DNA of 64,000 bases from an uncultured Eubacteriales bacterium. GTDB taxonomy: Bacteria; Bacillota; Clostridia; Christensenellales; UBA1242. Shown in pieces: positions 1 through 64,000 of the stretch. Numbering within the stretch: the first letter of the stretch is position 1; the number at the start of each line of letters is the position of its first letter. The position numbers and the translations under genes were made by a program. The notes under the pieces were generated by a model. It did not search any database. It was given only the letters and a program-made list of their open reading frames with translations, and was not told the DNA's origin. The stretch covers positions 25,877 to 89,876 of the forward strand of contig CAOQRA010000002.1 in NCBI GenBank assembly GCA_948512295.1, read 5' to 3'.

Positions 1-1
1 T

Positions 2-1303
2 GCTGCGGTACTTTCTGATAGGTACATTATGGACAGAAGTTTACCAGATAAAGCTATTGACCTTATTGATGAAGCAAGCAGTAAAGCCAAAGTGAATTTT
101 ACTGTTAAACCTCAGCCTATTCGTGAGCTTGAAGATAAAATTAAATCGCTGTCTGCAAACCGTGATGAGGCAAGCTTAGGGCGCAACTATGAAAAAGCCG
201 CAAGACTTCAATCAGAGATTATCAAACTTGAACAAGAACTTAAGAAAAAGAGCGATAAACTGAATATTAAACCTAAAGAGGCTATCAAGGCAATTGGTGC
301 CAATGAAATTGCTGAGGTGGTTGCAAAGTGGACAGGAATACCTGTAACTCGCATTACGGAAAGCGAGAAACAAAAGCTTGTCCATCTTGAAGAAATACTT
401 CATAAGCGCGTTGTCGGACAAAATGAAGCGGTGGATGCAGTGGCAAAAGCGATAAGGCGCAGTCGGGTTGGCTTGCAAGATAGCAAGCGACCTATCGGAA
501 GTTTTATGTTTATGGGGCAGACGGGCGTCGGCAAAACAGAATTATGTAAAGCGATAGCAGAGGCTATGTTTGACGATGAAAATAATATTGTGCGAATTGA
601 CATGAGTGAATACATGGAATCGCATTCCACGTCCAAACTTATAGGTGCGCCTCCGGGCTATGTCGGATTTGACGATGGTGGACAACTGACCGAGGCGGTA
701 CGTCGTAAGCCATATTCTGTAGTGCTTTTTGACGAGATTGAAAAAGCACATCCAGATGTGTTAAACACTCTATTGCAAATTTTGGATGATGGCCGACTTA
801 CAGATGGTCAAGGTCGCACAGTTAGTTTTAAAAATACCATAATTATAATGACAAGCAACCTTGGCGCAAAAGAAGTGAAAGAGCAGCGAAAAAGTCTTGG
901 CTTTGGCGAGGATGAACAAGAGGCGGTTGATAATAAAAAGATTTATCTAGATGCTCTCAAACATAGATTTAAACCTGAACTTATCAATCGAATTGATGTA
1001 ATTTGTATATTTGATACTCTTACGCAAAGCGACCTTATAAAGATTGCTAAAATACTCATATCGAATATTAATAAGCGGCTTAAAGAGAAAAATCTGTCAA
1101 TCAAAATGACGGAAGAGGCTTTTGAGTATTTAGTTACTCACGGTTCCAATCTTGAATATGGCGCAAGGCCGCTTAAACGCTATATCCAGCAAGAAATTGA
1201 GGATCAAATTGCCGAAAAGATCTTACTTGGAGGGCTAAAAAATGAGGGCGTTATTATAATCGATTGCGACGAAAATGGGCTGACATTTCAAAGTGAGGAA
1301 TAA
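2..1303 (+). CDS. clpC: ATP-dependent Clp protease ATP-binding subunit ClpC, C-terminal ~430 aa (5' end outside window)
   Basis: Frame is open from the window edge (AAVLSDRYIMDRSLPDKAIDLIDEA). UVR-like linker NYEKAARLQSEI. Second AAA+ module with Walker A GQTGVGKT and Walker B VVLFDEIEKAH. C-terminal GARPLKR small domain. Confidence 0.85.
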   Translation, partial: AAVLSDRYIMDRSLPDKAIDLIDEASSKAKVNFTVKPQPIRELEDKIKSLSANRDEASLGRNYEKAARLQSEIIKLEQELKKKSDKLNIKPKEAIKAIGANEIAEVVAKWTGIPVTRITESEKQKLVHLEEILHKRVVGQNEAVDAVAKAIRRSRVGLQDSKRPIGSFMFMGQTGVGKTELCKAIAEAMFDDENNIVRIDMSEYMESHSTSKLIGAPPGYVGFDDGGQLTEAVRRKPYSVVLFDEIEKAHPDVLNTLLQILDDGRLTDGQGRTVSFKNTIIIMTSNLGAKEVKEQRKSLGFGEDEQEAVDNKKIYLDALKHRFKPELINRIDVICIFDTLTQSDLIKIAKILISNINKRLKEKNLSIKMTEEAFEYLVTHGSNLEYGARPLKRYIQQEIEDQIAEKILLGGLKNEGVIIIDCDENGLTFQSEE

Positions 1304-1506
1304 AGTAATGTTCTTAAGGCTGCCCGAAAAAGTTGTAAATATTTTTATATAACGCAAAAAATCAATTTATAAACCTTCGTTGCATAAAAATAAATATCAA
1401 TAAAAATAATCGCTTTATTCAAGTGGTTATTTTATTTATTTCTTAATTTCATTTTGAAATTTTATTAATATTTGTTATTATATAAATATATAAGGGAGGT
1501 GTTATT

Positions 1507-2046
1507 ATGAAAATTGAATTTATTGAACGCAATGGCTATAAGGCTAGCCAAAGACTTAAGAAAGTTTTGACTGATAAGGTAAACAAACTTGGTAAATACT
1601 TTGACGAAGATGCTGCAGCAAAAGTGATTTGTATGAAACAAAACAAACTTGAAAAACTTGAAGTTACAATTAAAAGCAAAAGTTCACTTTATAGAGGAGA
1701 GGTTTCAAGCGCCAATATGTATGACAATATTGACCTCGCACTTCCAAAACTTGAAAAGCAAATTGTACGTGCTGTGGAAAAGAATAAGAAAAAGCCACGC
1801 GGCAAAGGTGTTAAAACTTTGGAAGTTGTGCCTTTTGAATTTTTACAGGAACAGCCAGAGGAACTTCCTGAGGTCATCAAGAAAAAATCTTTCGACCTTG
1901 CACCAATTACTGTGGATGATGCACGTTACGAAATTGAGCGTGTAGGGCATGACTTTTATATTTTCTTAAACGCTCGCACTGGCAGAGTCAATGTGATGTA
2001 CCGCAGAAAAGATGGGAAACTGGGGTTGATTGATTTACATTACTAA
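1507..2046 (+). CDS. hpf: Ribosome hibernation promoting factor (long HPF/RaiA type)
   Basis: N-terminal S30AE/sigma-54-modulation fold (LEVTIKSKSSLYRGEV, DLALPKLEKQI). C-terminal dimerisation domain (FYIFLNARTGRVNVMYRRKDGKLGLI). GGAGG RBS. Confidence 0.9.
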   Translation: MKIEFIERNGYKASQRLKKVLTDKVNKLGKYFDEDAAAKVICMKQNKLEKLEVTIKSKSSLYRGEVSSANMYDNIDLALPKLEKQIVRAVEKNKKKPRGKGVKTLEVVPFEFLQEQPEELPEVIKKKSFDLAPITVDDARYEIERVGHDFYIFLNARTGRVNVMYRRKDGKLGLIDLHY

Positions 2047-2166
2047 GCGCGGGCGGCAACTAGAATTTTAAACGCGGGCATTACACTATTGTAATTCTGA
2101 GCGGAGTTCCGCGCTGTCATTACGAGCGTTGCCGAGAAATCTCGCGGCGCGCAGTCGAAGAATCTC
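2047..2166. repeat. GC-rich structured intergenic element
   Basis: Clearly GC-richer than its flanks. Internal inverted repeats CGGCAAC (2054-2060) / GTTGCCG (2128-2134) and GCGG-AGTT-CCGC (2101-2112). ATTCTGAGCG...CGAAGAATCTC halves resemble a short intergenic repeat family; a degenerate relative lies near 3715-3775. Confidence 0.4.
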
Positions 2167-2201
2167 AATAGTAAAAAACAGCAAATAAAAAAGGAGTTGT
2201 A

Positions 2202-2450
2202 ATGGAAAAGAAAGAAAAAACTGTTGCAAGTGTCGTGCTTGGCGCAATTAGCGGAATAATAATGCTTGTTTGCATTTTGGTTTATATAATCCTAGGCGTG
2301 ACAATCGGCTTTTGGCATCCAGGTTGGTTAATCATAGTTGGTGGTGCACTTTGCGTTGCAATTGTAAACATAATTGCAAATCTCTTTAATGATATTAAAG
2401 AGCTTAAATCTCACGAAAACAAACAAGAAGATAACAATCAAGAAAAATAA
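2202..2450 (+). CDS. Small membrane protein (two predicted TM helices)
   Basis: AGGAG RBS. Hydrophobic stretches VVLGAISGIIMLVCILVYIILGV and WLIIVGGALCVAIVNIIANL. Confidence 0.6.
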   Translation: MEKKEKTVASVVLGAISGIIMLVCILVYIILGVTIGFWHPGWLIIVGGALCVAIVNIIANLFNDIKELKSHENKQEDNNQEK

Positions 2451-2469
2451 AAATTGGCATTGCCAATTT

Positions 2470-3264
2470 TTATTTTTTTAACAAGTCGTTTATACTTTTC
2501 GAAATGACATAAGCCATGAAATCTAAGTCTTCGTGTATGTCCTTAGGGGACAGAAGTAAGGATTGCGGCGCGTATTTATCAAGAGCGGACGCAAACAGCA
2601 TATATGGCACGCCTATTGAAATGCAAGGCACACCCAGTGTTTGCTGACATATCCTTTTGACTCCCTCGCCCACGCCGCTTCCTGGTGTTAATCCAGAGCT
2701 AGTAATTTGAATTGAAAGTCCAAGTCGTGAAATTTCATTAGTTGCAAGGGCGTCAATTAAAATTAGCGCGTCAGCTTTTACACCTTTTTGAATATACGAA
2801 ACAAAATCAAAAGTTTTGATATTAGTAAAAGCCGCAATATTAGGACAAAATTTATAAAGATTATCATTGTTTTCAAGCTTATTTGTCACATGTGGCCCCA
2901 GTCTATCCGCAAGAATGTCGGGGTTACCTAAACCGACTATTAAAAAATGCTTTTTAGAATTTAAATGTTTTAATTTAAATATCGCTTGTAAGCAATTTTT
3001 ACAAATAGATGCGAAATAATCATAAAATTCGATAGGTTGACCTAAAAATTCTTTCATATTTATGATAAAATATTTGCCTATGCCAAGTCCTGCGTTTTCA
3101 GCTTTTTTTTCTGTATCAATTTCCATAAAAGCAAGCTTGGCGTCATATTTTATATCTTTAACGCTATAACCGAATTCACTTAGGTCTTTTCCGCTTTCAT
3201 CAATTAAATTAAACATGCAATTATATTGTGCTTTTTTACAAAAAATATCGATTTTCGCTTGCAA
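2470..3264 (-). CDS. gpr: Spore germination protease (GPR endopeptidase)
   Basis: Motifs LIVGLGNPDILADRLGPHV, ALILIDALAT, IQITSSGLTPGSGVG and GVPCISIGVPYM match the GPR family. Divergent neighbour of rpsT, as in Bacillus. Confidence 0.8.
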   Translation of the reverse strand: MQAKIDIFCKKAQYNCMFNLIDESGKDLSEFGYSVKDIKYDAKLAFMEIDTEKKAENAGLGIGKYFIINMKEFLGQPIEFYDYFASICKNCLQAIFKLKHLNSKKHFLIVGLGNPDILADRLGPHVTNKLENNDNLYKFCPNIAAFTNIKTFDFVSYIQKGVKADALILIDALATNEISRLGLSIQITSSGLTPGSGVGEGVKRICQQTLGVPCISIGVPYMLFASALDKYAPQSLLLSPKDIHEDLDFMAYVISKSINDLLKK

Positions 3265-3315
3265 ATCTTGAATTTATGTGCTATACTACGCTAGATAAAT
3301 GATAAGGAGAACAAT

Positions 3316-3585
3316 ATGCCACAAATTAAATCTGCTGAAAAAAGAGTAAAAATTATCGAAAAAAAGACTGCAGAAAACAAAGCTATCAAGTCTAAAATTG
3401 CAACTTATGCTAAAAAATTCAAGATTGCTGTTGCAAACAACGATGTTGCAGTTGCTGAAGTTGCATATAAAGACGTTGTTTCTTTGATGGATAGCGCAGC
3501 TCGTGATAATGTAATTCATGCAAATAGTGCAAATCGCAAAAAAGCACATTATGCAAAAATGCTTGAGCAGCTTAAAAAGGCTTAA
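3316..3585 (+). CDS. rpsT: 30S ribosomal protein S20
   Basis: MPQIKSAEKRVK... N-terminus, basic 89-aa protein, AGGAG RBS. Confidence 0.95.
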   Translation: MPQIKSAEKRVKIIEKKTAENKAIKSKIATYAKKFKIAVANNDVAVAEVAYKDVVSLMDSAARDNVIHANSANRKKAHYAKMLEQLKKA

Positions 3586-3609
3586 ATATTAGTCTTAATT
3601 TTTGCAATG

Positions 3610-3638
3610 ACACTCTTCCTTTTGGGAGGGTGTTTTTT
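3610..3638 (+). terminator. Rho-independent terminator of rpsT
   Basis: Stem ACACTCTTCC/GGGAGGGTGT followed by a T6 run. Confidence 0.6.
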
Positions 3639-3833
3639 AATAAAAAATATAAAAATTATTGTTAAGCTTTCTCCATCTTGTTTAAGTGTTTAACCCGACC
3701 AAAGTCTTTCCATATTTTCTTCGCGCCGAGCTTCGTTGTTATTCTGAATGAACCTAAGGCAAAGTGAAAAAGCTTTTTGGCAAACTTTAAATTCAAAAAG
3801 TATTAAAAGTTATTTTTTGCAAACACTTTTGTC

Positions 3834-4388
3834 ATGAACGCGTTATATTTATTTATTCCTACATTTTTAATTATCCTTTTGATTTTACCTATTAAAATTC
3901 AACTTCGCGGGACATTCCATTTGGAAGATTTAAGCGGTGTAATTTGTTTATTCCTATTTAAAATAAAATTACGCTATTACAAGTACAAAGTAGATGGCAA
4001 AAAAATAGTATTAAAAAATGAAAAAGAAACCAAGATCAAGCAACTTGATTTTGATCCTAAGCAGCTTGTGGTGGTCAAGATTTTTAAAGACCAACTTAAA
4101 GATAAGGCGCGCGTTAAAGAACTTTTTGTCTTCTATAACATAGGACTTAATGATGCTTTTTTATCCTCCATGGTAGGTGGACTTATTAACTGTGCGCTCC
4201 TAGGATATTTTACCAATTTAAAAAACAGGAGGCCGACTGCTTCAATGGGTATTTATGACACCATCTCATATAACAAGGAAGTTTTCGAGGTTGCAGGTAA
4301 AGGTAGCATAAGTATTAGTTTATTTGATGTTGTATATTCTTTGATAATGTCGGTTATTCTAATTAAGAGATTAAGTTCTAAGAGGTGA
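3834..4388 (+). CDS. YtfI-like (DUF2953-type) sporulation membrane protein
   Basis: N-terminal TM segment. Immediately upstream of, and co-oriented with, the ytfJ homologue. Family call by resemblance only. Confidence 0.5.
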   Translation: MNALYLFIPTFLIILLILPIKIQLRGTFHLEDLSGVICLFLFKIKLRYYKYKVDGKKIVLKNEKETKIKQLDFDPKQLVVVKIFKDQLKDKARVKELFVFYNIGLNDAFLSSMVGGLINCALLGYFTNLKNRRPTASMGIYDTISYNKEVFEVAGKGSISISLFDVVYSLIMSVILIKRLSSKR

Positions 4389-4392
4389 TTAT

Positions 4393-4785
4393 ATGAAAAT
4401 TTATACTAAAAATGAAACAATTTCAAACTTAATAGATGGTGTCATGGATAAATTAAAAGGCATTATCGATACAAGCACTGTGGTTGGAGAAAAGGTGGAA
4501 ACTCCAGATGGCACTGTGATTATTCCAATTTCCAAAGTGACCGTTGGCTACGTTGTAGGAGGAGGCGAATATGCCGACCTATCTTCTAGGCGCGTTGCCA
4601 ATCATTTTCCAATGGCCGGCGGTTCAAGTGGCGGTATGAGCGTGACGCCTGTCGGCTTTATTGTGGAGAGTAAAGGCAATGTGGAATATATTAATGTCGA
4701 AAACAAATCACTGTATCAGACGGTTTTAAATATGTTCAATACATTGCTTGCTAAACAGGAGGAACAAAGTGAAAGCGAAGATTAA
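4393..4785 (+). CDS. ytfJ: Sporulation protein YtfJ (GerW family)
   Basis: Motifs GTVIIPISKVTVGYVVGGGEY and GGSSGGMSVTPVGFIV are typical of YtfJ/GerW. Confidence 0.8.
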   Translation: MKIYTKNETISNLIDGVMDKLKGIIDTSTVVGEKVETPDGTVIIPISKVTVGYVVGGGEYADLSSRRVANHFPMAGGSSGGMSVTPVGFIVESKGNVEYINVENKSLYQTVLNMFNTLLAKQEEQSESED

Positions 4786-5926
4786 GCCGTTAATTGCACT
4801 GTCTTTATGTGTACTATTAGCCGTTGCTGCACTTTTGTCTGCTGTTATGGGCTCGATTATGCTTACTACAAAAGTGTCAATGGCGGAAGGATATACCTCA
4901 GCTAAAGGAATGTGCGTTATGGAAGCTTCTTCAAAGAGGGTGCTTTATAGTAAGAATGAAAACAAGCAAATGCCGATGGCAAGCACCACTAAAATTATGA
5001 CTGCGATAACTGCCATTGAAAATGCTGCTGACCTTGATGAAAAATTTGAAATTTCGCCTAAGTCAATCGGAATAAGTGGTACAAGCATTTATTTACGCGA
5101 AGGGGAGGCGCTTTCTTTACGAGAACTACTTTATGGACTTATGCTTGTGTCTGGCAATGATGCGTCTGTAGCAATTGGAGAGCGAGTTTCAGGGAGTAAG
5201 GAAGCTTTTGTAGAACTTATGAACACTACAGCAAAAAAGATAGGGGCTAACAATTCCCACTTTGCAAACACGCATGGACTAGATGAAGAGGGGCATTATA
5301 CTACCGCGTATGACCTTGCTAAAATTACAAGCTATGCGCTTGCTAATGATACCTTTAAAGAAATCGTTTCTACTCGTAACACAAAAATAGTTAACACTGA
5401 TGGGAAAACTAGATATTTGAAAAACAAAAATCGTCTGCTAAATAGTTTAGACGGTTGTAACGGAGTTAAAACCGGCTTTACAGATGATGCGGGGCGTTGC
5501 CTTGTGTCCTCTTGCGAGCGTGACGGCATGCAACTTGTATGTGTCGTGTTAAATTGCGGGCCAATGTTTGAAGAGAGTGCACAACTGCTTGAGCAAGGGT
5601 TTAAAGACTATAAAATGGTGGATGTAACCAAAGGTTATAGTTATCCTAAGTTTATACGAGTGGAAGGCGGAGTTAAGGAGTTTGTAGAGCTTGGCACGAG
5701 TGGAAGCTTTCTTTATCCATTAAAAGAGGGAGAACTAGAGAAAATAAGCTTTAAGTATAAAATGCCTAATGTTATTGCTGCACCAACTAAAAAAGGACAA
5801 GAAGTTGGAGAAATTAAAGTTTATTTCGGTAATGACTTGCGTTTTACTGAAAAAATATATACAATGGAAGATGTAAGGGGAAATACCATTTTAGACAAGA
5901 TTAAAAACCTCTTTAGAAAATGGTAA
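4769..5926 (+). CDS. D-alanyl-D-alanine carboxypeptidase (PBP5-type serine peptidase)
   Basis: SxxK (ASTTK), SxN (SGND) and KTG (KTGFT) motifs, plus a signal-anchor. GTG at 4769 sits 6 nt after AGGAGG; the track ORF starts at TTG 4748. Confidence 0.85.
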   Translation: MKAKIKPLIALSLCVLLAVAALLSAVMGSIMLTTKVSMAEGYTSAKGMCVMEASSKRVLYSKNENKQMPMASTTKIMTAITAIENAADLDEKFEISPKSIGISGTSIYLREGEALSLRELLYGLMLVSGNDASVAIGERVSGSKEAFVELMNTTAKKIGANNSHFANTHGLDEEGHYTTAYDLAKITSYALANDTFKEIVSTRNTKIVNTDGKTRYLKNKNRLLNSLDGCNGVKTGFTDDAGRCLVSSCERDGMQLVCVVLNCGPMFEESAQLLEQGFKDYKMVDVTKGYSYPKFIRVEGGVKEFVELGTSGSFLYPLKEGELEKISFKYKMPNVIAAPTKKGQEVGEIKVYFGNDLRFTEKIYTMEDVRGNTILDKIKNLFRKW

Positions 5927-5935
5927 GAAAAATGC

Positions 5936-6643
5936 ATGAGATTAAACAAATTTTTAAGCCTCGGCGGGGTGGCGTCAAGACGCAAATGTGATCAGTTGAT
6001 TGAAGCGGGTATGGTAAGTGTAAACGGAAAACTTGTCACAACGCTGGGAACTATTGTCAACGAGAAAAAGGATAAAATAACAGTGGAGGGGAAAGCAGTC
6101 GTCTTGCCTTCCTCTTTTGTATATATAAAACTTAATAAGCCAAAGGGCTACGCGTGCACAGCTAGCGATGAAAAAGGTCGTAAAACTATATATGACCTTA
6201 TTAAGTGTGAGCAGCGACTATTTTCTGTCGGTCGTCTAGACTACGACACGGAGGGGCTGATTTTTCTCACGAATGATGGCGACTTTGCTCAGCGTCTTAT
6301 GCATCCGTCTTATCAAATTGACAAAGAATATCGCGTTAATGTGGAAGGCGAGGTTAAGGAAAGTCAGCTTGCAGTAATGAGAAAGGGCGTTGTTGTGGAG
6401 GGAGTTCGTATGCCCGAGGCGAGAATAAAATTACTAGCTTATGAAAATAATGTGACCAAACTATCCGTTGTTATAGATGAGGGGCAAAACAGACAAATAC
6501 GTCGCATGTTTGAGGCTGTGGGGTTATGCATCAAACTTTTAAAACGAGTGCGTATTGGCGAGGTCAAACTCGGTGGATTAAAACGCGGAGAGTATCGTGA
6601 CCTTACGGAAAGCGAACTCAATCTTCTTGTGAGGGCAAAATGA
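5936..6643 (+). CDS. rluB: Pseudouridine synthase, RsuA/RluB family
   Basis: N-terminal S4 domain (RLNKFLSLGGVASRRKCDQLI) and catalytic GRLDYDTEGLIFLTNDG. Confidence 0.85.
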   Translation: MRLNKFLSLGGVASRRKCDQLIEAGMVSVNGKLVTTLGTIVNEKKDKITVEGKAVVLPSSFVYIKLNKPKGYACTASDEKGRKTIYDLIKCEQRLFSVGRLDYDTEGLIFLTNDGDFAQRLMHPSYQIDKEYRVNVEGEVKESQLAVMRKGVVVEGVRMPEARIKLLAYENNVTKLSVVIDEGQNRQIRRMFEAVGLCIKLLKRVRIGEVKLGGLKRGEYRDLTESELNLLVRAK

Positions 6644-7848
6644 AAATTGCAGTAATCGGTGCGGGTGCTGCAGGACTTTTTGTCGCTTCTATACTGTCAC
6701 AAAAATATCAAACTTTCATGTTTGATGGAAATGAGAAGTGCGGTAAGAAGTTGTATATAACGGGTAAGGGGCGCTGCAATGTGACAAATGCCTCCACGCG
6801 TGAGGAGTATCTTGAAAATGTCGTGCGTGGGCAAAAATTTATGTATAGCGCAAGCGCGAAGTTTACAGCTTACGACCTTATGGCACTTCTTGAAGATAAT
6901 GGGCTTAAATTAAAAATAGAAAGAGGAGCCCGCGTGTTTCCAGAGAGTGATAAATCTAGTGATGTTATAAAAACGTTGGAAAGAATGGCAAAGGGCGCAC
7001 ATATAATACTAAATGAAAGAGTGGAGTGCGTAAGCTCTTCGGGCGGCGGATATCACATAAAAACTCAAAACGCAAGTCATGAGTTTGATAAAGTGGTTAT
7101 CGCAACTGGTGGCAAAAGTTATTCGGCGACGGGCAGCACGGGCGATGGTTATAAATTTGCCAAGATGCTAGGTCATAGCGTCGTGGATTTGAAACCCGCA
7201 CTTGTGCCAATACAATTAAAAGACGATGTTTCCGCATTGCAAGGCTTGCCTCTTAAAAATGTTACGCTGCATGCTGAGGCAGACGGCAAAAAACTGAGTT
7301 GCTTTGGCGAAATGATGTTTACTGACATCGGCATAACTGGTCCAATTGTGCTTACTATGTCAAGCTATATCAATCGCGCCGAGAAAGTGAACTTATGGCT
7401 TGATTTCAAACCAGCGCTAACGCTAGAACAACTTGATGCGAGGCTACTTCGTGAATTTCAGGAGGATATGAATAAAACGCTTTATTCTGTTATGCGTAAG
7501 CTTTTACCTAAAAATTTTGTGGAAGCTTTTTTGAAAAAAGCTCAGCTTGCTAAGGAGCGTAAAGTCAATTCTATAAGACAAGCGGAGCGAACTAGGCTTT
7601 GCAAAACGCTTAAATTTTTTCCTTTAGAATTTAAATGCTTATATCCACTTGAAGCGGGAGTTGTGACAAGTGGTGGAGTTTCTTTAGAAGAAATCAATCC
7701 TAAAACTATGGAAAGTAAAATAAATAAAGGCTTGTACTTTATAGGTGAGGTTTTAGACATAGATTGTCTTACGGGCGGCTTTAATTTGCAAACTGCTTTT
7801 TCCACAGCATATGTGTGTGGACAAAGCATAATAAAGGAGGAATTATGA
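6640..7848 (+). CDS. FAD-dependent flavoprotein, BaiN/YhiN (HI0933-like) family
   Basis: GxGxxG at MKIAVIGAGAAGLF. ITGKGRCNVTN motif. C-terminal GLYFIGEVLDIDCLTGGFNLQ. Confidence 0.8.
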   Translation: MKIAVIGAGAAGLFVASILSQKYQTFMFDGNEKCGKKLYITGKGRCNVTNASTREEYLENVVRGQKFMYSASAKFTAYDLMALLEDNGLKLKIERGARVFPESDKSSDVIKTLERMAKGAHIILNERVECVSSSGGGYHIKTQNASHEFDKVVIATGGKSYSATGSTGDGYKFAKMLGHSVVDLKPALVPIQLKDDVSALQGLPLKNVTLHAEADGKKLSCFGEMMFTDIGITGPIVLTMSSYINRAEKVNLWLDFKPALTLEQLDARLLREFQEDMNKTLYSVMRKLLPKNFVEAFLKKAQLAKERKVNSIRQAERTRLCKTLKFFPLEFKCLYPLEAGVVTSGGVSLEEINPKTMESKINKGLYFIGEVLDIDCLTGGFNLQTAFSTAYVCGQSIIKEEL

Positions 7849-8480
7849 TATATAGACTGGCTCAAATATTTTTTTGGCTACCTTTCAAAATTTTTTGTCC
7901 CACTAAAGTGATTGGAAGAAAAAATATGCCAAAGGGTGCTGCCATTTTGTCATGTAATCATACGTCAAATTTAGACGCTGTTTTGATTGTGCTTAATACC
8001 TATGAGAAGAAGCACTTTTTAACTAAAAAGGAGCTTTTTAAAAATAGCTTTATTTCCTTTCTTTTAAAGGGTATGAAGTGTATCAAAATTGACCGTTCAA
8101 AAAGCGATATTACAGCAATCAAAAACTCGCTTAAAGTTTTGAAAGACGGCAAAAAACTTGCAATATTTCCTGAAGGCACTCGCAACAAAGGTCAGCAAGA
8201 TGAACAGCTTGAAATAGGCGAGGTTAAGCAAGGCGTCAGCATGTTTGCACTAAAAGCACAAGTGCCAATTGTTCCAGTGATTTTAAACCGTAGACCAAGA
8301 CTTTTCCGCAGGACAATCATTGCAATAGGGCAGCCATTTACATTGGAAGAGTATTACGGGCAAAAATTGGGCGCTGAAGTTTTAGACGAAGCAAGCGCGC
8401 TCGTCTCACAAAAAATGCACCAACTTCAAGAGGAAGTGAATGAGAAATATGGAAAGAAAAAATCAAAAAAAGAAGCTTAA
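7845..8480 (+). CDS. plsC: 1-acyl-sn-glycerol-3-phosphate acyltransferase
   Basis: HX4D motif (NHTSNLD) and FPEGTR motif. ATG 7845 sits 5 nt after AGGAGG and overlaps the upstream stop. Confidence 0.8.
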   Translation: MIYRLAQIFFWLPFKIFCPTKVIGRKNMPKGAAILSCNHTSNLDAVLIVLNTYEKKHFLTKKELFKNSFISFLLKGMKCIKIDRSKSDITAIKNSLKVLKDGKKLAIFPEGTRNKGQQDEQLEIGEVKQGVSMFALKAQVPIVPVILNRRPRLFRRTIIAIGQPFTLEEYYGQKLGAEVLDEASALVSQKMHQLQEEVNEKYGKKKSKKEA

Positions 8481-8493
8481 TCGGCTTCTTTTT

Positions 8494-9087
8494 TTATGAC
8501 TGTTCATCATTAGATGATTTTTTCTTTAAAAATTCATCAACTGCTTTTGTTTCAGCAGATGCGTTTGTTGAACTATCACCATCTTCATCAAGTTGTTTTT
8601 TTACTTTTGCGGATAATGATTCCTCATTTTTGAAAGTAAAGATTAAGTCGTCTAATATATCATCAATAGCATAAGATAGAAGTTCAATATCCCATTCATC
8701 AAGAGGACAGCGGAGAGTTAACTCCTTGATGTAATCTTCTAGTATTGGATTTGGGAAATAACAACTTTCGCTCAAAGTATATTCGATATAATCTTGGGTT
8801 CGTTTGTATCTTTCTATTGATTTTGATAAAAAGGTATAAAATTTTAGAATCTTTTTTACAAACTTTGCAAGGGCTGGTCCAAATTCATACAAATCATCTG
8901 GGCTTAAAAATTCAATGCGTGTGGGATCATCATATAATTCTACCATTAAATTTTGGAGTTGTGGATTGGTCTGTGACTCTATAATTTCTAGAAGTTTCTT
9001 TTCCCTCTTTTTTATGTTTTTTCTATTGGTTTCTATACCTGCTTCGCAGCGTTCATAAAGTGATTGTTTTTCTTTTTTCTCTTCCAT
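8494..9087 (-). CDS. Hypothetical acidic protein
   Basis: 197-aa ORF with a GGAGG RBS (9092-9096 on the complement) and its own promoter. No family recognised. Confidence 0.6.
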   Translation of the reverse strand: MEEKKEKQSLYERCEAGIETNRKNIKKREKKLLEIIESQTNPQLQNLMVELYDDPTRIEFLSPDDLYEFGPALAKFVKKILKFYTFLSKSIERYKRTQDYIEYTLSESCYFPNPILEDYIKELTLRCPLDEWDIELLSYAIDDILDDLIFTFKNEESLSAKVKKQLDEDGDSSTNASAETKAVDEFLKKKSSNDEQS

Positions 9088-9108
9088 ATTTCCTCCATTT
9101 TCACAATC

Positions 9109-9136
9109 AGTATATCGCGGGGGGGGGTATTGTCAA
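9109..9136 (-). promoter_or_regulatory. Sigma-A-type promoter with a C9 homopolymer in the spacer
   Basis: On the minus strand: TTGACA (9136-9131), 16-nt spacer ata-CCCCCCCCC-gcga, TATACT (9114-9109). Start codon at 9087. Confidence 0.6.
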
Positions 9137-9226
9137 GTATTTTTTTAAAGTTTTTGAAAACAATTTATTTAAGTTGACTTTTAAAATGCAATTTGATATT
9201 ATAACTTAAGAAAAGAGAAAAAGATT

Positions 9227-10264
9227 ATGAACGAAGAATTTAATTTAGATTTAATTGACAAAACATTTACAAGCTATAAAAAAGGACAGATGTTTGACGG
9301 CGTTGTCGTGATTAAGCGCGAGGATGGAGCGATTTTTAATATCGGCGGCAAGAATGACGCGTTCTTGCCGCGTGACGATTTTGATGACTATGACGCTTTA
9401 AAAATTGGTGACCGCTTTAAAGTAATCATCACAAATAATAAAAATGAAGAGGGTATGATTGAGGTGTCAAAGCGTGCGGCAGACGATAAAGTGCTTGCAA
9501 CGCAAAATGCGTTGAAGCTTAAGCTTGGCAGCACCTTTAGTTTTGTAGTTACTGGCACGCGTGATGGCGGATTTATATCCAAAATGGGTGATTATGAAAT
9601 ATTTATACCAGCTGATGAGATTTTTGAAAATGGAGTGCGTGATCCTCGTCATTTCGTAGGCAAACAATTTGAGGCAACTGTGACGGAAATAAATCGCGAT
9701 GAAAAATTAATTATTGCCAGTATAAAACTTCTTACAAAACAAATAAAAGAGACTAATGAAAATATGTTTTGGAACTCCACCTTTGTCAACAAACTTGTAG
9801 ACGGCAAAGTTAAAAAGATTATGCCATATGGCGCCTTTGTCGAGGTTGATGGAATAGATTGTTTCTTGCATATTTCTAACATCTCTTATGAGCGTATCCA
9901 AAGCCCGAGCGAGAAAATTAAAGAGGGTGAGTTTTATAAATTTAAAGTTATCGAACTTGACCGAGTGAATAAGAAAGTAGCGCTCAGCATGAAAGCTCTT
10001 CAAGAAAGCCCAAAGCTCCTTGCAATAAAGTCGCTTGAAATAGGTAAGGAATACAGCGGTGAGGTTGTAAAAATTTTAAAATTTGGTGCAATAATTTCAT
10101 TAGAAAACGGAGCAAGTGGACTACTTCATATTTCAAATGCGACCGAAGACAGACAAAAACAAATCTACGAGATTGTAAAAGTTGGCGACCGTGTCAATGT
10201 GGAAGTCCTTGACATCGACCTTGAAGAGCAGCGTGTAAGCTTTGAACTTGCAAACAAAGAGTAA
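9227..10264 (+). CDS. S1 RNA-binding domain protein (ribosomal protein S1-like, four S1 repeats)
   Basis: Repeated S1 motifs (G.V..I...GA.......G.LH.S). TTGACT-17-TATTAT promoter at 9174-9202. Confidence 0.8.
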   Translation: MNEEFNLDLIDKTFTSYKKGQMFDGVVVIKREDGAIFNIGGKNDAFLPRDDFDDYDALKIGDRFKVIITNNKNEEGMIEVSKRAADDKVLATQNALKLKLGSTFSFVVTGTRDGGFISKMGDYEIFIPADEIFENGVRDPRHFVGKQFEATVTEINRDEKLIIASIKLLTKQIKETNENMFWNSTFVNKLVDGKVKKIMPYGAFVEVDGIDCFLHISNISYERIQSPSEKIKEGEFYKFKVIELDRVNKKVALSMKALQESPKLLAIKSLEIGKEYSGEVVKILKFGAIISLENGASGLLHISNATEDRQKQIYEIVKVGDRVNVEVLDIDLEEQRVSFELANKE

Positions 10265-10272
10265 TCAATATA

Positions 10273-10312
10273 TAGTAGGTTGTATGCGTGAAAGCTTGCA
10301 TACTACCTACTA
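10273..10312 (+). other. Long hairpin (15-bp stem, one mismatch) without a U-tract
   Basis: TAGTAGGTTGTATGC ... GCATACTACCTACTA between the S1 gene and the next ORF. Confidence 0.4.
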
Positions 10313-10327
10313 AATGTGGAGAAGAAT

Positions 10328-10732
10328 ATGAAGATACTACTTATATGTTCAAAAGCGTTTTATGTCAAATTGCTTGATTTTAAAACAGACTTAGAAAAAT
10401 TGAAGCATGAGATCTTTATGCCAAACTGCTGGGATTGTCCTGAAACGGAAGCAAAATATAGAGGCACAGAGGGGCATAGTAATTGGAAAGCAAGCATGAT
10501 TAAGCATAGCGAAGAAGTTATCAAAAATATGGACGCAGTTCTTGTGCTTAATTATGATAAAAATGGTCAAAAGAATTATATTGGCGGAGCAACCTTTTTA
10601 GAAATCTATGATGCTTTTCGACTTGGTAAAAAGATATTTTTCATTAATCCATTGCCGGAAGGCATGTTAAAAGATGAACTGATAGGTTTTAATCCTATAA
10701 TAATCAATGGCGATTTAACTTTAATAAAATAA
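10328..10732 (+). CDS. Hypothetical protein
   Basis: ORF with a GGAG RBS. ATG at 10328 is preferred over GTG 10316. No confident family. Confidence 0.55.
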   Translation: MKILLICSKAFYVKLLDFKTDLEKLKHEIFMPNCWDCPETEAKYRGTEGHSNWKASMIKHSEEVIKNMDAVLVLNYDKNGQKNYIGGATFLEIYDAFRLGKKIFFINPLPEGMLKDELIGFNPIIINGDLTLIK

Positions 10733-10747
10733 AGTTTTCGCTCTTGT

Positions 10748-10823
10748 GCTGCTGTGGCTCAGTTGGTAGAGCAGCTGATTCGTAATCAGCAGGTCGGCGG
10801 TCCGAGTCCGCTCAGCAGCTCCA
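10748..10823 (+). tRNA. tRNA-Thr (anticodon CGT)
   Basis: Hand-folded cloverleaf. Acceptor GCTGCTG/CAGCAGC, D arm GCTC-AGTTGGTA-GAGC, anticodon arm GCTGA-TTCGTAA-TCAGC, T arm GGCGG-TCCGAGT-CCGCT. Discriminator T and encoded CCA. Confidence 0.9.
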
Positions 10824-10839
10824 TATAAACTAAGTAAAA

Positions 10840-10865
10840 AGTCTTCTTTTTCAGAAGGCTTTTTA
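10840..10865 (+). terminator. Terminator after tRNA-Thr
   Basis: Stem AGTCTTCT/AGAAGGCT followed by a T-run. Confidence 0.5.
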
Positions 10866-10877
10866 TTTGTCAAAAAA

Positions 10878-10923
10878 CACAATATACGGGGATATGTGAG
10901 ATAGTATAGCCACAATATACGGG
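10878..10923 (+). repeat. 13-bp direct repeat CACAATATACGGG x2
   Basis: Exact copies at 10878-10890 and 10911-10923, 55-100 nt downstream of the tRNA. Confidence 0.7.
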
Positions 10924-10995
10924 AAAAACGGTTTTTCAGCGGTTTTCACAAAAATAAAAAAAGTCTTCATTTTGACGTAAAGACTTTTGGAAAGT

Positions 10996-11088
10996 TTTGA
11001 TTTTTAATAAAAATAAGGCAAAAATGGGCAATTTTTACGAGAAATCAAAAATAATCAAAATTTTTTGAAAAAATCAAAAAAATCAAAA
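10996..11088. repeat. AAATCAAA octamer array (left)
   Basis: TTTGATTT at 10996-11003. AAATCAAA/AATCAAAA at 11042, 11053, 11071 and 11080. Lies just upstream of the extended -10 promoter of the ASCH gene. Confidence 0.7.
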
Positions 11089-11151
11089 TTATAGAGATTA
11101 AACAGATATAGATTGCAAAGGGTTGTGGTATAATGAGTGCAGGAGAAAAAT

Positions 11152-11544
11152 ATGAAACATATAGCAATCTTAAGGCAACCTTTTTTTGACATGGTACTAA
11201 ATGGAACGAAGACAATTGAAAGTCGTTGGGCAATGCATAGAGTTGCGCCGTATAACAAAATAAAGAAAGGCGATGAAATTTGGCTCAAGGAAACAGGGAA
11301 AGATGTCACAGCAAAAGCTATTAGTCAGAATGTGAAATTCTACGAACTAACCCCAGAAATTGTTGAGCAAATAAGAAAAGAATATGGTAAGCAAATTGGA
11401 ACAGATTATTTTGAAGATTGGCAAAGTACGCTTCAAAAAAGATATTGCACACTTATTTGGCTAGAAAAAGTAAAAAAAATTCATCCAATGAAAGTTCCAC
11501 GAAGTAATGGTGCTGGTTGGATTTGTGTGAACGAAAAAAAATAG
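11152..11544 (+). CDS. ASCH (PUA-like) domain protein
   Basis: FFDMVLNGTKTIESR and KKGDEIWLKE are typical of the ASCH fold. TGgTATAAT promoter at 11126-11134; AGGAG RBS. Confidence 0.7.
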   Translation: MKHIAILRQPFFDMVLNGTKTIESRWAMHRVAPYNKIKKGDEIWLKETGKDVTAKAISQNVKFYELTPEIVEQIRKEYGKQIGTDYFEDWQSTLQKRYCTLIWLEKVKKIHPMKVPRSNGAGWICVNEKK

Positions 11545-11577
11545 CAGTGGAGTGAACCTAAGGCTCACTTAATACCG

Positions 11578-11835
11578 CTATCTTTTTTTATTGAAATTTA
11601 TTGTTTGACTGACAAAGTCTAAGACAAAGCGAATCAATTCATAGTCGTTTAAAGATTGCAATTCAAATGTTGACTTTTCGTAATTCTTAAACAATAAACG
11701 CTGCTCGTTAGACAATGATTCATCAAGTTTTATTGCATTGTCTATAACCTTATTCATAGATTTTTTATACTCAGAATCAGAGTCAATTTTTCGGTCAGAG
11801 AATTGTTCAAAAATTATTTGCACTATATCAATCAT
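11578..11835 (-). CDS. Hypothetical protein
   Basis: 85-aa ORF downstream of, and co-oriented with, the XRE gene. Confidence 0.5.
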   Translation of the reverse strand: MIDIVQIIFEQFSDRKIDSDSEYKKSMNKVIDNAIKLDESLSNEQRLLFKNYEKSTFELQSLNDYELIRFVLDFVSQTINFNKKR

Positions 11836-11903
11836 GACACCACCTCCATGCTTGGTGGTGTTTTAACTCTTTAAAAAAAGTATTGCAAGTCTTTTCACAA
11901 GAT

Positions 11904-12248
11904 TCATTTTTTCATTTTTATAATTTGGCAAAGAGCTTCTTTTTCAGATTTTGACATGTTACGAATTAATTCCAAAAGTTCCTTATCTTCATCATATTTA
12001 GTTAAGTCATAATAAAACAACTCACTTGGAGTTATTTCTAACAAATCAATGAGGGCAAAAAGTGTTGTAGAATTTATATTGATATCACCAGCTTCAACTC
12101 TATAATACCAACTTTCGGTATATCCTAACCTTAAACTTACTTCCCTTGCCGATAAATTCCTTTTATTGCGAAAATAACCTAATCTATTAATAAGATCCTT
12201 TAACCCATTGTGATAGTCTAGTTCGGTTGTATGCTTCATATTTTTCAC
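11904..12248 (-). CDS. XRE-family helix-turn-helix regulator (candidate prophage repressor)
   Basis: HTH_XRE signature RNKRNLSAREVSLRLGYTESWYYRVEAGDININSTTLFALIDLLEITPSELF. Divergent from the + strand genes. Confidence 0.8.
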   Translation of the reverse strand: MKNMKHTTELDYHNGLKDLINRLGYFRNKRNLSAREVSLRLGYTESWYYRVEAGDININSTTLFALIDLLEITPSELFYYDLTKYDEDKELLELIRNMSKSEKEALCQIIKMKK

Positions 12249-12392
12249 CTCTTATTATATTTTAAAACGGCATACAAGTAGGTGGTTTTAATTTAATGTT
12301 GGTATTTTATAAAAATCTTTCATAAAATGTGGAATAATTTTTAATTTTATGTTATAATGCTTGTAAAATATAACATAAAAGGAAAAACTGCT

Positions 12393-12905
12393 ATGAAAAT
12401 TGCAATGGTTACAGGTCATAGACCAAAAGGGTTAAATAAAGTAATGAAGTACGGAGATTATGATGATATCCAATTTATGGAGTATGTAGAATCAATGGGT
12501 TACATTGTAGACAAACACCTAAGAGATGGCTACGATTTATTTATCAGCGGAGGAGCAATAGGTGTTGATTTAGACTTTGCAGAAATGGTGCAACATCTTC
12601 GTGGAACAAAGTATTCACATGTAAAGCTTGAAATTGCAATACCATGCGATAATCAAGATTTAAAATGGAGTCTAGACGATAAACAAAGATACAAAGAAAT
12701 CTTGGCTGATGCAGAAATTATAACTCAAGTTGGCCATAAATTTACATCTTGGTGCATGCAAAAACGAAATGAGTATATGGTAGATAAAGCAGATAAAGTC
12801 ATAGCATTTTGGAATGGAGAAGAACATGGCGGAACTTGGAACACAATTCAATATGCAAAAAAACGAGGCAAAGAGATAGAAATTATAGACTTGAGAAGTC
12901 TATAA
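12393..12905 (+). CDS. YpsA-like SLOG (DUF1273) family protein
   Basis: VTGHRP, ISGGAIGVDLDFAE and KRNEYMVDKADKVIAFWNGEEHGGT are colinear with the Bacillus YpsA architecture. Confidence 0.7.
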   Translation: MKIAMVTGHRPKGLNKVMKYGDYDDIQFMEYVESMGYIVDKHLRDGYDLFISGGAIGVDLDFAEMVQHLRGTKYSHVKLEIAIPCDNQDLKWSLDDKQRYKEILADAEIITQVGHKFTSWCMQKRNEYMVDKADKVIAFWNGEEHGGTWNTIQYAKKRGKEIEIIDLRSL

Positions 12906-12964
12906 GAAAGAAAACATTCCATTTTGGCTAAAAATGGTGTATGCTATTAATGGAGATTTTAATC

Positions 12965-13540
12965 ATGAAAAACTATAATGGACGAACTAGATGCCGTACG
13001 CAAGTACAGCTAGAAATGTCTGATCTAGTGACTAAAAAAGAGTCAGTAGCAGACAAAACAGCGACTGCACAAGGAGTCGCAAAGGCTAATCATAAGCCAT
13101 ACAAAGAAACCAATATTATAAAAGATGAGCAAGCAGAACTTGACTTGCCATTGCAAGTGCCGGAAGATTCTAGTGAATTGTTTGTCATAACTAAGGTAAA
13201 AAAATTGGCTGCCTATGTGATAACGGTTACAGAGAAATCACCTAAACGATTTCGTGCTGTTTTTGTCAATCGTATGCAAAACTATTGTCTTGACTGCCTA
13301 GAATATTTGATTGAAGCTAACAGCTTAAGATTAGATAACACGGAAAACATACGAAAACGAAAAGATTGTCAACACAATGCGTACATGAAACTTAAATTAT
13401 TAGGCTACATGTCATTTTTATCACTAGAAAGCGAATGCATATTGAAAAAACAATATGAACAGATATCATTGCAAGTGGCAGATAGCATAAATCTACTTGT
13501 CGCTTGGAGAAGAAGTGATGCCAATCGAATTGGCAAATAA
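12965..13540 (+). CDS. avd: DGR accessory variability determinant (Avd-like four-helix bundle) with an N-terminal extension
   Basis: C-terminal ~120 aa (KSPKRFRAVFVNRMQNYCLDCLEYLIEAN ... QISLQVADSINLLVAWRRS) matches the Avd / 23S-IVS-protein pattern. Sits directly upstream of TR. The start could also be 12941. Confidence 0.7.
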   Translation: MKNYNGRTRCRTQVQLEMSDLVTKKESVADKTATAQGVAKANHKPYKETNIIKDEQAELDLPLQVPEDSSELFVITKVKKLAAYVITVTEKSPKRFRAVFVNRMQNYCLDCLEYLIEANSLRLDNTENIRKRKDCQHNAYMKLKLLGYMSFLSLESECILKKQYEQISLQVADSINLLVAWRRSDANRIGK

Positions 13541-13597
13541 CAACGGATTAACGCGGTGACGCTTTAATTAAGGTAAGATTGATTATGGTTAGTGGCT

Positions 13598-13702
13598 TTT
13601 GGCTGCGCTCGGCCTATTCTAAAAATAATGCTAACAAAATAAATTATGACGGCGACCTTAACAATAATAATGCTAACAAAACCGTCCTAGGCCTGTGTCC
13701 CG
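13598..13702 (+). repeat. DGR template repeat (TR)
   Basis: 105 nt, homologous to 15253-15356. Asn-rich (AAT/AAC) when read in the VR frame. 13 of 14 substitutions versus VR fall on its adenines. Confidence 0.85.
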
Positions 13703-13918
13703 ATTTGCCTTTGAAGAACAAACAAGGTTTGTTAAAAAACAACCAGAAGTGGTCAATATCAAGTGAATTGATCGAGTGTGTAAGGCAAAGGAATCTTACT
13801 CTTTTCTAGTAACTTACCTAAAGTACTAGAAGAAAACGACCATCTCGACAACCAACGCGAAAGTTTTGGAAGTTTACCGCAAGGGAGATGGTCAAATTTA
13901 ATAATACAAGGAGTGGCT

Positions 13919-14944
13919 ATGCTGAAAGAGGCTTTTACATTTGAAAAATTGCTAACTGCACATAAAAGATGCAGAAGATCTAAGCAACACAAGACAGAAA
14001 CCATTTCTTTTGAAATAAATTTATCTGCAACACTAGTAGAATTGTCAAAAAGGTTATTAAATATGACCTATAAACCGGGTAAGTATAAAGAATTTAAAAT
14101 TTTTGAACCAAAAGAGAGAACTATTGAAGCCTTATCATATAAAGACAGAGTTGTGCTAATGGCACTTTGCAGCAACATTATTGAACCGAAAGTCGAAAAA
14201 TACTTGATATTTGATAATGTAGCATGTAGAAAGAATAAAGGTACTCTTTTTGGTATAAAACGATTGGAAGGTTTTTTACATGATTATTATAGAAAATTTG
14301 GGCATAAAGGGTATTTTTTGAAATGCGATATAAAAAAATATTTTCAAAGCATTGATCACAACATGCTCATTGAAAAATTGAAAAAAACCGATTTAGATAA
14401 TGAAGACTTATTGATAATTAAAACTATTATTGACAGCAAGAATGCTGACAGCGGGGTAGGACTCCCTATCGGCAATCAAACAAGTCAATGGTTTGGTTTG
14501 TTTTACTTAAACACAATAGACAGACTTATAAAGGAAAAATTGCAAATAAAATATTATGTTCGCTATATGGATGATATGATATTAATTCACCACGATAAAG
14601 AATATTTAAAGTTTTGCAAAAAAGAAATACAAAGATGTGCTGAAAATGAGTTGCACCTTAAACTAAACAGTAAAACACAAATTGGAACACTTCAAAATGG
14701 AATAGATTTTCTGGGATTTCATCATACACTTTGCGAAACAGGAAAAGTAAAAAGGTTCTTAAGAGGGCAAGCAAAACTAAGAACAAGACGAAAAGTAAAA
14801 CATTTAGCACAATTAAAGAACTCAAAACTAATAACAAAAGATAAGTTAAATCAGAGATTAAATGCCTTGAAAGCGCATGTAATACATTCAAATGCTAAGA
14901 AATTTTACTTAAATTTAACATATAAATACCATTTGCCTAGTTAA
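13919..14944 (+). CDS. DGR-type reverse transcriptase
   Basis: RT motifs include the DGR hallmark LPIGNQTSQ and the catalytic YMDD (YVRYMDDMILIH). AAGGAG RBS. Confidence 0.9.
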   Translation: MLKEAFTFEKLLTAHKRCRRSKQHKTETISFEINLSATLVELSKRLLNMTYKPGKYKEFKIFEPKERTIEALSYKDRVVLMALCSNIIEPKVEKYLIFDNVACRKNKGTLFGIKRLEGFLHDYYRKFGHKGYFLKCDIKKYFQSIDHNMLIEKLKKTDLDNEDLLIIKTIIDSKNADSGVGLPIGNQTSQWFGLFYLNTIDRLIKEKLQIKYYVRYMDDMILIHHDKEYLKFCKKEIQRCAENELHLKLNSKTQIGTLQNGIDFLGFHHTLCETGKVKRFLRGQAKLRTRRKVKHLAQLKNSKLITKDKLNQRLNALKAHVIHSNAKKFYLNLTYKYHLPS

Positions 14945-14958
14945 TTTTTCAAAAAGTA

Positions 14959-14987
14959 TTGCAAAAATTGAAAAAATGTGTTATCAT
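14959..14987 (+). promoter_or_regulatory. Promoter of the VR-bearing gene
   Basis: TTGCAA (14959-14964), 17 nt, TATCAT (14982-14987), preceded by TG. Confidence 0.5.
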
Positions 14988-15017
14988 ATTTAATGAATAA
15001 CATAGGAGGCAACCGCT

Positions 15018-15344
15018 ATGAAATGGACAGATTTAGTAGAAAGAGTTCGAATATCAAACACAGATGAAGATCAAAATACTGGTAATTCATCATTTGATAC
15101 ACAAGATTATGTGTATTTGGACTCTCGTGATGAAGTTAAAAATTGGCAAGCCAATCAAAAGGCAGCAGCTATTACAGACTGGGCATTGATGAATGGCGGT
15201 TTTCACAAATGGGATAGAAAAGCACCAAATGGTGGAAGATGTGTCACCAGTATTTGGCTGCGCTCGGCCTATTCTAAAAGTAATGCTACCAAAGCGATTA
15301 TGACGGCGACCTTTTCACTCATTATGCTCACTAGACCGTCGTAG
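15018..15344 (+). CDS. DGR target module (C-type-lectin/FGE-like fold with VR), currently frameshifted at its 3' end
   Basis: ...DWALMNGG...GGRCVTSIWLRSAYS enters the VR. AGGAGG RBS. The tail after 15294 is out of frame relative to TR (see findings). Confidence 0.7.
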   Translation: MKWTDLVERVRISNTDEDQNTGNSSFDTQDYVYLDSRDEVKNWQANQKAAAITDWALMNGGFHKWDRKAPNGGRCVTSIWLRSAYSKSNATKAIMTATFSLIMLTRPS

Positions 15345-15356
15345 GCCTGTGTCCCG
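15253..15356 (+). repeat. DGR variable repeat (VR) with IMH-like 3' end
   Basis: 104 nt. Identical to TR except at 13 TR-adenine positions, a 1-nt gap and one C/G difference 16 nt from the 3' end. Confidence 0.85.
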
Positions 15357-15387
15357 CTTTACACCTTAATCTTTCATCTTTTCTCTC

Positions 15388-15400
15388 GGCGCGAAGCGCC
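15388..15400 (+). other. GC hairpin downstream of VR
   Basis: GGCGC-GAA-GCGCC, 32 nt past the VR end. Confidence 0.4.
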
Positions 15401-15469
15401 TCGCGTGATTTTGGAAAGGTTGGTGTTGTTAAAGCTAGCAACGGAGATATCATTTCCCACACGATTCAG

Positions 15470-17173
15470 ATGGGGGAATATCCTAAAACAAGAGTAGATT
15501 CAAGAGAAAGAGAAAAATTTGAACAACAATTAAAATCTGGTAAAATAAGAAAAACCGGAAAACAATATTCAGGCTATCGCAAAGATGATGGCTCTTTTGT
15601 CATGCATGATGAATATGAGATTGGTGGGCAAAAATATGTTCGTGTTTATACAAAGCGAGCAGAAGATGGAAACTACTATAACGATGGCACAAAGATGGCT
15701 GATTCTGGAACATGGGAATGGGTAAAAGTTGAACCTGTTGTTTGGCGTGTTAGAAACTGGGATGAACTACCAACTTCAATAAACCCAAAAGGAAATGGCA
15801 GGGCAAAATTTATTGATATTCGAAGCGAAGAAGCCATTATGAGCGGAATTCCATTCTATCCAGATTATGGAGATGATAGAGGTCGTGACACGATGTGGCA
15901 AAATAGTCCAATTCGTGCATTCTTTAATGGGTATGACCTACATAGAGAAATTGATCGTGGAAATGGAAATAAAAAATATAAAAACGAAGAAAGCTTTAAT
16001 TTTAGCGGAAAAGGATTGTTTTCTGAAATATTTGATGGGGCAGAATTATCTCAAACAGCACAAAATATTCAAGAACAAAATGAAGAATTTGAAGCCCCAA
16101 ATCCATATGGTTTCGTTTATGATGACCTAACAAACGATGAACTTTTGAAATTGTATATAAAATCAAATGCAAGCATCTTCTTGCATGGTCCTTCTGGTGT
16201 TGGTAAATCTGGACGAGTAAAACAAATTGATCCAACCGCAACAAGAATTACACTTCGTCCACAGATGAACCCAGAAGAAGTGGATGGAACTCTCGATAGA
16301 GAAACTGGACAATATATACCACCACTTTGGTATACACAACTATGTGAAAAATGTAAAGCAGAACCAGATAGAAAGCATGTATTGTTTATTGATGAGCTTA
16401 CAAATGTTAAACCAACAGTACAAAGTTTAATTTATTCAATAGTTTTAGATCGTGCAGGAAAAGACGGCTTGTGGCCACTTCCAGATAATGCTGTAGTAGT
16501 GGCGGCTGGAAACGAAAGTGCAGACAACCTAGCAGCTTATCCGCTGACAAATGCCTTGTTCAGAAGATTTAGTCATATTTATTATGAAGTAGATAAACAA
16601 TCATGGCTTGACTGGGCAACTGGAATAAGCAAAGTAACAAAGCAAGAACATGTAGAGCATGACAAAACTCCAAGAGCAAGAATTCATCCTGCAATAGTTG
16701 CGTTTGTAATGAGTAGAGATGACGGAATCTTGAACCAAGAACTTGACGAAGAAAACCCACACATCGTTACAGACCCTCGTAAATGGGAAATTGCAAGTCA
16801 GGTGTTATATTCAACAAAGAATCCAAAGGCTCTTGCGCCTGCAATCGGTGAAGAACTTACTGCAGACTTTACTGATTTTGTGCAAAATATTCAATTGTCA
16901 GTAGAAGATGTGGTTAAAGGAAGATATAACGAAAGAGATTTCGTAGAAATGGCAATAGACAGAAAGTTGTCAACCCTTCTTGGGCTAGTGACAGCGGACG
17001 AAAAGAACCTTGGCGTTGTTCGTGGATTTATACAAGAACACCTCGGAAAAGAGATTTTAGCAACTTACGATTCACTTTGGATAAGAAACGATCCAGAAAG
17101 AGCGCAAATAATTGCTGAAACACCAATTCAATTTTTAGATGAGGAGGCCATAAATGGAAAAGCTTTTGAATAA
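15470..17173 (+). CDS. MoxR-like AAA+ ATPase (AAA_5 type) with an N-terminal beta-rich module
   Basis: Walker A LHGPSGVGKS, Walker B HVLFIDELTN, sensor VVVAAGNE, NALFRRFSHI. No SD before ATG 15470, and the frame is open upstream to 15335. Confidence 0.8.
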   Translation: MGEYPKTRVDSREREKFEQQLKSGKIRKTGKQYSGYRKDDGSFVMHDEYEIGGQKYVRVYTKRAEDGNYYNDGTKMADSGTWEWVKVEPVVWRVRNWDELPTSINPKGNGRAKFIDIRSEEAIMSGIPFYPDYGDDRGRDTMWQNSPIRAFFNGYDLHREIDRGNGNKKYKNEESFNFSGKGLFSEIFDGAELSQTAQNIQEQNEEFEAPNPYGFVYDDLTNDELLKLYIKSNASIFLHGPSGVGKSGRVKQIDPTATRITLRPQMNPEEVDGTLDRETGQYIPPLWYTQLCEKCKAEPDRKHVLFIDELTNVKPTVQSLIYSIVLDRAGKDGLWPLPDNAVVVAAGNESADNLAAYPLTNALFRRFSHIYYEVDKQSWLDWATGISKVTKQEHVEHDKTPRARIHPAIVAFVMSRDDGILNQELDEENPHIVTDPRKWEIASQVLYSTKNPKALAPAIGEELTADFTDFVQNIQLSVEDVVKGRYNERDFVEMAIDRKLSTLLGLVTADEKNLGVVRGFIQEHLGKEILATYDSLWIRNDPERAQIIAETPIQFLDEEAINGKAFE

Positions 17174-17534
17174 AATAGAAAAATTGTCCGCAGTATCGCC
17201 AGTCCTCGTAACGGGGATAAAGAAGGAGTGTTTTAAAAATGCAGAGATTCTGCCAGCAAATATTGCTTCTAAAGATTTGGGCATTGTAAATACAAGCAAA
17301 GGACTAAAAGCACCTAAGTGGTTTGTGCGTGTTATGAAAGATGATATTAGCACCATAGTCATAGACGGAATTGACAGCATTGACACCGAGTCTCAAGAAA
17401 AATTTTATGAGTTATTAAAATATAAGACAATTTCAAGCATTGAGTTTTATAAAGAAATAAAAATAGTAGTTTTGTACGAAGATTTGAAAAAAGTATCTCC
17501 TAGCATATTAAGTCTTTGCCAAATCATGAAGTAG
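17154..17534 (+). CDS. Small protein with degenerate P-loop-like motifs
   Basis: AGGAGG RBS; overlaps the upstream stop by 20 nt. VLVTGIKKEC and TIVIDGIDSI...QEKFYELLK resemble decayed Walker A/B and lid elements. Confidence 0.55.
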   Translation: MEKLLNKIEKLSAVSPVLVTGIKKECFKNAEILPANIASKDLGIVNTSKGLKAPKWFVRVMKDDISTIVIDGIDSIDTESQEKFYELLKYKTISSIEFYKEIKIVVLYEDLKKVSPSILSLCQIMK

Positions 17535-17541
17535 GTGCGAA

Positions 17542-19047
17542 ATGGCAGAATTCGATCTTACAACAATAAAAAGAAAGATGCTTAGAAAATACCCAGCGTT
17601 TGGGTCTACTATTTCATCCGTAAAATATCAAATTGTCGGAAACAACCATCCGGTAAAAACTGCTGCAACAGATGGCAAAACTATTTATTGCAACGAAACA
17701 TACCTTGGAACATTATCAGAAGATCAGCAAGTGTTTGTCTTTGCACATGAAGTTTGTCATATTGCATTAAATCATATTATGCGTAGCGAAGGAAAAGATC
17801 CAGAACTTTGGAATATAGCCACAGATGCAGTTATTAATGAACATTTGCAAAAAGATGGCTTGCCAATGGTTGAGGGCGGTGTGGATATTAAAGGCGCACT
17901 CAAATACGATGCCGAAGAACTATACCAAAAATTGCTTGCAGAAAAGCAAAAACAACAAGCAGAGCAGAATCAGCAACAGCAAGGAAGTTCTGCTGAGCAA
18001 AAACAAGAGCAGCAAGGACAAAACGGACAACAGCAGAACCAACAACAAGGGCAAGGACAAGGTTCTGGTTCAAGCGAACAAGATAAGCAAGAATCTGGGC
18101 AAGATCAATCTCAGCAAAATAGCCAAGGTCAAGGACAAGGAAACTCTGAAGAAACTGGAGAGTCAAGTTCACAAGGTGCTGGTGGAAACGGCGAAGAACA
18201 AGAGAATCACGATGTTGGACATGACGCTCACTCTCTTTGGGAAGAAGCTATAAAAGAGGCAAAAGAAGAAAAAGAGAAGAAACAAGGAAAAGGCAAAGGA
18301 CAAGAAAAACAAGATGAGTCCCAAGATGAAGCCGAGCAAGAAGTAATTTCTGAAAAAGAAGCCTTTGAAAAGAATGATGAAGAAAAGATTAAGCGTGCCG
18401 AAGAAATTATGAGCAAACTATCTACAGGTCGTAGAGGTGTAGGTGGAAGTTCTCAAGAAGTTTATTTTGATGATATTGGAAAAGCTGGGAAGGCTGTGGT
18501 CAACTGGAAAAAACTTTTACAAAGAACTCTAGAATTTGAAGATGAAACATGGGGGCATAAATTCTCAGATAGATCCAACGGCTATGCCGCAAGAATTGAA
18601 GATGTGGAATATGACGAACAAGCAGAATCTGAAATAATTTTGGACACAAGCGGATCTGTCAGCGTTGGGCTATTAAAGAGTTTCTTAAGACAAGTAAAAA
18701 CAATACTGAAAAACTCTTGTATTAGAGTTGGTACTTTCTCAGATAGTTTCCATGGCTTTGTGGAGATAAAAAAAGAGTCCGATATTGACAATTTGAGAAT
18801 AAGAGTCGGTGGTGGAACAAACTTTGATGCCGCAAGTCGTGCATTTTCAAAACGCAAAGATGTGAATAGAATTTGCTTTACAGACGGACAAGATGGTGGC
18901 GATGCTGAGATAAGAGAAAAACGAAAAGACATAGTTTGGATTAGTTTTGAAAATCCAGATTTCAAGCCAGATGATGGAAAAGTTATCTTTGTTCCGGCTA
19001 GCCAAATTCAAGAATTCAAAGTTCAAGAAGAAGAAAGAGAATTATAA
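17542..19047 (+). CDS. Metallopeptidase-like (HExxH) plus vWA domain protein, DUF2201-type
   Basis: N-terminal FAHEVCHIALNH...ATDAVINE. ~130-aa Q/G/S/E low-complexity linker. C-terminal vWA with MIDAS ILDTSGSVS. Confidence 0.8.
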   Translation: MAEFDLTTIKRKMLRKYPAFGSTISSVKYQIVGNNHPVKTAATDGKTIYCNETYLGTLSEDQQVFVFAHEVCHIALNHIMRSEGKDPELWNIATDAVINEHLQKDGLPMVEGGVDIKGALKYDAEELYQKLLAEKQKQQAEQNQQQQGSSAEQKQEQQGQNGQQQNQQQGQGQGSGSSEQDKQESGQDQSQQNSQGQGQGNSEETGESSSQGAGGNGEEQENHDVGHDAHSLWEEAIKEAKEEKEKKQGKGKGQEKQDESQDEAEQEVISEKEAFEKNDEEKIKRAEEIMSKLSTGRRGVGGSSQEVYFDDIGKAGKAVVNWKKLLQRTLEFEDETWGHKFSDRSNGYAARIEDVEYDEQAESEIILDTSGSVSVGLLKSFLRQVKTILKNSCIRVGTFSDSFHGFVEIKKESDIDNLRIRVGGGTNFDAASRAFSKRKDVNRICFTDGQDGGDAEIREKRKDIVWISFENPDFKPDDGKVIFVPASQIQEFKVQEEEREL

Positions 19048-19052
19048 ATATT

Positions 19053-19082
19053 AAGACCTATGGTAGAACATAGGTCTTTTTT
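19053..19082 (+). terminator. Rho-independent terminator ending the DGR/ATPase/vWA operon
   Basis: AAGACCTATG-gtagaa-CATAGGTCTT followed by a T-run. Confidence 0.75.
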
Positions 19083-19126
19083 ATAACAAAAATTGGGAAC
19101 GCGCAAGGTGAAAATAATACATTGGT

Positions 19127-19154
19127 TTGAATTTAACACAATTTTAGGTATAAT
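19127..19154 (+). promoter_or_regulatory. Near-consensus sigma-A promoter
   Basis: TTGAAT (19127-19132), 16 nt, TATAAT (19149-19154). Confidence 0.6.
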
Positions 19155-19160
19155 AAAGGT

Positions 19161-19316
19161 ATATAAAACGCCAAAAATCCTAATTATTCGCACTTTGTTT
19201 GTTATTGGAGATTTTATATTAAACCACGATGACCAATAGAAGTCAAATGGAGTGATGTAAAAGATGAGTCTCTGATGATTCCAACTGTCTTCAAGTTGGG
19301 TTGTCAGAGATTTTTT
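19161..19316 (+). ncRNA. Candidate ~155-nt non-coding leader/sRNA ending in a terminator hairpin
   Basis: No ORF longer than 4 codons. Nested hairpin TCTCTGA..CCAACT-gtcttc-AAGTTGG..TCAGAGA (19269-19310) followed by T6. Confidence 0.3.
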
Positions 19317-19398
19317 CGTCATGATAAGACATAAGTTGCAAACCGACTGGACGAAAGGGTGTCTACTCGAAAAATTTATAATAAGGGGGTACAGTTAG

Positions 19399-19659
19399 AT
19401 GAATGAAAATCAAAGATACCAGATAAGAAGAACAACCGTGGATGCATACATTTTGTATTGCTTGATGGACGGTAAAATTCACAAACGAGAAGAGCTTGCG
19501 AGTAGAGCAGATATTTCCACAAGATCAGTTCAACGGAGTATTGAAAGGCTGGGCGTTTACTTTATTATACATACATTCCGTGGCGGTGAAACTAAAGGTG
19601 GAATTTATTTGGACGAGCGTTTCATTTACTCCGACAGAACAAAAGAGATAGAAAGATAA
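19399..19659 (+). CDS. Winged-helix DNA-binding protein (paralogue 1)
   Basis: DGKIHKREELASRADISTRSVQRSIERL ... FRGGETKGGIYLDE. GGGGG RBS. Confidence 0.7.
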   Translation: MNENQRYQIRRTTVDAYILYCLMDGKIHKREELASRADISTRSVQRSIERLGVYFIIHTFRGGETKGGIYLDERFIYSDRTKEIER

Positions 19660-19667
19660 AGAACAAA

Positions 19668-19697
19668 GGACGAAGAAAAAAGGCTTCGTCCTTTTTT
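19668..19697 (+). terminator. Rho-independent terminator
   Basis: GGACGAAG ... CTTCGTCC followed by T6. Confidence 0.7.
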
Positions 19698-19835
19698 AAT
19701 TGCCAAAATGACAAAATAAGACGCAATAAAACAAAATAAGCAACCGCCAGACCAGAGCGTTCGCAAGAACGCATGACGAACTGAACTGGCAAAATTGACT
19801 TATCAAAATCACAGAAAAGGGGGTGAGGGTAGCAG

Positions 19836-20198
19836 ATGGATTTGCGACGTGCAAGCATTACAGCAGACATACTGAATGTGCTGACTGACGGCAAAATTCA
19901 CAAGATGCGTGAAATCGCAGAAATCGTTGAAGTCAGCGAAACGACAGTACGCAATCACATAAGATCGTTGTCCTACCGCTACCCAATAGAAACTTTCCGT
20001 GGTGGCGAAAAAAAGGGCGGTGTTTATTTAGAAAAAGACTACATCATCAGTGGTCACATTTTCACCAAAGCCGAACTACAATTCGGTGCAAAGGTTTTTG
20101 CTTCACTAAGCAGAGCCGAACTGGATGAAGATGAACAAAAGGTTCTGGACACTTTTATTCGAATATTCGCAGCTCACACAGAAAAGGAGATTTTATGA
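19836..20198 (+). CDS. Winged-helix DNA-binding protein (paralogue 2)
   Basis: DGKIHKMREIAEIVEVSETTVRNHIRSL ... FRGGEKKGGVYLEKD, colinear with the 19399 ORF. Confidence 0.7.
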   Translation: MDLRRASITADILNVLTDGKIHKMREIAEIVEVSETTVRNHIRSLSYRYPIETFRGGEKKGGVYLEKDYIISGHIFTKAELQFGAKVFASLSRAELDEDEQKVLDTFIRIFAAHTEKEIL

Positions 20199-20377
20199 GA
20201 AAAACTAAAATCACTATCTGGCTTGAAGAAGGAAAGCCAACAAGAGTGAAGACAACCAAGAACGAAGAATTTTTTGTGGATGACCTCTCGCAGTTTTTTC
20301 AAAAAGCAAGCCAGTGCAAGGAGGCGAAGCATGTGGCTAGACAAAAAAAGAATTGCTCAGGTTGTAAAAGACAATGA
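20195..20377 (+). CDS. Small hypothetical protein
   Basis: 60-aa ORF whose start overlaps the upstream stop (ATGA). Confidence 0.4.
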   Translation: MRKTKITIWLEEGKPTRVKTTKNEEFFVDDLSQFFQKASQCKEAKHVARQKKNCSGCKRQ

Positions 20378-20576
20378 CATGACATACTCCGAAGTTGCAA
20401 TCGAACTCGGACTCACACTTGAAGAAACAATGAAAATTCTTGACGGCAAAAAGTCGGCGAATAGAAAGCAAGCAGAAACATTATTAAACCTCTTTGGAAT
20501 TTGGAACATCTGTTGGGCTATGAAAGACAATTGGAGGTGGATGCGATATGCAATCGAAGCAATCCTTGCCAATTAA
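20331..20576 (+). CDS. Small HTH-like protein
   Basis: AAGGAGG RBS before ATG 20331. MTYSEVAIELGLTLEETMKIL is helix-turn-helix-like. Confidence 0.5.
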   Translation: MWLDKKRIAQVVKDNDMTYSEVAIELGLTLEETMKILDGKKSANRKQAETLLNLFGIWNICWAMKDNWRWMRYAIEAILAN

Positions 20577-21993
20577 AGTCAAGCCATATAAGCACCAGCA
20601 AGATGCAGTAGAGTTTGCCACAAAAGTGTTAGGCTACAACGGCGAACCAGCCAAGAGCAAAAGCGTTGCAATGTTGGCGGAAATGGGAACTGGAAAAAGC
20701 CTTATAACAATAGCACTTGCTGGGCAACTCTGGAAAGAGAAAAAAATTCGCAGAATGCTGGTTGTCGCGCCACTCAGTATAACTGGGGTGTGGAAAGAAG
20801 AATTCGAAAAATTTGCGGATTATGAATTTCGGCTAACGGTGCTTGAAGGCACAACTGCTGAGAAAGTTCGCAAGTTGCAGTGTTTGGATGCAGCTCTTGA
20901 TGTACTCCAAGTTGCTGTCATTAACTATGAGTCAGCATGGCGAATGGAAGGTGAACTAGCGTTTTGGCGACCAAACTTGATAGTCTGTGATGAAAGCTCA
21001 AAGATTAAGAATCCAAATGCAAAGCAATCGAAAGCATTGCATAGGCTCGGAAGAGTCGCAAAACACAATGTCATTTTGACTGGAACACCAGTAACAAACA
21101 ATCCGCTCGATTTTTACAGCCAATACAAATTTTTAGATGAAAAGATTTTCGGTTCGTCATTCTATGTTTTCAGAGCAAAGTACGCAATACTTGGGGGATA
21201 CGGATGCCACCAAATTGTAGGTTATAAGAATTTGGACGAACTGACAAAGAAGGCACATGAGATAGCGTACAGAATCACAAAAGCAGAAGCACTTGACCTA
21301 CCGGAACAAGTGGACACAACAAGGTATATTCAACTGGAGTCCAGAGCAGAGGCGATATACCGCATGGTCGAAAAAGAGAGTGTTGCAGAACTCGAAAGCG
21401 GTGAAATCACAGCAACAAATGTCCTGACGAAACTGTTAAGACTAAGCCAAATCACTGGCGGTTTCCTGCGTAGTGATGCAGATGAAAAAGCAGAAGAAAT
21501 CAGCCACGCAAAAATGGACGTGCTTGAAGAAATCTTGGAAGAATGCCTTGACAGCGGAAAGAAGCTCGTGGTCTTCGCAAGGTTTATTCCGGAGATTGAT
21601 GCAATTGAGAAAATGCTGAAATCCAAGGGAGTGGGTTACGCACTTATAAAAGGCGAAGTCAAAGACAGAGCGGAGCAAGTTGAAAAATTCCAAAAATATC
21701 CACGCATTAAAGTCTTCATTGGACAACTTCAAACAACTGGAATGGGATTGACATTGACCGCCGCCGATACAGCCGTGTTTTATTCGCTGTCGTACAACTT
21801 TGCAGATTACGAACAAGCCAAAGCAAGAATCCACCGCATTGGGCAAAAGAACAACTGCACCTATATCCACCTCATTGCCAAAGGAACAATTGACGAAAGG
21901 GTTATGGATGCACTGAAAAACAAAAAGAACATTGCCGACCTTGTTGTCGACAACTGGAAGTCGCTGTTTAAAAAAGGAGCAAAGTATGAATGA
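20548..21993 (+). CDS. SNF2-family DEAD/H helicase
   Basis: Walker A MGTGKS, DExx box VCDESSKIKN, LTGTPVTNN, and helicase-C motifs (QLQTTGMGLTLT, QAKARIHRIGQ). Confidence 0.9.
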   Translation: MQSKQSLPIKVKPYKHQQDAVEFATKVLGYNGEPAKSKSVAMLAEMGTGKSLITIALAGQLWKEKKIRRMLVVAPLSITGVWKEEFEKFADYEFRLTVLEGTTAEKVRKLQCLDAALDVLQVAVINYESAWRMEGELAFWRPNLIVCDESSKIKNPNAKQSKALHRLGRVAKHNVILTGTPVTNNPLDFYSQYKFLDEKIFGSSFYVFRAKYAILGGYGCHQIVGYKNLDELTKKAHEIAYRITKAEALDLPEQVDTTRYIQLESRAEAIYRMVEKESVAELESGEITATNVLTKLLRLSQITGGFLRSDADEKAEEISHAKMDVLEEILEECLDSGKKLVVFARFIPEIDAIEKMLKSKGVGYALIKGEVKDRAEQVEKFQKYPRIKVFIGQLQTTGMGLTLTAADTAVFYSLSYNFADYEQAKARIHRIGQKNNCTYIHLIAKGTIDERVMDALKNKKNIADLVVDNWKSLFKKGAKYE

Positions 21994-22387
21994 AAAAGTG
22001 ATTTTTGAAATCTCAGACACTTACCTTGAAGCAAGGAAAAACAAAGATGAGTGCGAGCAAAGACTGAAAGATGCAAACGCAGTCTTGGAAGATGCAGAAA
22101 AGAAACTCATTGAAGCAATGACAAATGATGAATTAGACAGTTTCAAAAGAAACGGTGTGCAGATCAGCCTTGTGAACCGAAACTTCATTTCAGCGGAAGC
22201 GGAACGCAAAGACGAACTTTGGGCAGAGATGAAAAAGCAGGGCTATGAACATTTGTTCTCAATCAATGCCAACACCTTGAATGGAGAGGTGCGTAGGCTC
22301 ATTGAAGAGAATGATGGCAAACTTCCAACATGGCTGGAAGGCTTGATTAAACAATACGAAAAACCATCAATTAGAATCAAAAAATAA
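21986..22387 (+). CDS. Hypothetical phage replication-module protein (coiled coil)
   Basis: AAGGAG RBS; ATG overlaps the SNF2 stop. Confidence 0.6.
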   Translation: MNEKVIFEISDTYLEARKNKDECEQRLKDANAVLEDAEKKLIEAMTNDELDSFKRNGVQISLVNRNFISAEAERKDELWAEMKKQGYEHLFSINANTLNGEVRRLIEENDGKLPTWLEGLIKQYEKPSIRIKK

Positions 22388-22402
22388 AGGGAGCATAAAT
22401 CA

Positions 22403-23107
22403 ATGGAAAATAACAAAAACGAAGTTGCAGTTGTCAACGAAAATGCATTTGCAGTAAGCACAGACCTCAGCGCAAGCCTTGGCGAAGAAATGGCTGGACT
22501 GAGTCTCACATTTGACAGAATCAAAGTGCCATCTGGTGGCGGAATTGCCTATGAAGTGCCAAGCGACAATCCGGACGAACCGGACCTCAAAAAAGAAATC
22601 AAGGCGGTGATTTTATATCATCATCCAGTTTGTTCGTACTACAAAGAAAAATACAACGGAAGCAACGACAGTCCGGACTGCTCATCATTTGATGGCATCT
22701 GCGGAATTGACAAAGAAACCGGCGAAATCAAATCATGCAAAGAATGTGAATTCAACAAGTTTGGAAGCGGAGAGAATGGGGGAAAGGCGTGCAAGACAAA
22801 ACGCAGAATTTTCTTATTGCTCGAAAACAGTGCAATCCCAGTCATTTTCAATTTACCAACAACAAGCCTTGGAGATTTTTCAAAGTATATCATGAGAATT
22901 GTCGGCAAGGGCAAAAAGTCATATCAAGTTGTGACGAAATTCACTTTGAAGAAAGAGCAAAATGCTGGCGGAATCACATACAGCAAAGTTGTGATAAACA
23001 TTGACAGAGAACTCACAGACGAAGAATTGGCATCAATCAAACCATTGACTGAACAAGTCAAGGCTATTGCACAAACAATGAAACAAGTGGAGAGCAGTGA
23101 CGAATAA
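22403..23107 (+). CDS. Hypothetical Cys-rich phage protein
   Basis: GGGAG RBS, 234 aa. CxxC-type cluster (CKECEFNKFG...GKACK). Confidence 0.6.
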   Translation: MENNKNEVAVVNENAFAVSTDLSASLGEEMAGLSLTFDRIKVPSGGGIAYEVPSDNPDEPDLKKEIKAVILYHHPVCSYYKEKYNGSNDSPDCSSFDGICGIDKETGEIKSCKECEFNKFGSGENGGKACKTKRRIFLLLENSAIPVIFNLPTTSLGDFSKYIMRIVGKGKKSYQVVTKFTLKKEQNAGGITYSKVVINIDRELTDEELASIKPLTEQVKAIAQTMKQVESSDE

Positions 23108-23136
23108 ACATTGCTCCAAAATGAAAGGAGCATAAA

Positions 23137-25107
23137 ATGGGAATATTTGACCAAATAAAGAGTGCTGTGTCGGTAAAAGAAATCGTGGAAATGTACCATG
23201 CACCACTGAACAGAAACAACAAGGTCTGCTGCCCATTTCACCAAGAGAAAACTGCAAGCCTTAGCATTGACATAAATCAAAACATGTGGAAATGCTTTGG
23301 CTGTGGACTTGGTGGTGATGGCATAAGGTTTGTTGCGAAGCTCAAAGGAATAGAAGACATAGATGCAGCGAAGATGATAATCCAAGATTTCCACCTCAAC
23401 ATTGACTATGAAAGTGAATCGTCAAAAACACCACAAGGCGAAATGCGAAACTATATCAGAGAATGCCAAAAGCATGTTGAAGAAACAAACTACTTTGAAC
23501 AGCGAGGCTTGGCAAGCACGACTATCAAAGAGTTTGGGCTAGGCTACGATCCTAAGGACAAATCGGTTGTGATTCCTTATTCGCCAAGCATGGTGTACTA
23601 TCAAAAAAGATTTGTAAAAGACAAGAGATTCTATAAACCGGACAGCGAAAAATACGGACACGAGCCAATCTGGCATCCAGAGAATTTGGAGTTGAAAGAC
23701 AAAACTCCGGTCTTCATTGTGGAGAGTCCGATTTGTGCCATGAGTATAGCTCAATACGGTGGGAAAGCCGTGGCATTATGCGGAACAAGCAATGTGAGCC
23801 GATTTGCGGACTTTGTTGCCACGAAAAAGCCACATGGCACACTTGTCATCTGTATGGACAATGATGAGCCGGGAAAGAAAGCAGAAAAGGAACTTGTTGC
23901 AAGATTCAAGGCAATGAAGCAAAAGCACATTGTCTATAACATTGCCGGGGAGTGCAAAGATCCAAACGAACTATTGCTGAAGAGTGCCAACAAACTGTGC
24001 AAGAACATAGCACTAGCCAAGAAAGAAGCAATCCTAAACAGCAGAGAGCGAGAAGACATTATAAGCCTTGAAGCTCTGTGCAACCTTGGAGTAAAGCCGA
24101 AAGAATTCATTGTCGAAAACATGATTCCGGAAGATGCACTTTGTGTGCTGGCGGCAGCGAGCAAGGTTGGAAAATCTTGGTTTGTGTTGCAACTCGCCAT
24201 TGCCATAATCTGCGGAGAAACATTCCTTGAAGAGCAAACGCATCCATGCTCGGTGCTTTATTATGCACTCGAAGACAGCGACTCACGAATGGTGTATCGA
24301 AAGAATAAGTTGACAAATGGAAAAGAGATTCCAAAGAATTTGTACATCAAGATGGAAACAAAGACTTTCGACACTGGACTGCTTGATGAAATTGAATACT
24401 ATCAGAACAAAATTCCAAATCTAAAACTTGTTATCATCGACACATTGCAAATGGTTCGTGGTACACCAAGACGAAACGAGGGAGCCTACGCATTCGACTA
24501 CAGAGAAATGTCGGTTTTGCGAAAGTTCTGTGCAAACAACAAAATAACAATTTTATTGGTGCATCACAGCAGAAAGCAAGAAGATGACGGCGACACATTC
24601 AACATGATAAGTGGCTCAAACGGCATCATGGGTGCAAGCGATGCAGCTTTGTTTATTAACCGCAAAAAAAGAATGGACGAAAACGAACCATTCAAAATGT
24701 CTCAAACTGGGCGTGATGTCAAACAGAGCGAAAGGCTCATTGAGAGAAACGAAGACGGACATTGGAGCAAGGTTGCCAACGCAGAAGAGAAAGCAAGAAA
24801 ACAAGAAGAGCAAGCATTCAACAACAGCAAGGTTGTGCAGCTCATTTTAGCACTCATGAAAAAGCAACCAAGTGGTTGGAGCGGAACAACAAGGGAATTT
24901 GTCAAAGAAGGCATCAATTTATTCAACGAACACATTGGAACAGAGTCCGAAGTTGGCAAAGAGATAAACCGCATTGAGTTGGAACTATTGAGAAAACACA
25001 GGATAAATCATGAATGGAAACGCAGTAGCGGTGGAAATCGCCACTTTTTCAAGCCAAGCAGTCCGCCATCACTGTTTAATTACCATGGAGAAGATGACGA
25101 CAACTAA
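23137..25107 (+). CDS. Bifunctional DNA primase / RepA-like P-loop helicase
   Basis: CHC2 zinc finger (CCPFHQEKTASLSI...WKCFGCGLGGD), Toprim (VFIVESPICAMS...DNDEPG), and a C-terminal AAA_25-like Walker A AAASKVGKSW. Confidence 0.9.
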   Translation: MGIFDQIKSAVSVKEIVEMYHAPLNRNNKVCCPFHQEKTASLSIDINQNMWKCFGCGLGGDGIRFVAKLKGIEDIDAAKMIIQDFHLNIDYESESSKTPQGEMRNYIRECQKHVEETNYFEQRGLASTTIKEFGLGYDPKDKSVVIPYSPSMVYYQKRFVKDKRFYKPDSEKYGHEPIWHPENLELKDKTPVFIVESPICAMSIAQYGGKAVALCGTSNVSRFADFVATKKPHGTLVICMDNDEPGKKAEKELVARFKAMKQKHIVYNIAGECKDPNELLLKSANKLCKNIALAKKEAILNSREREDIISLEALCNLGVKPKEFIVENMIPEDALCVLAAASKVGKSWFVLQLAIAIICGETFLEEQTHPCSVLYYALEDSDSRMVYRKNKLTNGKEIPKNLYIKMETKTFDTGLLDEIEYYQNKIPNLKLVIIDTLQMVRGTPRRNEGAYAFDYREMSVLRKFCANNKITILLVHHSRKQEDDGDTFNMISGSNGIMGASDAALFINRKKRMDENEPFKMSQTGRDVKQSERLIERNEDGHWSKVANAEEKARKQEEQAFNNSKVVQLILALMKKQPSGWSGTTREFVKEGINLFNEHIGTESEVGKEINRIELELLRKHRINHEWKRSSGGNRHFFKPSSPPSLFNYHGEDDDN

Positions 25108-25124
25108 ATTGGTGGCAGAAAAAG

Positions 25125-25224
25125 CACCTACACACCATACACACCATACACTAAAAAATTGCTACCGACACTATTTAACATAATATTCATAAGATACACA
25201 AAAGTGTAGGGAGTGTATGTAGTG
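25125..25224. repeat. Cluster of (C/A)TACAC motifs in both orientations
   Basis: Tandem CACACCATA x2 (25131-25148). TACAC-AAAA-GTGTA palindrome (25195-25208). GTGTAGG/GTGTATG on the right side, with an AT-rich centre. Confidence 0.6.
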
Positions 25225-25256
25225 CAAGGACATTTATTGCCACAAAAGGAGAATAA

Positions 25257-25538
25257 ATGAAAGAGCAAGATTTGGTTGACAAGATAAAAGCCTACCTTAG
25301 CAAACAGCCGAATACATTCCACTGGAAAGAACACGGTGGAGTTTATGGAACTGCTGGAATCCCAGACATAATTGTTTGCTATAAAGGCAAATTTGTAGGA
25401 CTTGAATGTAAAGCAAAAGGAAGAAAGCCAACAGTTCTCCAGCAGATAACAATCAATAAAATAAACCGTGCTGGTGGAATCGCCAAGGTTGTTTATGATT
25501 TGGAAGAAGTCAAAGAGTTATTGAAAAATCTTGATTAA
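25257..25538 (+). CDS. VRR-NUC domain nuclease
   Basis: GIPDIIVCYKGKFVGLECKAKGRKPTVLQQ matches the VRR-NUC catalytic core. Confidence 0.85.
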   Translation: MKEQDLVDKIKAYLSKQPNTFHWKEHGGVYGTAGIPDIIVCYKGKFVGLECKAKGRKPTVLQQITINKINRAGGIAKVVYDLEEVKELLKNLD

Positions 25539-25546
25539 AAGGAGAA

Positions 25547-26068
25547 TTGCGAGTGGAAGAATACTTATTGCACAAAGTGGTCTTTACCGAAGAAGCGATT
25601 TTCGATTATGAGCATTGCCTTGTAAAGCAAAAGTATGAACTAGACGAAACTGACACCGACTGGCGAATTGAAAGCAAGTTCGACCTTCCACTCGTGAAAC
25701 TTCCAAAGCGAGAGATGAAAGCAGAAATTGAAGAGTTTATTCAAACCAATAAAAGTAAACAACACAAACTTTATTTTTACACAAAGATTTTTGACGAACA
25801 ACTCCAAAAGATGCTCATGTTGTTTATAAAAAAGGGGAGCAGACAGTCAATCATGCAGAACTGGATCGTTATTGGAATTTGCGAAGCTGACGATTGGTGT
25901 GAAGAATTGGAATTTGCTGGAATGATTCGAAACTGGACAAAAACAAGCATAACAGACCTACCGGAAGACGACTGGGTGGAAGAAGAACGCATAAGAAAAG
26001 AAATCGAAGAAAAGGAGCGATTGAAAGAAGAAAAGGAGCGAGAATACTATGAAAGATTATTTGCTTGA
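25547..26068 (+). CDS. Hypothetical protein with an acidic/E-rich tail
   Basis: ORF with a GGAG RBS; non-ATG start according to the track. Confidence 0.5.
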   Translation: MRVEEYLLHKVVFTEEAIFDYEHCLVKQKYELDETDTDWRIESKFDLPLVKLPKREMKAEIEEFIQTNKSKQHKLYFYTKIFDEQLQKMLMLFIKKGSRQSIMQNWIVIGICEADDWCEELEFAGMIRNWTKTSITDLPEDDWVEEERIRKEIEEKERLKEEKEREYYERLFA

Positions 26069-26369
26069 TTTATTAAACAACCAAAAACGATACGAAGCGA
26101 AAATTGAAGTGCTGAAAAATCATCAATGCATGTTCTTCGACCAAGACGAGTTTGAAATCTACATGAAGATAGAGCAAGACCTTCTGCATATGAAATACTG
26201 CATCGACAGATTATCACCAAACAGCAAGGAAATAATTGTAAACTTGTACGACAAAGGTTTTTCACTTAAACAATTGAGCATGGCAATGCACCTATGCAAG
26301 TCAGCAGTTTTTAATAGAAAAGAGGTCGCAATAAGGGAATTGAGAACATTATTTGGTAAAAATTATTAA
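26049..26369 (+). CDS. Sigma-70 region-4-like / ArpU-type phage late transcription regulator
   Basis: LSPNSKEIIVNLYDKGFSLKQLSMAMHLCKSAVFNRKEVAIRELR resembles a region 4 HTH. Lies just before the packaging genes. Confidence 0.6.
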   Translation: MKDYLLDLLNNQKRYEAKIEVLKNHQCMFFDQDEFEIYMKIEQDLLHMKYCIDRLSPNSKEIIVNLYDKGFSLKQLSMAMHLCKSAVFNRKEVAIRELRTLFGKNY

Positions 26370-26478
26370 AAATGTGAACGAAACACTTTCAAAACTGCAC
26401 GAAATACTTTCAAAAACCCACAATAATAGAAAGTGAACGGCAAGCGAGAGCGAAAAAGCCTTGAAAGGAGAAAGTGGA

Positions 26479-26844
26479 ATGCCTAGAAAACCACCACACC
26501 CATGTGGAAGAAACGGATGCGGAGAACTGACATACGAGAGATTTTGCAAGAAACATCAGTCGGAAGCAAATGCAAACTACGACAAGTACGAGCGAGATAA
26601 AGAAATGAAACGATTCTATAATTCACCAGCGTGGGTTGCACTCAAAAAGAGAAAACTCAGCATAGACCCATTCTGTGAATTATGCAAGAAGAGTGGAACT
26701 CTCGTGAAGGCGACAGCCGTAGACCACATACAAGAAATAAAACAAGGTGGCAGCCGGTTAGACATCAACAATCTGCAAAGCCTTTGCTGGTCTTGCCACA
26801 GTCGAAAGACAATCCAAGAACGGAACAAGAGCAAGGCAAGGTAG
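26479..26844 (+). CDS. HNH endonuclease (packaging-associated)
   Basis: CELCKKSG...VDHIQEIKQGG...NLQSLCWSCHSRKT. Position upstream of terS is typical of HK97-like cos phages. Confidence 0.85.
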   Translation: MPRKPPHPCGRNGCGELTYERFCKKHQSEANANYDKYERDKEMKRFYNSPAWVALKKRKLSIDPFCELCKKSGTLVKATAVDHIQEIKQGGSRLDINNLQSLCWSCHSRKTIQERNKSKAR

Positions 26845-26910
26845 GGGGTGTCAAATCTCTACAATAAACGAAAGGAAGACCGAGGCGGAAGTCTCACACG
26901 AATTTTCGCA

Positions 26911-27040
26911 AAATCAAAAATCAAATAATGAAAAATCAAAAATCGAGCGAAATTGCTCGTTTTTTTATGGAAATTTTCAAAAAACAGATAAAAAAATCAA
27001 ATTTGATTTTGCGACAAGAAGAAAAAATCAAAAAATCAAA
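26911..27040. repeat. AAATCAAA octamer array (cos-proximal)
   Basis: Copies at 26911, 26919 (7-mer), 26933, 26994, 27025 and 27033, plus an inverted copy at 27002. Together these form the perfect palindrome AAATCAAATTTGATTT (26994-27009). A weak hairpin CGAGC/GCTCG+T7 lies at 26944-26966. Confidence 0.75.
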
Positions 27041-27055
27041 AAAGGAGAATTTTAT

Positions 27056-27544
27056 ATGCCAAGCGGTGGATACAGAGCGGGTGCTGGACGCCCCAAAAAG
27101 AGTGCAACAGAAAAAGTTTTGGAAGGAAACCTTGGGAAAAGAAAAATTGAAGTTGTTGACTTCTCAGATGCAGAAGAACTGCCAGCAACACCAGCGAAAT
27201 GGTTGAGTGATAAAGGCAAAGAAATGTACAAGTTCGTTTATGAGTGGCTACAAAAGATTGGTTGCTTAAAAGGAATATTGCCTTGCCATTTGGAAGAATA
27301 CGCACACTGCAAATCTCGCTGGCTAGAATGTGAAGAGCAAAACAGCAGAATCGGTTTAATCGTAAAAGACCAACATGGAAACCCGGCACCTTCGCCATTC
27401 GTTGGACTGGCTCACAATTATCTCAAACAAGCAAATGATGCGTGGGCAAAGATTTACGCAGTGGTGAGAGAAACAAAACTCAAAGAGTGGGATGACTCAA
27501 ATCCAAATGACGACGTCATGGAAAAACTGCTTGGGGGAAAGTGA
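27056..27544 (+). CDS. terS: Terminase small subunit (P27 family)
   Basis: MPSGGYRAGAGRPKKS N-terminus and ...HCKSRWLECEEQ core are typical of P27-type TerS. AAGGAG RBS. Confidence 0.85.
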   Translation: MPSGGYRAGAGRPKKSATEKVLEGNLGKRKIEVVDFSDAEELPATPAKWLSDKGKEMYKFVYEWLQKIGCLKGILPCHLEEYAHCKSRWLECEEQNSRIGLIVKDQHGNPAPSPFVGLAHNYLKQANDAWAKIYAVVRETKLKEWDDSNPNDDVMEKLLGGK

Positions 27545-29106
27545 TGTTAAGGGTTATTGAATTATTCAGTGGCGTAGGAAGTCAAACACAAGCATTGAAG
27601 AACATTGGTGTGGAACACAAGGTCGTTGCAATTTGTGACAACGACAAATTTGCAGACATGACATACCGAGCATTGCACGATGCAGATGTGGTAAACCTTG
27701 GCGACATAAGGAAAGTGGAAGAGTTGCCGGAAGCGGACTTGTGGACTTACTCATTCCCTTGCCAAGACATAAGCGTTGCCGGAAATCAAAAAGGCTTTGA
27801 CAAGGACAGCAATACAAGAAGCGGACTGCTTTGGGAAGTGGAGCGACTGCTACTACGAGCCAAGGAAAAAGGAACTTTACCCAAATACCTACTGTTGGAA
27901 AATGTGAAAAACTTAGTAGGAATAAGGCACAAAGCGAACTACGAAAAGTGGCTCGCTTTTTTACATGATTTAGGCTATACAACATTTTGGAAAGTGCTGA
28001 ATGCCAAAGATTATGGAATCCCACAAAACAGAGAAAGAGTGTTTGCAATCAGCATACTTGGAGAATGTGAGAGATATGAATTTCCTAAACCAATGAAACT
28101 TGAAACAAGGCTCAAAGATGTGCTGGAAGACGAAGTCGACAAAAAATACTATTTGAAAGAATCGACAATGCGGAGCATGCTGACAAGCAGTTTCAAAAAC
28201 AGAAAGAACTCTGTGTACACACCGGATGCAAGCCACACTGGTGCATTGCTGAGCAGAGATTACAAAGAGCCAAAATGCGTTGTGGTTGGAAACATTGAAC
28301 AGGGCAAGTGGGGAAAAGTCACTGAGATGCATCAGAGAGTTTATAGTCCAGAAGGAATTGCACCAACCATCACAGCACAAGGTGGCGGAAATCAAGAAAA
28401 GAAAATCGTTGTGGATGACGAACCGAAAGCACAAGTTGTTGGAATGATGGAAGGCGGCAAGTGGGATAGGGTTTATAATCTCAGCCGTTGCGTTTACGAT
28501 CCAGAGGGCATTGCACCGACACTGGTGGCAGCAGCTGGAGAGGGCGGAAACAACACAAAGAAAATCATTGTTGATGACTTATATGCAAACAGAGAAAAGC
28601 GAACATACGAAGAAGTTGCTCCAACACTAAGGGGCGAAAGACACGGATTAAAGGTTGTGGCACTTCGTGGCAGACCGCCGGAAGATGGACACAAGAACCT
28701 AGAACAACAAGCCGAAATACGAAAAGATTACCTAACAAACACTATCACAACCGTGCAAAAAGACAATTTAATTTTGCAGGTGAAGTCTGGAAGAAAGAAA
28801 GGATACGAAGAAGCAACGGATGGAGATTCCATAAACCTTGCGTTTCCGAATAGCAAAACACGAAGAGGGAGAGTTGGAAAACAGATTTCTAACACGATTG
28901 ACACCGGTTGTCAGCAAGGGGTTTTGTTAAATTGCACCATAAGAAAACTAACACCAACCGAATGTTGGCGACTTATGGGGTGGAAAGACGAGCAGATAAA
29001 CAAGGTAAAACAAGCCGGAATAAGCAATTCCCAAATGTATAAACAAGCCGGTAATGGAATTGTTGTGGCGGTTTTGGAAGCTATATTCCGGAATTTGCCC
29101 ATTTGA
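27541..29106 (+). CDS. DNA (cytosine-5)-methyltransferase with a duplicated variable region
   Basis: Motif I ELFSGVGSQ, motif IV FPCQDIS, motif VI ENV, motif VIII QNRERVF, C-terminal GNG. At 521 aa it is larger than typical enzymes. Confidence 0.9.
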   Translation: MMLRVIELFSGVGSQTQALKNIGVEHKVVAICDNDKFADMTYRALHDADVVNLGDIRKVEELPEADLWTYSFPCQDISVAGNQKGFDKDSNTRSGLLWEVERLLLRAKEKGTLPKYLLLENVKNLVGIRHKANYEKWLAFLHDLGYTTFWKVLNAKDYGIPQNRERVFAISILGECERYEFPKPMKLETRLKDVLEDEVDKKYYLKESTMRSMLTSSFKNRKNSVYTPDASHTGALLSRDYKEPKCVVVGNIEQGKWGKVTEMHQRVYSPEGIAPTITAQGGGNQEKKIVVDDEPKAQVVGMMEGGKWDRVYNLSRCVYDPEGIAPTLVAAAGEGGNNTKKIIVDDLYANREKRTYEEVAPTLRGERHGLKVVALRGRPPEDGHKNLEQQAEIRKDYLTNTITTVQKDNLILQVKSGRKKGYEEATDGDSINLAFPNSKTRRGRVGKQISNTIDTGCQQGVLLNCTIRKLTPTECWRLMGWKDEQINKVKQAGISNSQMYKQAGNGIVVAVLEAIFRNLPI

Positions 29107-29142
29107 CGAAAAAAAGTTGGAAATTTTGTGTTTTTCTTTCGA

Positions 29143-29173
29143 TTTTCTCTGGACTTTCAAAGTTGTTTGCGGC
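29143..29173 (+). promoter_or_regulatory. Conserved cassette-boundary element, copy 1 (TTTTCTCTGGACTT-N9-TTTGCGGC)
   Basis: Same bipartite motif and spacing as 33925-33955 and 51702-51732. Lies 38 nt upstream of ATG 29211. Confidence 0.5.
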
Positions 29174-29210
29174 ATTGTTTGCTTAACCTAAGAAAAGGAG
29201 AGGTTAAGCA

Positions 29211-30080
29211 ATGAAAAATCAAAAATTTGGAATCGAAATCGAATTCACAGGGATGACAAGACTGCAAGCAGCAAGAGTCATCGCAAAGCAGCTCGGAACA
29301 ACAGAACGCTTTGATGGGGGAACATACGATGCATACAGCGTAACCGACAACACCAACAGAAAATGGAAAATAGTCAGCGATGCAAGCATACAAGCCACTG
29401 GCGGACTAAACACAAGGTGCGAGCTGGTTAGTCCAATATGCGATTACAAGGACATTGAAACAATACAAGAAATCGTTCGACAACTCAGAGAAAATGGAAT
29501 GAAAGTAAACTCAAGCACTGGAATACACATTCACATAGATGCCAGCACTCACACAGCACAGAGTCTGAAAAACCTTGCAAACATCATGGCAAGCAAAGAA
29601 GACTTGCTGTTCGAAGCTCTGGAAGTAAACCGTGAAAGATTGGAAAGATGGTGCAAGAAGGTGGACGGAAACTTCCTTGATAGAATCAACAAAGGACGAA
29701 AAAAGGAAATGAAAGACATACGAAAAATATGGTACAACGGACGCGATGAAGCCCACATGCATTATAGCGATACAAGATACAGAGCATTGAACTTGCACTC
29801 AGTATGGCAAAAAGGAACAGTGGAATTCAGATGCTTTAACAGCACAACACATGCTGGAAAAATCAAAGCATACATTCAATTATGCTTAGCAATCAGCCAC
29901 CAAGCAAAAATACAAGCTGGGGCAACAAGAAGACACACAGAAACAACAAACCACAAATACACATTCAGAACATGGTTATTAAGACTTGGCATGATAGGTG
30001 AAGAATTCAAGACTGCAAGATTACACTTGCTGAAAAACCTTGATGGAAACATAGCATGGCGAAATAGGGAGGTGGCATAA
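29211..30080 (+). CDS. Amidoligase-family enzyme (glutamine-synthetase-like fold)
   Basis: N-terminal KFGIEIEFTG and GIHIHID motifs are typical of the phage/plasmid 'putative amidoligase' family. Confidence 0.7.
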   Translation: MKNQKFGIEIEFTGMTRLQAARVIAKQLGTTERFDGGTYDAYSVTDNTNRKWKIVSDASIQATGGLNTRCELVSPICDYKDIETIQEIVRQLRENGMKVNSSTGIHIHIDASTHTAQSLKNLANIMASKEDLLFEALEVNRERLERWCKKVDGNFLDRINKGRKKEMKDIRKIWYNGRDEAHMHYSDTRYRALNLHSVWQKGTVEFRCFNSTTHAGKIKAYIQLCLAISHQAKIQAGATRRHTETTNHKYTFRTWLLRLGMIGEEFKTARLHLLKNLDGNIAWRNREVA

Positions 30081-30081
30081 C

Positions 30082-30510
30082 ATGAAAAAATTGTATATAG
30101 CATACGGCAGTAACTTAAACTTAGAACAGATGGCAAGGCGTTGTCCGACAGCAAGAGTTGTCGGAACAACCATGCTGGAAGATTATCAATTGACATTCAG
30201 AAGAGTGGCAACGATAGAACCGCAAAAAGGATCGTGCGTACCAGTTGCGGTTTGGGAAATTGATAAACCAAGTGAAATTGCATTGGACAGATATGAAGGC
30301 TACCCAAGACTATACCGCAAGGAATACTTGGACATAGAAATAAACGGAGAGAGAAAGCAAGCACTGGTGTATATCATGAACCTAGGCGAACCGCAGTATC
30401 CGGATTCATATTATTATGGTGTGATTTTGCAAGGATATCATGATGTCGGACTTGACATAACACACCTTGAAAACGCACTCAAAGACACCGAAAGGAGAAT
30501 GAGAAAATGA
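30082..30510 (+). CDS. Gamma-glutamylcyclotransferase-like (AIG2/GGACT) protein
   Basis: YIAYGSNLNLEQMARRCP N-terminus and YEGYPRLY motif. Confidence 0.7.
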   Translation: MKKLYIAYGSNLNLEQMARRCPTARVVGTTMLEDYQLTFRRVATIEPQKGSCVPVAVWEIDKPSEIALDRYEGYPRLYRKEYLDIEINGERKQALVYIMNLGEPQYPDSYYYGVILQGYHDVGLDITHLENALKDTERRMRK

Positions 30511-30731
30511 ATGATGAATTTTTCAGTAAGAGAGTTTGTGATAGGTGCGGAAAAGACCTAAGCGGTGGAAGAATTATGTCAATGTACAATGAAGACTGTA
30601 TTTGCATGGAGTGCAAAGACAAAGAAACTAAACGGCCGGACTACAAAGAAACTGCAAAGAGGGATATGGACGAATACTTGAAAAAAAATAAAATAATTGT
30701 CCATTATGGCGAAAAAAAAGATGAAAAATAA
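30507..30731 (+). CDS. Small zinc-ribbon protein
   Basis: CDRCGK...CICMECK pairs; the start overlaps the upstream stop. Confidence 0.6.
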   Translation: MNDEFFSKRVCDRCGKDLSGGRIMSMYNEDCICMECKDKETKRPDYKETAKRDMDEYLKKNKIIVHYGEKKDEK

Positions 30732-30754
30732 AAAAATATGTTATAATGCTTGTA

Positions 30755-30884
30755 TCCATAAAGAGTGCGTGAGTGACTGACACTATGACCGCACAGCAAC
30801 CTACCATACGGAAAGGTGCTAAAGTCAGACTGATGGGAACAATAATGATGCTGAAAATCCTATCGGAAACGATGGGATTTTTTA
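30755..30884 (+). promoter_or_regulatory. SAM-I (S-box) riboswitch with terminator expression platform
   Basis: AAAGAGTGCGTGAGTGACTGACACTATGA...CAGCAACC...AAAGGTGCTAAAGTC follows the S-box consensus. P1 is CCAT(30756)/ATGG(30833). Terminator is AAATCCTATCG-GAAA-CGATGGGATTT+T-run (30855-30884). Alternative antiterminator pairing is GATGGGA(30832-38)/TCCTATC(30858-64). TGtTATAAT promoter at 30739-30747. Confidence 0.75.
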
Positions 30885-30926
30885 TATCTCCTTTATGGAA
30901 ATTTAGAAAATAAAAGGAAAGGAAAA

Positions 30927-32018
30927 ATGAGAAAAATTTTGACAAGTGAAAGTGTGAACATTGGGCATCCGGATAAGACATGCGACTGCATTGCAGATGC
31001 CTTTTTGGACGAAGCACTCAAACAAGATCCAAACGCACAAATGGCAGTGGAGTGTGCAATCAAAGATGATTTGCTTATGATTTATGGAGAATCGACAACA
31101 ACAGCAAAGATTGACTATTCAGCAATCGCAAATGAGATTTTGAAAGAAGTTGGCTATACAAAGCCATTTAGAATCATCACACAGATAAGCGAGCAAAGTC
31201 CGGATATTCACCAAGCAGTTGTGAAAGAAGAACTGAGAGCAAACGACCAAGGAATTGTCTATGGTTACGCATGCAACGAAACAAAAGAGCTGATGCCAAT
31301 GCCAATTATAATTGCACACAAACTTATGAAAAGATATGAAGAATTCAGAAAGAGAAGAGTAGACTTTTTTGCGGATGCCAAAAGCCAAGTCAGCATTGAA
31401 TATGGCGAAGATGAACAACCAAATGGAATTGCGACAGTGCTTGTATCTGCAAGCCACGCAGAGAATTTGACAAAGGAAGAAGTTCGCAACATAATTGCGG
31501 AAGAAGTCATCGCACCGGTTATTGCTGAATACGCAGACCTTATCACAGCTGAAACTGAACTCATCGTCAATCCAAGTGGAAAGTTTACTATATGGGGAAG
31601 CTATGGCGACAGCGGTTGCGTTGGAAGAAAAATTGTTGTTGATACCTATGGCGGAATCGGCAGAGTGGGCGGCGGTTGTTTCTCAAGCAAGAATGCAACA
31701 AAGGTTGACCGCAGCGGAGCATACTATGCAAGGTTTGTAGCCAAGAACATTGTGGCAAATGGATATGCTGACAAGTGCGAAATCCAAGTTGCATACGGCA
31801 TCGGACTTGCAGAGCCAATCTCGGTCAATATTGAAACATTCGGAACAAACAAGAAACCGCAACAAGAAATTGAAAACTATGTGGAAAAGAACTTTGATTT
31901 CAGACCAGCGATCATCATCAAGGAACTTGGCTTGCTGAAACCTATATACAAACAAACAGCATGCTATGGACATTTCGGCAGAGAAGAGTTCCCATGGGAA
32001 CAAATAAAGAAAGACTAG
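30927..32018 (+). CDS. metK: S-adenosylmethionine synthetase (prophage-encoded)
   Basis: SESVNIGHPDKTCDCIADAFLDEAL, NDQGIVYGYA, DAKSQVSIEY, GGGCFSSKNATKVDRSGAYYARFVAKNIV. Confidence 0.9.
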   Translation: MRKILTSESVNIGHPDKTCDCIADAFLDEALKQDPNAQMAVECAIKDDLLMIYGESTTTAKIDYSAIANEILKEVGYTKPFRIITQISEQSPDIHQAVVKEELRANDQGIVYGYACNETKELMPMPIIIAHKLMKRYEEFRKRRVDFFADAKSQVSIEYGEDEQPNGIATVLVSASHAENLTKEEVRNIIAEEVIAPVIAEYADLITAETELIVNPSGKFTIWGSYGDSGCVGRKIVVDTYGGIGRVGGGCFSSKNATKVDRSGAYYARFVAKNIVANGYADKCEIQVAYGIGLAEPISVNIETFGTNKKPQQEIENYVEKNFDFRPAIIIKELGLLKPIYKQTACYGHFGREEFPWEQIKKD

Positions 32019-32036
32019 GAAATCCTAGTCTTTTTT
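32012..32036. terminator. Bidirectional terminator between metK and the antisense gene
   Basis: AGACTAGG-aaat-CCTAGTCT with A-run/T-run flanks. Overlaps both stop codons. Confidence 0.75.
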
Positions 32037-32478
32037 ATGCGTATCCAAATTTTATTGCAGTTTGTTGCCATTCATTGCCAGAGAATTCAAAAGCTCTCAT
32101 TGTGGTGGGTGAATAATAGGCAAGGTAAAGTTTTTTGAATTTATTAATAGATTCGGCAAAGTCACATTGAAGCTGTGAAAGCGTTTTTATTTCCTTCAAA
32201 AATTTATTATACTCGCTTTCATTTGGGTAGTCTTCGTCAAGTTGATAATTGACTAAAATACCATCTTGGGCTTCAAAAGAAACGCAAGAGTTGTTTTGAT
32301 ATTTTTTGAAATCTTGGGCATGAAACTCATCCAAGACGGACTGAACTTTGTTTTCAATTTCATCAATGGATAAAACATTATTTGCAAAAACAAAGGCTAT
32401 AAAGGTTACACCATCAGAAACAAGTTCTTCATCGCTTTTATACTTGTAGATTTCATTTGCACAAGAGATAATTTTCAT
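32035..32478 (-). CDS. Hypothetical protein (the only minus-strand gene in the late region)
   Basis: 147-160 aa ORF. Start ambiguous (ATG 32478 or TTG 32517); no clear RBS. Confidence 0.5.
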   Translation of the reverse strand: MKIISCANEIYKYKSDEELVSDGVTFIAFVFANNVLSIDEIENKVQSVLDEFHAQDFKKYQNNSCVSFEAQDGILVNYQLDEDYPNESEYNKFLKEIKTLSQLQCDFAESINKFKKLYLAYYSPTTMRAFEFSGNEWQQTAIKFGYA

Positions 32479-32531
32479 ATTAAAGATTATAGAATAAACA
32501 GACAAAAAACCAACCAAAAAGGAGAAAAAAG

Positions 32532-33896
32532 TTGAAATTTCAAAAATTCAAAGTTGAAGAATTAAAACCGGCAACATACAATCCAAGAAAGGAACTGAAA
32601 CCGGGAGATACAGAGTTTGAAAAACTACGAAAGAGTATTGAAGAGTTTGGCTATGTTGAGCCAATAATTGTGAACATAAGGAACATGACAGTTGTTGGCG
32701 GACATCAAAGACTTGGAGTTATGAAACACCTTGGAATAACCGAAGTAGACTGCGTTGTTGTTGACATTGATGACAACAAAGAGAAAGCACTCAATGTCGC
32801 ACTAAACAAAATAAGCGGCGAGTGTGATGATGAGAAATTGGCGGACTTGCTCAAGGAATTACAATTGAGTGGATACGACACATCGTTGACTGGTTTCGAA
32901 ATAAGGGAAATTGACGAATTATTCAGTGGCACGGTTTATGATGTAAAAGAAGATAACTTTGACACAGAACAAGAACTAGGGCAAATTGACAAGCCTTTCA
33001 CGCAACAGGGCGACCTTTGGCATCTCGGCAGACATAAACTCCTTTGTGGCGATTCGACCGCAGAAGGCGATATTTCAAGGCTTTTTGAAGACAAGGTCGC
33101 AGACTTGGTTGTGACAGATCCACCATATAATATTGACTATGGCACAGCAGAGCAAGATAGAAACGAATATAGGGGAATTGAAAGAGCCGAAAGGTCAATC
33201 CTAAATGACAATATGAGCGATGAATCATTCCACCAATTCTTGCTAAACTTTTACAAGAACACCTACAGCAAGACTAAGGGTGGCGGTGTCATTTATGTTT
33301 TCCACAGCACAAAAGAATCTGTGAACTTCATAAAGGCTCTGAGAGAAGCTGGCTACAAACTCAGTCAAACACTTATATGGGTGAAAGACCATTTCACACT
33401 TGGTCGCTCAGATTACCAATGGCAATTTGAACCAATCCTATATGGTTGGAGAGAAGACAAACCGCATTATTTCATCCATGACCGTACACAGTCAAGTGTA
33501 TTTGAAAATAAGGAAGAGTTGGCAAAGAAAAAGAAAGAAGAACTGCTAAAAATTCTCAATGAGATTTACGAGCATTATCCAAGCGACATTGTTCGTGATA
33601 GCAAACCCTTAAGAAACGCAGAGCATCCAACGATGAAACCTATCACTCTTTGTGCGAAACTTATTCAAAACAGCAGTAGGGAGCAAGAAATCGTATATGA
33701 TGCGTTCGCCGGAAGCGGTTCGACACTTATGGCTTGCCAACAGATGAACCGAACTTCATATAACATTGAACTGGCAGAAAACTATTGCGATGTCATTGTA
33801 AAGCGATATGCAAAGATGTTTGGAGATGAAGAAATCTACTTGGAGAGAGATGGCAAAAGGCAACCTTTAAGACTGACAAAATTGAGCATAGAATAG
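32532..33896 (+). CDS. ParB-like nuclease domain fused to an N6-adenine/N4-cytosine DNA methyltransferase
   Basis: ParB-N (ELKPATYNPRK, VVGGHQRL). MTase motif IV DPPYNIDY and motif I FAGSGSTLMA (beta-class order). TTG start after AGGAG. Confidence 0.85.
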   Translation: MKFQKFKVEELKPATYNPRKELKPGDTEFEKLRKSIEEFGYVEPIIVNIRNMTVVGGHQRLGVMKHLGITEVDCVVVDIDDNKEKALNVALNKISGECDDEKLADLLKELQLSGYDTSLTGFEIREIDELFSGTVYDVKEDNFDTEQELGQIDKPFTQQGDLWHLGRHKLLCGDSTAEGDISRLFEDKVADLVVTDPPYNIDYGTAEQDRNEYRGIERAERSILNDNMSDESFHQFLLNFYKNTYSKTKGGGVIYVFHSTKESVNFIKALREAGYKLSQTLIWVKDHFTLGRSDYQWQFEPILYGWREDKPHYFIHDRTQSSVFENKEELAKKKKEELLKILNEIYEHYPSDIVRDSKPLRNAEHPTMKPITLCAKLIQNSSREQEIVYDAFAGSGSTLMACQQMNRTSYNIELAENYCDVIVKRYAKMFGDEEIYLERDGKRQPLRLTKLSIE

Positions 33897-33924
33897 AGTC
33901 AGAAATTCTTTGAGTTTCTTTGAG

Positions 33925-33955
33925 TTTTCTCTGGACTTCATTGTTCCTTTGCGGC
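33925..33955 (+). promoter_or_regulatory. Conserved cassette-boundary element, copy 2
   Basis: TTTTCTCTGGACTT-N9-TTTGCGGC, 55 nt upstream of ATG 34010. Confidence 0.5.
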
Positions 33956-34009
33956 ATACTGTGCTTGCGAAAAAGGTAAATGATACCCTAAGCATAAAAG
34001 GAGAAAATA

Positions 34010-34168
34010 ATGAACAAATGTGTGATATGTAAAAAAGAGATAACTGGCTACGGCAATAACGCAGCACCAGTCAGAAAGGGAAGATGCTGTGATAATTGCA
34101 ACGCAACAGTTGTACTGCCAATGAGAATTGCACTCATGGGAACGAATTGGAGGGCGGAATGGAAGTAA
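34010..34168 (+). CDS. 52-aa zinc-ribbon protein (not in the ORF track)
   Basis: AAGGAG RBS 8 nt upstream. Hand translation: MNKCVICKKEITGYGNNAAPVRKGRCCDNCNATVVLPMRIALMGTNWRAEWK. Its stop overlaps the next start. Confidence 0.45.
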   Translation: MNKCVICKKEITGYGNNAAPVRKGRCCDNCNATVVLPMRIALMGTNWRAEWK

Positions 34169-34563
34169 AAGTAAAAGAAAAACAAATAACTGAAAAATAC
34201 ATTGAAATTAAAGTTGAGAAAGAAGACCTTGACAAGATTGATGAAATCATTGAAAAGGTTAAACATAAAGCAATGAGAATTTACAATCCATATCTATTGG
34301 GCAAGTTGAATGAAATTCCAAAGGAACTCAGTCCAACTGCAAAACTTTACATGCTCAGTCGATGGGTAGAAATTATCTCAAACAGCATAAACACAAATGA
34401 GATTCGAGAAAATGGGAAACAAGAACTATTCTTATACTATTACAAAAATGATCCATTTTTTGCAATTGATTACCATAAAACATTAGATATGATGGAAAAA
34501 TTATGTAAGCATACCAAACACGCAGTAAAATATGAATTAGAAAAATGGAAAGCGAAGAAATAG
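34159..34563 (+). CDS. Hypothetical protein
   Basis: MEVKVKEKQ... start after a GGAGGG RBS is preferred over the track start at 34096. Confidence 0.55.
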   Translation: MEVKVKEKQITEKYIEIKVEKEDLDKIDEIIEKVKHKAMRIYNPYLLGKLNEIPKELSPTAKLYMLSRWVEIISNSINTNEIRENGKQELFLYYYKNDPFFAIDYHKTLDMMEKLCKHTKHAVKYELEKWKAKK

Positions 34564-36143
34564 CACCTATATGGAGAGCGACAGTGAATGAAATTGAAAG
34601 TAAAGGAAAGGCCATGGCAGAAAGAGCTGTGGCTTTTATCAATTCCTTAAAACATACTAAGGGTGTGTGGCATGGCAAGAATTTTGAATTGTTGCCGTGG
34701 CAAGAGAAAATTGTGAGAGATGTTTTTGGAACATTGAAACCCAACGGATACCGCCAATACAATACAGCCTATGTTGAAATTCCAAAGAAACAAGGCAAAT
34801 CAGAATTGGCAGCCGCGGTTGCATTATATCTTACATGCGGAGATGGAGAGTATGGTGCAGAGGTCTATGGTTGTGCTTCTGACCGACAACAAGCATCAAT
34901 TGTATTTGATGTTGCGTGCGGGATGATAGAACAATGCCCAGCACTAAAAAAGAGATGCAAGATAATGGCGAGCCAAAAAAGAATTGTTTATTTGCCACTC
35001 AATTCGTTCTATCAAGTTCTATCGGCGGAATCCTACACCAAGCATGGATTAAATGTGCATGGCGTTATATTTGACGAATTGCACGCACAACCTAACCGTG
35101 CCTTATATGATGTTATGTTGCACGGTTCTGGTGATGCAAGAAAGCAACCATTGTATTTTTTAATTACAACTGCTGGAACAGACCGCAATTCAATTTGCTG
35201 GGAGGTCCACCAAAAAGCAGATGACATCTTGAATGGCAGAAAGATAGACAAGTCGTTCTATCCGGTTGTGTATGGGGCGGCGGACGATGATGACTGGTCA
35301 AGCGAAGAAGTTTGGAAAAAGGCAAATCCAAGTCTTGGAATAACAGTTGACATTGATAAACTGAAAACAGCGTACAACTCAGCCAAGGATAATCCGGCAG
35401 AAGAGAACCTATTCCGGCAGCTCCGCTTGAATCAATGGGTGAAAACAAGTGTTCGTTGGATGCCACTTGACAAATGGGATGCATGCAACTTCCAAGTTAT
35501 TCCGGAAAGGCTAAAGGGCAGAGTTTGCTATGGCGGACTAGACCTAAGTAGCACAACAGACATAACAGCATTTGTGTTGGTGTTCCCACCGGAAGATGAA
35601 GACGGCAAATTTGAAATACTGCCGTTTTTTTGGTTGCCGGAAGACACACTTGAATTACGAGTTCGGCGCGACCATGTGCCTTATGACATTTGGAAGAAGA
35701 AAGGACTCGTCATGACGACAGAGGGCAATGTTGTTCATTATGGGGCAATCGAGCATTTCATCGAAGAGTTGGGGTTGGTTTACAACATAAAGGAAATTGT
35801 CTTCGATAGGTGGGGAGCGACACACTTGGTACAAGACCTTGAAGAAATGGGATTCACGGTTGTAGCATTTGGTCAAGGTTTCAAGGACATGTCGCCACCA
35901 ACCAAAGAACTCATGAGATTGACTTTGGAACAAAAACTTGCACACGGCGGAAATGAAGTGCTTCGCTGGATGATGGACAATGTCTACATCAGAACCGATC
36001 CAGCTGGAAACATAAAGATGGATAAGGAAAAGTCGACAGAAAAAATTGATGGTGCAATTGCACTTGTCATGGCACTGAGTCGTGCTTTGAATGCAAAGCC
36101 AACAGACAGTGTCTACAACAACCGTGGAATTTTAATTTTATAA
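34545..36143 (+). CDS. terL: Terminase large subunit
   Basis: Terminase_1-type layout: FELLPWQEKIVRDVFG, Walker-like VEIPKKQGKSELAA, nuclease half with DKEKSTEKIDGAIAL. Confidence 0.9.
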   Translation: MESEEIAPIWRATVNEIESKGKAMAERAVAFINSLKHTKGVWHGKNFELLPWQEKIVRDVFGTLKPNGYRQYNTAYVEIPKKQGKSELAAAVALYLTCGDGEYGAEVYGCASDRQQASIVFDVACGMIEQCPALKKRCKIMASQKRIVYLPLNSFYQVLSAESYTKHGLNVHGVIFDELHAQPNRALYDVMLHGSGDARKQPLYFLITTAGTDRNSICWEVHQKADDILNGRKIDKSFYPVVYGAADDDDWSSEEVWKKANPSLGITVDIDKLKTAYNSAKDNPAEENLFRQLRLNQWVKTSVRWMPLDKWDACNFQVIPERLKGRVCYGGLDLSSTTDITAFVLVFPPEDEDGKFEILPFFWLPEDTLELRVRRDHVPYDIWKKKGLVMTTEGNVVHYGAIEHFIEELGLVYNIKEIVFDRWGATHLVQDLEEMGFTVVAFGQGFKDMSPPTKELMRLTLEQKLAHGGNEVLRWMMDNVYIRTDPAGNIKMDKEKSTEKIDGAIALVMALSRALNAKPTDSVYNNRGILIL

Positions 36144-36152
36144 GGAGAGCCT

Positions 36153-37385
36153 ATGGGAATGTTTAATTGGCGAAGAAGCCGAGATCATCCACAAAAGAGA
36201 AGTCAAAAAATGGAAGATTTTGTGAAAGGTGTTGACCTAGACACTGGACAGAGCAACAGCGGAATTTCAGTTGACGAAGAAACTGCGTTGAAGATTTCTG
36301 CAGTTTATGCTTGCGTGAAAGTGATAAGCGAAACAGTTGCAAGTCTGCCGTTGAATTTACTGAAAGAAGAAACAAACGGTGATTTGGTTAAAGCCAAACA
36401 GCATCCGCTCTACGCAGTTTTGCACGATGAACCAAATAACGAAATGAGCAGTTTCACATTCCGTGAAATGCTTATGACAAACTTGCTTTTGTGGGGAAAT
36501 GCCTATGCCTTAATAAAGAGAGATAGGAGCGGACATGTAACAGAGTTGATTCCATTAAAGGCCAAAAACATGGATGTCGAACGAAATGCAAATGGTCAAA
36601 TTGTTTACAAGTACACATCAGACAACATAAACAATGCCACAACCAAAACCTACACGGCAAGGCAACTGCTACACATTCCAGCCTTCACATTTGACGGCGT
36701 AGTTGGAATAAGTCCGATTACCTATGCCAGAGAAGCTATGGGGTTGGCACTTGCAACAGAAGAGTTCGGTGCAAGGTTTTTTGGAAACGGAGCAAGACCG
36801 GGTGGAGTGCTGGAGCATCCCGGCGTTGTAAAAGATCCGGAAAGACTGAGAGAGTCGTGGAATCGTGTCTATCAAGGAACCAAGAACAGCCACAAAGTTG
36901 CAGTCTTGGAAGAGGGCATGAAGTACCATGAAATTGGCATGAGTCCGGAAGATAGTCAATTTTTGCAAACAAGGGCATTTCAAATCACTGAAATTTGCAG
37001 AATATTCCGTGTTCCACCTCATATGATTGGTGATTTGTCAAGAAGCACATTCTCAAACATAGAGCATCAAAGCATTGATTTCGTGGTGCATACAATCAGA
37101 CCTTGGCTTGTTCGTTGGGAGCAAGCGATACAACGCAGTTGCTTGACAGAAGAAGAAAAGACAATCTACTGTGCAAGGTTTAAGGTTGACGGTTTGATGC
37201 GTGGAGATTTCAACAGCAGAATGCAAGGATATGCAACCGCAAGGCAAAATGGCTGGCTATCTGCAAATGAAATCCGAGAACTTGAAGACATGAACAAGAT
37301 TCCAGCAGACAAGGGTGGCGATGATTATTTGGTAAACGGAAACATGACACCAATTAGAAACAATAAGGAGAATCAAGATGGATAA
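36153..37385 (+). CDS. Portal protein (HK97 family)
   Basis: Size, position after terL, and motifs (LLLWGNAY, PGGVLEHPG, EDSQFLQTR). Confidence 0.9.
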   Translation: MGMFNWRRSRDHPQKRSQKMEDFVKGVDLDTGQSNSGISVDEETALKISAVYACVKVISETVASLPLNLLKEETNGDLVKAKQHPLYAVLHDEPNNEMSSFTFREMLMTNLLLWGNAYALIKRDRSGHVTELIPLKAKNMDVERNANGQIVYKYTSDNINNATTKTYTARQLLHIPAFTFDGVVGISPITYAREAMGLALATEEFGARFFGNGARPGGVLEHPGVVKDPERLRESWNRVYQGTKNSHKVAVLEEGMKYHEIGMSPEDSQFLQTRAFQITEICRIFRVPPHMIGDLSRSTFSNIEHQSIDFVVHTIRPWLVRWEQAIQRSCLTEEEKTIYCARFKVDGLMRGDFNSRMQGYATARQNGWLSANEIRELEDMNKIPADKGGDDYLVNGNMTPIRNNKENQDG

Positions 37386-38007
37386 GAATTTGGAAAGGCG
37401 TAGCATCACCATGAAAGAACTACGCATTGACACCGGTCAAGAAGGTGAAAACAAAGCACCTCAAATTGTGGGCTATGCTTCCGTTTTTGATACATGGAGT
37501 CAAGAACTGGGTGGAGCGTTCCCATTTAGAGAGAAAGTTCTGCCGGGAGCATTTGCAGAAACAATCGCACATGATGACATTCGTGCATTGTTTAATCATG
37601 ATCCAAACTATGTGCTAGGCAGAAACAAAGCCGGCACATTGGAACTTGCAGAAGATGAAAAAGGGTTGCTGGTGAAAATAACACCGCCAGATACACAATG
37701 GGCAAAGGACTTGCTCGTGAGTATTGGTCGTGGCGATATCACACAAATGAGTTTTGGTTTTATTGTTCTTGATGACATTTGGCAAGAGTCAGATGGCATG
37801 AACATAAGGGAACTTATAAAGGTGAAATTATTTGATGTCAGTCCGGTAACATTCCCAGCATACACGCAGACCGAATGCAATATAAGGTCGGCAGAAGAAG
37901 TCTATAAGATAAGACAAAAATCAAGAGAGAGCGACAACGAAAAGCGTGTCGCTTTTTTACTGCTTAAGAAAAGAAAATTTGAGTTAATGAAAGGAGATTT
38001 GAAATGA
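37378..38007 (+). CDS. Prohead serine protease (HK97 / S78 family)
   Basis: IVGYASVFD...FREKVLPGAF...HD...VLGR pattern. Lies between portal and capsid. Confidence 0.85.
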   Translation: MDKNLERRSITMKELRIDTGQEGENKAPQIVGYASVFDTWSQELGGAFPFREKVLPGAFAETIAHDDIRALFNHDPNYVLGRNKAGTLELAEDEKGLLVKITPPDTQWAKDLLVSIGRGDITQMSFGFIVLDDIWQESDGMNIRELIKVKLFDVSPVTFPAYTQTECNIRSAEEVYKIRQKSRESDNEKRVAFLLLKKRKFELMKGDLK

Positions 38008-39314
38008 AATCAATTAAAGAATTGAAAGCAAGAAGAGAAGATTGCAGATTAAAGGCTGTATCAATCATTGAAAAGGCAGAAAAGGAAGACAGATTCCTTA
38101 CAGAAGAAGAGAACAGAGAACTCACCAAACTAGAAAATGAAATTCGTGGCTGGGATACACAAATCATTCGCCTTGAAGTTTTCAAAGAAGACAAAGCAGA
38201 CGATGAAAAGAAACCAGCACCAGCAGACGAAGAAGAGAAGCCAACAAATCCGGAAACACCAAAGGAAGAAGTTGGAAAAGACAATGAAAGAAAATTCCGT
38301 TCCCTCGGCGAACAGATGATGGCTGTCTACCGTGCAAGTCAACCGGGAGCAAGAGTTGACGCAAGACTTACCACAAGAAGTGCCAGCGGACTCAACGAAA
38401 CAAATCCAACAGACGGTGGATTTCTTGTGCAGAAAGACTTTGTTGGAGATTTGTTAAAAAGAGCATATGAAACTGGAATCCTTGCCAGCAAGGTCAAGAA
38501 AATTCCACTTTCAACAAATGCAAATGGAATCAAAATCAATGCACTTGACGAAGAGAGCAGAGCAAACGGTGCAAGATGGGGCGGCATCCAAACTTACTGG
38601 GAGAGCGAAGCTGACCAAATCACTGGAAGTAAACCAAAATTCCGTCAAATGGATTTGTCGCTCAAGAAACTTACTGGTCTTTGCTATGTGACAGATGAAT
38701 TGCTCCAAGATAGTGCAGCCCTTGAAAATGTCATCAGAGAAGGATTTGCAGAAGAGTTTGGTTTCAAACTTGATGATGCAATTTTGAGTGGAACTGGCGC
38801 TGGACAACCACTTGGAATTTTGAAGAGCGGGTCACTTGTGAAAGTTGAGAAAGAACAAGGACAGACAGACAAAATCACAGTTGAAAACTTGGTGAAAATG
38901 TGGTCAAGACTTTGGAGCAGAAGCCGTGCAAATTCTGTATGGTATATAAATCCGGAAATTGAGCCGTTGCTTTACACTTTGAAAGTCGGTGATCGTCCGG
39001 TTTATATTCCAGCCGGTGGATTAAGCGAACAGCCATATGGAACATTGTTCGGCAGACCAGTTATCACTCTTGAACAATGCAGTGAAGTCGGAGAAATTGG
39101 CGACATCATCCTTGCTGACATTGGGCAATACTTGCTCATTGACAAAGGCGGAATTAATGCAACATCATCAATCCATGTTCGTTTCCTTTATGACGAAAAT
39201 GTGTTCCGCTTCATTTACAGAGTGGATGGACAACCAGTATGGTCAAAGGCATTACAACCATACAAGGGCAGTGCAACAGTATCACCATTCGTTGCACTCG
39301 CAAAAAGAAATTAA
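38004..39314 (+). CDS. Major capsid protein (HK97 fold) with an N-terminal delta/scaffold domain
   Basis: Coiled-coil N-terminus followed by a capsid core (GGFLVQKDF, LTGLCYVTDELLQDS). Position fits. Confidence 0.9.
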   Translation: MKSIKELKARREDCRLKAVSIIEKAEKEDRFLTEEENRELTKLENEIRGWDTQIIRLEVFKEDKADDEKKPAPADEEEKPTNPETPKEEVGKDNERKFRSLGEQMMAVYRASQPGARVDARLTTRSASGLNETNPTDGGFLVQKDFVGDLLKRAYETGILASKVKKIPLSTNANGIKINALDEESRANGARWGGIQTYWESEADQITGSKPKFRQMDLSLKKLTGLCYVTDELLQDSAALENVIREGFAEEFGFKLDDAILSGTGAGQPLGILKSGSLVKVEKEQGQTDKITVENLVKMWSRLWSRSRANSVWYINPEIEPLLYTLKVGDRPVYIPAGGLSEQPYGTLFGRPVITLEQCSEVGEIGDIILADIGQYLLIDKGGINATSSIHVRFLYDENVFRFIYRVDGQPVWSKALQPYKGSATVSPFVALAKRN

Positions 39315-39332
39315 AAATAAGGAGATAAGGTT

Positions 39333-39704
39333 ATGAGCCAAAATTTAAAAGAGAAAGTTGACATCTTGGCAGATGCCGGCAAAATTTTTGCAAAAGAAGT
39401 TGAAACAAAAGGAATTAAACTTGACAACTATCAATCTGCAAAAGTTTGCATTAAAACCAGCGATGGTGCAGAGCAGAAAACAACTGCAAGAGTGATTGCA
39501 GTTTTGCAAGACGGAAGTGAAATTGAGATTAAAAATCAAGAAATAACAATTGGCAAACTCACAGAAACGACAATCAATGTTGTTGCGAATGAAATTGCAC
39601 ATCATGATGCAGTTGAATTCAAAATCAAAATTGATGCCATAGAGGGTTGTACACTTCTTGGCTCAATCACTGCGGTGCTTGGAGAACCAAGATATTCAGA
39701 ATAA
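39333..39704 (+). CDS. Hypothetical head-associated protein
   Basis: AGGAG RBS. Lies between the capsid and connector genes. Confidence 0.55.
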   Translation: MSQNLKEKVDILADAGKIFAKEVETKGIKLDNYQSAKVCIKTSDGAEQKTTARVIAVLQDGSEIEIKNQEITIGKLTETTINVVANEIAHHDAVEFKIKIDAIEGCTLLGSITAVLGEPRYSE

Positions 39705-39723
39705 ACAAGAAAGGGGGGCAAAC

Positions 39724-39996
39724 ATGCCAACGATTGAAGAAATTAAAATTTACCTTGGCATAGATGGGAGTCACAATGACTCCCTTATTGCCGACTTTTT
39801 GAAAACAGCGAAAGAGATAGTCGAAAAGGTTCTTCGATATGAAATTGAAAACCTTGAGCCAATGCCAGTTGTGATTAAAGAAGCTGTGAAATATGCCGTT
39901 GGATACCTTTATTCAAATAGAGAAACGGCAGATTTTTTGATGCTTGAAAAAACAATCGCAATCATTCTGTCTCACCTTAGAAAAGAGGGGTTTTGA
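39724..39996 (+). CDS. Head-tail connector protein (gp6-like)
   Basis: MPTIEEIKIYLGIDGSHNDSLIADFLKTAKE is the typical gp6-like N-terminus. GGGGGG RBS. Confidence 0.8.
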   Translation: MPTIEEIKIYLGIDGSHNDSLIADFLKTAKEIVEKVLRYEIENLEPMPVVIKEAVKYAVGYLYSNRETADFLMLEKTIAIILSHLRKEGF

Positions 39997-40382
39997 TGGA
40001 AAATAAAAGAAAAGAAGTAAAAGACAAAAAGGTCAGGGTTTTTCGCCTAAAAAACACCGAATTTGACGGCTTTGAGCGAGTGGTGAAGAACTACATCCAC
40101 TCGGAAGAAAGTGGCGGTTTGTGGGCGTATGTAAGGCATTTGTCGGAGCGTGAGATTTTCACGGCAAAATCAGTCCAAATGGAAGAAACAATTCAATTCA
40201 GAATTGCATACAGCCCAAAGCTCACAAGCGACTTGCTTTTGGAATTTGGAAACAAGACATACCAAATCGTTTCGATAGATCCATACGAATTCAACAAAAC
40301 CGATTTGGTTATAAAGGCGGACGAAATAGCACCGCCAATTTTTGACGAAATCGTTTGGGAGAATTATGATGACCAATATTGA
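39993..40382 (+). CDS. Head-tail adaptor / head closure protein
   Basis: Position, plus the LWAYVRHLSEREIFTAKSVQMEETIQFRI pattern of SPP1 gp16-like adaptors. Confidence 0.7.
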   Translation: MMENKRKEVKDKKVRVFRLKNTEFDGFERVVKNYIHSEESGGLWAYVRHLSEREIFTAKSVQMEETIQFRIAYSPKLTSDLLLEFGNKTYQIVSIDPYEFNKTDLVIKADEIAPPIFDEIVWENYDDQY

Positions 40383-40791
40383 AGCAAGAAAAAGAGCAAG
40401 AAAAGACATTCGACAATCGCTGACAGATGCCGGACTTGTTGAAGGAATAACACTAACCGATGCACAACTTGCTGAAGAAACAAGGACGTGCTATTGGCAT
40501 GGGGTGGTGAGAAATGAAAAAGCCAAAGCAAAAGACAACTATTTGACTTATTACATTCCAACCAGCGATGTTGTTTCCAGAGCAGACAATCAAGCCTTCT
40601 TACGAGAAGTCGCAATTGCAATTGATGTCTTCTCAAAACGCAGCTTTGACAGCGAGAATAACATAAAACTGTTAGAAGACCTTGAAAATCAATTCATAAA
40701 AGACGGATATGAATTGGAGTTTGCTGACGAATTTTTCGAAAGCGAAACTTCACTTTTTCATTATCCGATAACCATATTCAAAATTTATTAA
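40366..40791 (+). CDS. Hypothetical neck/tail-terminator-position protein
   Basis: Position only. Confidence 0.5.
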   Translation: MMTNIEARKRARKDIRQSLTDAGLVEGITLTDAQLAEETRTCYWHGVVRNEKAKAKDNYLTYYIPTSDVVSRADNQAFLREVAIAIDVFSKRSFDSENNIKLLEDLENQFIKDGYELEFADEFFESETSLFHYPITIFKIY

Positions 40792-40804
40792 AGGAGAATA
40801 AATT

Positions 40805-41419
40805 ATGCCAGCAAACAGCAATGTGAATGTTTCGCAGTTATATGAAACTGGAAACAAGAAATTTTTCGCGGCAAGCAAGAATCCGGATGGTTCGTTTGGT
40901 GATAAGGAATATCACGAAGGACTTATGCAAGTGAGTATTGAATTTAAAAGCGAAACAACGGACATAAGTGCAGATGACAATCCGGCATTTATAAGATTGA
41001 ACTCACCTTTGAGCGGTGAGGGAACTGTGCAATTTGCGGTTCTTCCATTTAATGTTTATAGCAAATTTTTTGATGTCACAACCGATAAAAATGGGGCAGT
41101 TGTGATAAAGAGCGGAGCAAAGTCAAAAGAAGTCGCATTTGGTTTTTACACAAGCGTTGGAGATGGGAGCGAATCCATGTTCACACTTTACAGAGCCGTG
41201 TTCCAGTTGCCCGCACTTTCCAGCGTTTCATTTGATGGAAAGACGATTCGTGATTTGACATTAAATGTGACCGTTTATCCTTACGAGTATATTTCAGAAG
41301 AACTCAAAAAGGAAAATGTGACATACACCATCGTTAACAGCAAAACAAACGAAGACATTTGGGATAAAGTCCAAGACGAAATTTATATTCCAGATTCAAG
41401 CATTGATGAGGGGGAATAA
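40805..41419 (+). CDS. Major tail protein
   Basis: ~200 aa, immediately upstream of the frameshifting chaperone pair. Confidence 0.65.
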   Translation: MPANSNVNVSQLYETGNKKFFAASKNPDGSFGDKEYHEGLMQVSIEFKSETTDISADDNPAFIRLNSPLSGEGTVQFAVLPFNVYSKFFDVTTDKNGAVVIKSGAKSKEVAFGFYTSVGDGSESMFTLYRAVFQLPALSSVSFDGKTIRDLTLNVTVYPYEYISEELKKENVTYTIVNSKTNEDIWDKVQDEIYIPDSSIDEGE

Positions 41420-41420
41420 C

Positions 41421-41861
41421 ATGAAACAATATGGTCTTGTGAAGACAATTAAAGATGGTGAAAACACCATAAAACTGTGTGGGAATGCGATGACTTTCAT
41501 TCTCTACAAATCTTACTTTGGCAGAGATTTGCTGAATGACATCATCACATTTGCAAAGAGAAACACAAGTTCTGAAACCTTGGAAAAACTCAAGCAATTC
41601 GGAATAAAGAGTGTAGATGACATTCACACATTGACAGATGAGCAAACAACAGAGGTCCTTGGAAGTTTGGAGAATTACAAGTTCGACAGCGAATTCGTGC
41701 TGAACTTTATTGCAAGTTTAATTGCAACAGCAGAGTATCCAAACAAGCCGGACATTGCAGAACTTATATGTGCCATTCCGCCACATTTTGTCATTGACCA
41801 AAAAGTGATCGGAGAACTCATGGAATTCCTTTCGCTATTTATAAGTCAAAAAAAAGGCTAA
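41421..41861 (+). CDS. Tail assembly chaperone (gpG-like)
   Basis: Position. The ORF ends at a slippery A-run. Confidence 0.7.
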   Translation: MKQYGLVKTIKDGENTIKLCGNAMTFILYKSYFGRDLLNDIITFAKRNTSSETLEKLKQFGIKSVDDIHTLTDEQTTEVLGSLENYKFDSEFVLNFIASLIATAEYPNKPDIAELICAIPPHFVIDQKVIGELMEFLSLFISQKKG

Positions 41862-42109
41862 GCCTCGGCAAGAATAATACGGCATCGAATGTCGAGGCCG
41901 ATTTCACCACACAAATGTTGTACTGCGCCGTGAAAACCGGGGTGCAAGCAAACATTGCAGACATGGGGCTTAATGTGCTGTATGACCTCATTGAATATTC
42001 AGCCAGCATAGATGCCGTGGCACTCGCAAAGGCAGATGGGAAAAACATTTCCTATTCGAAACCTTTATCAGTTGCAGAGATGACCTTGAAAGGAAAGATG
42101 AGAGGGTAG
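41421..42109 (+). CDS. Tail assembly chaperone frameshift product (gpGT-like)
   Basis: Hand translation of the -1 frame from 41849 (..KKRLSLGKNNTASNVEADFTTQMLYCAV..) joins the 41915 ORF without a stop. Confidence 0.55.
41849..41855 (+). promoter_or_regulatory. -1 programmed ribosomal frameshift site A_AAA_AAA
   Basis: Heptamer lies in the zero frame caa-aaa-aaa-ggc-taa. The -1 frame is open from here to 42109. Confidence 0.6.
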
Positions 42110-42110
42110 C

Positions 42111-42509
42111 ATGTCTTGGAATGATGGAATCAACAAGGAAATGAGCGAATATTTCAACAGCCTAACAGAAAAGACGGAACAAGCGGTGGAAGCAATTAAA
42201 GAGCAGATTGACATTGAAGCGGAAGAGTTCCGCAAGCAACTGGAACAGACTGCACCAAAGGGAGCAACGCTTGGTTTATTAAACAGTCTAAGAAAAACAA
42301 AACTTGTCGTCAGAAGAAAGTGGTATGGTTATTCGGTTGAATTTGAAGGCTACAACAAGAAAGGCGAACCATATCAGAAAATCGCAAACATTCTCAATTA
42401 TGGAACAAGCACAATTCAAGGTACACGATTTATAAGCCGAGCGATTCGCAAACTGAAAGGACTGGATGAAAGAATCGAAAACAGATTTAAAACAAAACTC
42501 AACAAATAA
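42111..42509 (+). CDS. HK97 gp10-like protein in an unusual position
   Basis: ANILNYGTSTIQGTRFISRAIRKL resembles the gp10-family core (GT...PF..A). Lies between the chaperone and the tape measure. Confidence 0.5.
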   Translation: MSWNDGINKEMSEYFNSLTEKTEQAVEAIKEQIDIEAEEFRKQLEQTAPKGATLGLLNSLRKTKLVVRRKWYGYSVEFEGYNKKGEPYQKIANILNYGTSTIQGTRFISRAIRKLKGLDERIENRFKTKLNK

Positions 42510-42524
42510 ATAAAGGGGAAAGAT

Positions 42525-44111
42525 ATGGCAGAGATAGGAAGGTCGCTGGACGAAATTGACAGCAAAGTCAAAAAACTGAACGAATCACTTAGGCAGTCTA
42601 CAGCACAAACAAAAGAACTTGATAAAGCCATAAAACTTGATCCTAAGGCAACAGAAGTCGCAGCTCAGCGAATGAAGAATTTGAGCAGCCAAATAGGCAT
42701 TGCAACACAGAAAGTTGCTTTGCTGAAACAGAAACAACTGGAAGCAACAAAAGCCTTTAATAATGGCGATATGACGGCAAAAGAGTTTAATAAAATACAA
42801 GTTGCTGTTATGAAAGCTGAGAACGAACTCCGCAGTTATAACAAACAACTCAATGATGCAACACAAGCACCAACACTCAGCAAAATCAGCAATCTATCAA
42901 AAGGCTTTGATTCTGTAACAAAATCCTTAAAAAGTTCTCAAAAAGTTTTGAAAGCGTTTTCAAAACTCGCCTTGGGGTTGGTGACGACACTTGCTGGAAC
43001 AATAACAGCATTTGCAAAAACAACTCTTGAAATTGATGAAATGGCAAAGGCATATGAACACAACATTGAAGCAATGCAATTGCAACGGTCATTGTACAAA
43101 GAAATCACCGGTGATGCAGACAACTATAACAAGACACTTGATTCAATGAAAAGTGTGCTGAACAAAATTGCTCTCGGACAAGGAGCAGAGTATGCGAACA
43201 TTCTAAAATACATTGGCGTTTCGACAACGGATGTAAATGGCAAAATGAGAAGTCTGAATGAAGTCTATACAGAAACGATTTCTGCACTTGAACAGATGGA
43301 AGACATCCAACTTCGCAACCAAATTGCCTATGAACTGTTTGGAGAACAGGCGGTTAACATTCTTGAAGTTATGAGTTTGACAAGCGAGCAACTTGAAGAA
43401 TTGAATCAGAAAACCATTGAAAACGGAATAATCACAGAAGAGAATGCAGAATCCGCCAGAGCAATCCAAGAGCAGTGGAACTCAGTAAAACAACAATTCA
43501 TGCAAGTGAGTGTTGTCCTTGCGGAAAGTTTGCTTCCGCTTATTCAATCACTCGCTCAATTTGTCAATGAGTTTGTGTTGCCAATTATAACAGCAATTGC
43601 CAACTGGTTTGCTGGAATGTCGCCAACACAGCAAAAGTTTGTGTTTTTTCTGCTTATGATGATTATCTTACTTCCAAAAATCGTATCAATTGTGACGGTT
43701 ATTGTCGGAGTTATTAAGGCAATCACCATCGCAAGTTATGGGGCAGCTGGCGGCGTAGGAGCGGTGTCGGCAGCCGCAACACCACTTATTCCGGTGATAC
43801 TGGGAGTCGTGGCAGTTGTTCTTACTCTCGCCATTATCTTCGCTTTCCTGTCTGGAAGAAGCAACGAATTGAGTAAAAGTCTTGATGCACAAAAAGGGCA
43901 GATGGAAGGAATAGCAAGTTCATATGACAGCCTAGGCGGAGATTTAGACATAACCAGCAACCAAGTGAGTCAAAACAGCAACAGTTCGACGCAAGACATC
44001 AATGTAAACATAACCAGCGAGGGAGAGAATCCAATAGCTGAAGAGAATGCAGAAATCGTTGCGGACTTACTTGCAGAAAGAATAAACAAGGAACTTGGGG
44101 GTAAGATTTAA
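42525..44111 (+). CDS. Tape measure protein
   Basis: Long coiled coil, internal TM cluster (FVFFLLMMIILLPKIVSIVTVIVGVI...), and position. Confidence 0.85.
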   Translation: MAEIGRSLDEIDSKVKKLNESLRQSTAQTKELDKAIKLDPKATEVAAQRMKNLSSQIGIATQKVALLKQKQLEATKAFNNGDMTAKEFNKIQVAVMKAENELRSYNKQLNDATQAPTLSKISNLSKGFDSVTKSLKSSQKVLKAFSKLALGLVTTLAGTITAFAKTTLEIDEMAKAYEHNIEAMQLQRSLYKEITGDADNYNKTLDSMKSVLNKIALGQGAEYANILKYIGVSTTDVNGKMRSLNEVYTETISALEQMEDIQLRNQIAYELFGEQAVNILEVMSLTSEQLEELNQKTIENGIITEENAESARAIQEQWNSVKQQFMQVSVVLAESLLPLIQSLAQFVNEFVLPIITAIANWFAGMSPTQQKFVFFLLMMIILLPKIVSIVTVIVGVIKAITIASYGAAGGVGAVSAAATPLIPVILGVVAVVLTLAIIFAFLSGRSNELSKSLDAQKGQMEGIASSYDSLGGDLDITSNQVSQNSNSSTQDINVNITSEGENPIAEENAEIVADLLAERINKELGGKI

Positions 44112-45007
44112 TGCGTAAATTTTGGTTGGAAAATTCAAACGGAAAACTTTGGAATTTGACTACAGATGAGTTGGACTACAAGAAAGGAACATTTTTTGCA
44201 AATCCGGACGGACTGGGAATTAAAACAAAAATTTCAAGTTATGAAGTGGAAAACACATTTTTTATAGAGAGCGTGACAACACAATCGCAGACAATAAGCG
44301 GTGATTTATATTTTGTTGACTATGACCATTACCAGAGATTTGTTGCTTTCATAGGAAATGTTAATACAGACACCCCAATGAAACTTTATTATTCGACAAC
44401 TGGCAAATCCTTTGATAACATGCTGAATAAGGAGTGGTACAAGCTCGTGCTTATAACAGAATTGAAGAAAGGCGAAATTGACATCAAAACTTCTGCACTA
44501 AAAGTGCCAGTCAAATTTGAATGCTTGAGCAGATGGAAACAAGACAAAGAAATTGTTCTTGAGTTATCAAGAACCGGAGATCCCTTGGTTTATCCGTATG
44601 TTTACCCATATTTTTATGGTGGGAGCAATAACTTGGCCGTAACCATTGACAACACCGGAAACTTGGCGACAAGTTGTCGTGTAAAGGTGGAAGGGATAAC
44701 TGAATCTCCATTGTTCAGAATTTTGAAAGATGGAGAAGTGAAAGACCAAGCAATGTACCACATAACAATCGGAGCAAATTCATATTTGCTGGTGGATAGT
44801 TCAGCAGACAGACAAGAGGCAACGCTGTATAGCCAAGTGGGTGATGAGTTGGTTCACGAAGATGTTTATTATACCGGTGAGAAGAATTATACCTTCTCAA
44901 ATTTTTTGACGATTCCACCGGGGATAAGCACTTTCATAGTTTCGGCATTAAACAGCAATTTTGGAAAGGTGACACTTTCATATTCAATTCAAAAGGAACT
45001 TATATAA
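44111..45007 (+). CDS. Distal tail protein (Dit-like)
   Basis: Position directly after the tape measure; size. Confidence 0.65.
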   Translation: MRKFWLENSNGKLWNLTTDELDYKKGTFFANPDGLGIKTKISSYEVENTFFIESVTTQSQTISGDLYFVDYDHYQRFVAFIGNVNTDTPMKLYYSTTGKSFDNMLNKEWYKLVLITELKKGEIDIKTSALKVPVKFECLSRWKQDKEIVLELSRTGDPLVYPYVYPYFYGGSNNLAVTIDNTGNLATSCRVKVEGITESPLFRILKDGEVKDQAMYHITIGANSYLLVDSSADRQEATLYSQVGDELVHEDVYYTGEKNYTFSNFLTIPPGISTFIVSALNSNFGKVTLSYSIQKELI

Positions 45008-46081
45008 ATGGTTTACTACAAATTATATGACAGAAACACACTAGAATTCGTGGACGGCGGAACGGTCAAAGATTTCAATATTGACTACGACTACATGACA
45101 AACAACACAAGCACTCTTAATATAACAAAAGCGAGCCAAGGTTTCAAAGGGGATTTGGTTGCGATAAGCGAAGGAATTCAATTGATAGTTCTTGGAGTCG
45201 TGACGGCGATTGATAACACCGACTTGAAAATCAGTTTCAAGCATCCAAAGGAACTATTCAATGACACAGTGCTGAATGTTTTCAAATTCACAAATTTGCT
45301 CAACAAAAAGTTTGATGCAGTCAGCGGTTTGAAGACTATCCTAGAATATGGCTTTATAAATACCAGCGATCCAAAACGCAAACTTCCATTGGTGATAAGA
45401 ACCTTTGGTGAAGACCTAAATGCTGTTTGGACGGACGACAGTAACACTCTGGATGTTGTCGAATTCATTGACTCAATGTTCGACAGGTATAACATCATTG
45501 TGGAGTTTGAAATAGACTTTTTGCACAGTCAAATCATCTGTTCGATAGTAAAAAACGACACAGAAGGCTATGTTTTGAAAGATAACATCAAATTAAGCAA
45601 GCCGGAAGTTGATAACAACGAATTGCCGAAGGAAAATAAAGTCATATTATTCGACAAAAATAACGGAACAGTTCGTGGCACTTTTTATTTGCTTCAGGAC
45701 AACTCAATCACAAGCAATGCAGCTCATGAAAAAAGAATTTTGCCACCGACAACAAAGTATGTCGAGTGGAATGAGATGGATGCAATCAAAGAAGGATATA
45801 CAATGGAAGAACTGGCAAGGGGAGAACTTGGCGGAAACATTTATAACCACTGCATTCAATACAAACTGGCAAAAAAGCAAACAATGGTTCGGCCAACAAA
45901 TTTCAGATATGGAGATAAAATCACAATCATATACGAAGACAGACAATACGATAGCATTTTCACCGGACTGAAATTCAAGTTGAATGATCCATACTACACA
46001 TGCATATTTGGGAAAACAAGAATTGATTTCACAGACCGCATGAAACTATACAACAATAGAAAATTTCAAAAAAAGGAGTAA
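45008..46081 (+). CDS. Tail-associated (Tal-like) baseplate protein
   Basis: Position after Dit. No lytic domain recognised. Confidence 0.6.
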   Translation: MVYYKLYDRNTLEFVDGGTVKDFNIDYDYMTNNTSTLNITKASQGFKGDLVAISEGIQLIVLGVVTAIDNTDLKISFKHPKELFNDTVLNVFKFTNLLNKKFDAVSGLKTILEYGFINTSDPKRKLPLVIRTFGEDLNAVWTDDSNTLDVVEFIDSMFDRYNIIVEFEIDFLHSQIICSIVKNDTEGYVLKDNIKLSKPEVDNNELPKENKVILFDKNNGTVRGTFYLLQDNSITSNAAHEKRILPPTTKYVEWNEMDAIKEGYTMEELARGELGGNIYNHCIQYKLAKKQTMVRPTNFRYGDKITIIYEDRQYDSIFTGLKFKLNDPYYTCIFGKTRIDFTDRMKLYNNRKFQKKE

Positions 46082-46084
46082 ACT

Positions 46085-46795
46085 ATGGCAAGTTATTTGA
46101 AAGGCATTGGCGATGCACTAAATGGTAGCAATGAAATTTTGCCGTCATTTGATGCGAAGATTTACAATTATCTAACACAGAACGAAGCTGGTATTGTGGG
46201 AACAGAGCCAAGCAAATTTCCACTCACAGTCATTGACCGTGGGGTTCAAATTGGGGCTGGAATGGTACACGCAATGGGCTACTTTGGAATGACAGACAGT
46301 CCAACACAACTAAACTTTGTATATCCAACTGGATCGCCACAATACGCAAGAATTTATGCGGAAATAAACTTGTCGGTGACTCCGCATCAATTCAAGATTA
46401 AAAGTACAGCACAAAGTTCGACAACAAATATAGCACTCATTCAAGATGACTTAAAAGTTGCACCAAGCGGAATTCATCAAATTCCGCTTTATTTATTGAC
46501 AATAAATCCAAACAATACGATAACAAGTGTTGATCAAAGGGCTATGTTGTCAGCGCCACAAAGAGCAATGAATGCAGACAATGTGACTGGAACAATTGCT
46601 GGAAGAGCAATAAGCAACATTTTTGAAAGCAACCACTATGTAAAAAATGCAACCACGGCGACAAAAGCACAAACGATAGTTTATACGGAATCTGCACCAA
46701 CAAGCAGTCCACCGGCTGGAACATTGACAATTTATAAAGGCTCATCATTGCCGGGAACTAGATACGATAGGGTGATATACCTAACAACGGTCTAA
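46085..46795 (+). CDS. Hypothetical baseplate/tail protein
   Basis: Position in the tail module. Confidence 0.55.
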   Translation: MASYLKGIGDALNGSNEILPSFDAKIYNYLTQNEAGIVGTEPSKFPLTVIDRGVQIGAGMVHAMGYFGMTDSPTQLNFVYPTGSPQYARIYAEINLSVTPHQFKIKSTAQSSTTNIALIQDDLKVAPSGIHQIPLYLLTINPNNTITSVDQRAMLSAPQRAMNADNVTGTIAGRAISNIFESNHYVKNATTATKAQTIVYTESAPTSSPPAGTLTIYKGSSLPGTRYDRVIYLTTV

Positions 46796-46805
46796 GGAGA
46801 AATAA

Positions 46806-47465
46806 ATGGCAATACATGATGGCAACACGCAAAATAGGCGTGTTTTTTTTGGAACATCTCCAGTGAGAGAAGTCTATGAAGGGAGCAGAAAAATAATAGG
46901 CTTTAACAATATCACACCAGTGACAAGCGATTTTGTCGGTGAGAATGGAGCAGAGATAAAACAAGGGAACGGTTTGATAGTTATATCAATCCCGGAACTT
47001 GGGAAAATTGGTGCAAGTGGAAAAACATTGGAATTCTGCGATGACATGACGATTTGTCCATTTGATGGTGGAATAACCATGAAAGACATGACAGGCGGAG
47101 ATGAAAACTTGACAGTTGCATATCTTGGTGAATCATCTGGGCTTACACAAAAGTACTACTTGAAGATTACCTATAAGGGAAATGAAATTTATAAACAAGA
47201 AAAAAAGGTTTACACGACAACAAGAATCAGAGTTTGGTATGACTTATCAGCGAAGAGATTAAAAGTTCATTTTGACAGTGAGCTTCTGTTTGAGAGTCCA
47301 ATAATACAATGGCGATTGTGGCAAGTAAATTTTGTCTTGAGTTTTTTTTATAGTCCGCCACAAGTTATTGCTGGTAATCCGCCAACCATGATAGATGCGA
47401 TTTTTATAGGTGGGTGGGTTCAAATTTTCAGTATGAATAAGTCAGTCGGCTATCCACGACCGTAG
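46806..47465 (+). CDS. Hypothetical tail protein
   Basis: Position in the tail module. Confidence 0.55.
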   Translation: MAIHDGNTQNRRVFFGTSPVREVYEGSRKIIGFNNITPVTSDFVGENGAEIKQGNGLIVISIPELGKIGASGKTLEFCDDMTICPFDGGITMKDMTGGDENLTVAYLGESSGLTQKYYLKITYKGNEIYKQEKKVYTTTRIRVWYDLSAKRLKVHFDSELLFESPIIQWRLWQVNFVLSFFYSPPQVIAGNPPTMIDAIFIGGWVQIFSMNKSVGYPRP

Positions 47466-47492
47466 ACAATTTAATAATAGGAGAAGAATTGA

Positions 47493-49256
47493 ATGAAAAA
47501 CATAAAATTAACATTATTCAGCAACAAAAAATATGATGCTGAGAATTTAGGTGAAATTCAAATCCTAGAAAGCGAGTGCAATGCAACCACAATTGATGTT
47601 TCATTTCCACAAGAATATGAAGAGTATGCAAAGAGAATAGACTTCATGGATATCAAGGGAGAAAAGTGGTCAACATCGCTTTATGCACCTGAAGATAAAA
47701 CAAATGAATATGGAGAAGACTTTGACAAATTGAACTTCCAGTTCACAATTCCAAATGAAGTCGCTAAAAGAGGCGAGTTGCAAGTGCAAGCGGTTGCATA
47801 CATGGCAGACAATAACATTGTTGTGCCGTTTAGAATTCTGTATTTAACAATTGAGAAATCAATTTTATATGCGAGTCCAAACACAAGAAAAGTGCCGGAC
47901 TTGGTTATTAAATCTTATGAGCATGCGAACAAAGCTCTGGCAATCGCAGAGCAAGCGAATGAAAATTCAGAACATGCTGAGAGTTTAACAAGTCAAGCAG
48001 CTGAGAGTGCATCAAATGCAGAAAAAAGTGCAAAAAATGCACAAAATTCGGCAAATTCATCACAAGAAAGTGCAAAAAATGCAGAACAATCAGCAAGTGA
48101 AGCACAAAGCAGTGCGACAGCCGCACAAAATAGTGCATCAGCATCTGCAAAATCTGCATCAGATTCGGCAGCAAATGCATTGAAAGCCGAGCAATTGGCA
48201 GGCACTGCGAATACAAATTCGACAAATGCCGTCAATACTTCTAACAATGCAAACGCAAAAGCAACAAAAACATTAGAAATTGTCGAAAATTTGACAGTTT
48301 CGAGCGAAGAACTGGACTGTGAAGAACATGTTGCGGTAAATATTGAAACAAATTCGACAAATAAGCATAAAAACATAAAATTTTCAATTCCAGCACCGAA
48401 AAAGGGAACATCATACAGAAATAAAGGTGTTTGGGAAGACAACATTGAGTATGTAAATGATGAATATTTCATCGACACGGTGAGCATTCATGGATGTTGT
48501 TATTTTTGCAAAGTGACACATAAAAATCAGCAACCAGTTCCAAGCGCAGACAGCGAATACTGGGGGATTGTAGCATTAAAAGGAAGCGATGCTGGATTCA
48601 CAATTGTTGATGATTTGAATTCGTCAAATTCAGATTATGTGCTTTCAGCTAACCAAGGAAGAGTGCTAAAAGAATTGATTGCAAGTTCGATTGAAACAGC
48701 AATTGCGAATTTGGTGAATAACTCGCCAGAGAATCTAAACACACTCAGTGAAATCGCAAAAGCAATAAACAATGATCCGAACTTTCATACGACAATAAAA
48801 AACTTAATAAAGGCCAATGCAGATGCAATTACTAAAATAGCTGACGGAACAACAATAGTTGGAAGGAGCTATAGCATTCAACAAGCCGACACAAGAAATG
48901 AAAGTCCATCGCCAAGCGCCTTGATAGATGAGCAACCACGAAAGGTTGTCAGCGAATTAAAATTGAATAGCAAAATTGGGTTATCTGAAACAGGAATTGA
49001 CACATATTCAAATGTTATTTCAATAATTCCTTGGTCGGACAAATCTGCTGGTTATCCAGTTCAAATTGCAACAAATAATAAAGGGGTATATTACCGAATA
49101 GGAAGCAACGATTCCACTTGGGGCTCTTGGGGAAAATTTACTACCAAATCCGAAATGGAATCTAAAATTGCAGATTTACAGACTCAAATCAACAATATGC
49201 TAAACGGAACAACGGTGTTCACACTTATGAAAGCAAAAACAATTGACTTGGTATAG
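47493..49256 (+). CDS. Tail fibre protein
   Basis: A/S/N/Q-rich repeat stalk (AESASNAEKSAKNAQNSANSSQESAKNAEQSASEAQ...) and the common fibre motif NSPENLNTLSEIAKAINNDPNFHTTI. Confidence 0.8.
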   Translation: MKNIKLTLFSNKKYDAENLGEIQILESECNATTIDVSFPQEYEEYAKRIDFMDIKGEKWSTSLYAPEDKTNEYGEDFDKLNFQFTIPNEVAKRGELQVQAVAYMADNNIVVPFRILYLTIEKSILYASPNTRKVPDLVIKSYEHANKALAIAEQANENSEHAESLTSQAAESASNAEKSAKNAQNSANSSQESAKNAEQSASEAQSSATAAQNSASASAKSASDSAANALKAEQLAGTANTNSTNAVNTSNNANAKATKTLEIVENLTVSSEELDCEEHVAVNIETNSTNKHKNIKFSIPAPKKGTSYRNKGVWEDNIEYVNDEYFIDTVSIHGCCYFCKVTHKNQQPVPSADSEYWGIVALKGSDAGFTIVDDLNSSNSDYVLSANQGRVLKELIASSIETAIANLVNNSPENLNTLSEIAKAINNDPNFHTTIKNLIKANADAITKIADGTTIVGRSYSIQQADTRNESPSPSALIDEQPRKVVSELKLNSKIGLSETGIDTYSNVISIIPWSDKSAGYPVQIATNNKGVYYRIGSNDSTWGSWGKFTTKSEMESKIADLQTQINNMLNGTTVFTLMKAKTIDLV

Positions 49257-49265
49257 GAGAAGATT

Positions 49266-49799
49266 ATGGCGATTTTTTTTGATGATAAATACTGCAAAAT
49301 TGCAAGAACAGTAAACAATTTTATTGACCAAACAACCGAGATCGAAATGAATGTCTATAAGTCGAAAGAAACTAGGGAGAGAGAAAAGAAATTGAAAGAT
49401 GCATCCTTGGCTTTCAAAAACAACGCACAGAACTACCTCATAAACAATGTCAAAGCTTTAATTGAAGAAACAAATAAAATCCAAGACATCGAAACGATAA
49501 AGAACAGAAAAGAGTTTTTAGAGCAAAATCCTAAAATTGAAAAATTGACAGAAAGACAAGAGATGATTCAGAGCGAAGGGTTGATGCTTATTGATAGAGT
49601 GCTTAAGGAAGACATAGACATTGAGAACTTAACTTACAAGGATATTTGGCTTCAATTAGGATTAACAAGCGATTTGTGCCACAAAATTGACTTTTTAGGC
49701 ACAATGTCAATAGGACTAGATGGAGTGAGAGAAAACAACCTTTCTCGCCTTTACAACGCAACCAAAGAAAAAATTGTAAGCGATGTAGAAGACTGCTAG
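49266..49799 (+). CDS. Hypothetical protein (tail-fibre-assembly position)
   Basis: Position only. Confidence 0.5.
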   Translation: MAIFFDDKYCKIARTVNNFIDQTTEIEMNVYKSKETREREKKLKDASLAFKNNAQNYLINNVKALIEETNKIQDIETIKNRKEFLEQNPKIEKLTERQEMIQSEGLMLIDRVLKEDIDIENLTYKDIWLQLGLTSDLCHKIDFLGTMSIGLDGVRENNLSRLYNATKEKIVSDVEDC

Positions 49800-49808
49800 G
49801 AGAGTGGT

Positions 49809-50933
49809 ATGGGGCAATTAAAAATAAACGGAGTGGACATTCTCACTTATTTCACACCAGTTCCTTCAAGCGAAACTGGGAAACAGCATGGAGCATTCCC
49901 AAGCAAGATAAAGGGATTGACAACAGAAGTAGATAACGGAACAAAGAAAGTCATAATTGGGTGGGAATTAAAAAATACTGGAAATTACAGCACGAATTCA
50001 AACTATGATTCAGCAAAAGGCAAAATAAAGATAAATGGACAAGTTGCACCAGTGATAATGGATGGAACAAGACCAAGAAACATGTCAGCGAAAGCATCCA
50101 TAACTGGATGCGGAATAACATACTATATAAACAATGTCAATGGTAGCCTTTATTTGTCCACCTCGGCAAACTCTGCAAGTGGAACATTTATAGTGTCGTC
50201 CAAAGCACCAAATAAAGATTGCATTATAAATCTTGCTTTTTGGGGCGCTGGTGGCAAAGGCGGAGAAGGTGCATACTGGTTTTTAGTTGGAAACTGGGGT
50301 GGCCTTGGTGGTGCTGGTGGCGGGAAAGGTTTCGTAACTGTGTGCGTAAAAAATGGCGATTATTTTAGGATAACGACAAATTCTGATGGGGATTACAAAG
50401 GAAGAACAGCATGCAGTAGTGATACGACTTATCTTGCACCCGGAATTAGCATTTACAAATCAGATGGAACACAGTGGGCATGGGCGAACGGTGGATACAG
50501 CGGAACAAGCAACCATCCGAGATGGTCGACTGACAATTATCAAGGTGGTGGAGCAGTTGGTATAAGTGGCAGTGGCAATTTGCCAATAATAGAACGAACA
50601 TCAATTCATGGAGGGCATAAAGCTCAAAATGGCATGAAAGGCAACGGCGTATTTTTTAATGACACTGGTGGGGGCTCTGGAAATCCTGAGGGCAATGTTG
50701 GGAAATTGGTCTTAGGTGGACTAGGCGGAAAAGGCCCAGACACATCCTATACACAAGTACACGGAAGCGGTGGCGGCGGAAGTTATGGAGATGGCGGAGC
50801 AGCTGGCGATACTGGTTCGGGTTCTGGTGGTTCGGCTGGCACGAATGGTGGCGGCGGTGGCGGTGGTGGTTCACCAGCCGGTGGATGTGCTGGTGGAGAT
50901 GGCGGACTGCCCGGCTTTATAATTTTTTATTAA
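49809..50933 (+). CDS. Glycine-rich domain protein (putative receptor-binding/tail tip), paralogue A
   Basis: GAGGKGGEG...GGLGGAGGGKG...GGGGGGGGSPAGGCAGGDGGLPGFIIFY. Same architecture as the 54897 ORF. Confidence 0.65.
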   Translation: MGQLKINGVDILTYFTPVPSSETGKQHGAFPSKIKGLTTEVDNGTKKVIIGWELKNTGNYSTNSNYDSAKGKIKINGQVAPVIMDGTRPRNMSAKASITGCGITYYINNVNGSLYLSTSANSASGTFIVSSKAPNKDCIINLAFWGAGGKGGEGAYWFLVGNWGGLGGAGGGKGFVTVCVKNGDYFRITTNSDGDYKGRTACSSDTTYLAPGISIYKSDGTQWAWANGGYSGTSNHPRWSTDNYQGGGAVGISGSGNLPIIERTSIHGGHKAQNGMKGNGVFFNDTGGGSGNPEGNVGKLVLGGLGGKGPDTSYTQVHGSGGGGSYGDGGAAGDTGSGSGGSAGTNGGGGGGGGSPAGGCAGGDGGLPGFIIFY

Positions 50934-50944
50934 GGAGAGAAAAA

Positions 50945-51247
50945 ATGATAGCAATAATCATAAGCATTGCTGGGAGCATTGTCAGTGGGATGGTGCTTTT
51001 TTTCTTACAGCACTTTTTCAAAAAGCGACAAAAGGAAGAAGAGAGCCGAGAAGAGAGAAACCATAAAAAGGACGTGCTTATTATAAAAAGCATAAACGCA
51101 ATTGGAGAGCTCACGGTTGCAAACTCAATTGCACTTCGAGATGGAAAGACAAATGGAGAGATGAAAAAAGCACTTAGTGCTTACGAAAAAGCAAAGGACG
51201 AAATGCAAGATTTTTTAATTGAGAATTCAACAAAAAAAGGAGAATAA
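50945..51247 (+). CDS. N-terminally anchored membrane protein (lysis-module position)
   Basis: TM helix IAIIISIAGSIVSGMVLFFL, then a charged coiled region. Confidence 0.55.
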   Translation: MIAIIISIAGSIVSGMVLFFLQHFFKKRQKEEESREERNHKKDVLIIKSINAIGELTVANSIALRDGKTNGEMKKALSAYEKAKDEMQDFLIENSTKKGE

Positions 51248-51250
51248 AAA

Positions 51251-51580
51251 ATGTTGGAGATTATTTGTGTGCCAGTGATCGTTTCACTGGTTTTTTCAAT
51301 TATGGAAATTTACAAAAGATTTATTGCTAAGGACAAAGAAACACTTGTCAGAATTATTCCAATTATTGGGTGTGTGATAGGTATAATTGCCGGCATCGTT
51401 TGCTTCTATGCGTTTCCATCAATCATTTCGGCCACAAACATTTGGACGGCAATTTTGATTGGTGGTGCAAGTGGTTTGTCCGCAACTGGATGCAACCAAA
51501 TTTTCAAGCAAATGTCGAAGTTTGGTATTGAAGTGAAAGAGAACAAGGACGAACAAGATGACAGCAAAGACTCAAAATAA
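51251..51580 (+). CDS. Holin
   Basis: Three hydrophobic helices and a charged C-terminus (KENKDEQDDSKDSK). GGASGLSATGCNQIFKQ is like Gram-positive phage holins. Confidence 0.7.
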   Translation: MLEIICVPVIVSLVFSIMEIYKRFIAKDKETLVRIIPIIGCVIGIIAGIVCFYAFPSIISATNIWTAILIGGASGLSATGCNQIFKQMSKFGIEVKENKDEQDDSKDSK

Positions 51581-51689
51581 TGCATTTGAAGATGCATTGC
51601 AAATGGGAGTTTTGAAGATGCTGTTGGCAGATAAATTGATAACTTCAACGGAATTCAAACTTATTTCGGAAAGTTTGAAAAATTCTTAA
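51558..51689 (+). CDS. Possible 43-aa ORF overlapping the holin 3' end
   Basis: Hand translation: MTAKTQNNAFEDALQMGVLKMLLADKLITSTEFKLISESLKNS. No clear RBS. Confidence 0.25.
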   Translation: MTAKTQNNAFEDALQMGVLKMLLADKLITSTEFKLISESLKNS

Positions 51690-51701
51690 AAAAAGTTGCG
51701 A

Positions 51702-51732
51702 TTTTCTCTGGACTTTAGTCTTCTTTTGCGGC
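51702..51732 (+). promoter_or_regulatory. Conserved cassette-boundary element, copy 3
   Basis: TTTTCTCTGGACTT-N9-TTTGCGGC, 30 nt upstream of the first recombinase ATG. Confidence 0.5.
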
Positions 51733-51761
51733 TTCCTTGTGTTGTGAAAAAGGAGAAGTGA

Positions 51762-53249
51762 ATGAAAAGAATAATCATACACACGGCAACGCAAACAGAA
51801 ATAGTTCCGGTGTGTGCTTATGCCAGAGTTTCAACCGACAAAGACGAGCAAGAAGAAAGTTATTATGTTCAAGAAAGTTATTGGACGAACAAACTGCTTG
51901 CCGAGCCTTTATATCACTTTATAGGCATGTTCGGTGACGAAGCTGTGTCAGGAGCAACGCAACGGAAACGCAGAGGTTTCCTAGAAATGATTAAACTTTG
52001 CAGAATGGGGAGAATCAAAAAGATTTTCACCAAAAGCGTTGCAAGATTTGGAAGAAATTCAAATGAAACTTTGAAAACAATCAAAGAACTACGAGAAATC
52101 GGTGTAACAGTGTATTTTGAGTCAGACGAAATCGACACCTCACAACTGACAGATGAATTGATGCTCAGATTGAAATCAATCCTTGCTGAAGAAGAACTGA
52201 AAACCATGAGTAATAATGTGAAATGGAGCGCTAGAAAGCGATTCAGCGAGGGGAGCATCGAATTAGTAAACCTTTATGGTTACAACATAATTCGAGAAAA
52301 TAAGAGAGTTCGTTTGACAGTAAATGAAGAAGAAGCGAAAGTGGTGCGAAGAATTTTTCAAATGTACTTGGACGGAATGGGAATTCAAAGAATCGCAAAC
52401 ATCCTAACCGATGAAAACATTCCCACTAAGAAAAATAGTTTGGGCTGGTGTAGAAGTCAAGTTGCTGGCATGCTCAAGCAAGAGAAATACATTGGAGATG
52501 CTTTGCTACAAAAGAACTACACAGATGGACACGGAAAGATGATAGGGAACAAGGGTGAACTTATGCAGTTCTATGTAGAGAACGACCATGAGCCAATTAT
52601 TGACAAAGAAACATTCAATAAAGTGCAAGCAGAGATGGCTTATAGAGCCACGATAATACAAACTGACACTGTCAAAAAGTTTACAGAGTTCTCTGGGAAA
52701 ATTGAGTGTGGTCACTGCGGAAAACACTATGGAAGAAAAATCAATAGCAAAATAAGAAACTTTGGCAATGCCGGGTGGATATGTAGAACGGCAAACACAA
52801 GGGGTATGGCGGCATGCCCATCAAATACGATAAATGAAGATTTGCTAAAAGCGATAACTGTGGATGCATACAACGAGTATTTGGCAACACCAAAAGAAAA
52901 TGATAACACAGCGAGCATAGAGCAAGAAATTGCTGAACTTGTAACACAAGAAAACAAAGTTCGACAGTTGTGGCAAGATGGGAAAATTTCATACTCAGCA
53001 TTCACAAACGCACAAAAGGAACTCAAAGATAGGTACAAGGACTGCGATGACAGAATTGTACAAGAGCAAGGATTTGAGTTATACGCCAAGGAGGGGAAAG
53101 TTGCTGACAGTTACGATCCACAGATAGTGGAAAAGCACATTGAGAAAATAATAATAAACGGCTTCAAAATAAGGTTCGTTTTCAAGAATAAACAAGAAAT
53201 TGAAAAGGGGTGGAAATATGAGCATAGAAGATATTGCAAAGCCTACTAA
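51762..53249 (+). CDS. Large serine recombinase 1
   Basis: Resolvase catalytic domain (CAYARVSTDKDEQ), recombinase domain, zinc ribbon (CGHCGKHYGRK...CPS) and coiled-coil tail. Confidence 0.9.
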   Translation: MKRIIIHTATQTEIVPVCAYARVSTDKDEQEESYYVQESYWTNKLLAEPLYHFIGMFGDEAVSGATQRKRRGFLEMIKLCRMGRIKKIFTKSVARFGRNSNETLKTIKELREIGVTVYFESDEIDTSQLTDELMLRLKSILAEEELKTMSNNVKWSARKRFSEGSIELVNLYGYNIIRENKRVRLTVNEEEAKVVRRIFQMYLDGMGIQRIANILTDENIPTKKNSLGWCRSQVAGMLKQEKYIGDALLQKNYTDGHGKMIGNKGELMQFYVENDHEPIIDKETFNKVQAEMAYRATIIQTDTVKKFTEFSGKIECGHCGKHYGRKINSKIRNFGNAGWICRTANTRGMAACPSNTINEDLLKAITVDAYNEYLATPKENDNTASIEQEIAELVTQENKVRQLWQDGKISYSAFTNAQKELKDRYKDCDDRIVQEQGFELYAKEGKVADSYDPQIVEKHIEKIIINGFKIRFVFKNKQEIEKGWKYEHRRYCKAY

Positions 53250-54804
53250 TGAAAGAACTATTCGAGCGATTCCAGCACTTCAAGTTGCAAGGAATAATGC
53301 GATAAGACCAGTTAGGGAAGCCGCCTATGCTCGTGTTTCGACCAAAACTGAAGAACAACTGACCAGTTATAAGCTGCAAAAGAAATACTATGAAGAATAT
53401 ATAAAGTCAAAGACCAACACAATTTATGCTGGATTATATTGCGATGAAGAAAGCGGAAAAAGCATAAGCGGAAGAAAGGGGTTCAAGGACTTATTGAGCG
53501 ATTGTAGAGAGGGGAAAATAGACCGAATAATAACAAAGACAGTGAGCCGTTTTGCAAGAAACATGGTGGAATGCATGCAGACTGCTAGAGAACTGAAAAA
53601 CCGTGGCATAACGATATACTTTGAAAGTCAAGGACTAGACACTAAAGACGAGAGTTCATTCGTTATCCTAAGCATATTGGCAGCACTTGCAGAAGAAGAA
53701 ATCCGAACAATTTCAAACAATGTGAAATGGGGTATCCACAAACGATACAAAGAGGGCAAAGTTCACATGAGTGGACGAATGTGCGGATATGAAATCAAGG
53801 GTGGGAAGTTTAGGATAGTGCCGGAAGAGGTGGACACTGTGAAAATGATTTTCAACGATTTCCTTGCTGGCATGACAATAAGGCAAATTGCCAATAAACT
53901 GGAACAACAAGGAATACCATCACCAAGAGGGCATGATAAATGGCAACACACAACAATCCAGAGCATGCTACAGAACGAAAAGTATGTCGGCGATGTTATA
54001 TTGCAGAAAACATTCAAAGTCGATGTGCTAAGTCCAAGACAAGTAAATAACGGTCAAAGAGATAAGTACGAAATAAAAAATAACCATCCGGCAATTATTG
54101 ACAGAGAAATATTCGAAGCTGTGCAAGCAGAATTAAATAGGCGAGAATATGAAAAGATAACACTAGACAGCGAGCGAACACGATATTCGAGTCATTACCC
54201 ATTAAGCACAAAACTTGAATGCGGAGAGTGCGGAACTAAGTTCAGAAGACACAGCCAGCAACATGGAGAAAAGAAAGTTGATATTTGGGTATGCTTGAAA
54301 CACCAAAAACAAAGCGATGAATGCCACATGAAACCAATCAAAGAAAGGGTGGTTGAAGATGCATTCGTGCAAGTTCTAAACGAACTGGTTGCGGACAAGC
54401 AAAGAATTATTGACAATCTTGAGAGAAGTGTGAGGGCTATAATAACAAGCAATCCGATAAAGGACATAAGAGAAATTGAAAACAACTTGATAAGCATTGA
54501 AAGACAAATGATACAAATCAGTACACGCAGTCCGATGACACCTCAAGACCAAGTCGAGATGCAACAACTACAACAAAGAGCAACAGCACTGAGAGAAGAA
54601 ATAACCATTGCAGAGCGACTTAGAGGATCACATGATATGCTAAAACAAAGAGTGAGAGAAATCAGTCAAGTTATAAGATTACCGTATATGCAATACCGTG
54701 GCGACCTATTCCGTAGCCTTGTTGAGAAGGTAGTTATAAACGGAAAGAAAGACCTAAAATTTATCTTTAAATGCGGAATCGAAATGGAATGCCAAGTTGC
54801 ATAA
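53218..54804 (+). CDS. Large serine recombinase 2
   Basis: AAYARVSTKTEEQ catalytic Ser, recombinase domain, zinc ribbon (CGECGTKFRRHS...WVCLKH) and coiled coil. Overlaps the end of gene 1. Confidence 0.9.
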   Translation: MSIEDIAKPTNERTIRAIPALQVARNNAIRPVREAAYARVSTKTEEQLTSYKLQKKYYEEYIKSKTNTIYAGLYCDEESGKSISGRKGFKDLLSDCREGKIDRIITKTVSRFARNMVECMQTARELKNRGITIYFESQGLDTKDESSFVILSILAALAEEEIRTISNNVKWGIHKRYKEGKVHMSGRMCGYEIKGGKFRIVPEEVDTVKMIFNDFLAGMTIRQIANKLEQQGIPSPRGHDKWQHTTIQSMLQNEKYVGDVILQKTFKVDVLSPRQVNNGQRDKYEIKNNHPAIIDREIFEAVQAELNRREYEKITLDSERTRYSSHYPLSTKLECGECGTKFRRHSQQHGEKKVDIWVCLKHQKQSDECHMKPIKERVVEDAFVQVLNELVADKQRIIDNLERSVRAIITSNPIKDIREIENNLISIERQMIQISTRSPMTPQDQVEMQQLQQRATALREEITIAERLRGSHDMLKQRVREISQVIRLPYMQYRGDLFRSLVEKVVINGKKDLKFIFKCGIEMECQVA

Positions 54805-54810
54805 AACCAA

Positions 54811-54850
54811 CCCACCAAGGGCAAATTTGAGCCTTTGGTGGGCTTTTTTT
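54811..54850 (+). terminator. Rho-independent terminator after the recombinase pair
   Basis: CCCACCAAGGC...GCCTTTGGTGGG followed by T7. Confidence 0.8.
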
Positions 54851-54896
54851 GTTGCAATTATAAAGAAATAAATAAAAAAATAAAGGAGAATAAAAA

Positions 54897-56177
54897 ATGG
54901 CAATTTTAGACCAATTCAAAATCAAGGTAGACAACAACGATGTCTACAGCACAAATGGAACAATTAAAAGTTTGAGAGAAATCCACACGCACAATGGAAT
55001 CTTATTCCCACAGAATGGATTGAATAATTATATACACCCAGTATTGAGTAAAATGGGAACAAGTCCAAACGCATATAGACACATAACAAGTACAGAAACG
55101 GCGAAATTTATCAACACGGCAGAAGGCATCAATTTCATTTTTGATGCAGTGAGCGATGCAAGAAGTCCGATGGTTTCTGGGAAGCTGAAAAAGAACGGCG
55201 TTGATTATCCGGTGATGCATCCTTATATGGTGGCACTATTGGACAATTTCAGCAAAGCAAAATCAAGGAAAGCATATGCAGACGGAAGTTATACTTTGAA
55301 TCGCTATGGCGGAGTGGGCAACGCATTCAAAAATTCCGGCATCATTGAAATCCAAGGAGCAGGTGGAGGCTCTGGTGGAACAAATAATGTAAATTCAGAC
55401 TGTGCTGGCGGAGGCGGTGGAGCAGGCGGTTATGCAGCGATTTACTATCGCATCAAAAACACAACAGCAACCATTTCAATGACAATTACAAATGGCTTGG
55501 GTGGAGATGCAGGTGGGGCTGGCTCTGGCGATGGCGGTGGCGGAACAGCATCATCGGTTGCGTTTATGGTCAACAATGATTACAACTTACAATATAGCAT
55601 TGTTGCTGGTGGTGGCTTTGGTGGGCAGACTGGGAACTATAACTACACCAACGGTGGAGATGGTGGAATTGTTGCATATGTAGATATTGAGAAAGGCACT
55701 GGCATTTTGACCTTGGCAACAGGCGGAGTAGGCGGAACAAGTTCAAGATCACCATCTTCTGGTTCGGTCACAAGTGGCAAAGTCCTTTTCGATAATGCAT
55801 ATTTATTTGTTTATTTGCTCGCAGCTCAAGGTGGAGCAGGTGGTGGTCGTGGAGATGACACAGATGGAACTTGCCAAGGTCAAGCTGGGGCTGGAACGAC
55901 AGCAATGAGTTTTAGCATCCCAGTATCCCATGGAAACACAAACAATTCAGTTTCATTGCCAGCAAGGTCTGGTGGCGCAAGAGGGAGTAATGTTTCAGAT
56001 TCGGCGCCGGGTGGTGGCGGAGCGTCAGTCTTGGCAAACGGCTCAAATGGTGGAACAACAAGCACAAGCGGAAATGCTGGAACACTTGGTTCTGGAGCGG
56101 GTGGAGCATGTTGTGGAAACAATGCAAACAGAGTCGGAAGTAAAGGCGGAACTGGTGTGATTTATTATTTCAATTAA
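54897..56177 (+). CDS. Glycine-rich domain protein, paralogue B
   Basis: GAGGGSGGT...CAGGGGGAGGYAAIYY...GGARGSN...GGTGVIYYFN. AAGGAG RBS. Confidence 0.7.
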   Translation: MAILDQFKIKVDNNDVYSTNGTIKSLREIHTHNGILFPQNGLNNYIHPVLSKMGTSPNAYRHITSTETAKFINTAEGINFIFDAVSDARSPMVSGKLKKNGVDYPVMHPYMVALLDNFSKAKSRKAYADGSYTLNRYGGVGNAFKNSGIIEIQGAGGGSGGTNNVNSDCAGGGGGAGGYAAIYYRIKNTTATISMTITNGLGGDAGGAGSGDGGGGTASSVAFMVNNDYNLQYSIVAGGGFGGQTGNYNYTNGGDGGIVAYVDIEKGTGILTLATGGVGGTSSRSPSSGSVTSGKVLFDNAYLFVYLLAAQGGAGGGRGDDTDGTCQGQAGAGTTAMSFSIPVSHGNTNNSVSLPARSGGARGSNVSDSAPGGGGASVLANGSNGGTTSTSGNAGTLGSGAGGACCGNNANRVGSKGGTGVIYYFN

Positions 56178-56269
56178 AAACACACTTGGAGATACCTTCG
56201 CAATTCGAACCTGCAATTTTTTTCAAAAAAAATGATACAAATTATAAAAGAGTATGCTATAATGAATCT

Positions 56270-56530
56270 ATGGAACAAAAAGAGCTGGAGAAAGCACATA
56301 GCCATTCAATCAATAATAAGACCGAAATTCTAAGTAGCAAAGTTTGCGGTTGCTTTTATTGCAGAGAAATGTTTGTACCAACAGAGATAAAAAATTGGGT
56401 AAATGATGCAAAGCAACCAACAGCACAATGCCCTTATTGTTTCATTGATTCAGTTATAGGTGATGCAAGCGGAATAAAAATAACCAAGGCATTTTTGGAA
56501 GAAATGCATAACAAGTGGTTTGGGAAATAA
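56270..56530 (+). CDS. Small Cys-rich (CxC...CxxC) protein, possibly leaderless
   Basis: VCGCFYC...CPYCFIDSVIG. TGcTATAAT (56255-56263) ends 7 nt before the ATG, and there is no SD. Confidence 0.5.
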   Translation: MEQKELEKAHSHSINNKTEILSSKVCGCFYCREMFVPTEIKNWVNDAKQPTAQCPYCFIDSVIGDASGIKITKAFLEEMHNKWFGK

Positions 56531-56532
56531 AA

Positions 56533-56614
56533 TTTGATTTCCGCAAAATCAAAATGTCTGTCGCAAAATCAAACGAAAAAAATCAAAATCGCAAAATCAA
56601 ACGAAAAAATCAAA
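56533..56614. repeat. AAATCAAA octamer array (right), including a 27/28-bp tandem duplication
   Basis: TTTGATTT at 56533. AAATCAAA at 56546, 56566, 56580, 56594 and 56607. The unit TCGCAAAATCAAACGAAAAAA(A)TCAAAA occurs twice (56561-56615). Confidence 0.75.
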
Positions 56615-56636
56615 AGCAGACATTATGGAGTGCAAG
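56614..56636 (+). repeat. 23-bp direct repeat, copy 1 (AAGCAGACATTATGGAGTGCAAG)
   Basis: Matches 57251-57273 at 22 of 23 positions. Confidence 0.8.
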
Positions 56637-56682
56637 CCCATATAAACCAAGAAAAATATCTTCATGTTTTAAAGGGGAACTT

Positions 56683-57123
56683 ATGGTCATTATTAGATTT
56701 ACAATTAAAGAAGATTTAGAGCAGTTGCCATGGCTTTATAGACAGTATCATAATGGTGACACTCATGTTGAAACAAACCATGACGGCATGATTAAAAAGT
56801 TCGAAGAACTGGAAGGTAATGAAGATTATAAATTTGTTTCGGCAGTTGAAGGGGCTAAACTTGTTGGTTTTTGTTCGGTTGTGATTAATCATGATATTGT
56901 AGAAAGACAAAAGCCAATCATTATGTTGTGGAATTTAAGAGTTCACCCAGAATATCGAAGACAAAAAATAGGGCAAAAAATTATGAATTTTATTGAAGAA
57001 TATGGAAAACAAAAGGGAGTTGATTTCATTTTTTTTGGATGTGATGCTGAAAACCAAATTGCTAGGCAATTTTACAAACAATTAGGCTATGGCGAGGATT
57101 ATGGCTTTTACAAATATTTATAA
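56683..57123 (+). CDS. GNAT-family N-acetyltransferase
   Basis: LRVHPEYRRQKIGQKIMNFIEE acetyl-CoA (Q/RxxGxG/A) motif. GGGGA RBS. The upstream part of the track ORF is a translation of the A-rich repeats. Confidence 0.8.
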   Translation: MVIIRFTIKEDLEQLPWLYRQYHNGDTHVETNHDGMIKKFEELEGNEDYKFVSAVEGAKLVGFCSVVINHDIVERQKPIIMLWNLRVHPEYRRQKIGQKIMNFIEEYGKQKGVDFIFFGCDAENQIARQFYKQLGYGEDYGFYKYL

Positions 57124-57250
57124 TATTTAATTTTTATAATTTAAAGAGGCTTTGCACCATCAAATGAAAAATATCAAATGATATAAATCTTCCTCGCTCA
57201 CTTGTGATATTGTGGAAACACAATCACAGTTCGGCTCGTTGGTTTATTTC

Positions 57251-57273
57251 AAGCAGACATTGTGGAGTGCAAG
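57251..57273 (+). repeat. 23-bp direct repeat, copy 2 (AAGCAGACATTGTGGAGTGCAAG)
   Basis: See copy 1. Lies 38 nt upstream of the TTG start at 57311. Confidence 0.8.
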
Positions 57274-57310
57274 TTTAAATATTAGATTAAACTTTTTATT
57301 AGGAGGAAAG

Positions 57311-58753
57311 TTGGATAAGAGTATTGCTAAAGATATTGACAAACTTAGGGAAGTTAAAGTTTTTTTATGTATTTGTGCAACTGGGAAATCATATCTAGCT
57401 TCCGTAGACTCTCGATTTGTTGATGTAGACCAAGAAGAGGCAATTTACAAATTTGATTATGATGAAAACATGTCACAAGATAAATTCTCTCAAATGCAAG
57501 GACATGGCGTGATTGTTAGGCACGATAGTGAAGAATATATTCATGAGAGGGTATTGGAGCATATCAAAAACGGCAAGATTGTGCTTTCGGCGACTCATAA
57601 ACACATGTTAAAGTTTTTGGAAGAACAAAAAATACCATATGTGATTATTCAGTATTCAGAAGATAAAGTTGATTATTTTAAAAATCGTATGAGGCAAAGG
57701 GGGAATTCTGAAGATTTTATAGAGGCTATGATAGGCGGTGGACGTCGTGGAGAGGCCTATAAAAGGCATAAGTCCAATCAATATGCAACTGCGGTTTTGG
57801 ATATTTATGAAAATGAATTCTTATCTGATATTATGTGGAAGATTTTTGGACAACCTATACCATCTAGCAAAAGTGCGAGAAAAGACTTTAAGTTAAATTT
57901 GAATGACTTAAATTTGAATCGTCAAATTATTGATAAGGCATTTATTTTTTACGATTTAGATGAAAAATATAAAAGTAAAGCTTATGATTGTCTTTCCAAA
58001 ATTTTAGATTGCGATGACTTAAAAAACAAGTTTTTAGAGGTCTATAAAGTTTTGTTTTTTGGCGATGGTTATAAACTAAAAGAGTTATGGAAAATAAAGC
58101 AAACACAGGATTTATTTGGAAATAATGCTAGTGCATTTATAACGAATTTAATGATACTGCTAGCGATGCCAATTCATAAGTCTAAAATGAAAGAAATGAA
58201 ATTTAGCCGAAATCAAATAAATCGTCATAAATCAAGAGTAAAAGAGTGTTTTCTTAATGATATTGAAAATCGAAATTATAAAGGAATACGAATATCTCAA
58301 ATGCTTTGGGCGTCTTATTTTATCAATTGCAAAATAATTGAAGTGGGGATTTTGCAGTTTGAATATGACGAGGTTATAGATAAAATCAAAATACATATTC
58401 CTAGGATGCCTAAGTTGGATTTTAAAAAAGTAAAGCAATCGATAGCTAACTCCAAAAAAGAAGTGAAGAGATATTTCCATTTTGATGATAAACAATATAT
58501 TTGTAATAGTTGGTTATTAAGCAAACAATTAACGCCTATATTAAAAGAAAAATCTAATATAAAAAAGTTTCAAACTATGTTTAAAATAAATGAGGGTGAA
58601 GATTGTATCGGTGATATTTTAAATTTTGTTTACAATTTAAATAGCTGCGAAAACTTTAGTCAACTTGCACAGAACTCTTTTCTGCAAAGGGAAATCAAAA
58701 CTCAGCTGATGAAAGGAACTATCTTTAGACTGGGCTGTGGTGAATTGATTTAG
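57311..58753 (+). CDS. Hypothetical protein with an N-terminal P-loop-like motif
   Basis: AGGAGG RBS 5 nt before TTG 57311. VFLCICATGKSYLAS is Walker-A-like. The track start 57212 lacks an RBS. Confidence 0.55.
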   Translation: MDKSIAKDIDKLREVKVFLCICATGKSYLASVDSRFVDVDQEEAIYKFDYDENMSQDKFSQMQGHGVIVRHDSEEYIHERVLEHIKNGKIVLSATHKHMLKFLEEQKIPYVIIQYSEDKVDYFKNRMRQRGNSEDFIEAMIGGGRRGEAYKRHKSNQYATAVLDIYENEFLSDIMWKIFGQPIPSSKSARKDFKLNLNDLNLNRQIIDKAFIFYDLDEKYKSKAYDCLSKILDCDDLKNKFLEVYKVLFFGDGYKLKELWKIKQTQDLFGNNASAFITNLMILLAMPIHKSKMKEMKFSRNQINRHKSRVKECFLNDIENRNYKGIRISQMLWASYFINCKIIEVGILQFEYDEVIDKIKIHIPRMPKLDFKKVKQSIANSKKEVKRYFHFDDKQYICNSWLLSKQLTPILKEKSNIKKFQTMFKINEGEDCIGDILNFVYNLNSCENFSQLAQNSFLQREIKTQLMKGTIFRLGCGELI

Positions 58754-58868
58754 CACAAAAGTGCAAACAAGTATAAAAATTTAAGATAATTGAAAATGTG
58801 CAAAATTCCTTGTTAAATTTGATACAAAATACAAAACGATGTGGTATAATTTAAGGGGAGATGTAATT

Positions 58869-59651
58869 ATGAAACAATATAAACTTGAGAATACGCCGAT
58901 AGTTTATTATATTGATGACACAGCGGGCAAGGACTATGTTGTATTTTTTCACGCGGCTTTTGTAGATCATAGAATGTTTGAAAAACAATTTCAATATTTT
59001 TCAGGGAAATACAATTTGCTTGCAATTGATATTTTAGGGCATGGCAATTCAACTGAAACAAAAATAGGTGATTCTGTTGAAAAAATGTCAGATTGGCTAA
59101 ACTTAATTTTTGAAAAACACAATATAACAGCAGCACATTTTGTTGGAGTTTCATTAGGCGCAGTATTTATACAAGATTTTGCAAATAAATATCAGAACAA
59201 AATTTTGTCGCTTGCATGTTTTGGCGGATATGATATTAATAATTTTGATTTTAAAAAGCAAAAAAGTAATTCTAAAAATCAGATGAAAATGATGTTTAAA
59301 GCCATCTTTTCAATAAAATGGTTTGCAAAAGCGAACAAAAAAATATCCGCTTATACTAAAGCTGCGCAGCAAGATTTTTACAATATGAATTTACAATTTA
59401 GAAAAAAATCGTTTAAGTATTTGGCAAAGTTGCAAAAGCTTGTCAATAAGTTTCCAAAGACTCAGCGGGAATATAAATTGTTGGTTGGATGTGGCGAGCA
59501 TGACATACCTATGGAAATAGAGATAGTTAACACTTGGGCAGAAAATGAGAAATGTGATAAAATAATTTTCCAAGGTGCAGGTCATTGTGTAAATATGGAT
59601 AGGCCAAAAGAATTTAATGCTTGTTTAGAAAGCTTTTGGCAAAAGGTATAA
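58869..59651 (+). CDS. Alpha/beta hydrolase
   Basis: HGNS oxyanion region, nucleophile elbow GVSLGA, C-terminal GAGHCVN. Confidence 0.8.
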   Translation: MKQYKLENTPIVYYIDDTAGKDYVVFFHAAFVDHRMFEKQFQYFSGKYNLLAIDILGHGNSTETKIGDSVEKMSDWLNLIFEKHNITAAHFVGVSLGAVFIQDFANKYQNKILSLACFGGYDINNFDFKKQKSNSKNQMKMMFKAIFSIKWFAKANKKISAYTKAAQQDFYNMNLQFRKKSFKYLAKLQKLVNKFPKTQREYKLLVGCGEHDIPMEIEIVNTWAENEKCDKIIFQGAGHCVNMDRPKEFNACLESFWQKV

Positions 59652-59814
59652 CGCACTTAGTTTCTAATTCATATTTTTGGCTTTTAAATGCAAGATTGAA
59701 GAAAAAAAACTTATAAAGCATTTTATAATTGCAAAATTTACCATTGATTTTGCAGTAAAGTAAGCTTAGATAAAACTGAGCTAACACTATAATAACAAAG
59801 GATAATTAGTACAA

Positions 59815-60162
59815 ATGAAAATTTTATTAGATTTTGAGCAGCTTGTAGCTAATGCTCTTATAAACCAAATTAAAAATAAGGGAAAGGATAACATCGCTTT
59901 TCGCGATGCGTATTATTATGCAACCAAAGTGGCTATTAAATTGCAACGAGAGGGGCATGCGGTGGCAGTTATAAATCAAGGATTTATAAATATTAAAGTT
60001 AACAATTTATTTCATGTCGATCTTGCTAGAGAAAGGCTTGAAAAATATTCAAACGTTTCGCTAGAGCAGTTGCAGGCTCAATATCGTGCGCCGCTTTCTG
60101 CCGAGACACTTAATGCTTGTCTTGCATATGAGGAAGAAAATAAAAAAGAGAGCGAGGGCTGA
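59815..60162 (+). CDS. Hypothetical protein
   Basis: 115-aa ORF followed by a hairpin/terminator (GAGAGGAAATCAACCTCTT+T-run). Confidence 0.5.
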   Translation: MKILLDFEQLVANALINQIKNKGKDNIAFRDAYYYATKVAIKLQREGHAVAVINQGFINIKVNNLFHVDLARERLEKYSNVSLEQLQAQYRAPLSAETLNACLAYEEENKKESEG

Positions 60163-60259
60163 TTATTAAAACGACCTTTTAAAAGAGAGGAAATCAACCT
60201 CTTTTTATTTTGTGATTTTGATTTATTATGCTATACTTTAATTATCAAAGGAAAAAACA

Positions 60260-60841
60260 ATGAATATACAAATAGTACCTATCATCGAAAGTATAGATGA
60301 AAATAAATTAGTACCTACAGCGAAAACTGTTTATAGGGACTGCATTATGCTTGTTGTAAAGCACCCAAGCGAGGCAAAATTTTTATATTTACATAATAAG
60401 AAATTTGGCTGGAATGTTTTGGTTCAAGGCGGCATTGAAGAGGATGAAAATGCCTTTGTTTCAGCAGTACGTGAACTTATAGAAGAAACTGGCTTTTACG
60501 ACATTAAAAGCATAACTAAGTTGGATTTTGAAATGGATAATGTGTATTTTGCAGCTCATAAAAATCAAAATCGTTACGCCATCATAAAAACCTTTTACAT
60601 AGAATTAAATAGTTTGAAACAAAAAGAGCACGAAATAGAATCAGACATAAAATTTGATAGTTACGAAAATCTGTATGACATTTTTGGTGCACCTTTTAGA
60701 CATCATTATTATTTATTAGGCATAGCAACTGGCAAACAGAGAAATGAGGCAAATACTTGTGAGTCAAAGCTTGGCAGTTTGGACCTAGTTAATCATAAAG
60801 TTACATATCGTAAGATAAATGAATTGCCGAAATCTAAATGA
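60260..60841 (+). CDS. NUDIX hydrolase
   Basis: Nudix box GGIEEDENAFVSAVRELIEETGF. Confidence 0.8.
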   Translation: MNIQIVPIIESIDENKLVPTAKTVYRDCIMLVVKHPSEAKFLYLHNKKFGWNVLVQGGIEEDENAFVSAVRELIEETGFYDIKSITKLDFEMDNVYFAAHKNQNRYAIIKTFYIELNSLKQKEHEIESDIKFDSYENLYDIFGAPFRHHYYLLGIATGKQRNEANTCESKLGSLDLVNHKVTYRKINELPKSK

Positions 60842-60913
60842 AAAATTCGGTAAGCTAAGCCATGAAAATAAATAGAGTTTGGAGAACGACATGAATATAT
60901 TTATGGTGGCGAT

Positions 60914-61153
60914 TTGAAAATTCACTGTAGAAAACTAGGCTACTTGCAAGGAAAGTCGTCAAGAATTATTTCCCTCTATTATCCGAAAAACAAAGTTGTT
61001 TCTGTCAAAGTGTGTTACGAAGTTTCTGGGCTTGTAGGGACAGAAACGGGTGCGATGGGGCTTTTGCCTATAACGCTTACAAGCCAGCTTGTTGCGGGGC
61101 ATAGTATTTTGTTTGACAAGACGCCTTGCAAGAAAAAACTAAAAGAGGAGTAA
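60914..61153 (+). CDS. Possible small hypothetical protein
   Basis: 79-aa ORF with a non-ATG start, followed by a terminator-like hairpin. Weak. Confidence 0.3.
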   Translation: MKIHCRKLGYLQGKSSRIISLYYPKNKVVSVKVCYEVSGLVGTETGAMGLLPITLTSQLVAGHSILFDKTPCKKKLKEE

Positions 61154-61170
61154 AAACTCTCTTTTTTTGT

Positions 61171-61200
61171 TTGCAAAAAAAAAATATTTTATGCTATAAT
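61171..61200 (+). promoter_or_regulatory. Promoter with an A10 tract spanning the -35/spacer junction
   Basis: TTGCAA (61171-61176), 18-nt spacer beginning with A8, TGcTATAAT (61192-61200). Confidence 0.5.
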
Positions 61201-61233
61201 TTTTTAGATAATCTTAACATAGGGAGATAGGGG

Positions 61234-62763
61234 ATGAAAATTGCATTATTGGGCGCAACTGGAAACATGGGCAAGCAAGTTTTGAAAGAAGTTATGAAAC
61301 TTGAAAATATAGAATGCAAATTGCTTGTTTTGCCAAATGATAAGCGCGTAAAAGAAATAAAAAAGACATATAAAAGTCAGATGAACCGCATTGAAATAAT
61401 TTACGGAAATATAGCGGACAAATCTGCATGTGACAAAGTTGTAGACGGGACAAGCTATGTCGTTAACATGGCAGCGGTTATTCCGCCTCATTCCGACCAA
61501 TATCCACAGAAAGCGATTGAATGCAATGAAGTTGGCGTAAACTCGCTCGTTTCTGTCATAGAGGGCATGAAACACCAACCAAAACTTATACATATTTCAA
61601 CGATTGCACTTTATGGCAATCGCAATGAAAGGCATCCTTGGGCACGAGTGGGGGATCCGCTTCTTATTAGTCCATTTGATATTTATTCCATCACTAAACT
61701 TCGTGGTGAATTTCGGGTGCTGGAAAGCAATATTATAAACAGAGTGGTTTTGCGTCAGACCGCAATGCTGCATGAAAATATGTTAAAAGATAATATGAGT
61801 GACGGGCTTATGTTCCACACTTGTTTTAATGCACCGCTTGAGTGGGTTACAGCTGAAGATAGTGGATTACTTATTGCAAACATTATAAAACGAGATATGC
61901 AAGAAGATTTATCCAAAGTTTTCTGGGGCAAAGTTTTTAACATTGGAGGAGGCATCAAAAACTGCGTCACAGGCTATGACGTGCTTAACGATGGTTTTGC
62001 CATCATTGGAGGTTCTGTCAAAGATTTCTTTGAGCCGAATTACAATGCGACTCGCAATTTCCATGGCGTATGGTTTTATGATAGTCATGTGCTTGATGAC
62101 ATGTTTAATTATCAGCGTCAAACAACTGATGATTTTTGGACAAAGTTTAAAGATACTCACAAAATTTTAAAACTTGGGAAAATTGTTCCAAAGAAACTTA
62201 TAAAAAGTTTTGCAATTAAGCGTCTATTTAAAAATTATAACAGCCCAGCCTATTGGATAAAGCATGATCATACAAAGGTGTATGCATATTTTGGCGGAAC
62301 AAATAAATATAATGCTATTGCAAAAGACTGGAAAGACTTTAATCTTTTGAATGAAAACAGAGGCATGTATGGTGGCTTTTTAGATTATAAAAAATTAAAG
62401 ATACGCCAATCTGCACGACTTATAGACCTTGGATTTAATCCAAGTGAGCCAGTAGATTTAAAAGTTTTAGACAATATAGCAAAAGCACATGGTGGCAAAT
62501 TGATTTCCAAACGTGGCGACGTGGAAGATAAGCTAGAATGGGAAAATAGCGATGGCGAACGATTTACTGCTCGTGGTTCAAGTGTGCTTGCAGGTCATTG
62601 GATGAATCCATGCTATAAAGGTGACTATTGCTGGGATTTTGACCGCCTTGCAAAAAAAGACAAAGTTTATGCTGCTTTATGGTATGATAGTCACGATACT
62701 TCAGAAAATAGATATTACTATTATGATAACGAGTTTGTAGCGCGCCAAAAGGGGATTCAATGA
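61234..62763 (+). CDS. NAD(P)-binding epimerase/dehydratase-like protein with a large C-terminal extension
   Basis: Rossmann N-terminus MKIALLGATGNMGKQV and YSITK (YxxxK). Confidence 0.7.
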   Translation: MKIALLGATGNMGKQVLKEVMKLENIECKLLVLPNDKRVKEIKKTYKSQMNRIEIIYGNIADKSACDKVVDGTSYVVNMAAVIPPHSDQYPQKAIECNEVGVNSLVSVIEGMKHQPKLIHISTIALYGNRNERHPWARVGDPLLISPFDIYSITKLRGEFRVLESNIINRVVLRQTAMLHENMLKDNMSDGLMFHTCFNAPLEWVTAEDSGLLIANIIKRDMQEDLSKVFWGKVFNIGGGIKNCVTGYDVLNDGFAIIGGSVKDFFEPNYNATRNFHGVWFYDSHVLDDMFNYQRQTTDDFWTKFKDTHKILKLGKIVPKKLIKSFAIKRLFKNYNSPAYWIKHDHTKVYAYFGGTNKYNAIAKDWKDFNLLNENRGMYGGFLDYKKLKIRQSARLIDLGFNPSEPVDLKVLDNIAKAHGGKLISKRGDVEDKLEWENSDGERFTARGSSVLAGHWMNPCYKGDYCWDFDRLAKKDKVYAALWYDSHDTSENRYYYYDNEFVARQKGIQ

Positions 62764-63656
62764 AAGTTTTAATCATTTATTTTTCAGGCACGGGAAACAC
62801 TAAACGCGTAGTTAATAAATACGCCGAGTGTCTTAAGCAAAATGAAGTGGATACGCAAGTCTTTAAAGTTGAGGATATTATTCAAAATGAAACCTTGCAA
62901 ACTTTAAGGTTTGATGAATATGATATGATTGGCATAGGCTATCCAGTACATGCCTTTAATGCACCATCTATTATTATAGACTTTGTAAAGAGTTTAACTA
63001 AGCAAAAAACAAAACGTAAGGCATTTATCATAAATACATCTGGTGAACCGTTAAAGCTTAATAATATATCATCGTTAAAAATAAGAAGAATGTTAAAAAG
63101 ACGTAATTATGAAGTTGTAAATGAATTTCATTATTGCATGCCGTATAACATTATTTTCCGCCATACTGACCTTATGGCATATAAAATGTGGCACTATGCA
63201 GAGGGGTTAATTCCTCTTGATTGTCAAACGCTTGTTAGCGGCATTAAAAACAAACCTAGCTATGTGCCAATGGGTAGACCTCTTGCTTGCATATTTAGGG
63301 TGGAACACTGGGGCGGTCGCTTCAATGGAAAGCATTACAAAGTGGACGATAAGTGTGTTAAATGCCAAATGTGTGTAAAGGTTTGTCCTACTAACAATAT
63401 AAAAATTGAAAATGGCGAATTTAAATTTGGAAAGAATTGTTTGATGTGTATGCGTTGTGCACATTTATGCAGTAAGAATGCAATCAAGATTGGATTCTTT
63501 AACAAGTGGAAGGTTAATGGGGCGTACAATTTCCAAAAGCCAGAAAGAGAGGAAGAGAACAAACATTCTCGATACTGCAAAAAATCTTATGAACGATATT
63601 TTACCGAGTGTGAAAAGCGTTTGGGCATATTAAAAGATGAAGTAAAGCACAAATAA
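62760..63656 (+). CDS. Flavodoxin-like plus 2x[4Fe-4S] ferredoxin domain protein (EFR1-type)
   Basis: MKVLIIYFSGTGNTK flavodoxin-like start. CVKCQMCVKVCP and CLMCMRCAHLC cluster motifs. Confidence 0.8.
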   Translation: MKVLIIYFSGTGNTKRVVNKYAECLKQNEVDTQVFKVEDIIQNETLQTLRFDEYDMIGIGYPVHAFNAPSIIIDFVKSLTKQKTKRKAFIINTSGEPLKLNNISSLKIRRMLKRRNYEVVNEFHYCMPYNIIFRHTDLMAYKMWHYAEGLIPLDCQTLVSGIKNKPSYVPMGRPLACIFRVEHWGGRFNGKHYKVDDKCVKCQMCVKVCPTNNIKIENGEFKFGKNCLMCMRCAHLCSKNAIKIGFFNKWKVNGAYNFQKPEREEENKHSRYCKKSYERYFTECEKRLGILKDEVKHK

Positions 63657-63737
63657 TAGGAGGAAATATTTCCTCTTTTTTCATATTGACAAATGCATGC
63701 GTTTATGCTATTATATTTGTATACGAGGGAGATAAAA

Positions 63738-64000
63738 TTGAGATATTTAACAATGAAGCATGTGGAAAAAATAGTATCTAGTTATACTGGCATGCACCAT
63801 TTTCAAAATGTAAAGAAAAAAAATTAGCGAAGATACCCCTATATTACAGCTGCGAATTGGAAGACGGTAAAAAGCGTTATTTTGAATTTACCGACTTTAC
63901 GGCAAAAGATGGTTTAAATGACGAATTGCTGACAATTCTTTTGCGTAAAATTTTAATTGAAGATTATGATGGAATATATTTTGCTTTACTTGTTGAGCAA
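63738..64000 (+). pseudogene. ORF interrupted at an A8 tract (3' end outside window)
   Basis: TTG 63738 sits 6 nt after GGGAG. The frame stops at TAG 63825-63827 just after A8 (63816-63823). The frame reached by adding one A is open to the window end (..KKLAKIPLYYSCELEDGKKRYFEF..). Confidence 0.3.

Follow-up and report, generated by a model that had tools for sequence, protein, structure and literature searches.

An active diversity-generating retroelement in a Clostridia prophage, directed at the putative lectin-like domain of a predicted cytoplasmic AAA+ ATPase

In this work we describe a diversity-generating retroelement (DGR) that lies in a prophage of about 44 kb, within a stretch of 64,000 nucleotides of Clostridia DNA that we refer to as the window. 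The retroelement is a genuine DGR, because an adenine-biased pair of repeats (TR and VR), an Avd protein, a structured spacer RNA, a Brt-like reverse transcriptase (RT) and a hairpin after the VR are all present. It is also active, as variation between near-identical genomes is confined to the VR. Our account of the whole, which we hold with high confidence, is that an active avd-TR-RT element rewrites the DUF6273 domain of an ATPase encoded next to it; we infer that this ATPase and its partner genes serve in biological conflict. The features of the locus are collected in Table 1.

Table 1. Features of the DGR cassette and its surroundings, in positions of the window
Feature	Position	Strand	Remarks
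avd accessory gene	12965..13540	+	191 aa (gene call in the related locus L001); longer ORF from 12941
TR	13598..13702	+	105 nt, 35 adenines; 19 A-containing codons, including 3 stop-prone AAA
Structured TR-RT spacer of the DGR RNA	13699..13912	+	predicted with RNAalifold from 14 cassettes
DGR reverse transcriptase	13919..14944	+	341 aa; GVGLPIGNQTSQ and YMDD; alternative GTG start at 13913 (ORF list)
Promoter-like site	14959..14987	+	TTGCAA-17-TATCAT with upstream TG; in the RT-target gap; consensus match only
Target gene, interrupted in the window	15018..17173	+	two ORFs, 15018-15344 and 15470-17173
VR	15253..15356	+	104 nt; 1-nt deletion between 15294 and 15295; TAG at 15332-15334; G15341
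GC-rich hairpin GGCGC-GAA-GCGCC	15388..15400	+	31 nt past the VR; within the codons for SARSAS
126-aa protein, middle gene of the cassette	17154..17534	+	adjoins the ATPase in many loci
vWA partner	17542..19047	+	DUF2201_N Zn-peptidase-like domain, linker, C-terminal vWA-like domain
Intrinsic-terminator-like hairpin	19053..19078	+	10-bp stem and T run; closes the cassette

Repeat pair, enzymes and cis elements

Aligned over their full length, the TR and the VR show 14 substitutions and a single 1-nt gap, as found by direct reading, repeat finding and exhaustive gap placement. With the gap on T13640, 13 of the 14 substitutions are at TR adenines (13625, 13634, 13639, 13641, 13642, 13660, 13661, 13664, 13666, 13669, 13675, 13678 and 13680; hypergeometric P = 1.3e-6 for at least 13 of 14 on A), and the remaining one is C13687/G15341. 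This reproduces the repeat coordinates, the counts, the gap and the adenine positions of a preliminary description of this DNA, whose reading frame for the TR (WLRSAYSKNNANKINYDGDLNNNNANKTV) is also upheld. Nine alternative gap placements are equally good; with these, 12 of the 14 are on A and there is one T change, therefore the adenine bias is independent of the gap choice; pairwise realignment, which the same description had suggested as a check, finds it at 13 (or 12) of the 14 mismatches. The pattern is family-wide. In 24 related TR/VR pairs, 399 of 427 substitutions are on A, and A sites are changed in 46% of cases against 1.5% for other sites (odds ratio 55). Neither repeat end occurs a third time within the 64 kb.

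The RT has both of the motifs that had been reported for it, LPIGNQTSQ and YMDD. Over 293 aa it shares 32% identity with BPP-1 Brt (E 6e-47), and the IGxxxSQ and YMDD motifs of the two proteins line up; it matches PHROG 1423 with an E-value of 7e-104. Its best PDB chain is 8ub7_A (328 aa, 9e-39), compared with 2e-10 for a group II RT, and tblastn matches are to known DGR phages. When the class of the enzyme is checked with curated models, its scores for group II, retron, Drt and Abi RTs all stay under the cut-offs; the Brt match is much stronger.

The Avd-like ORF upstream of the TR, also present in the preliminary description, is confirmed by profile matches in three libraries, two of them below curated cut-offs, and by its conserved position. 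PHROG 3206, annotated as 'Avd protein of DGR', is matched with E 3e-16. The match to NCBIfam DivGenRetAVD (E 5.9e-9) reaches 36 bits where the cut-off is 80, and that to Pfam bAvd (E 7.8e-4) is under the cut-off as well. An Avd homologue is located 5′ of the TR in 20 of 22 related DGR-carrying cassettes, as well as in the independent assembly L017 of the same prophage. The four-helix part spans residues ~70-190 and is preceded by an N-terminal extension of ~70 aa; BLAST finds no similarity to BPP-1 bAvd.

The spacer between TR and RT is predicted to fold into a conserved RNA structure. In helix P1, the last 4 nt of the TR and GATTTGCCTT (together 13699-13711) pair with 13782-13791, and there are two hairpins, 13717-13722/13728-13733 and 13751-13757/13767-13773. 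Among the 25 pairs predicted from 14 cassettes, 17 show compensatory changes, and pairing holds in 94% of the alignment cells (78% in shuffles). Covariation scores 0.529, whereas shuffles give 0.219 and slid controls 0.195 or less. No Rfam family matches this RNA.

In all cassettes the 3′ ends of the repeats differ, ...CCCGATTT in the TR and ...CCCGCTTT in the VR. The conserved marker in most relatives is C13693 in the TR versus G in the VR, 6 nt downstream of C13687, in the context GGC[C/G]TGTGTCCCG; the VR of the window carries the TR base at this marker. We also considered C13687/G15341 as an IMH/IMH* difference and rejected it, as the VRs of relatives have C at that position.

The GC-rich hairpin after the VR is likely the target-recognition hairpin of the DGR, judging by sequence comparison. 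It is found at the same offset in Clostridia-type DGR-carrying cassettes, with stems GGCGC, CGCGC, CACGC and CGCAC and loops GAA or GCA, and the stem changes among these are compensatory. Alphaproteobacterial cassettes have longer analogues. In the DGR-less locus L041 the SARSAS protein sequence is kept and the stem is gone via synonymous changes. The thermodynamics of the hairpin by themselves are not significant. Since the VR is internal to the gene, in its N-terminal domain, both the IMH-like end and the hairpin are coding. Promoter-like matches in the region, including the one in Table 1, are not above chance in number.

Natural variation and the null allele of the window

The activity of the element is evident from natural variation. 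The window and L017 have 9 differences in 7,704 nt, all of them inside the VR. The window, L001, L015 and L017 have one and the same TR, and their VRs all differ; the Avd and RT of the window are likewise identical to those of L001. In 12 near-identical prophages the differences are almost only at codons with a TR adenine. When 12 full-length cluster members are aligned with the repaired window sequence, 20 of the 24 variable protein columns lie in residues 85-111, and every A-containing TR codon in this segment varies except CTA, where changes of the A are synonymous. The variable codons that TR adenines do not account for are 109 and 111. The VR alleles form mosaics in which 3′ halves are shared and 5′ halves differ; the asymmetry expected under the BPP-1 model is the opposite.

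The allele captured in the window is a null allele. The 1-nt deletion in the VR shifts the reading frame, and the shifted ORF ends at a stop at 15342-15344; in addition, A13678T and A13680G turn a TR AAA codon into an in-frame TAG. Both the shift and the stop had been overlooked in the preliminary description. These lesions split the target into the two ORFs of Table 1 and leave it non-functional in the window, whereas relatives have an intact gene of 718 aa. The DGR had been called complete, but an intact target gene is absent from the window, which leaves the classification of the element itself as a DGR unaffected. The TAG is also found in L017. Because the TR keeps three AAA codons, about a fifth of retrohoming events are expected to make a stop. 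At related loci of this recurrent cassette about a third of VRs are null. The 8 independent null VRs among 23 are about the neutral expectation, which suggests that the target is under weak or merely episodic selection.

Other explanations of these data can be weighed against natural DGR activity. That the repeats are an ordinary duplication beside an unrelated retron, group II intron or defence RT might be read from the sub-threshold matches of the RT to group II, Drt3a and retron models. This idea is refuted to near certainty by the RT scores (the group II match reaches 96.7 bits where the curated cut-off is 300, and the Brt match is much stronger), by the adenine-specificity of the mismatches, by a TR that is invariant where the VR differs between strains, and by the recurrence of the same arrangement in 22 other genomes. 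A decaying DGR, with an inactive retroelement and a target that is an ordinary pseudogene heading for loss, would suit the two lesions in the target, and RT remnants and DGR-less versions of the cassette do occur in relatives such as L021, L032, L039, L040 and L052. Decay is nevertheless very improbable: avd, RT and TR are intact and 100% identical to those of a prophage with an intact target, both lesions are inside the segment that retrohoming replaces, and the window and L017 share the TAG, yet the 5′ half of the VR holds 9 differences between them, the only ones over 7.7 kb. This points to turnover of the VR after the stop arose.

A narrower doubt concerns the deletion alone. It is quite possible, though we lean against it, that within a genuine DGR the missing nucleotide is an assembly or consensus artefact of mixed VR alleles and that the real allele has the TAG only. 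L017, otherwise identical over 7.7 kb, has the same VR 3′ half (TAG and G15341) without the deletion, and the VR is exactly where other assemblies of the prophage are interrupted (L015 by an N gap, L016 by the end of its contig). However, k-mer assemblers make contigs out of k-mers that are present in reads, and VR indels are found in independent cassettes (L019 +3, L034 -6, L037 -1, L082 +2 and L085 +2), a recurrence that makes real DGR-associated indels plausible.

The target ATPase, its partners and the spread of the cassette

The preliminary description had ended at 15400 with the target unnamed. The real target extends well past that point and is a DUF6273-AAA+ ATPase, with a putative lectin-like DUF6273 domain at the N-terminus, a beta-rich middle domain and a MoxR/NorQ-like AAA+ ATPase. 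The Walker A (from 16187) and Walker B (from 16379) motifs of the ATPase are conserved, as are its sensor-1 and Arg columns. Repair of 1 nt and of the TAG gives a protein of 718 aa that is 98% identical to the intact P0001. The match to the PHROG 1297 ATPase is strong (E 7.5e-39); in Pfam, AAA_5 matches weakly and DUF6273 reaches 22.2 bits, below its cut-off of 23.5. The best PDB match of an AF2 model of the target (pLDDT 80) is NorQ, and homologous phage proteins have been labelled MoxR ATPase by their depositors.

The VR encodes residues ~80-113, within the DUF6273 domain, a domain that the literature describes as CLec-like. A separate AF2 model of residues 1-132 (pLDDT 85) matches many viral DUF6273 models and, with a TMq of 0.55, the N-terminal DUF6273 domain of 9qa6; canonical C-type lectins (Lcl-CTD, CD94, CD23 and MBP) match only at a Foldseek E above 1. 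The target has no TM segment or signal-like N-terminus. Judged by its sequence, the ATPase is cytoplasmic, and the VR would lie outside any virion protein.

The target, the 126-aa gene and the vWA gene form a three-gene unit that runs up to the terminator, and the vWA gene is kept 3′ of the ATPase in nearly all related loci. The vWA partner has an HEVCH (HExxH) motif from 17746 and a MIDAS motif, DTSGS, from 18643 (residue 368), with an acidic, Q/G/E-rich linker between its domains; its Pfam matches are to DUF2201_N (E 3e-31) and to the vWA-like DUF2201 (E 2e-10). This HExxH DUF2201_N domain is the sole effector-like domain in the cassette. The 126-aa protein has no match in Pfam, PHROG, NCBIfam or PADLOC. 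In PADLOC-DB 2.0 there is no significant match for the ATPase, the 126-aa protein or the vWA protein; only the RT is matched, by generic RT models.

The order avd-TR-RT-target in a prophage was described correctly, although 'accessory arm' is a loose term for its setting: the DGR is at the left (early) end of the prophage, ~0.7 kb from the repressor gene. It is on the same strand as the early and replication genes, which include those for an SNF2 helicase, a primase, DNA methylases, an amidoligase and a SAM synthetase, and lies just past the divergent repressor. At least 22 further species-level MAGs from two gut lineages, with the labels Clostridia/Christensenella, Eubacteriales or Alphaproteobacteria, also carry the 6-kb avd-TR-RT-ATPase-vWA cassette. 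It is often outside prophages. For example, in L034, L087 and L012 ordinary chromosomal genes flank the DGR cassette, and phage genes are absent within 5 kb of it. DGR-less relatives have tandem ATPase paralogues beside type I R-M and SMODS genes. In a search of 50,697 deposited phage genomes, no record covered at least 80% of the target.

Comparison with known systems and proposed function

The prototype DGR of BPP-1 (mtd-avd-TR-brt) has the same avd-TR-RT core, adenine-specific TR/VR changes, GC-rich 3′ ends with a TR/VR marker mismatch and a GC hairpin shortly 3′ of the VR. Phage DGR hairpins are reported to lie 4-34 bp downstream of the VR (PMC3240598), so that the 31 nt seen here are within range. 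In BPP-1, however, the target is upstream rather than downstream of the RT and is the tail-fibre protein Mtd rather than a cytoplasmic ATPase, and the hairpin has 7-10 bp and a GRNA loop instead of a 5-bp stem and a 3-nt GNA loop. Unlike the prototype, the present system has its VR inside an N-terminal domain, with coding cis elements, an extended Avd that lacks pairwise similarity to bAvd and a TR that retains stop-prone AAA codons. DUF6273 proteins are also diversified by DGRs of gut Firmicute phages ('tentaclins'; Faecalibacterium phages Toutatis, Lelie, Roos and Pioen). There, as in the predicted domain here, the VR is at the C-terminal end of a DUF6273 C-type-lectin-like domain. The RTs of these DGRs are 35-37% identical to ours and gut hosts are shared, but their targets are virion or receptor-binding proteins, Hoc-like or tail-associated, whereas the DUF6273 domain of our target forms the N-terminal part of a MoxR-type AAA+ ATPase encoded in the early region.

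MoxR-vWA pairs such as NorQ/NorD and CbbQ/CbbO are metabolic maturation factors. They resemble the cassette in that NorQ, of the NorQ-NorD(VWA) complexes, is the best structural match and in that a vWA protein with a MIDAS is adjacent, but they have neither a lectin-like N-terminal domain, nor a peptidase-like domain on the vWA partner, nor a DGR. The closest precedent is a set of 'ternary' conflict systems in which MoxR and vWA genes are linked to a DGR, the VMAP ternary systems of cyanobacteria and gammaproteobacteria (Kaur et al. 2020, PMC7159879; Dore et al. 2024, PMC10907252). In these systems as in ours, a DGR is physically linked to genes for a MoxR-like AAA+ ATPase and a vWA protein and to a third gene, small or for an adaptor; cytoplasmic targets are predicted, and a diversified lectin-fold domain is the proposed sensor. 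The variable FGS/CLec domain of the ternary systems is, however, C-terminal and usually on the vWA protein or a separate target, whereas here it is N-terminal and on the ATPase. The vWA protein here has a DUF2201_N Zn-peptidase-like domain, Pfam finds no VMAP domain in the cassette, and a VMAP-type third component was not found. The hosts also differ, being gut MAGs (Clostridia/Christensenella and Alphaproteobacteria) and a temperate phage rather than multicellular bacteria.

By analogy with the BPP-1 paradigm, Avd and RT would bind the TR-spacer RNA, the 105-nt TR would be copied into cDNA with its adenines misread, and the cDNA would replace the homologous 104/105-nt VR, guided by the shared GC-rich 3′ end and the hairpin 31 nt downstream. 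The 19 A-containing codons could yield about 1e18 binding surfaces, and a later retrohoming event could overwrite the null allele of the window. The ATPase would be co-transcribed with the 126-aa protein and the vWA/Zn-peptidase-like protein. The diversified lectin-like domain is probably a variable intracellular recognition module, one that would steer a MoxR-vWA remodelling or proteolysis machine to the changing protein or ligand of an opponent. Most likely, the cassette is a conflict (defence) system carried by prophages or islands.

The direction of that conflict could also be the reverse. The cassette would then help the phage, as a device for counter-defence or host takeover: its lectin-like domain would bind variable proteins of the host, for instance immune proteins or a host replication factor, and the AAA+/vWA-peptidase would remodel or cleave them, widening the intracellular host range. 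The orientation of the cassette with the early and replication genes, just past the divergent repressor, is consistent with this, and MoxR-type ATPases are common in lytic phages. We consider it unlikely, as the same cassette is found among chromosomal genes, away from phage genes, and the DGR-less paralogue arrays are beside R-M and SMODS genes, which makes a cellular or prophage defence role the better fit.

A bolder reading, which we put forward tentatively, is that the cassette is an undescribed, horizontally mobile 'programmable' recognition machine in which DGR-made stops are a reversible OFF switch. The DGR would continuously rewrite the substrate-binding tip of an AAA+ remodelling or proteolysis complex, and the prophage or cell would thereby pre-adapt to the changing proteins of invading phages or of host defences. 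The stops might limit cost or autoimmunity. TRs of the family keep AAA, AAG and AGA codons, and even TAA.

To our knowledge, almost all known phage DGRs change virion receptor-binding proteins. The system described here is a phage-borne DGR, active by natural variation, that diversifies the putative recognition domain of a predicted cytoplasmic AAA+ ATPase with a vWA/peptidase partner. Its internal VR is a natural case of DGR cis elements, the IMH-like end and the hairpin, under coding constraints. The cassette is also a small system for asking what DGR-diversified intracellular proteins bind, and whether DGR-made null alleles act as a switch similar to phase variation. The 'antigen sensor' idea for DGRs has so far been proposed for multicellular cyanobacteria and gammaproteobacteria. 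If the proposed function is true, this idea would extend to ordinary anaerobes of the gut and to temperate phages, and to another architecture, since here the sensor is part of the motor protein itself.

Template, variable repeat and retroelement machinery

The template repeat (TR) and variable repeat (VR) of this diversity-generating retroelement (DGR) were recovered by sequence reading and by a repeat finder, with the lengths, 14 substitutions and single 1-nt gap of the preliminary description. An exhaustive trial of all single-gap placements reproduces its thirteen adenine positions exactly when the gap is set at T13640, with 13/14 substitutions on TR adenines (hypergeometric P = 1.3e-6). 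Nine other placements score the same and leave 12/14 on A, so the adenine bias stays wherever the gap is put. The fourteenth substitution, C13687/G15341, lies off adenine; we rejected it as an IMH/IMH* difference, as the VRs of relatives have C at that site. A C/G marker at TR 13693 has been carried over into some alleles and not into others. Neither a third copy of either repeat end nor a second VR occurs within the 64-kb window. The 76-aa ORF over the TR is not a gene, and exists because the TR keeps the reading frame of the target.

Features of the element and its prophage in the window
Feature	Position	Strand	Remark
tRNA-Thr(CGT)	10748-10823		flanks prophage
HTH repressor gene	11904-12248		divergent
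YpsA/SLOG-family gene	12357-12905	+	between repressor and avd
avd ORF	12965-13540		upstream of TR
ORF of 76 aa over TR	13579-13809	+	MIMVSGFWLRSAYSKNNANK...
TR	13598-13702		105 nt, 35 A
Reverse transcriptase (RT) ORF	13919-14944		between the repeats
Target gene	15018-17173		split into two ORFs
VR	15253-15356		104 nt
Post-VR hairpin	15388-15400		GGCGC-GAA-GCGCC, 31 nt past VR
Terminator-like hairpin	19053-19078		strong; closes three-gene unit
SAM-I riboswitch	30753-30839	+	Rfam RF00162
S-adenosylmethionine synthetase gene	30927-32018		phage gene
Large serine recombinase genes	51762-53249, 53200-54804	+	adjacent, overlapping; prophage right end

The RT had been taken for a DGR enzyme, and several comparisons agree. 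Compared directly with Brt from the record of Bordetella phage BPP-1, it is 32% identical over 293 residues (E 6e-47), its GVGLPIGNQTSQ aligning with GVGIPIGSLTSQ of Brt and YMDD with YMDD. Among PDB chains its top match reaches 9e-39 and group II intron RTs reach 2e-10; in profile searches it stays far under the curated thresholds set for group II, retron, Drt and Abi enzymes. On the PDB ranking, the sub-cut-off profile scores and the Brt match we rejected a retron, group II or Drt identity. The relatives of the RT among deposited phage genomes are RTs of known DGR phages, and a nucleotide search of 50,697 phage records gave only two 70-79% fragments, both within the RT gene. The upstream ORF, previously described as Avd-like, is recognised by the Avd profiles of PHROG (3e-16), NCBIfam (5.9e-9) and Pfam (7.8e-4), the last two under curated thresholds. 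It shows no pairwise similarity to bAvd; this is a divergent Avd with an N-terminal extension of ~70 aa. Against PDB sequences, Avd and the vWA protein of the cassette gave nothing above noise and the target gave no match.

The 210-nt spacer between TR and RT has a conserved fold. In 14 related cassettes 25 pairs are predicted, 17 of them with compensatory changes; paired cells reach 94% vs 78% in shuffles, and the covariation score is 0.529 compared with 0.219 in shuffles and at most 0.195 in slid controls. Helix P1 pairs 13699-13711, which includes the last TR bases, with 13782-13791. No Rfam family was found for the TR-spacer RNA.

In BPP-1 a target-site hairpin is required and lies 4-34 bp from the VR (PMC3240598). 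The post-VR hairpin fits it in position; it differs in having a shorter stem and a GNA triloop, and in being coding. Related cassettes with a DGR carry equivalents in the same place (CGCGC-GAA-GCGCG, CACGC-GAA-GCGTG, CGCAC-GCA-GTGCG or longer analogues), and in the DGR-less locus L041 the SARSAS peptide is retained while the stem is broken via synonymous changes. The folding energy of the 81 nt around the hairpin is no better than that of shuffles (z 0.44), so the case for it is one of covariation and position, not energy.

The target protein, its partners and the null allele

When one base is restored and the stop is repaired, the target becomes a 718-aa frame that continues into the ORF at 15470-17173, an architecture found at full length in hundreds of homologues. 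Residues 1-130 form a DUF6273-type domain (Pfam 22.2 bits, just short of the cut-off). An AF2 model of it (pLDDT 85) resembles both the N-terminal DUF6273 domain of the T. ramosa IgA peptidase and many viral models of DUF6273, with only weak matches to classical C-type lectins. Published work describes DUF6273 as a C-type-lectin-like domain targeted by DGRs, the VR occupying its C-terminal end, and the VR has the same position here. A beta-rich domain of unassigned type (residues ~134-345) is followed by an AAA+ module (~370-700) in which the Walker A/B, sensor and arginine columns are conserved. Structurally this module comes closest to NorQ, a MoxR-class protein that partners NorD, which is a vWA protein. 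The fused target (DUF6273 + ATPase) is absent from deposited phage genomes, and a literature search found no description of it.

Two further genes complete the unit. The first encodes a 126-aa protein (p126) with no match anywhere searched, and the second a 501-aa vWA protein, in which a low-complexity acidic linker joins a DUF2201_N domain (HExxH) to a vWA-like domain whose MIDAS motif is DTSGS. A crude hydropathy test found no transmembrane segment or signal-like N-terminus in the ATPase, p126 or the vWA protein, and PADLOC gave no match for the cassette proteins. A promoter scan returned 31 matches vs 27 expected, not above chance, so that a putative site at 14959 is a lead only.

The DGR interpretation in the preliminary description was right and incomplete, having overlooked the target and the fact that its VR is a null allele. 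A 1-nt deletion between 15294 and 15295 shifts the VR frame, and the ORF from 15018 therefore ends at 15342-15344. In addition, A13678T and A13680G turn a TR AAA codon into TAG at 15332-15334 in the original frame. The sister prophage L017 (GCA_948790855.1) has both the TAG and G15341; it lacks the deletion, and its VR has a different 5' half. This makes the TAG probably genuine and the older lesion; the deletion either arose later or is an artefact of assembly. We rejected L015 and L016 as independent null alleles, since a scaffold gap in one and the end of a contig in the other account for their 567-aa gene calls. The prophage-borne DGR in the window is in an OFF state. Both lesions sit within the segment that new retrohoming overwrites, and Avd, RT and TR are 100% identical to those of a prophage with an intact target.

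Activity and variation across the cassette family

All the parts of a DGR are present, the changes are adenine-specific, and variation among near-identical genomes is limited to the VR. The most direct evidence of activity is the comparison of the window with L017, an independent assembly: there are 9 differences in 7,704 nt, all in the VR. Four assemblies share the same TR and all four differ in their VRs. The assemblies L015 and L016 are interrupted exactly at the VR, the former by an N gap and the latter by the end of its contig, as expected of a site hypervariable within a metagenome. Exact-pattern scans with the VR 5' flank of IMG/VR, JGI metagenomes and GTDB representative genomes (a set without the source species) had no match, and so yielded no further VR alleles. 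At the protein level, the repaired target is 98% identical to the head sequence of a 90%-identity cluster with 65 members. Across 12 full-length members of this cluster and the repaired window sequence, 20/24 variable columns fall within residues 85-111, and every adenine-containing TR codon varies except CTA, where changes of the A are synonymous. Only two variable codons, 109 and 111, have no explanation in a TR adenine.

Some VR alleles are mosaic (L001, L015, L017; target homologues P0001, P0121-P0134), with identical 3' halves and 5' halves that differ at TR-A sites. There are three such groups and no case of the converse, a common 5' half with different 3' halves. Retrohoming anchored on the 3' side with a crossover point that varies on the 5' side, as in the BPP-1 model, should give the reverse pattern. 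The mosaics might reflect cDNA integration that is partial or patchy around the near-constant core TTATGACGGCGACCTT, recombination between variants, or chimeric consensus sequences.

We surveyed the family in one genome per species, scanning with the target alignment and scoring each locus. The fused target is intact in relatives, and the DGR is conserved with the ATPase-small protein-vWA unit: avd-TR-RT lies directly upstream of the ATPase in 22 further loci, where ~1.65 kb separates TR from VR and adenines take 79-100% of the mismatches. The sources are MAGs labelled Clostridia, Christensenella and Eubacteriales, and gut MAGs labelled Alphaproteobacteria. In 24 TR/VR pairs combined, 399/427 substitutions are on A; A sites are changed in 46% of cases and other sites in 1.5%. 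The cassette RTs are 47-68% identical to the window RT and deposited phage RTs at most 42.5%, which suggests a single lineage tied to the ATPase target.

Null alleles recur in this family. Each TR keeps 2-5 stop-prone codons (AAA, AAG, AGA), and 9/24 VRs (8/23 if only independent ones are counted) are broken within the VR by stops or indels. For the window TR, a simple model built from the observed mutation frequency and spectrum gives ~21% stop-containing products per complete event. The observed null fraction, taken from assembled consensus sequences, is about that expected without selection; the target may be needed only episodically, or OFF states may be tolerated or useful. In two alphaproteobacterial cassettes the TR itself holds an in-frame TAA (L076 3459-3568, L078 3507-3620) where relatives have TGG (Trp), so an unmutated copy would always be null; their VRs (L076 5156-5265, L078 5143-5256) have TGA at this codon. 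VR and TR also differ in length in independent cassettes (VR minus TR: L019 3949-4061, +3 nt; L034 5231-5332, -6 nt; L037 5192-5298, -1 nt; L082 4920-5040, +2 nt; L085 4810-4923, +2 nt). As these differences recur, indels may be a regular by-product of this DGR lineage, or of assembling it.

Some relatives have RT remnants only, or no DGR, and in L034, L087 and L012 the cassette sits among ordinary cellular genes. In L013 (2782-11587), which has no DGR, three tandem ATPase paralogues with differing N-termini stand ahead of the small and vWA genes, next to genes for a type I R-M methylase, SMODS and DUF6602. Here paralogy seems to take the place of the DGR as a source of diversity, in surroundings that resemble a defence island. 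The DGR-less L009, L010 and L011 have arrays of this kind as well; across the four loci each holds two or three paralogues with different N-terminal regions before the small and vWA genes.

Prophage setting and possible role

The prophage spans ~44 kb between the tRNA-Thr and the serine recombinases, with host genes on either side whose nearest relatives are uncultured Christensenella, Clostridia and Firmicutes MAGs (66-70% aa identity). Among its genes are those for terminase, portal, major head, tape-measure and tail-fibre proteins. At the left end, after the repressor and YpsA/SLOG genes and upstream of a SNF2 helicase, a primase and methylases, sits the DGR; as previously noted, no tail gene in the window is its target. 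The YpsA/SLOG gene is kept in the sister prophages L001 and L017 and does not belong to the cassette elsewhere. L001 carries the same prophage and is 98.8% identical to the window apart from the tRNA-Thr(CGT) gene, where ~22/70 positions differ with the anticodon unchanged (window 10746-10815, L001 1730-1806); an att-site or tRNA replacement effect may be responsible. The prophage also carries a SAM-I riboswitch (56 bits vs a gathering score of 44) directly upstream of its S-adenosylmethionine synthetase gene, with genes for a C5 DNA methylase, an Amidoligase_2 protein and a ParB-N6 methylase around it.

By the BPP-1 paradigm, Avd-RT would bind the TR-spacer RNA and make adenine-mutagenised cDNA, which would replace the VR with a 3' limit within its GC-rich end, the post-VR hairpin aiding target recognition. 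The variable lectin-like tip, with ~1e18 possible sequences, would recognise a client. By analogy with NorQ/NorD and CbbQ/CbbO, and following Kaur 2020 (PMC7159879) and Dore 2024 (PMC10907252), the AAA+ ring would act with the vWA protein on the bound client, which the HExxH domain may cleave.

What such a system is for can be read in at least two ways. The cassette might be a counter-defence device, which we regard as rather unlikely since its chromosomal and defence-island contexts favour the other reading. For the same reason we lean, tentatively and at somewhat less than even confidence, towards a role in defence or as a sensor. The element is a DGR lineage that diversifies the N-terminal lectin-like domain of a MoxR-type ATPase within a portable three-gene cassette.

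Follow-up and report, generated by a model that had tools for sequence, protein, structure and literature searches.

DGRs with DUF6273 targets are known from temperate phages of gut Firmicutes (Faecalibacterium prophages, Toutatisvirus, 'tentaclins'; PMC11792537, bioRxiv 10.1101/2024.10.15.618418, PMC10743442), in which an Avd-TR-RT cassette diversifies virion, receptor-binding or decoration proteins that carry a C-terminal variable repeat (VR). The C-terminal position of the VR is a near-universal rule of DGR targets, for which an explanation has been given (PMC8144416). In cyanobacteria and gammaproteobacteria, DGRs also diversify the MoxR-vWA 'VMAP ternary' conflict systems (Kaur et al. 2020, PMC7159879; Dore et al. 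2024, PMC10907252), which have been proposed to contain an intracellular hypervariable sensor; these systems are cellular, are linked to multicellular bacteria, and carry the VR C-terminally on the vWA protein (FGS/CLec type). In phages, MoxR ATPases with a metallopeptidase-vWA partner have been proposed as virion-assembly chaperones (jumbo phages; Iyer et al. 2021, PMC7824862), and neither these pairs nor the NorQ/NorD-type remodellers have a hypervariable domain or a DGR.

The DGR described here shares features with all of these. It lies in the window, i.e. the complete 64,000-nt stretch of an uncultured Eubacteriales genome that was analysed (contig CAOQRA010000002.1), in which a temperate siphovirus-like prophage spans about 10.7-55 kb, and every feature of the DGR, its target and the partner genes given below is on the + strand. 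The early-region module of this prophage (12941-19047) contains a complete DGR (Avd, TR, RT), the sole target of which is the gene directly downstream; the window yielded neither a further VR, such as in the tail fibre gene (47493-49256), nor another copy of the template repeat (TR). As in the DUF6273-target phage DGRs, an Avd-TR-RT cassette in a temperate phage of gut Firmicutes diversifies adenine positions only, in a VR at the C-terminal end of DUF6273 with a W-x-R-S ... G-x-x-P-A-L frame, but here the DUF6273-like module is N-terminal on an early-region, signal-less AAA+ ATPase, it covers only profile positions 55-171 of 172, and both the IMH and the hairpin are inside the coding sequence. 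Shared with the VMAP ternary systems is the coupling of a DGR-varied ligand-binding domain with an AAA+ ATPase of MoxR type and a vWA protein, whereas the position of the VR (at the N-terminus of the ATPase), the metallopeptidase domain of the vWA partner (DUF2201_N) and the carriers (prophages of gut Clostridia) differ; the marks of that class, a VMAP as third component and an FGS on the vWA C-terminus, were not found here; no VMAP component was identified among the neighbours of the target. The pairing of a NorQ/MoxR-class ATPase with a vWA protein that has an N-terminal metallopeptidase domain is as in the jumbo-phage pairs and NorQ/NorD-type remodellers, although here it is found in the early/replication region and has a DGR-varied N-terminus. 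With the DGR of Bordetella phage BPP-1 (target mtd), on which the mechanism was first worked out as a prototype, the locus shares A-specific TR-to-VR transfer, Avd, an IGxxxSQ reverse transcriptase, a GC-rich 3' boundary and a hairpin downstream of the VR, while differing in three respects: the BPP-1 TR has AAC codons, which cannot become stops, and the TR here has three AAA codons; transfer in BPP-1 is 3'-anchored, and in near-isogenic pairs here the differences are limited to the 5' half of the VR; and the translated hairpin here combines a stem of 5 bp with a GAA loop (GCGAAGC core).

DGR machinery and cis elements

The Avd-like accessory gene (12941-13540) matches the PHROG family phrog_3206 'Avd protein of DGR' (E 3e-16) and, weakly, Pfam bAvd (E 8e-4, 20.4 bits against a threshold of 40). 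It is followed by the TR (13598-13706), which reads WLRSAYSKNNANKINYDGDLNNNNANKTVLGLCPD and contains the three AAA (Lys) codons, and by the gene for the DGR reverse transcriptase (13913-14944; Pfam RVT_1, E 1e-16), which is intact and has IGNQTSQ at residue 186 and YMDD at residue 218, as in the DGR clade ([ILV]GxxxSQ plus YxDD). The window was compared with three closely related prophage loci, L001, L002 and L003: Avd is 100% identical in L001 and L003, the RT is 100% identical to that of L001, and the TR is identical in all four, whereas the VR is different in each. The window and its relatives are metagenome-derived assemblies, and relatives were also present in MAGs labelled as gut Alphaproteobacteria. 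Megablast of 12900-19100 against 50,697 GenBank phages gave no match, a scan of IMG/VR with the family profile gave two distant ATPase relatives only and no orthologous phage, and a pattern scan for the VR in JGI metagenomes gave four related alleles, all intact and none from this phage.

At the 3' end, the homology between TR and VR closes with the GC-rich, IMH-like GGCCTGTGTCCCG (15344-15356), directly beyond which the repeats diverge (VR GCTTTACACC vs TR GATTTGCCTT). A C/G polymorphism at 15347 among the alleles suggests that the 3' transfer boundary may be variable. The hairpin (GGCGC-GAA-GCGCC, 15388-15400) starts 28 nt 3' of the VR, within the ORF, where it codes for S-A-R-S-A-S, and is presumed to be the DGR target-recognition element. 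The published element is a GC-rich hairpin 4-34 bp downstream of the VR with a consensus 4-nt GRNA loop (Guo et al. 2011, PMC3240598), and the hairpin here matches it, but for its 3-nt GAA loop. It was found in DGR-linked loci and their closest relatives, at a constant position and with compensatory changes in its stem in all Clostridia-type DGR-linked loci, and was not found in loci without an RT homologue in the 6-kb flank. The RT motifs, the A-biased TR/VR pair, Avd, the 3' cis elements and the variation of the VR between otherwise identical elements were thus all present, and judging by the sequences the DGR is complete and active.

The native target gene and its two lesions

In the window, the target gene (15018-17173) is broken up: a 108-codon fragment (15018-15344) precedes a 567-codon ORF (15470-17173). 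TR/VR pairs were aligned under an A-tolerant scoring scheme, and the VR (15253-15360, target codons about 79-114) differs from the TR over 109/108 nt by 15 substitutions, of which 14 are at TR adenines; the exception is C13687 of the TR, which is G15341 in the VR (Leu to Val), a change common to L003 only. The same alignment recovered both lesions that the first-pass annotation had claimed. The first is a 1-nt deletion at 15293-15296 relative to TR 13639-13643, most parsimoniously the loss of T13640 with all other changes at adenines, or alternatively the loss of an A together with a T to C change. As a result of this frameshift the ORF starting at 15018 stops out of frame at the TAG at 15342-15344, with a tail ending in KAIMTATFSLIMLTRPS. 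The second is an in-frame TAG (15332-15334), derived from the TR AAA codon at 13678-13680 by two A substitutions and also present in L003, from which the deletion is absent. An independent Logan contig, L089 (run ERR4121975, corresponding to window positions 13412-15371 and possibly built from the same reads as the window), has the same VR haplotype base for base, including the deletion and the TAG. Recoding of TAG or a suppressor tRNA was rejected: TAG ends nine prophage ORFs, and the only tRNA found is a tRNA-Thr. The target allele of the window genome, as read from its sequence, is therefore a null allele, and the stop and deletion in the VR lead gene callers to report a 108-aa stub and a 567-aa 'ATPase' starting from an internal Met.

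In the frame of the TR, the sequence is open from 15335 (TVVGLCPALHLNLSSFLSARSASRDFGKVGVVKASNGDIISHTIQ) into the frame of ATG 15470, and the next stop is at 17171-17173, bearing out the proposal that the corrected frame reads through into the downstream ORF. ATG 15018 is preceded by AGGAGG (15004-15009); there is indeed no Shine-Dalgarno sequence 5-13 nt before ATG 15470, as had been noted before, and GGAG occurs no closer than about 20 nt upstream. Searches for a promoter, terminator or RBS between the two ORFs gave background-level consensus matches only, with no terminator in 15345-15470. ATG 15470 is instead an internal codon (Met152), which is Phe in most homologues. An intact 718-aa orthologue, P0001 (98% identity, 100% coverage), is encoded by L001, which is the same prophage (98.4% identical) with its ORF unbroken. 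At least 12 distinct intact 718-aa alleles were found in one 90% cluster, differing only at A-coded VR residues, more than 100 homologues keep the layout of WLRS near residue 80, G-x-C-P near 110 and Walker A near 390, and at non-DGR loci the target is one open frame in every case. The intact orthologue, the intact alleles and the homologues together show, at the level of sequence, that the VR module and the ATPase natively form one 718-aa protein, so that the fusion of about 718 aa, the single ORF in orthologous prophages and the intact-frame VR variants anticipated in the first-pass annotation were all found.

Probable partial homing and the origin of the lesions

Over 9.5 kb, the window and L003 differ only at 15278-15295 and by one SNP at 20673. 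L003 has the TAG, G15341 and the 3' half of the VR as in the window, but a different 5' half without the deletion, and the deletion falls within this 18-nt patch of A-site substitutions, which is essentially the sole difference between the two; likewise, the difference between L001 and L002 is essentially confined to the 5' half of the VR. Apart from a few SNPs, the target gene outside the VR is identical to the functional alleles. The comparison with L003 points to a homing event that was recent and partial, and that would have rewritten only the 5' part of the VR, leaving the TAG in place; on an allele which already carried the TAG, this event would have brought in the deletion. The expectation that the next homing event would overwrite both lesions does not agree with these alleles. 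The 3'-anchored model of BPP-1 predicts the opposite of a conversion restricted to the 5' half. Recombination between VR alleles could be another route to the same pattern.

In the relatives, the target is broken only inside the VR and only where Avd-TR-RT are adjacent (7/24 loci vs 0/45, Fisher p = 3e-4). The seven broken loci are the window, L003, L031, L036, L075, L077 and L081, and in all of them RT and Avd are intact and the other roughly 600 target codons are open. The description of the lesions as DGR-type thus held up: both are within the VR, and lesions of this kind recur only in DGR-linked relatives. From this we infer that both were probably made by the DGR itself, the stops arising from TR AAA (Lys) codons by adenine mutagenesis. 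Counting against a DGR origin, the C to G change at 15341 is at a non-adenine and the deleted base was probably a T, neither of which is classic adenine mutagenesis. In 20 related TR/VR pairs 326 of the 737 A sites carried a change, with few changes at non-A sites, and a model using the observed rate of 0.44 per A, which takes no account of selection or context bias, predicts that about 22% of homing events from this TR create a stop. For the BPP-1 RT, stops from AAA or AAG are only about 1% (PMC12875486). Among the 15 cluster members listed, about 2-3 of about 33 contigs of this phage carry nulls. Null alleles are therefore about as frequent as, or rarer than, expected without selection from the TR Lys codons, and most likely VR nulls arise as by-products of diversification that are tolerated, and not from a programmed switch. 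With RT, Avd, TR, the GC-rich boundary and the hairpin all intact, the null allele should be repairable in principle, although repair would need a conversion tract reaching the 3' half of the VR too. Taken as a whole, a native ATPase fusion, inactivated by a DGR-made and repairable null allele that is a by-product of diversification, is in our view very probably the correct explanation.

The first-pass annotation had gone further, proposing that the DGR may turn its target OFF and ON as well as diversify it. If the DGR were programmed to silence the ATPase sensor by VR stops and frameshifts and to restore it, the Lys codons (TAA in some relatives) would be kept in the TR for a tuned fraction of nulls, for instance as an escape from self-reactive variants. 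Lys codons are indeed found at conserved TR positions across the family, four TRs have an in-frame TAA, null VR alleles recur in six independent lineages with intact RT and Avd, near-identical prophages include both ON and OFF alleles, and the DGR, a local mutator, was still active on the null allele. An OFF-to-ON event was, however, not seen among the alleles compared, the TAG has outlasted at least one later homing event, structural needs may alone explain the conserved Lys codons, and the nulls fall short of the roughly 22% that would be expected in the absence of selection, which points to purifying selection against OFF. A programmed switch is thus conceivable, albeit improbable.

Still less probable is an assembly or consensus artefact, in which a mixture of intact VR variants gave a chimeric or mis-joined path and the deletion, the TAG or both would be false. 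The VR is hypervariable in nature and assemblers do fail here, as L002 has a 10-N scaffold gap exactly at the VR edge and L089 ends 30 nt past the variable site 15341, where a branch in a k=31 graph would be expected if other alleles co-occur. Against this, the haplotype is identical through the entire VR in two separately built assemblies, the TAG and G15341 are also in L003, another assembly, and stops or indels of like kind are found in the VRs of six other species-level genomes. As the variable sites are closer together than the usual k-mer lengths, chimeric in-register joins are unlikely, and De Bruijn joins would not yield a 1-nt deletion. We consider the null allele, read from assembled contigs only, to be real, with an artefact at the hypervariable site remaining conceivable for the 1-nt deletion. 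Scarcely credible, finally, are two genuine genes (a stand-alone VR protein and an ATPase starting at ATG 15470) or an old pseudogene of a dead DGR, which could draw on the separate 105-108-aa and 567-aa ORFs called in the window and L003 and on a Pfam match limited to residues 4-118, but which are contradicted by orthologues, since close and distant homologues are all single ORFs, and also by the features of ATG 15470 given above, the single structural and evolutionary unit formed by residues 1-340, the functional state of the gene outside the VR, the intact RT, Avd and TR, and the very recent change in the VR.

Domains and partners of the target, and their significance

The N-terminal region (residues 1-340, 15018-16040) has two modules. 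Residues 4-118 are DUF6273-like and have the VR at their C-terminal end (30.4 bits to Pfam DUF6273, threshold 23.5; with the full-length protein the match falls below E 0.01), while residues about 135-340 form a second, beta-rich module, for which a Pfam search (residues 135-345) gave no match and which might be a candidate for the missing N-terminal third of DUF6273, as a circular permutation. The AlphaFold2 model of residues 1-345 (pLDDT 90, pTM 0.90) predicts that the two modules pack as one rigid unit, and the profile search matched positions 2-341 as a single stretch in 278 clusters (E<1e-30). With regard to the 'lectin-fold' label given to the VR, the partial Pfam match and published statements on DUF6273 agree with it, but Foldseek of the 1-345 model against the PDB gave nothing better than E 0.15 and no solved C-type-lectin structure, so the fold assignment rests on the literature; the best BFVD matches of the model are predicted DUF6273 phage proteins (E 1.4e-3).

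A short linker joins the second module to a MoxR-like AAA+ ATPase domain (16130-17173), with NorQ as best Foldseek match (E 1.4e-5, probability 1.0), a match to the PHROG ATPase family phrog_1297 (E 1e-38), Walker A GPSGVGKS at 16187-16210 and Walker B LFIDEL at 16382-16399; homologues pass the threshold of Pfam AAA_5, which the target just misses (19.6 vs 22 bits). The end of the target gene overlaps by 20 nt with a conserved 126-aa ORF (17154-17534), which adjoins the ATPase in many loci (26-75% identity, tblastn) and had no family match in Pfam, PHROG or PADLOC. This is followed by a partner kept downstream of the target across the family (17542-19047; Pfam DUF2201_N, E 3e-31, and DUF2201, E 2e-10), in which an N-terminal putative Zn-metallopeptidase (HExxH) precedes a C-terminal VWA-like domain. 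No defence-system match was found in PADLOC-DB for P0001, the 126-aa ORF or the DUF2201 protein.

The target is a cytoplasmic, signal-less protein, and from the protein families only we infer that the module may function as a binder-remodeller: a hexameric ATPase would display six variable binders, and the ATPase together with the VWA-metallopeptidase would remodel or cleave an intracellular ligand caught by the binder, with host-defence or rival-phage proteins as candidate ligands. A fuller version, which we consider unlikely, is an intracellular 'adaptive' module run by the DGR, in which the varied MoxR-type binder and the VWA-metallopeptidase would process host-defence or rival-phage proteins, VR silencing would be reversible with the null fraction set by the TR Lys and TAA codons, and patchy, 5'-biased tracts would let the two halves of the VR evolve at different rates.

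What is unusual here is the class of target, a cytoplasmic MoxR-like ATPase with an N-proximal VR and the DGR hairpin within its coding sequence, which goes against both the 'C-terminal VR' rule and the reason offered for that rule (PMC8144416). In this phage and several relatives, annotation divides the 718-aa DGR target between a small hypothetical protein and an 'AAA family ATPase', and this split keeps the ATPase hidden as a diversified protein. The recurrent VR stops and indels beside intact machinery are natural evidence of the cost of hypermutation, and the conversion tracts restricted to the 5' half in near-isogenic prophages bear on cDNA integration. If the module is truly a programmable binder-remodeller in phage-host conflict, phages would possess an equivalent of the DGR-linked MoxR-vWA sensors that have been proposed for multicellular bacteria.

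The broken target and its cassette

The target is one of the early/replication-region genes of a siphovirus-like prophage (10744-55000). This prophage has tRNA-Thr (10748-10823) on one side, where identity to the related contig L001 sets in at 10744, and encodes a large serine recombinase (serine integrase, 53200-54804) and, 5' of the terminase (34545-36143), DNA methyltransferases at 27541-29106 and 32532-33896, the latter with a ParB-like N-terminus. The DGR cassette consists of Avd (12941-13540), TR (13598-13706), RT (13913-14944, with IGNQTSQ and YMDD motifs) and, directly after it, the target (from 15018) with its VR at 15253-15360; no second VR was found within the window. A YpsA/SLOG-family gene (12357-12905; Pfam YpsA, E 6e-20) lies immediately 5' of Avd, and is not kept in related DGR loci.

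The TR/VR alignment (109/108 nt) shows 15 substitutions, 14 at TR adenines and one elsewhere (C13687 to G15341), and the VR is one base short at 15293-15296. Because of this deletion the annotated 15018 ORF leaves the TR frame and stops at TAG 15342-15344, and in the TR frame (WLRSAYSKNNANK...GLCPD) a TAG (15332-15334) faces AAA 13678-13680 of the TR. Read in the corrected frame, the sequence stays open between 15335 and 17173, in phase with the 15470 ORF; AGGAGG lies eight bases 5' of ATG 15018, and no AGGAGG-like site precedes ATG 15470. Every factual statement of the first-pass annotation on the alignment, the deletion, the TAG, the open frame and the missing ribosome site was confirmed.

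The same allele, with both lesions, is present in Logan contig L089 (run ERR4121975), which equals window 13412-15371 exactly and stops 30 nt past variable site 15341; we infer that other VR alleles in that sample would make the k=31 graph branch at its end. Assemblers can fail at a VR: in the prophage of L002, a 10-N scaffold gap (2230-2239, window 15243-15247) lies exactly at the VR's 5' edge and is the cause of separate 94-aa and 567-aa ORF calls, an assembly artefact which mimics a broken target. Judged from assembled sequence, the 1-nt deletion is quite unlikely to be such an artefact, and the TAG even less so. Stop-codon recoding is excluded, as TAG ends nine prophage ORFs and the sole tRNA is tRNA-Thr.

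A single fusion gene and its family

The proposal that the VR module and the ATPase form one protein of ~718 aa was borne out by searches with the repaired 718-aa sequence. The top match, P0001 (718 aa, 98% identity, 100% query coverage), is encoded on contig L001, which contains the same prophage in another host background (98.4% identity over window 10744-27173) and has the target as one uninterrupted ORF, and more than 100 other proteins of 700-780 aa matched with 96-100% coverage. WLRS at ~residue 80, G-x-C-P at ~110 and Walker A at ~390 recur family-wide, and most homologues have Phe (HTIEFGEYPK) at the codon with which the 567-aa ORF would "start".

AlphaFold2 modelled residues 1-340 with high confidence and 341-358 as a disordered linker; modelled alone, residues 1-345 (pLDDT 90, pTM 0.90) are predicted to be one rigid unit. 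In 278 clusters (E<1e-30), a profile of the N-terminal region gave one continuous match over positions 2-341; these clusters include giant proteins and ATPase fusions as well as stand-alone proteins. Since the region is both matched and modelled as one unit, the VR module as a free-standing 108-aa protein is ruled out. The two-module region was also seen in the giant proteins P0145 (4282 aa) and P0276 (4237 aa), and in apparently stand-alone proteins of ~340-450 aa (P0135-P0147, ~340-500 aa), of which some short ones may be contig-end fragments.

Pfam matched DUF6273, which is known to carry the VR in DGR targets of gut phages and has been described as lectin-like, at residues 4-118 (30.4 bits, threshold 23.5), with profile positions 55-171 only. 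The second module (window 15135-16040, residues ~135-340) has the motifs FGEYPK, W-x-V-E-P-I-x-W and MWQNS-x-IRA-x-LNG, which look to us like those of canonical DUF6273 proteins in their N-terminal third, a hint that DUF6273 may be circularly permuted here; Pfam did not detect that third in the second module. Our own fold search found no solved structural relative of the N-terminal region, its only matches being predicted DUF6273 phage proteins (E 1.4e-3). In its C-terminal half the target has a MoxR-class AAA+ domain, for which NorQ is the top structural match (E 1.4e-5), and 3' of the target follow a conserved 126-aa ORF and a protein with metallopeptidase-like DUF2201_N and VWA-like DUF2201. 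On inspection of the sequence, the target N-terminus has no obvious signal sequence, and PADLOC gave no match.

The family is found in prophages of gut Clostridia, with relatives in MAGs labelled gut Alphaproteobacteria. Loci L070-L084, from gut MAGs labelled Alphaproteobacteria, Azospirillum or proteobacterium (L083 being labelled Alistipes finegoldii), have the same Avd-TR-RT-target-DUF2201 order and a VR of type W-S-A-S...A-R-P-A-L, and the module therefore crosses phyla. Proteins P0002 and P0092 (loci L022-L036) are near-alike over their first ~370 residues on two AAA+ lineages only ~30% identical, a pattern which indicates domain shuffling between sensor and motor. Close ATPase relatives without the variable module (P0008-P0017, 786-847 aa, ~67% identity) begin with a repeat region instead and contain the ATPase domain twice in tandem.

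DGR-varied lectin-type domains coupled to MoxR-vWA are known from cyanobacteria and gammaproteobacteria, but there the VR is at the vWA C-terminus (PMC7159879, PMC10907252), and jumbo phages have MoxR and peptidase-vWA pairs without any DGR (PMC7824862). A global survey found VRs to be near-universally C-terminal, on the explanation that cis elements must escape coding constraints (PMC8144416); the target family, which we did not find described in the literature searched, breaks this rule. A GC-rich hairpin (GGCGC-GAA-GCGCC, 15388-15400) lies 28 nt 3' of the VR, and agrees in stem and place with the target-recognition hairpin that Guo et al. 2011 described as GC-rich and situated 4-34 bp past the VR (PMC3240598), but differs in being within the ORF and translated, as S-A-R-S-A-S. 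DGR-bearing relatives have CACGC/GCGTG, CGCGC/GCGCG or CGCAC/GTGCG stems at the same position, and no such hairpin was found in family members without an RT homologue in the 6-kb flank. In-ORF hairpins at the homologous position were also noted in L007, L022, L023, L028, L031, L032, L036 and L046. The core, GCGAAGC, is a very stable DNA mini-hairpin. As the hairpin is inside the ORF and the peptide ISARSAS from this stretch is conserved, one stretch is both cis element and coding sequence.

Origin of the lesions

The comparison took in 79 loci, found by scanning a single genome for each species, and four more from a metagenome pattern scan. Avd-TR-RT lies immediately 5' of the target, ordered as in the window, in ~24 loci, and RT is absent within 6 kb in ~45. 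The fusion is one open frame in every RT-less locus with the best N-module and ATPase matches in the same gene, and breaks are confined to DGR-linked loci (7/24 vs 0/45, Fisher p = 3e-4), and there to the inside of the VR, in agreement with the claim that both lesions are DGR-type. Broken VRs were those of the window (-1 nt, TAG from AAA), L003 and L036 (TAG from AAA), L031 (-1 nt), L075 (TGA opposite a TR TAA, TAA from AAA), L077 (TGA opposite a TR TAA) and L081 (TAG from AAG, +2 nt), with in-frame indels in L007 (+3 nt) and L028 (-6 nt). Every broken locus has intact RT and Avd and ~600 other open target codons, hence the lesions are recent and local, and old decay is ruled out.

The window's DGR is complete and active: the TR is identical in the window and in L001, L002 and L003, with a different VR in each. 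Intact-frame variants, sought in relatives, were present as at least 12 distinct 718-aa alleles in the 90% cluster of P0001, varying solely at residues encoded by TR adenines. With the observed spectrum and per-adenine change rate (0.44, 737 sites), our model gives at least one stop in ~22% of full homing events from the window's TR, owing to its three AAA codons. AAC/AAT codons avoid stops, and for AAA/AAG the expected rate of stops is 6-7% per codon, compared with about 1% obtained with the BPP-1 RT (PMC12875486). Among the cluster members listed, nulls of the window's phage make up ~2-3 of ~33 contigs, less than the naive ~22%, which is consistent with selection that keeps the gene intact in the majority of lysogens. 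Four related TRs contain an in-frame TAA (L007, 2266-2375; L070, 4564-4677; L075, 4459-4568; L077, 4507-4617), so that unmutated copying alone would yield a null target; a simple model gives stops in ~60-68% of their homing events, and in L075 and L077 the VR has TGA at the matching codon.

Probable recent partial homing and persistence of null alleles

The window and L003 (GCA_948790855.1) are the same over 9.5 kb but for nine substitutions and one indel, all at 15278-15295 (L003 3783-3891), and one SNP at 20673. The VR differences all fall on TR-adenine positions; the 3' half of the VR, with the TAG and G15341, is common to both, and L003 is without the 1-nt deletion. The simplest account has three steps: an allele already null via the TAG, a later DGR event rewriting the 5' half of the VR alone, and the 1-nt loss arriving with the rewritten patch in the window's lineage. 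The near-identical phages L001/L002, and P0125/P0126, likewise share the 3' half and differ in the 5' half, giving three independent pairs, and the reverse was seen in none. Conversion tracts thus seem patchy and 5'-biased, the opposite of BPP-1, where transfer is described as 3'-anchored. A further difference, at 15347 within the GC-rich boundary (GGCCTG in the window, GGCGTG in most alleles), accompanies G-V-C-P in most intact alleles where the TR encodes G-L-C-P, and suggests that from one event to another the 3' limit of information transfer falls before or after this base.

Intact orthologues and VR-only breaks uphold the main inference of the first-pass annotation: the window has one gene for a variable-domain-AAA+ fusion, present as a null allele for which the DGR is responsible. 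Its expectation that the next homing event overwrites both lesions is contradicted by the TAG kept in the 3' half shared with L003. The DGR might possibly act as an OFF/ON switch of its target, but the data fit best with by-product nulls, repairable in principle and able to persist through further partial homing.

Follow-up and report, generated by a model that had tools for sequence, protein, structure and literature searches.

We propose that the window (the whole 64,000-nucleotide stretch of DNA that was analysed) carries a DGR-retargetable recognition domain that feeds a MoxR/vWA-metallopeptidase machine used in genetic conflict, a function which we infer and in which we place about even confidence. 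The cassette looks like a re-targetable intracellular recognition device. The initial annotation had listed four modules here, a VR-bearing module, a MoxR-type ATPase, a 126-aa ORF and a metallopeptidase-vWA protein, and all of them are present (Table 1).

Table 1. Features of the cassette and its immediate surroundings in the window
Feature	Position	Strand	Evidence or remark
YpsA/SLOG-family gene, directly upstream of Avd	12357..12905	+	Pfam YpsA E 5.8e-20
Avd-like DGR accessory protein, 199 aa, N-terminally extended	12941..13540	+	PHROG 3206 'Avd protein of DGR' E 3e-16
Template repeat (TR)	13598..13706	+	VR-differing adenines span 13625-13703
DGR reverse transcriptase (RT), 343 aa, IGNQTSQ motif (from translation)	13913..14944	+	PHROG 1423 E 7e-104
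Promoter-like site TTGCAA, 17 nt, TG-n-TATCAT, just 5' of target gene	14959..14987	+	consensus match only
DGR target gene, 718-aa fusion	15018..17173	+	interrupted within VR in window
Variable repeat (VR)	15253..15360	+	1-nt deletion after 15294, TAG stop at 15332-15334
GC-rich hairpin GGCGC-GAA-GCGCC	15388..15400	+	28 nt 3' of VR, within ORF, encodes ARSA
126-aa protein, degenerate AAA+ core-like, no Walker A motif	17154..17534	+	20-nt overlap with ATPase gene
DUF2201_N + DUF2201 protein	17542..19047	+	Pfam E 3e-31 and 2e-10
Intrinsic-terminator-like hairpin, 10-bp stem, then T run; operon end	19053..19086	+	

The DGR and its target gene

The region from 12.9 to 19.1 kb of the window contains a complete DGR, comprising Avd, TR, RT, VR and a 3' hairpin. 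The Avd-like protein also matches NCBIfam DivGenRetAVD (E 6e-9) and Pfam bAvd (E 8e-4), and the reverse transcriptase RVT_1 (E 1e-16). Read in the frame of the target, the TR has an abundance of AAY codons and three AAA codons; its sequence is identical in L001, L090 and L092. The VR corresponds to nt 236-343 of the target gene and, apart from its single deletion, differs from the TR by 14 substitutions at TR adenines and one C>G change. No second VR was located in the whole window and, as had been noted for the tail genes, the only copy lies inside a cytoplasmic-type ATPase fusion and not in a tail protein. The hairpin 3' of the VR is conserved across related DGR-positive loci, with a covarying stem, and retrohoming in phage BPP-1 requires a hairpin of this kind (PMC3240598). 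Twelve otherwise near-identical 718-aa proteins represent 11 VR alleles, 19 of their 22 variable positions falling in residues 85-111, and at least nine further loci have a TR-VR pair at the matching position of the gene, in which TR adenines account for at least 83% of the mismatches. The retroelement is real and acts on the ATPase fusion gene, its Avd, TR and RT rewriting about 19 codons of the N-terminal DUF6273-like domain of the ATPase.

Within the window VR, the in-frame TAG stands in place of a TR AAA codon. Mending both lesions yields the 718-aa fusion, as the initial annotation had predicted, and an intact protein of 98% identity (P0001) is present elsewhere; in other assemblies of the same prophage the target gene is intact and carries 11 different VR alleles. 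The window copy is either in an OFF state, through the stop codon and frameshift, or mis-assembled at the VR. This broken allele was counted against the reading of the cassette as a recognition machine. We consider it very improbable that the target gene is dead in this genome, that is, that a DGR-made stop and indel prevent production of the downstream 567-aa ORF and leave the locus without current function. Such a view would agree with the position of both lesions (the TAG and the 1-nt deletion) in the VR, with a second assembly (L092) that shares the TAG, and with the ATG at 15470, which is not preceded by a Shine-Dalgarno sequence; furthermore, with every adenine randomised, the three AAA codons of the TR would yield a stop in roughly 13% of retrohoming events. 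However, neither TR nor RT is damaged and the ON-allele copies have the same TR, so that the next retrohoming event can restore the frame, and the remainder of the target gene is identical to intact alleles, free of decay. In addition, assemblers fail at the VR, as a scaffold gap there in L090 shows, so that the 1-nt deletion may be an artefact of the consensus.

The ATPase fusion and its partners

The 718-aa fusion starts with a DUF6273-like subdomain that bears the VR (residues 1-120), followed by a beta-rich domain (130-340) and, after a disordered linker (342-358), by a MoxR-class AAA+ ATPase (approximately 370-718). It has hundreds of full-length homologues with 38-98% identity. The VR-bearing ORF of the window (15018-15344) matches Pfam DUF6273 (E 1.4e-4) with 22.2 bits, just below the cut-off of 23.5 because the VR is frameshifted; relatives score above it, at 26-39 bits. 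The N-terminal module was modelled as one rigid unit (pLDDT 91.6, pTM 0.90). This confident model has no significant match among solved structures, including the solved C-type lectin (CLec) DGR proteins, and its binding surface is therefore assumed by analogy, a point against our main reading. The label 'lectin/FGE-like', first given to the VR module, derives solely from the DUF6273 match.

The ATPase matches AAA_5 (E 7e-4) and PHROG 1297 'ATPase' (E 9e-39). Its Walker A (GPSGVGKS), Walker B (DE), sensor-1 (N499) and R517 are invariant or nearly so in 40 homologues, and structure comparison places NorQ/NorQD, CbbQ and RavA closest among solved folds, with McrB also among the matches. Judged by these motifs and folds, the motor is intact and of the MoxR class, in agreement with its original assignment. 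MoxR ATPases are usually maturation chaperones of specific complexes and not degraders, which speaks against our main reading.

The 126-aa protein is conserved (29 database proteins) but has no match in Pfam, PHROG, PADLOC or NCBIfam. A weak alignment (hhalign E 1.2e-4, probability 55%) pairs it with the Walker B to sensor 1 portion of the ATPase core, consistent with the decayed motifs attributed to it earlier. The DUF2201 protein begins with a zincin-type metallopeptidase (HEVCH...H), continues with a low-complexity Q/E/G/K/S-rich linker of about 200 aa, and ends in a vWA domain with the MIDAS residues DTSGS...TDG. It matches PHROG 1314 (E 3e-59); HExxH...H and MIDAS DxSGS...TDG are invariant in eight relatives, one of them from an N4-like phage. 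The domain order first suggested for this protein is upheld, and from its sequence the metallopeptidase-vWA partner is intact. All cassette proteins appear to be cytoplasmic, no hydrophobic segment or signal-like N-terminus having been found in them.

The three genes from the target ATPase to the metallopeptidase-vWA protein have the same orientation and are tightly packed, the second and third being separated by 8 nt, and the terminator that had been expected to close the operon was confirmed after the vWA gene, at 19053-19078. A YpsA/SLOG gene also lies upstream of Avd-RT in another locus (L088) and may accompany the cassette, outside its core.

In our preferred reading, each protomer of the ATPase ring would carry the hypervariable module on a flexible link, as a re-targetable ligand or protein binder; the tether is suggested by the rigid N-terminal unit and the segment with pLDDT <50 (342-358) that follows it. 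Like NorD on NorQ and CbbO on CbbQ, the vWA domain of the partner would use its MIDAS site to dock on the ring, which would place the HExxH peptidase beside the captive of the binder, and ATP hydrolysis would remodel the bound cytoplasmic protein and expose it to cleavage. This would be the reader-motor-effector layout of McrBC, with a reader reprogrammed through hypermutation. The likely arena is genetic conflict, in which a chromosomal cassette would recognise proteins of invading phages or mobile elements, and a prophage-borne one those of competing phages or of host defences. The sensor gating a protease output and the part in superinfection exclusion, both suggested by the initial annotation, likewise stand as hypotheses.

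Distribution and possible function of the cassette

The RT-[VR::ATPase]-small-vWA cassette was found in 21 of 79 related genome loci, which come from assemblies of Clostridia and gut Alphaproteobacteria. This arrangement is frequent among gut bacteria, many of whose genomes conserve the cassette. The four genes form a conserved unit, as their synteny bears out: the vWA gene is present in all 12 RT-positive relatives with enough flank on both sides. In the window the cassette has the immunity region on one side and the replication genes on the other; it is encoded on the lytic strand, far from the structural module. The initial annotation had presented the unit as prophage-borne, but it is not specific to prophages: most copies lie outside them, either flanked mainly by housekeeping genes, as between rpoC and recJ, or on small integrative elements, one with a MobL relaxase. 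These settings argue against a virion function. A chaperone of virion or particle assembly, with the DGR varying a structural interaction, is the least credible of the explanations considered. The PHROG families are common to virulent phages, and an archaeal virus study reportedly showed a role in tail development for such a chaperone; nevertheless, the cassette occurs in loci devoid of phage genes, the window copy is distant from the structural module, and a fixed client makes hypervariability implausible. The same role was proposed for the jumbo-phage MoxR and metallopeptidase-vWA pair (PMC7824862).

On sequence evidence the recognition end is modular. The ATPase lineage also has alternative N-termini (WG repeats, 33-aa repeats, duplicated modules), and the N-terminal module elsewhere either precedes different C-termini (LRR plus unknown domain) or forms a protein by itself. 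Across cassette lineages the RT and the N-terminal module show 67% and 53% identity, versus 31% for the ATPase and 36% for the vWA protein.

Both bacteria and lytic N4-like phages also have the ATPase/small/vWA trio with no accompanying DGR. Phage XC38 has it in identical gene order, adjoining a helicase gene, and among GenBank phage records 526 match the ATPase and 387 the vWA protein (N4-like, rV5-like and jumbo phages). A binder-less trio in lytic phages implies a core function with no need for variable recognition, which counts against the main reading. The initial annotation had named a DGR-less ATPase/vWA pair of known unrelated function in related phages as evidence against its proposal; the DGR-less genes were found, a known unrelated function was not. 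An improbable explanation is that the trio is an early phage function, a weapon or housekeeping factor which gained a DGR-diversified adaptor to track variable host targets, for example a SprT/Wss1-like protease with an AAA+ protein stripping host proteins off DNA, or a means of neutralising host defence proteins. The wide occurrence of the trio in phages, the setting of the window cassette beside the replication genes and a weak SprT-like match of the peptidase would all fit, but most DGR-bearing copies are outside recognisable phages and none of the DGR-bearing relatives was found in IMG/VR or GenBank phages. Moreover, a promoter-like site and a terminator of its own suggest that the target gene is expressed autonomously, in the manner of a moron.

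Two null results weigh against the main reading: PADLOC assigns none of the cassette components to a known or candidate defence family, and the flanking genes show no clear defence-island enrichment. Type III restriction-modification genes are near only two related loci, and one DGR-less locus adjoins type I restriction-modification and SMODS genes. The latter would suit a sensor-triggered switch like that of the vWA-MoxR-associated protein (VMAP) ternary systems, which we regard as unlikely, though less so than a phage-side role. Here the variable domain would detect an invader and the MoxR ring would remodel the vWA protein, freeing or activating its peptidase, so that host targets and not the ligand are attacked. 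Abortive infection or an arrest of growth would follow. This scheme is the one published for DGR-linked MoxR-vWA systems (PMC7159879, PMC10907252), and the long disordered peptidase-vWA linker would suit an autoinhibited, releasable effector. However, a VMAP-like third component is absent, the third gene being a 126-aa AAA-like fragment, and the CLec-like domain sits on the motor and not on the vWA protein; the lack of a PADLOC match and the retention of the same trio by lytic phages, odd for a suicide module, also argue against it.

Comparison with known systems

No published description of the RT-[VR::ATPase]-small-vWA layout was found in the literature. The cassette had been put forward as a new system; since DGR-diversified CLec fold domains are known in MoxR-vWA conflict systems (PMC7159879, PMC10907252) and phage MoxR/peptidase-vWA pairs have also been described, what is new is the architecture, with the VR fused to the motor itself.

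VMAP ternary systems occur in cyanobacteria, Chromatiales and other multicellular bacteria, where their proposed function is invader sensing (Kaur et al. 2020, PMC7159879; Dore et al. 2024, PMC10907252). They share with the window cassette a DGR-varied lectin-type binder in a cytoplasmic MoxR and vWA module with a peptidase. In VMAP systems the variable CLec/FGS domain is on the vWA protein or a separate sensor and a large VMAP bearing trypsin, caspase, TIR or similar effectors makes up the third component, whereas here the variable domain is on the N-terminus of the MoxR ATPase and the third component is the 126-aa degenerate AAA-like protein. Unlike VMAP systems, the cassette has a zincin fused to the vWA domain (DUF2201), and is hosted by gut Clostridia and Alphaproteobacteria assemblies, with a prophage and small integrative elements among its carriers.

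The phage pair, noted in jumbo phages by Iyer et al. 2021 (PMC7824862) and found also in N4-like and rV5-like phages, shares the PHROG 1297 and PHROG 1314 families with the cassette, as well as the gene order, a small ORF of about 130 aa in between, and the conserved HExxH and MIDAS residues. Its ATPases, of about 340 aa, lack the 340-aa N-terminal module and the DGR, and its small middle ORF has no detectable homology to the 126-aa protein.

Classical phage DGRs (Bordetella phage BPP-1 Mtd; gut-phage DUF6273 targets, PMC11792537, PMC10743442) likewise have Avd-TR-RT, adenine mutagenesis, a GC hairpin 3' of the VR, and the VR at the C-terminal end of a DUF6273-type domain. Unlike theirs, the window target is not a virion receptor-binding protein; its VR domain forms the N-terminal end of a long cytoplasmic enzyme, which puts the VR in the interior of the ORF and makes the hairpin part of the coding sequence.

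The NorQ-NorD, CbbQ-CbbO and RavA-ViaA systems, which provide the nearest solved ATPase folds, also have a vWA partner with a MIDAS site, but neither a variable N-terminal binder nor a peptidase on that partner. They are maturation or activation chaperones with a single fixed client. The DGR targets of the UVR4 class in the Candidate Phyla Radiation (CPR) carry a Midasin-like AAA domain (Wu et al. 2018, PMC5758913) and, by their description, resemble the window target in joining a DGR to a MoxR/Midasin-related AAA domain; they differ in phylum and in their unclassified VR type, and a vWA/peptidase partner is not described for them. McrB reads modified DNA, hydrolyses GTP and works with a nuclease, and we claim homology with the window ATPase for the AAA+ fold only; by analogy, however, McrBC has the same plan, in which an AAA+ ring with a variable recognition domain at its N-terminus works with an effector encoded by a separate gene.

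A hypermutated ATPase fusion gene

The N-terminal domain of an intact MoxR-class ATPase undergoes targeted hypermutation by a DGR. The operon concerned is ~6 kb in size, and between the XRE repressor gene and a strong terminator, which closes the gene set as the initial annotation had stated, every gene is on the plus strand and closely spaced. Using PHROG and NCBIfam, a DGR-type RT and an Avd gene were both found to adjoin the TR. The RT translation carries the IGxxxSQ motif, a mark of DGR RTs; among phage RTs in GenBank none exceeds 42.5% identity to it. TR and VR are the sole copies of the repeat in the window. Over 109 nt they differ by 14 substitutions, every one at a TR adenine, by one C>G change close to the 3' end, a region of classical TR-VR divergence, and by a 1-nt deletion, namely the loss of one T after 15294. 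The TR frame is rich in AAY codons, and in this frame VR reads WLRSAYSKSNATK-DYDGDLFTHYAH*TVVGLCPALHLNL, the stop being a TAG derived from a TR AAA codon.

Features of the cassette and its immediate neighbours (window positions)
Feature	Position	Strand	Remarks
XRE repressor gene	11904-12248	minus	divergent from cassette
YpsA/SLOG protein	12357-12905	plus	
Avd-like protein	12941-13540	plus	PHROG 3206 E 3e-16; NCBIfam Avd E 6e-9
TR, non-coding repeat	13598-13706	plus	between Avd and RT
Reverse transcriptase, DGR type	13913-14944	plus	PHROG 1423 E 7e-104
108-aa ORF, VR-bearing	15018-15344	plus	DUF6273 E 1.4e-4
VR	15253-15360		
GC-rich hairpin	15388-15400		5-bp stem, GAA loop; 28 nt 3' of VR, inside ORF
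567-aa ORF	15470-17173	plus	AAA_5; PHROG 1297 'ATPase' E 9e-39
126-aa ORF	17154-17534	plus	start overlaps preceding stop by 20 nt
501-aa ORF	17542-19047	plus	begins 8 nt past 126-aa ORF; DUF2201_N metallopeptidase and DUF2201 vWA (Pfam E 3e-31, 2e-10; PHROG 1314 E 3e-59)
Strong terminator	19053-19078		closes cassette

The stem of the hairpin downstream of VR covaries across 12 related loci, with GGCGC, CACGC, CGCGC, CGCAC and TGCCC among the stems. Retrohoming in phage BPP-1 needs a GC hairpin of this kind, reported with a stem of 7-10 bp and a GRNA loop (PMC3240598); the window hairpin has a shorter stem and a loop with one base fewer. The hairpin is here coding sequence and gives the conserved peptide ARSAS; therefore conservation of the protein at this point may partly be a constraint on DNA structure. 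Twelve full-length members of the 90% cluster of P0001, a database homologue, are near-identical outside VR, yet they present 11 VR alleles, and 19 of the 22 variable positions among these proteins fall within residues 85-111. Based upon the adenine pattern, this series of alleles and the 3' hairpin, the DGR is real, active in nature and aimed at the ATPase fusion gene.

In the window itself VR carries the TAG and the frameshift, so that the allele is either OFF or mis-assembled within VR. Repair of the two lesions gives a single 718-aa protein, as had been proposed initially, and P0001 (718 aa, 98% identical, from the same prophage in another assembly) bears this out. Such intact homologues rule out a target consisting of the 108-aa ORF alone with a separate ATPase gene. 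The latter is also contradicted by the frame, which past VR stays open for 45 codons (15335-15470) and leads directly into the 567-aa ORF, as well as by the start of that ORF at 15470, which no Shine-Dalgarno sequence precedes. The TAG is probably genuine, since it recurs in a second assembly (L092) whose VR differs in its 5' half and is without the deletion; the latter may be real, or may have arisen as an artefact when a consensus was drawn from a mixed VR population. TR holds three AAA codons, and by calculation randomising all TR adenines would give a stop in ~13% of events, so OFF alleles are an expected by-product. Since TR and RT are intact, they are reversible at the next retrohoming event. 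Across window positions 15295-15345, the VRs of the window and L092 have an identical 3' half, including the TAG, and a different 5' half. Retrohoming is thought to begin at the 3' end, from which the opposite pattern would be expected; allele recombination, partial events or chimeric consensus sequences could explain the shared half. L090, a metagenome assembly of the same prophage, was rejected as a further OFF allele: it contains a scaffold gap (~2250-2260), the scaffolder's run of N, exactly at the 5' edge of VR. Assemblers break on the hypervariable VR and thereby create false 'split' gene calls.

Around the cassette lies a prophage (10.9-55 kb) with tRNA-Thr (10748-10823) at its left edge, followed by methyltransferases, terminase, portal, capsid, tape-measure and tail-fibre genes and, at the right end, two large serine recombinase genes. 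The latter are tandem and overlapping (51762-53249 and 53200-54804; Resolvase, Recombinase and Zn_ribbon_recom domains). Two methyltransferase genes precede that of the terminase (27541-29106 and 32532-33896); they encode a C5 cytosine DNA methyltransferase and a fusion of ParB-N-terminal and N6-N4 DNA methyltransferase domains, and probably serve in anti-restriction. Right after the cassette, two paralogous small HTH_11-like proteins (19399-19659 and 19836-20198), encoded as separate units with a terminator between them (19665-19694), are probably early prophage regulators. The YpsA/SLOG gene stands directly 5' of Avd both in the window and in the related locus L088 (6794-7351), whose cassette has no more than 38-39% identity; the gene may encode a DGR accessory factor so far overlooked, or be an early gene travelling along.

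The fusion protein and its partners

The ATPase motifs, namely Walker A (GPSGVGKS), Walker B (DE), the sensor-1 asparagine and the RRF arginine, are intact. In an alignment of 40 sequences, G391, G394, G396, K397, E460 and N499 are invariant, with D459 and R517 kept in at least 90% of sequences. AAA_5 scored 20 bits (E 7e-4) on the window ORF against a Pfam cut-off of 22, and many of the fusion homologues are also recorded with this domain. With the full-length AlphaFold model (pLDDT 81) Foldseek returned AAA+ matches only; NorQ/NorQD, CbbQ and RavA were the best, and McrB was also present. From these top matches the predicted fold places the motor in the MoxR class, in agreement with its first description.

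Residues 1-340, modelled apart, are predicted to be one rigid unit (pLDDT 91.6, pTM 0.90), which residues 342-358 (pLDDT <50) join to the motor. The first 120 residues correspond to DUF6273 positions 55-171, with VR closing the domain at its C-terminus. The score of the window ORF is 22.2 bits over profile positions 55-144 (cut-off 23.5), and fusion relatives reach 26-39 bits over positions 55-171. DUF6273 is a C-type-lectin-like (CLec) target domain of gut-phage DGRs (PMC11792537; bioRxiv 10.1101/2024.10.15.618418). Residues 130-340, a beta-rich domain, matched no known family. A Foldseek search of the PDB with the N-terminal module gave a best E of 0.11, which is not significant, and listed no CLec protein (Mtd, TvpA or others); in BFVD the best match, a weak one, was to a predicted phage DUF6273 protein (E 7e-4, TM 0.23-0.29). 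The lectin fold that the initial annotation had assigned is thus putative, as family membership suggests a lectin-like module and the searches returned no matching solved fold.

In an exhaustive profile search the whole 340-aa module was common (273 representatives at E <= 1e-30). It is found alone, on MoxR ATPases and on other C-termini, e.g. BspA-type LRR with an unknown domain, which points to a wider family of putative 'binder + variable output' proteins. Stand-alone forms are ~350 aa in length. In two database homologues, P0197 and P0207, the module, including the peptide ISARSAS, is followed by BspA-type leucine-rich repeats and a C-terminal region of ~600 aa without family. Derivation of the N-terminal region by circular permutation, or from leftover halves of two DUF6273 repeats, was rejected as the module of ~340 aa recurs whole.

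The 126-aa protein has 29 relatives, all of equal size. Neither it nor the ATPase or vWA protein belongs to a family in NCBIfam or has a meaningful match in PADLOC v2, where the RT matches generic RT models only. The profile of the 126-aa protein can be aligned to part of the ATPase core, namely from the PEEV-G motif via Walker B as far as the strand of sensor 1 (E 1.2e-4, probability 55%), and the protein is without a Walker A motif or catalytic glutamate. Comparison of the profile with PDB sequences revealed nothing credible, and the protein showed no homology to its positional counterpart, a small ORF of an N4-like phage. The earlier suggestion of a degenerate P-loop protein is moderately supported by the alignment to the ATPase core.

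In the DUF2201 protein the peptidase residues H69, E70, H73 and H78 and the MIDAS residues D368, S370, G371 and S372, together with T447, D448 and G449, are invariant among eight relatives, including the N4-like phage protein. Between the peptidase and vWA domains is a linker rich in Q/E/G/K/S, which varies in length. The HExxH motif, low-complexity linker and vWA MIDAS of the protein had been recognised at the outset, and from these residues the zincin-vWA protein looks catalytically intact. The vWA gene, with its MIDAS site (DxSGS...TDG invariant), adjoins that of the ATPase. No hydrophobic segment or signal-like N-terminus was found in the ATPase fusion, 126-aa or DUF2201 proteins, and the cassette proteins are predicted to be cytoplasmic. 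One cassette lineage, though not the window, has a conserved gene of ~280 aa without family 3' of DUF2201 (loci L002, 14307-15176; L086, 14006-14845; L024, 14305-15174), which could be a fourth component in that lineage.

Distribution and genomic context

One genome per GTDB species was scanned for fusion relatives, which are encoded at 79 loci, nearly all in assemblies of uncultured gut Clostridia, Christensenella-like/Eubacteriales, or gut Alphaproteobacteria. Where the upstream flank is 3 kb or longer (62 loci), 19 have a DGR RT immediately upstream; where the downstream flank is 3 kb or longer (64 loci), 43 have a DUF2201 gene downstream. In at least nine further loci a TR-VR pair occupies the same site, ~200-330 nt from the start of the ATPase gene, and TR adenines account for at least 83% of its mismatches. 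The four-gene unit, initially seen as prophage-borne, proved to be conserved (DUF2201 gene in 12/12 RT-positive loci with both flanks) but broader in its setting, with chromosomal and integrative-element copies. In L088 the cassette is in a prophage-like early region with Bro-N, HTH and YpsA genes; in L002 it is part of a small integrative element with a MobL relaxase, excisionase and integrase; and in L086 it is a plain chromosomal insertion between rpoC and recJ. Because of such non-phage loci a role in virion assembly (PMC7824862) is unlikely.

Megablast of window positions 12.3-19.1 kb against GenBank phages gave no match, pattern scans of IMG/VR revealed no fusion relatives, and the N-terminal module was not found in GenBank phages by tblastn; the idea of a cassette carried typically by phages was therefore abandoned. 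Without the N-terminal module, however, the ATPase and DUF2201 families are themselves common among lytic phages of the N4-like, rV5-like and jumbo groups. In Acinetobacter phage XC38 an ATPase, an ORF of ~135 aa and DUF2201 occur in the same order with a helicase gene adjacent. The presence of the ATPase/vWA pair in phages lacking a DGR had been named by the initial annotation as a possible objection to its sensor hypothesis if the function there were known and unrelated; the pair does exist in these phages, with no such function known for it. The flanks of 21 DGR-positive loci contain mostly housekeeping genes, besides a few for integrases or relaxases and a single pair of loci with type III restriction-modification. 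Screening them with Pfam and PADLOC revealed no convincing sign of a defence island or a prophage, and genomic context thus points to no particular beneficiary. For the prophage copy a role that serves the phage, through counter-defence or by stripping proteins from DNA, seems to us quite unlikely.

Two DGR-less loci have other N-terminal arrangements. L006 encodes a protein with two N-terminal modules. L004 encodes three tandem MoxR-like ATPase paralogues (2782-11587; 704, 506 and 847 aa, one with two ATPase domains), whose N-termini consist of ~33-aa repeats. The small protein and DUF2201 follow, and a type I restriction-modification system with SMODS and DUF6602 genes is adjacent. Perhaps the repeats vary the recognition end in germline-encoded form, in place of diversification by a DGR.

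Between the two main cassette lineages, identity is 67% for the RT and 53% for the N-terminal module, and falls to 31% for the ATPase and 36% for the vWA protein. It follows that the DGR and binder have been grafted onto different motor/partner pairs. The recognition end is exchanged as a module, and the cassette is independent of virion genes.

Proposed mechanism and relation to known systems

We propose that the cassette is a reader-motor-effector device, a reading for and against which we find the case evenly balanced. Binding of a variable ligand in the cytoplasm, most plausibly a protein, would fall to the VR domain; the vWA partner would dock on the ATPase ring via its MIDAS site, as in NorQ-NorD and CbbQ-CbbO; and ATP-driven remodelling would expose the captured molecule to the tethered metallopeptidase. 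A bolder version, which we consider somewhat unlikely, is a programmable intracellular 'antibody-plus-degrader'. Hypermutation would here make a repertoire of binders, six being displayed per AAA+ ring, and a captured phage or plasmid protein (for the prophage copy, a host-defence protein) would be passed to the ring-bound zinc peptidase for ATP-dependent destruction, with VR stop codons switching the gene OFF and ON via the DGR. If true, no earlier example exists of an unfoldase/protease being retargeted by targeted hypermutation, and the cassette would be an anticipatory immune mechanism in non-multicellular gut bacteria and mobile elements, distinct from CRISPR and VMAP systems.

DGR targets are mostly seen as surface or virion receptor-binding proteins, and such exceptions as are known, all of them putative antigen sensors, belong to multicellular cyanobacteria and to purple sulfur bacteria. 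The fusion family couples a hypervariable domain directly to an enzymatic motor, and its carriers are ordinary gut anaerobes and their mobile elements. Metagenomes already show natural VR allele series, and the operon is a compact test case for anticipatory hypermutation in bacterial intracellular recognition. It may finally give a function to the widespread, uncharacterised phage MoxR/DUF2201 module and, if the mechanism holds, a natural scaffold for evolving binders coupled to output.

BPP-1-type DGRs diversify a virion receptor-binding protein within the structural module, whereas the target here is a cytoplasmic ATPase 30 kb from the tail-fibre gene. A second VR was not found in the window, so the earlier statement that the tail module has none holds. 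The cassette, being present also in loci without phage genes, does not conform to the tropism-switching type. Phage DGRs with non-structural, defence-like targets have been reported in the 'Quimbyviridae', and CPR DGR targets with a Midasin-like AAA domain are mentioned by Wu et al. 2018 (PMC5758913).

DGR-diversified CLec domains are already described in MoxR-vWA conflict systems (PMC7159879, PMC10907252). According to the logic published for these ternary systems the variable domain senses only, and the motor activates the peptidase against host targets; as an account of the present cassette this is the chief rival to the reader-motor-effector reading, and we find it rather doubtful. In VMAP systems the variable domain is on the vWA or sensor protein, whereas here VR is in the ATPase gene, the vWA protein carries a metallopeptidase, and no variable FGS/CLec domain is present on it. 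The VMAP systems, found in multicellular bacteria, have a VMAP as third component; in the window the third protein is of 126 aa, has no family match and aligns to the AAA core, and by size and architecture does not look like a VMAP. The phage pair of MoxR and metallopeptidase-vWA, to whose families (PHROG 1297 and PHROG 1314) the window ATPase and DUF2201 proteins belong, has been described without a DGR (PMC7824862). In the searchable literature we found no description of a VR module fused to a MoxR ATPase, or of a DGR linked to DUF2201. The cassette is well supported as an entity, and its function is putative. DGR-linked MoxR-vWA systems and phage MoxR/peptidase-vWA pairs are already known; the fusion of VR to a MoxR motor appears to be new.
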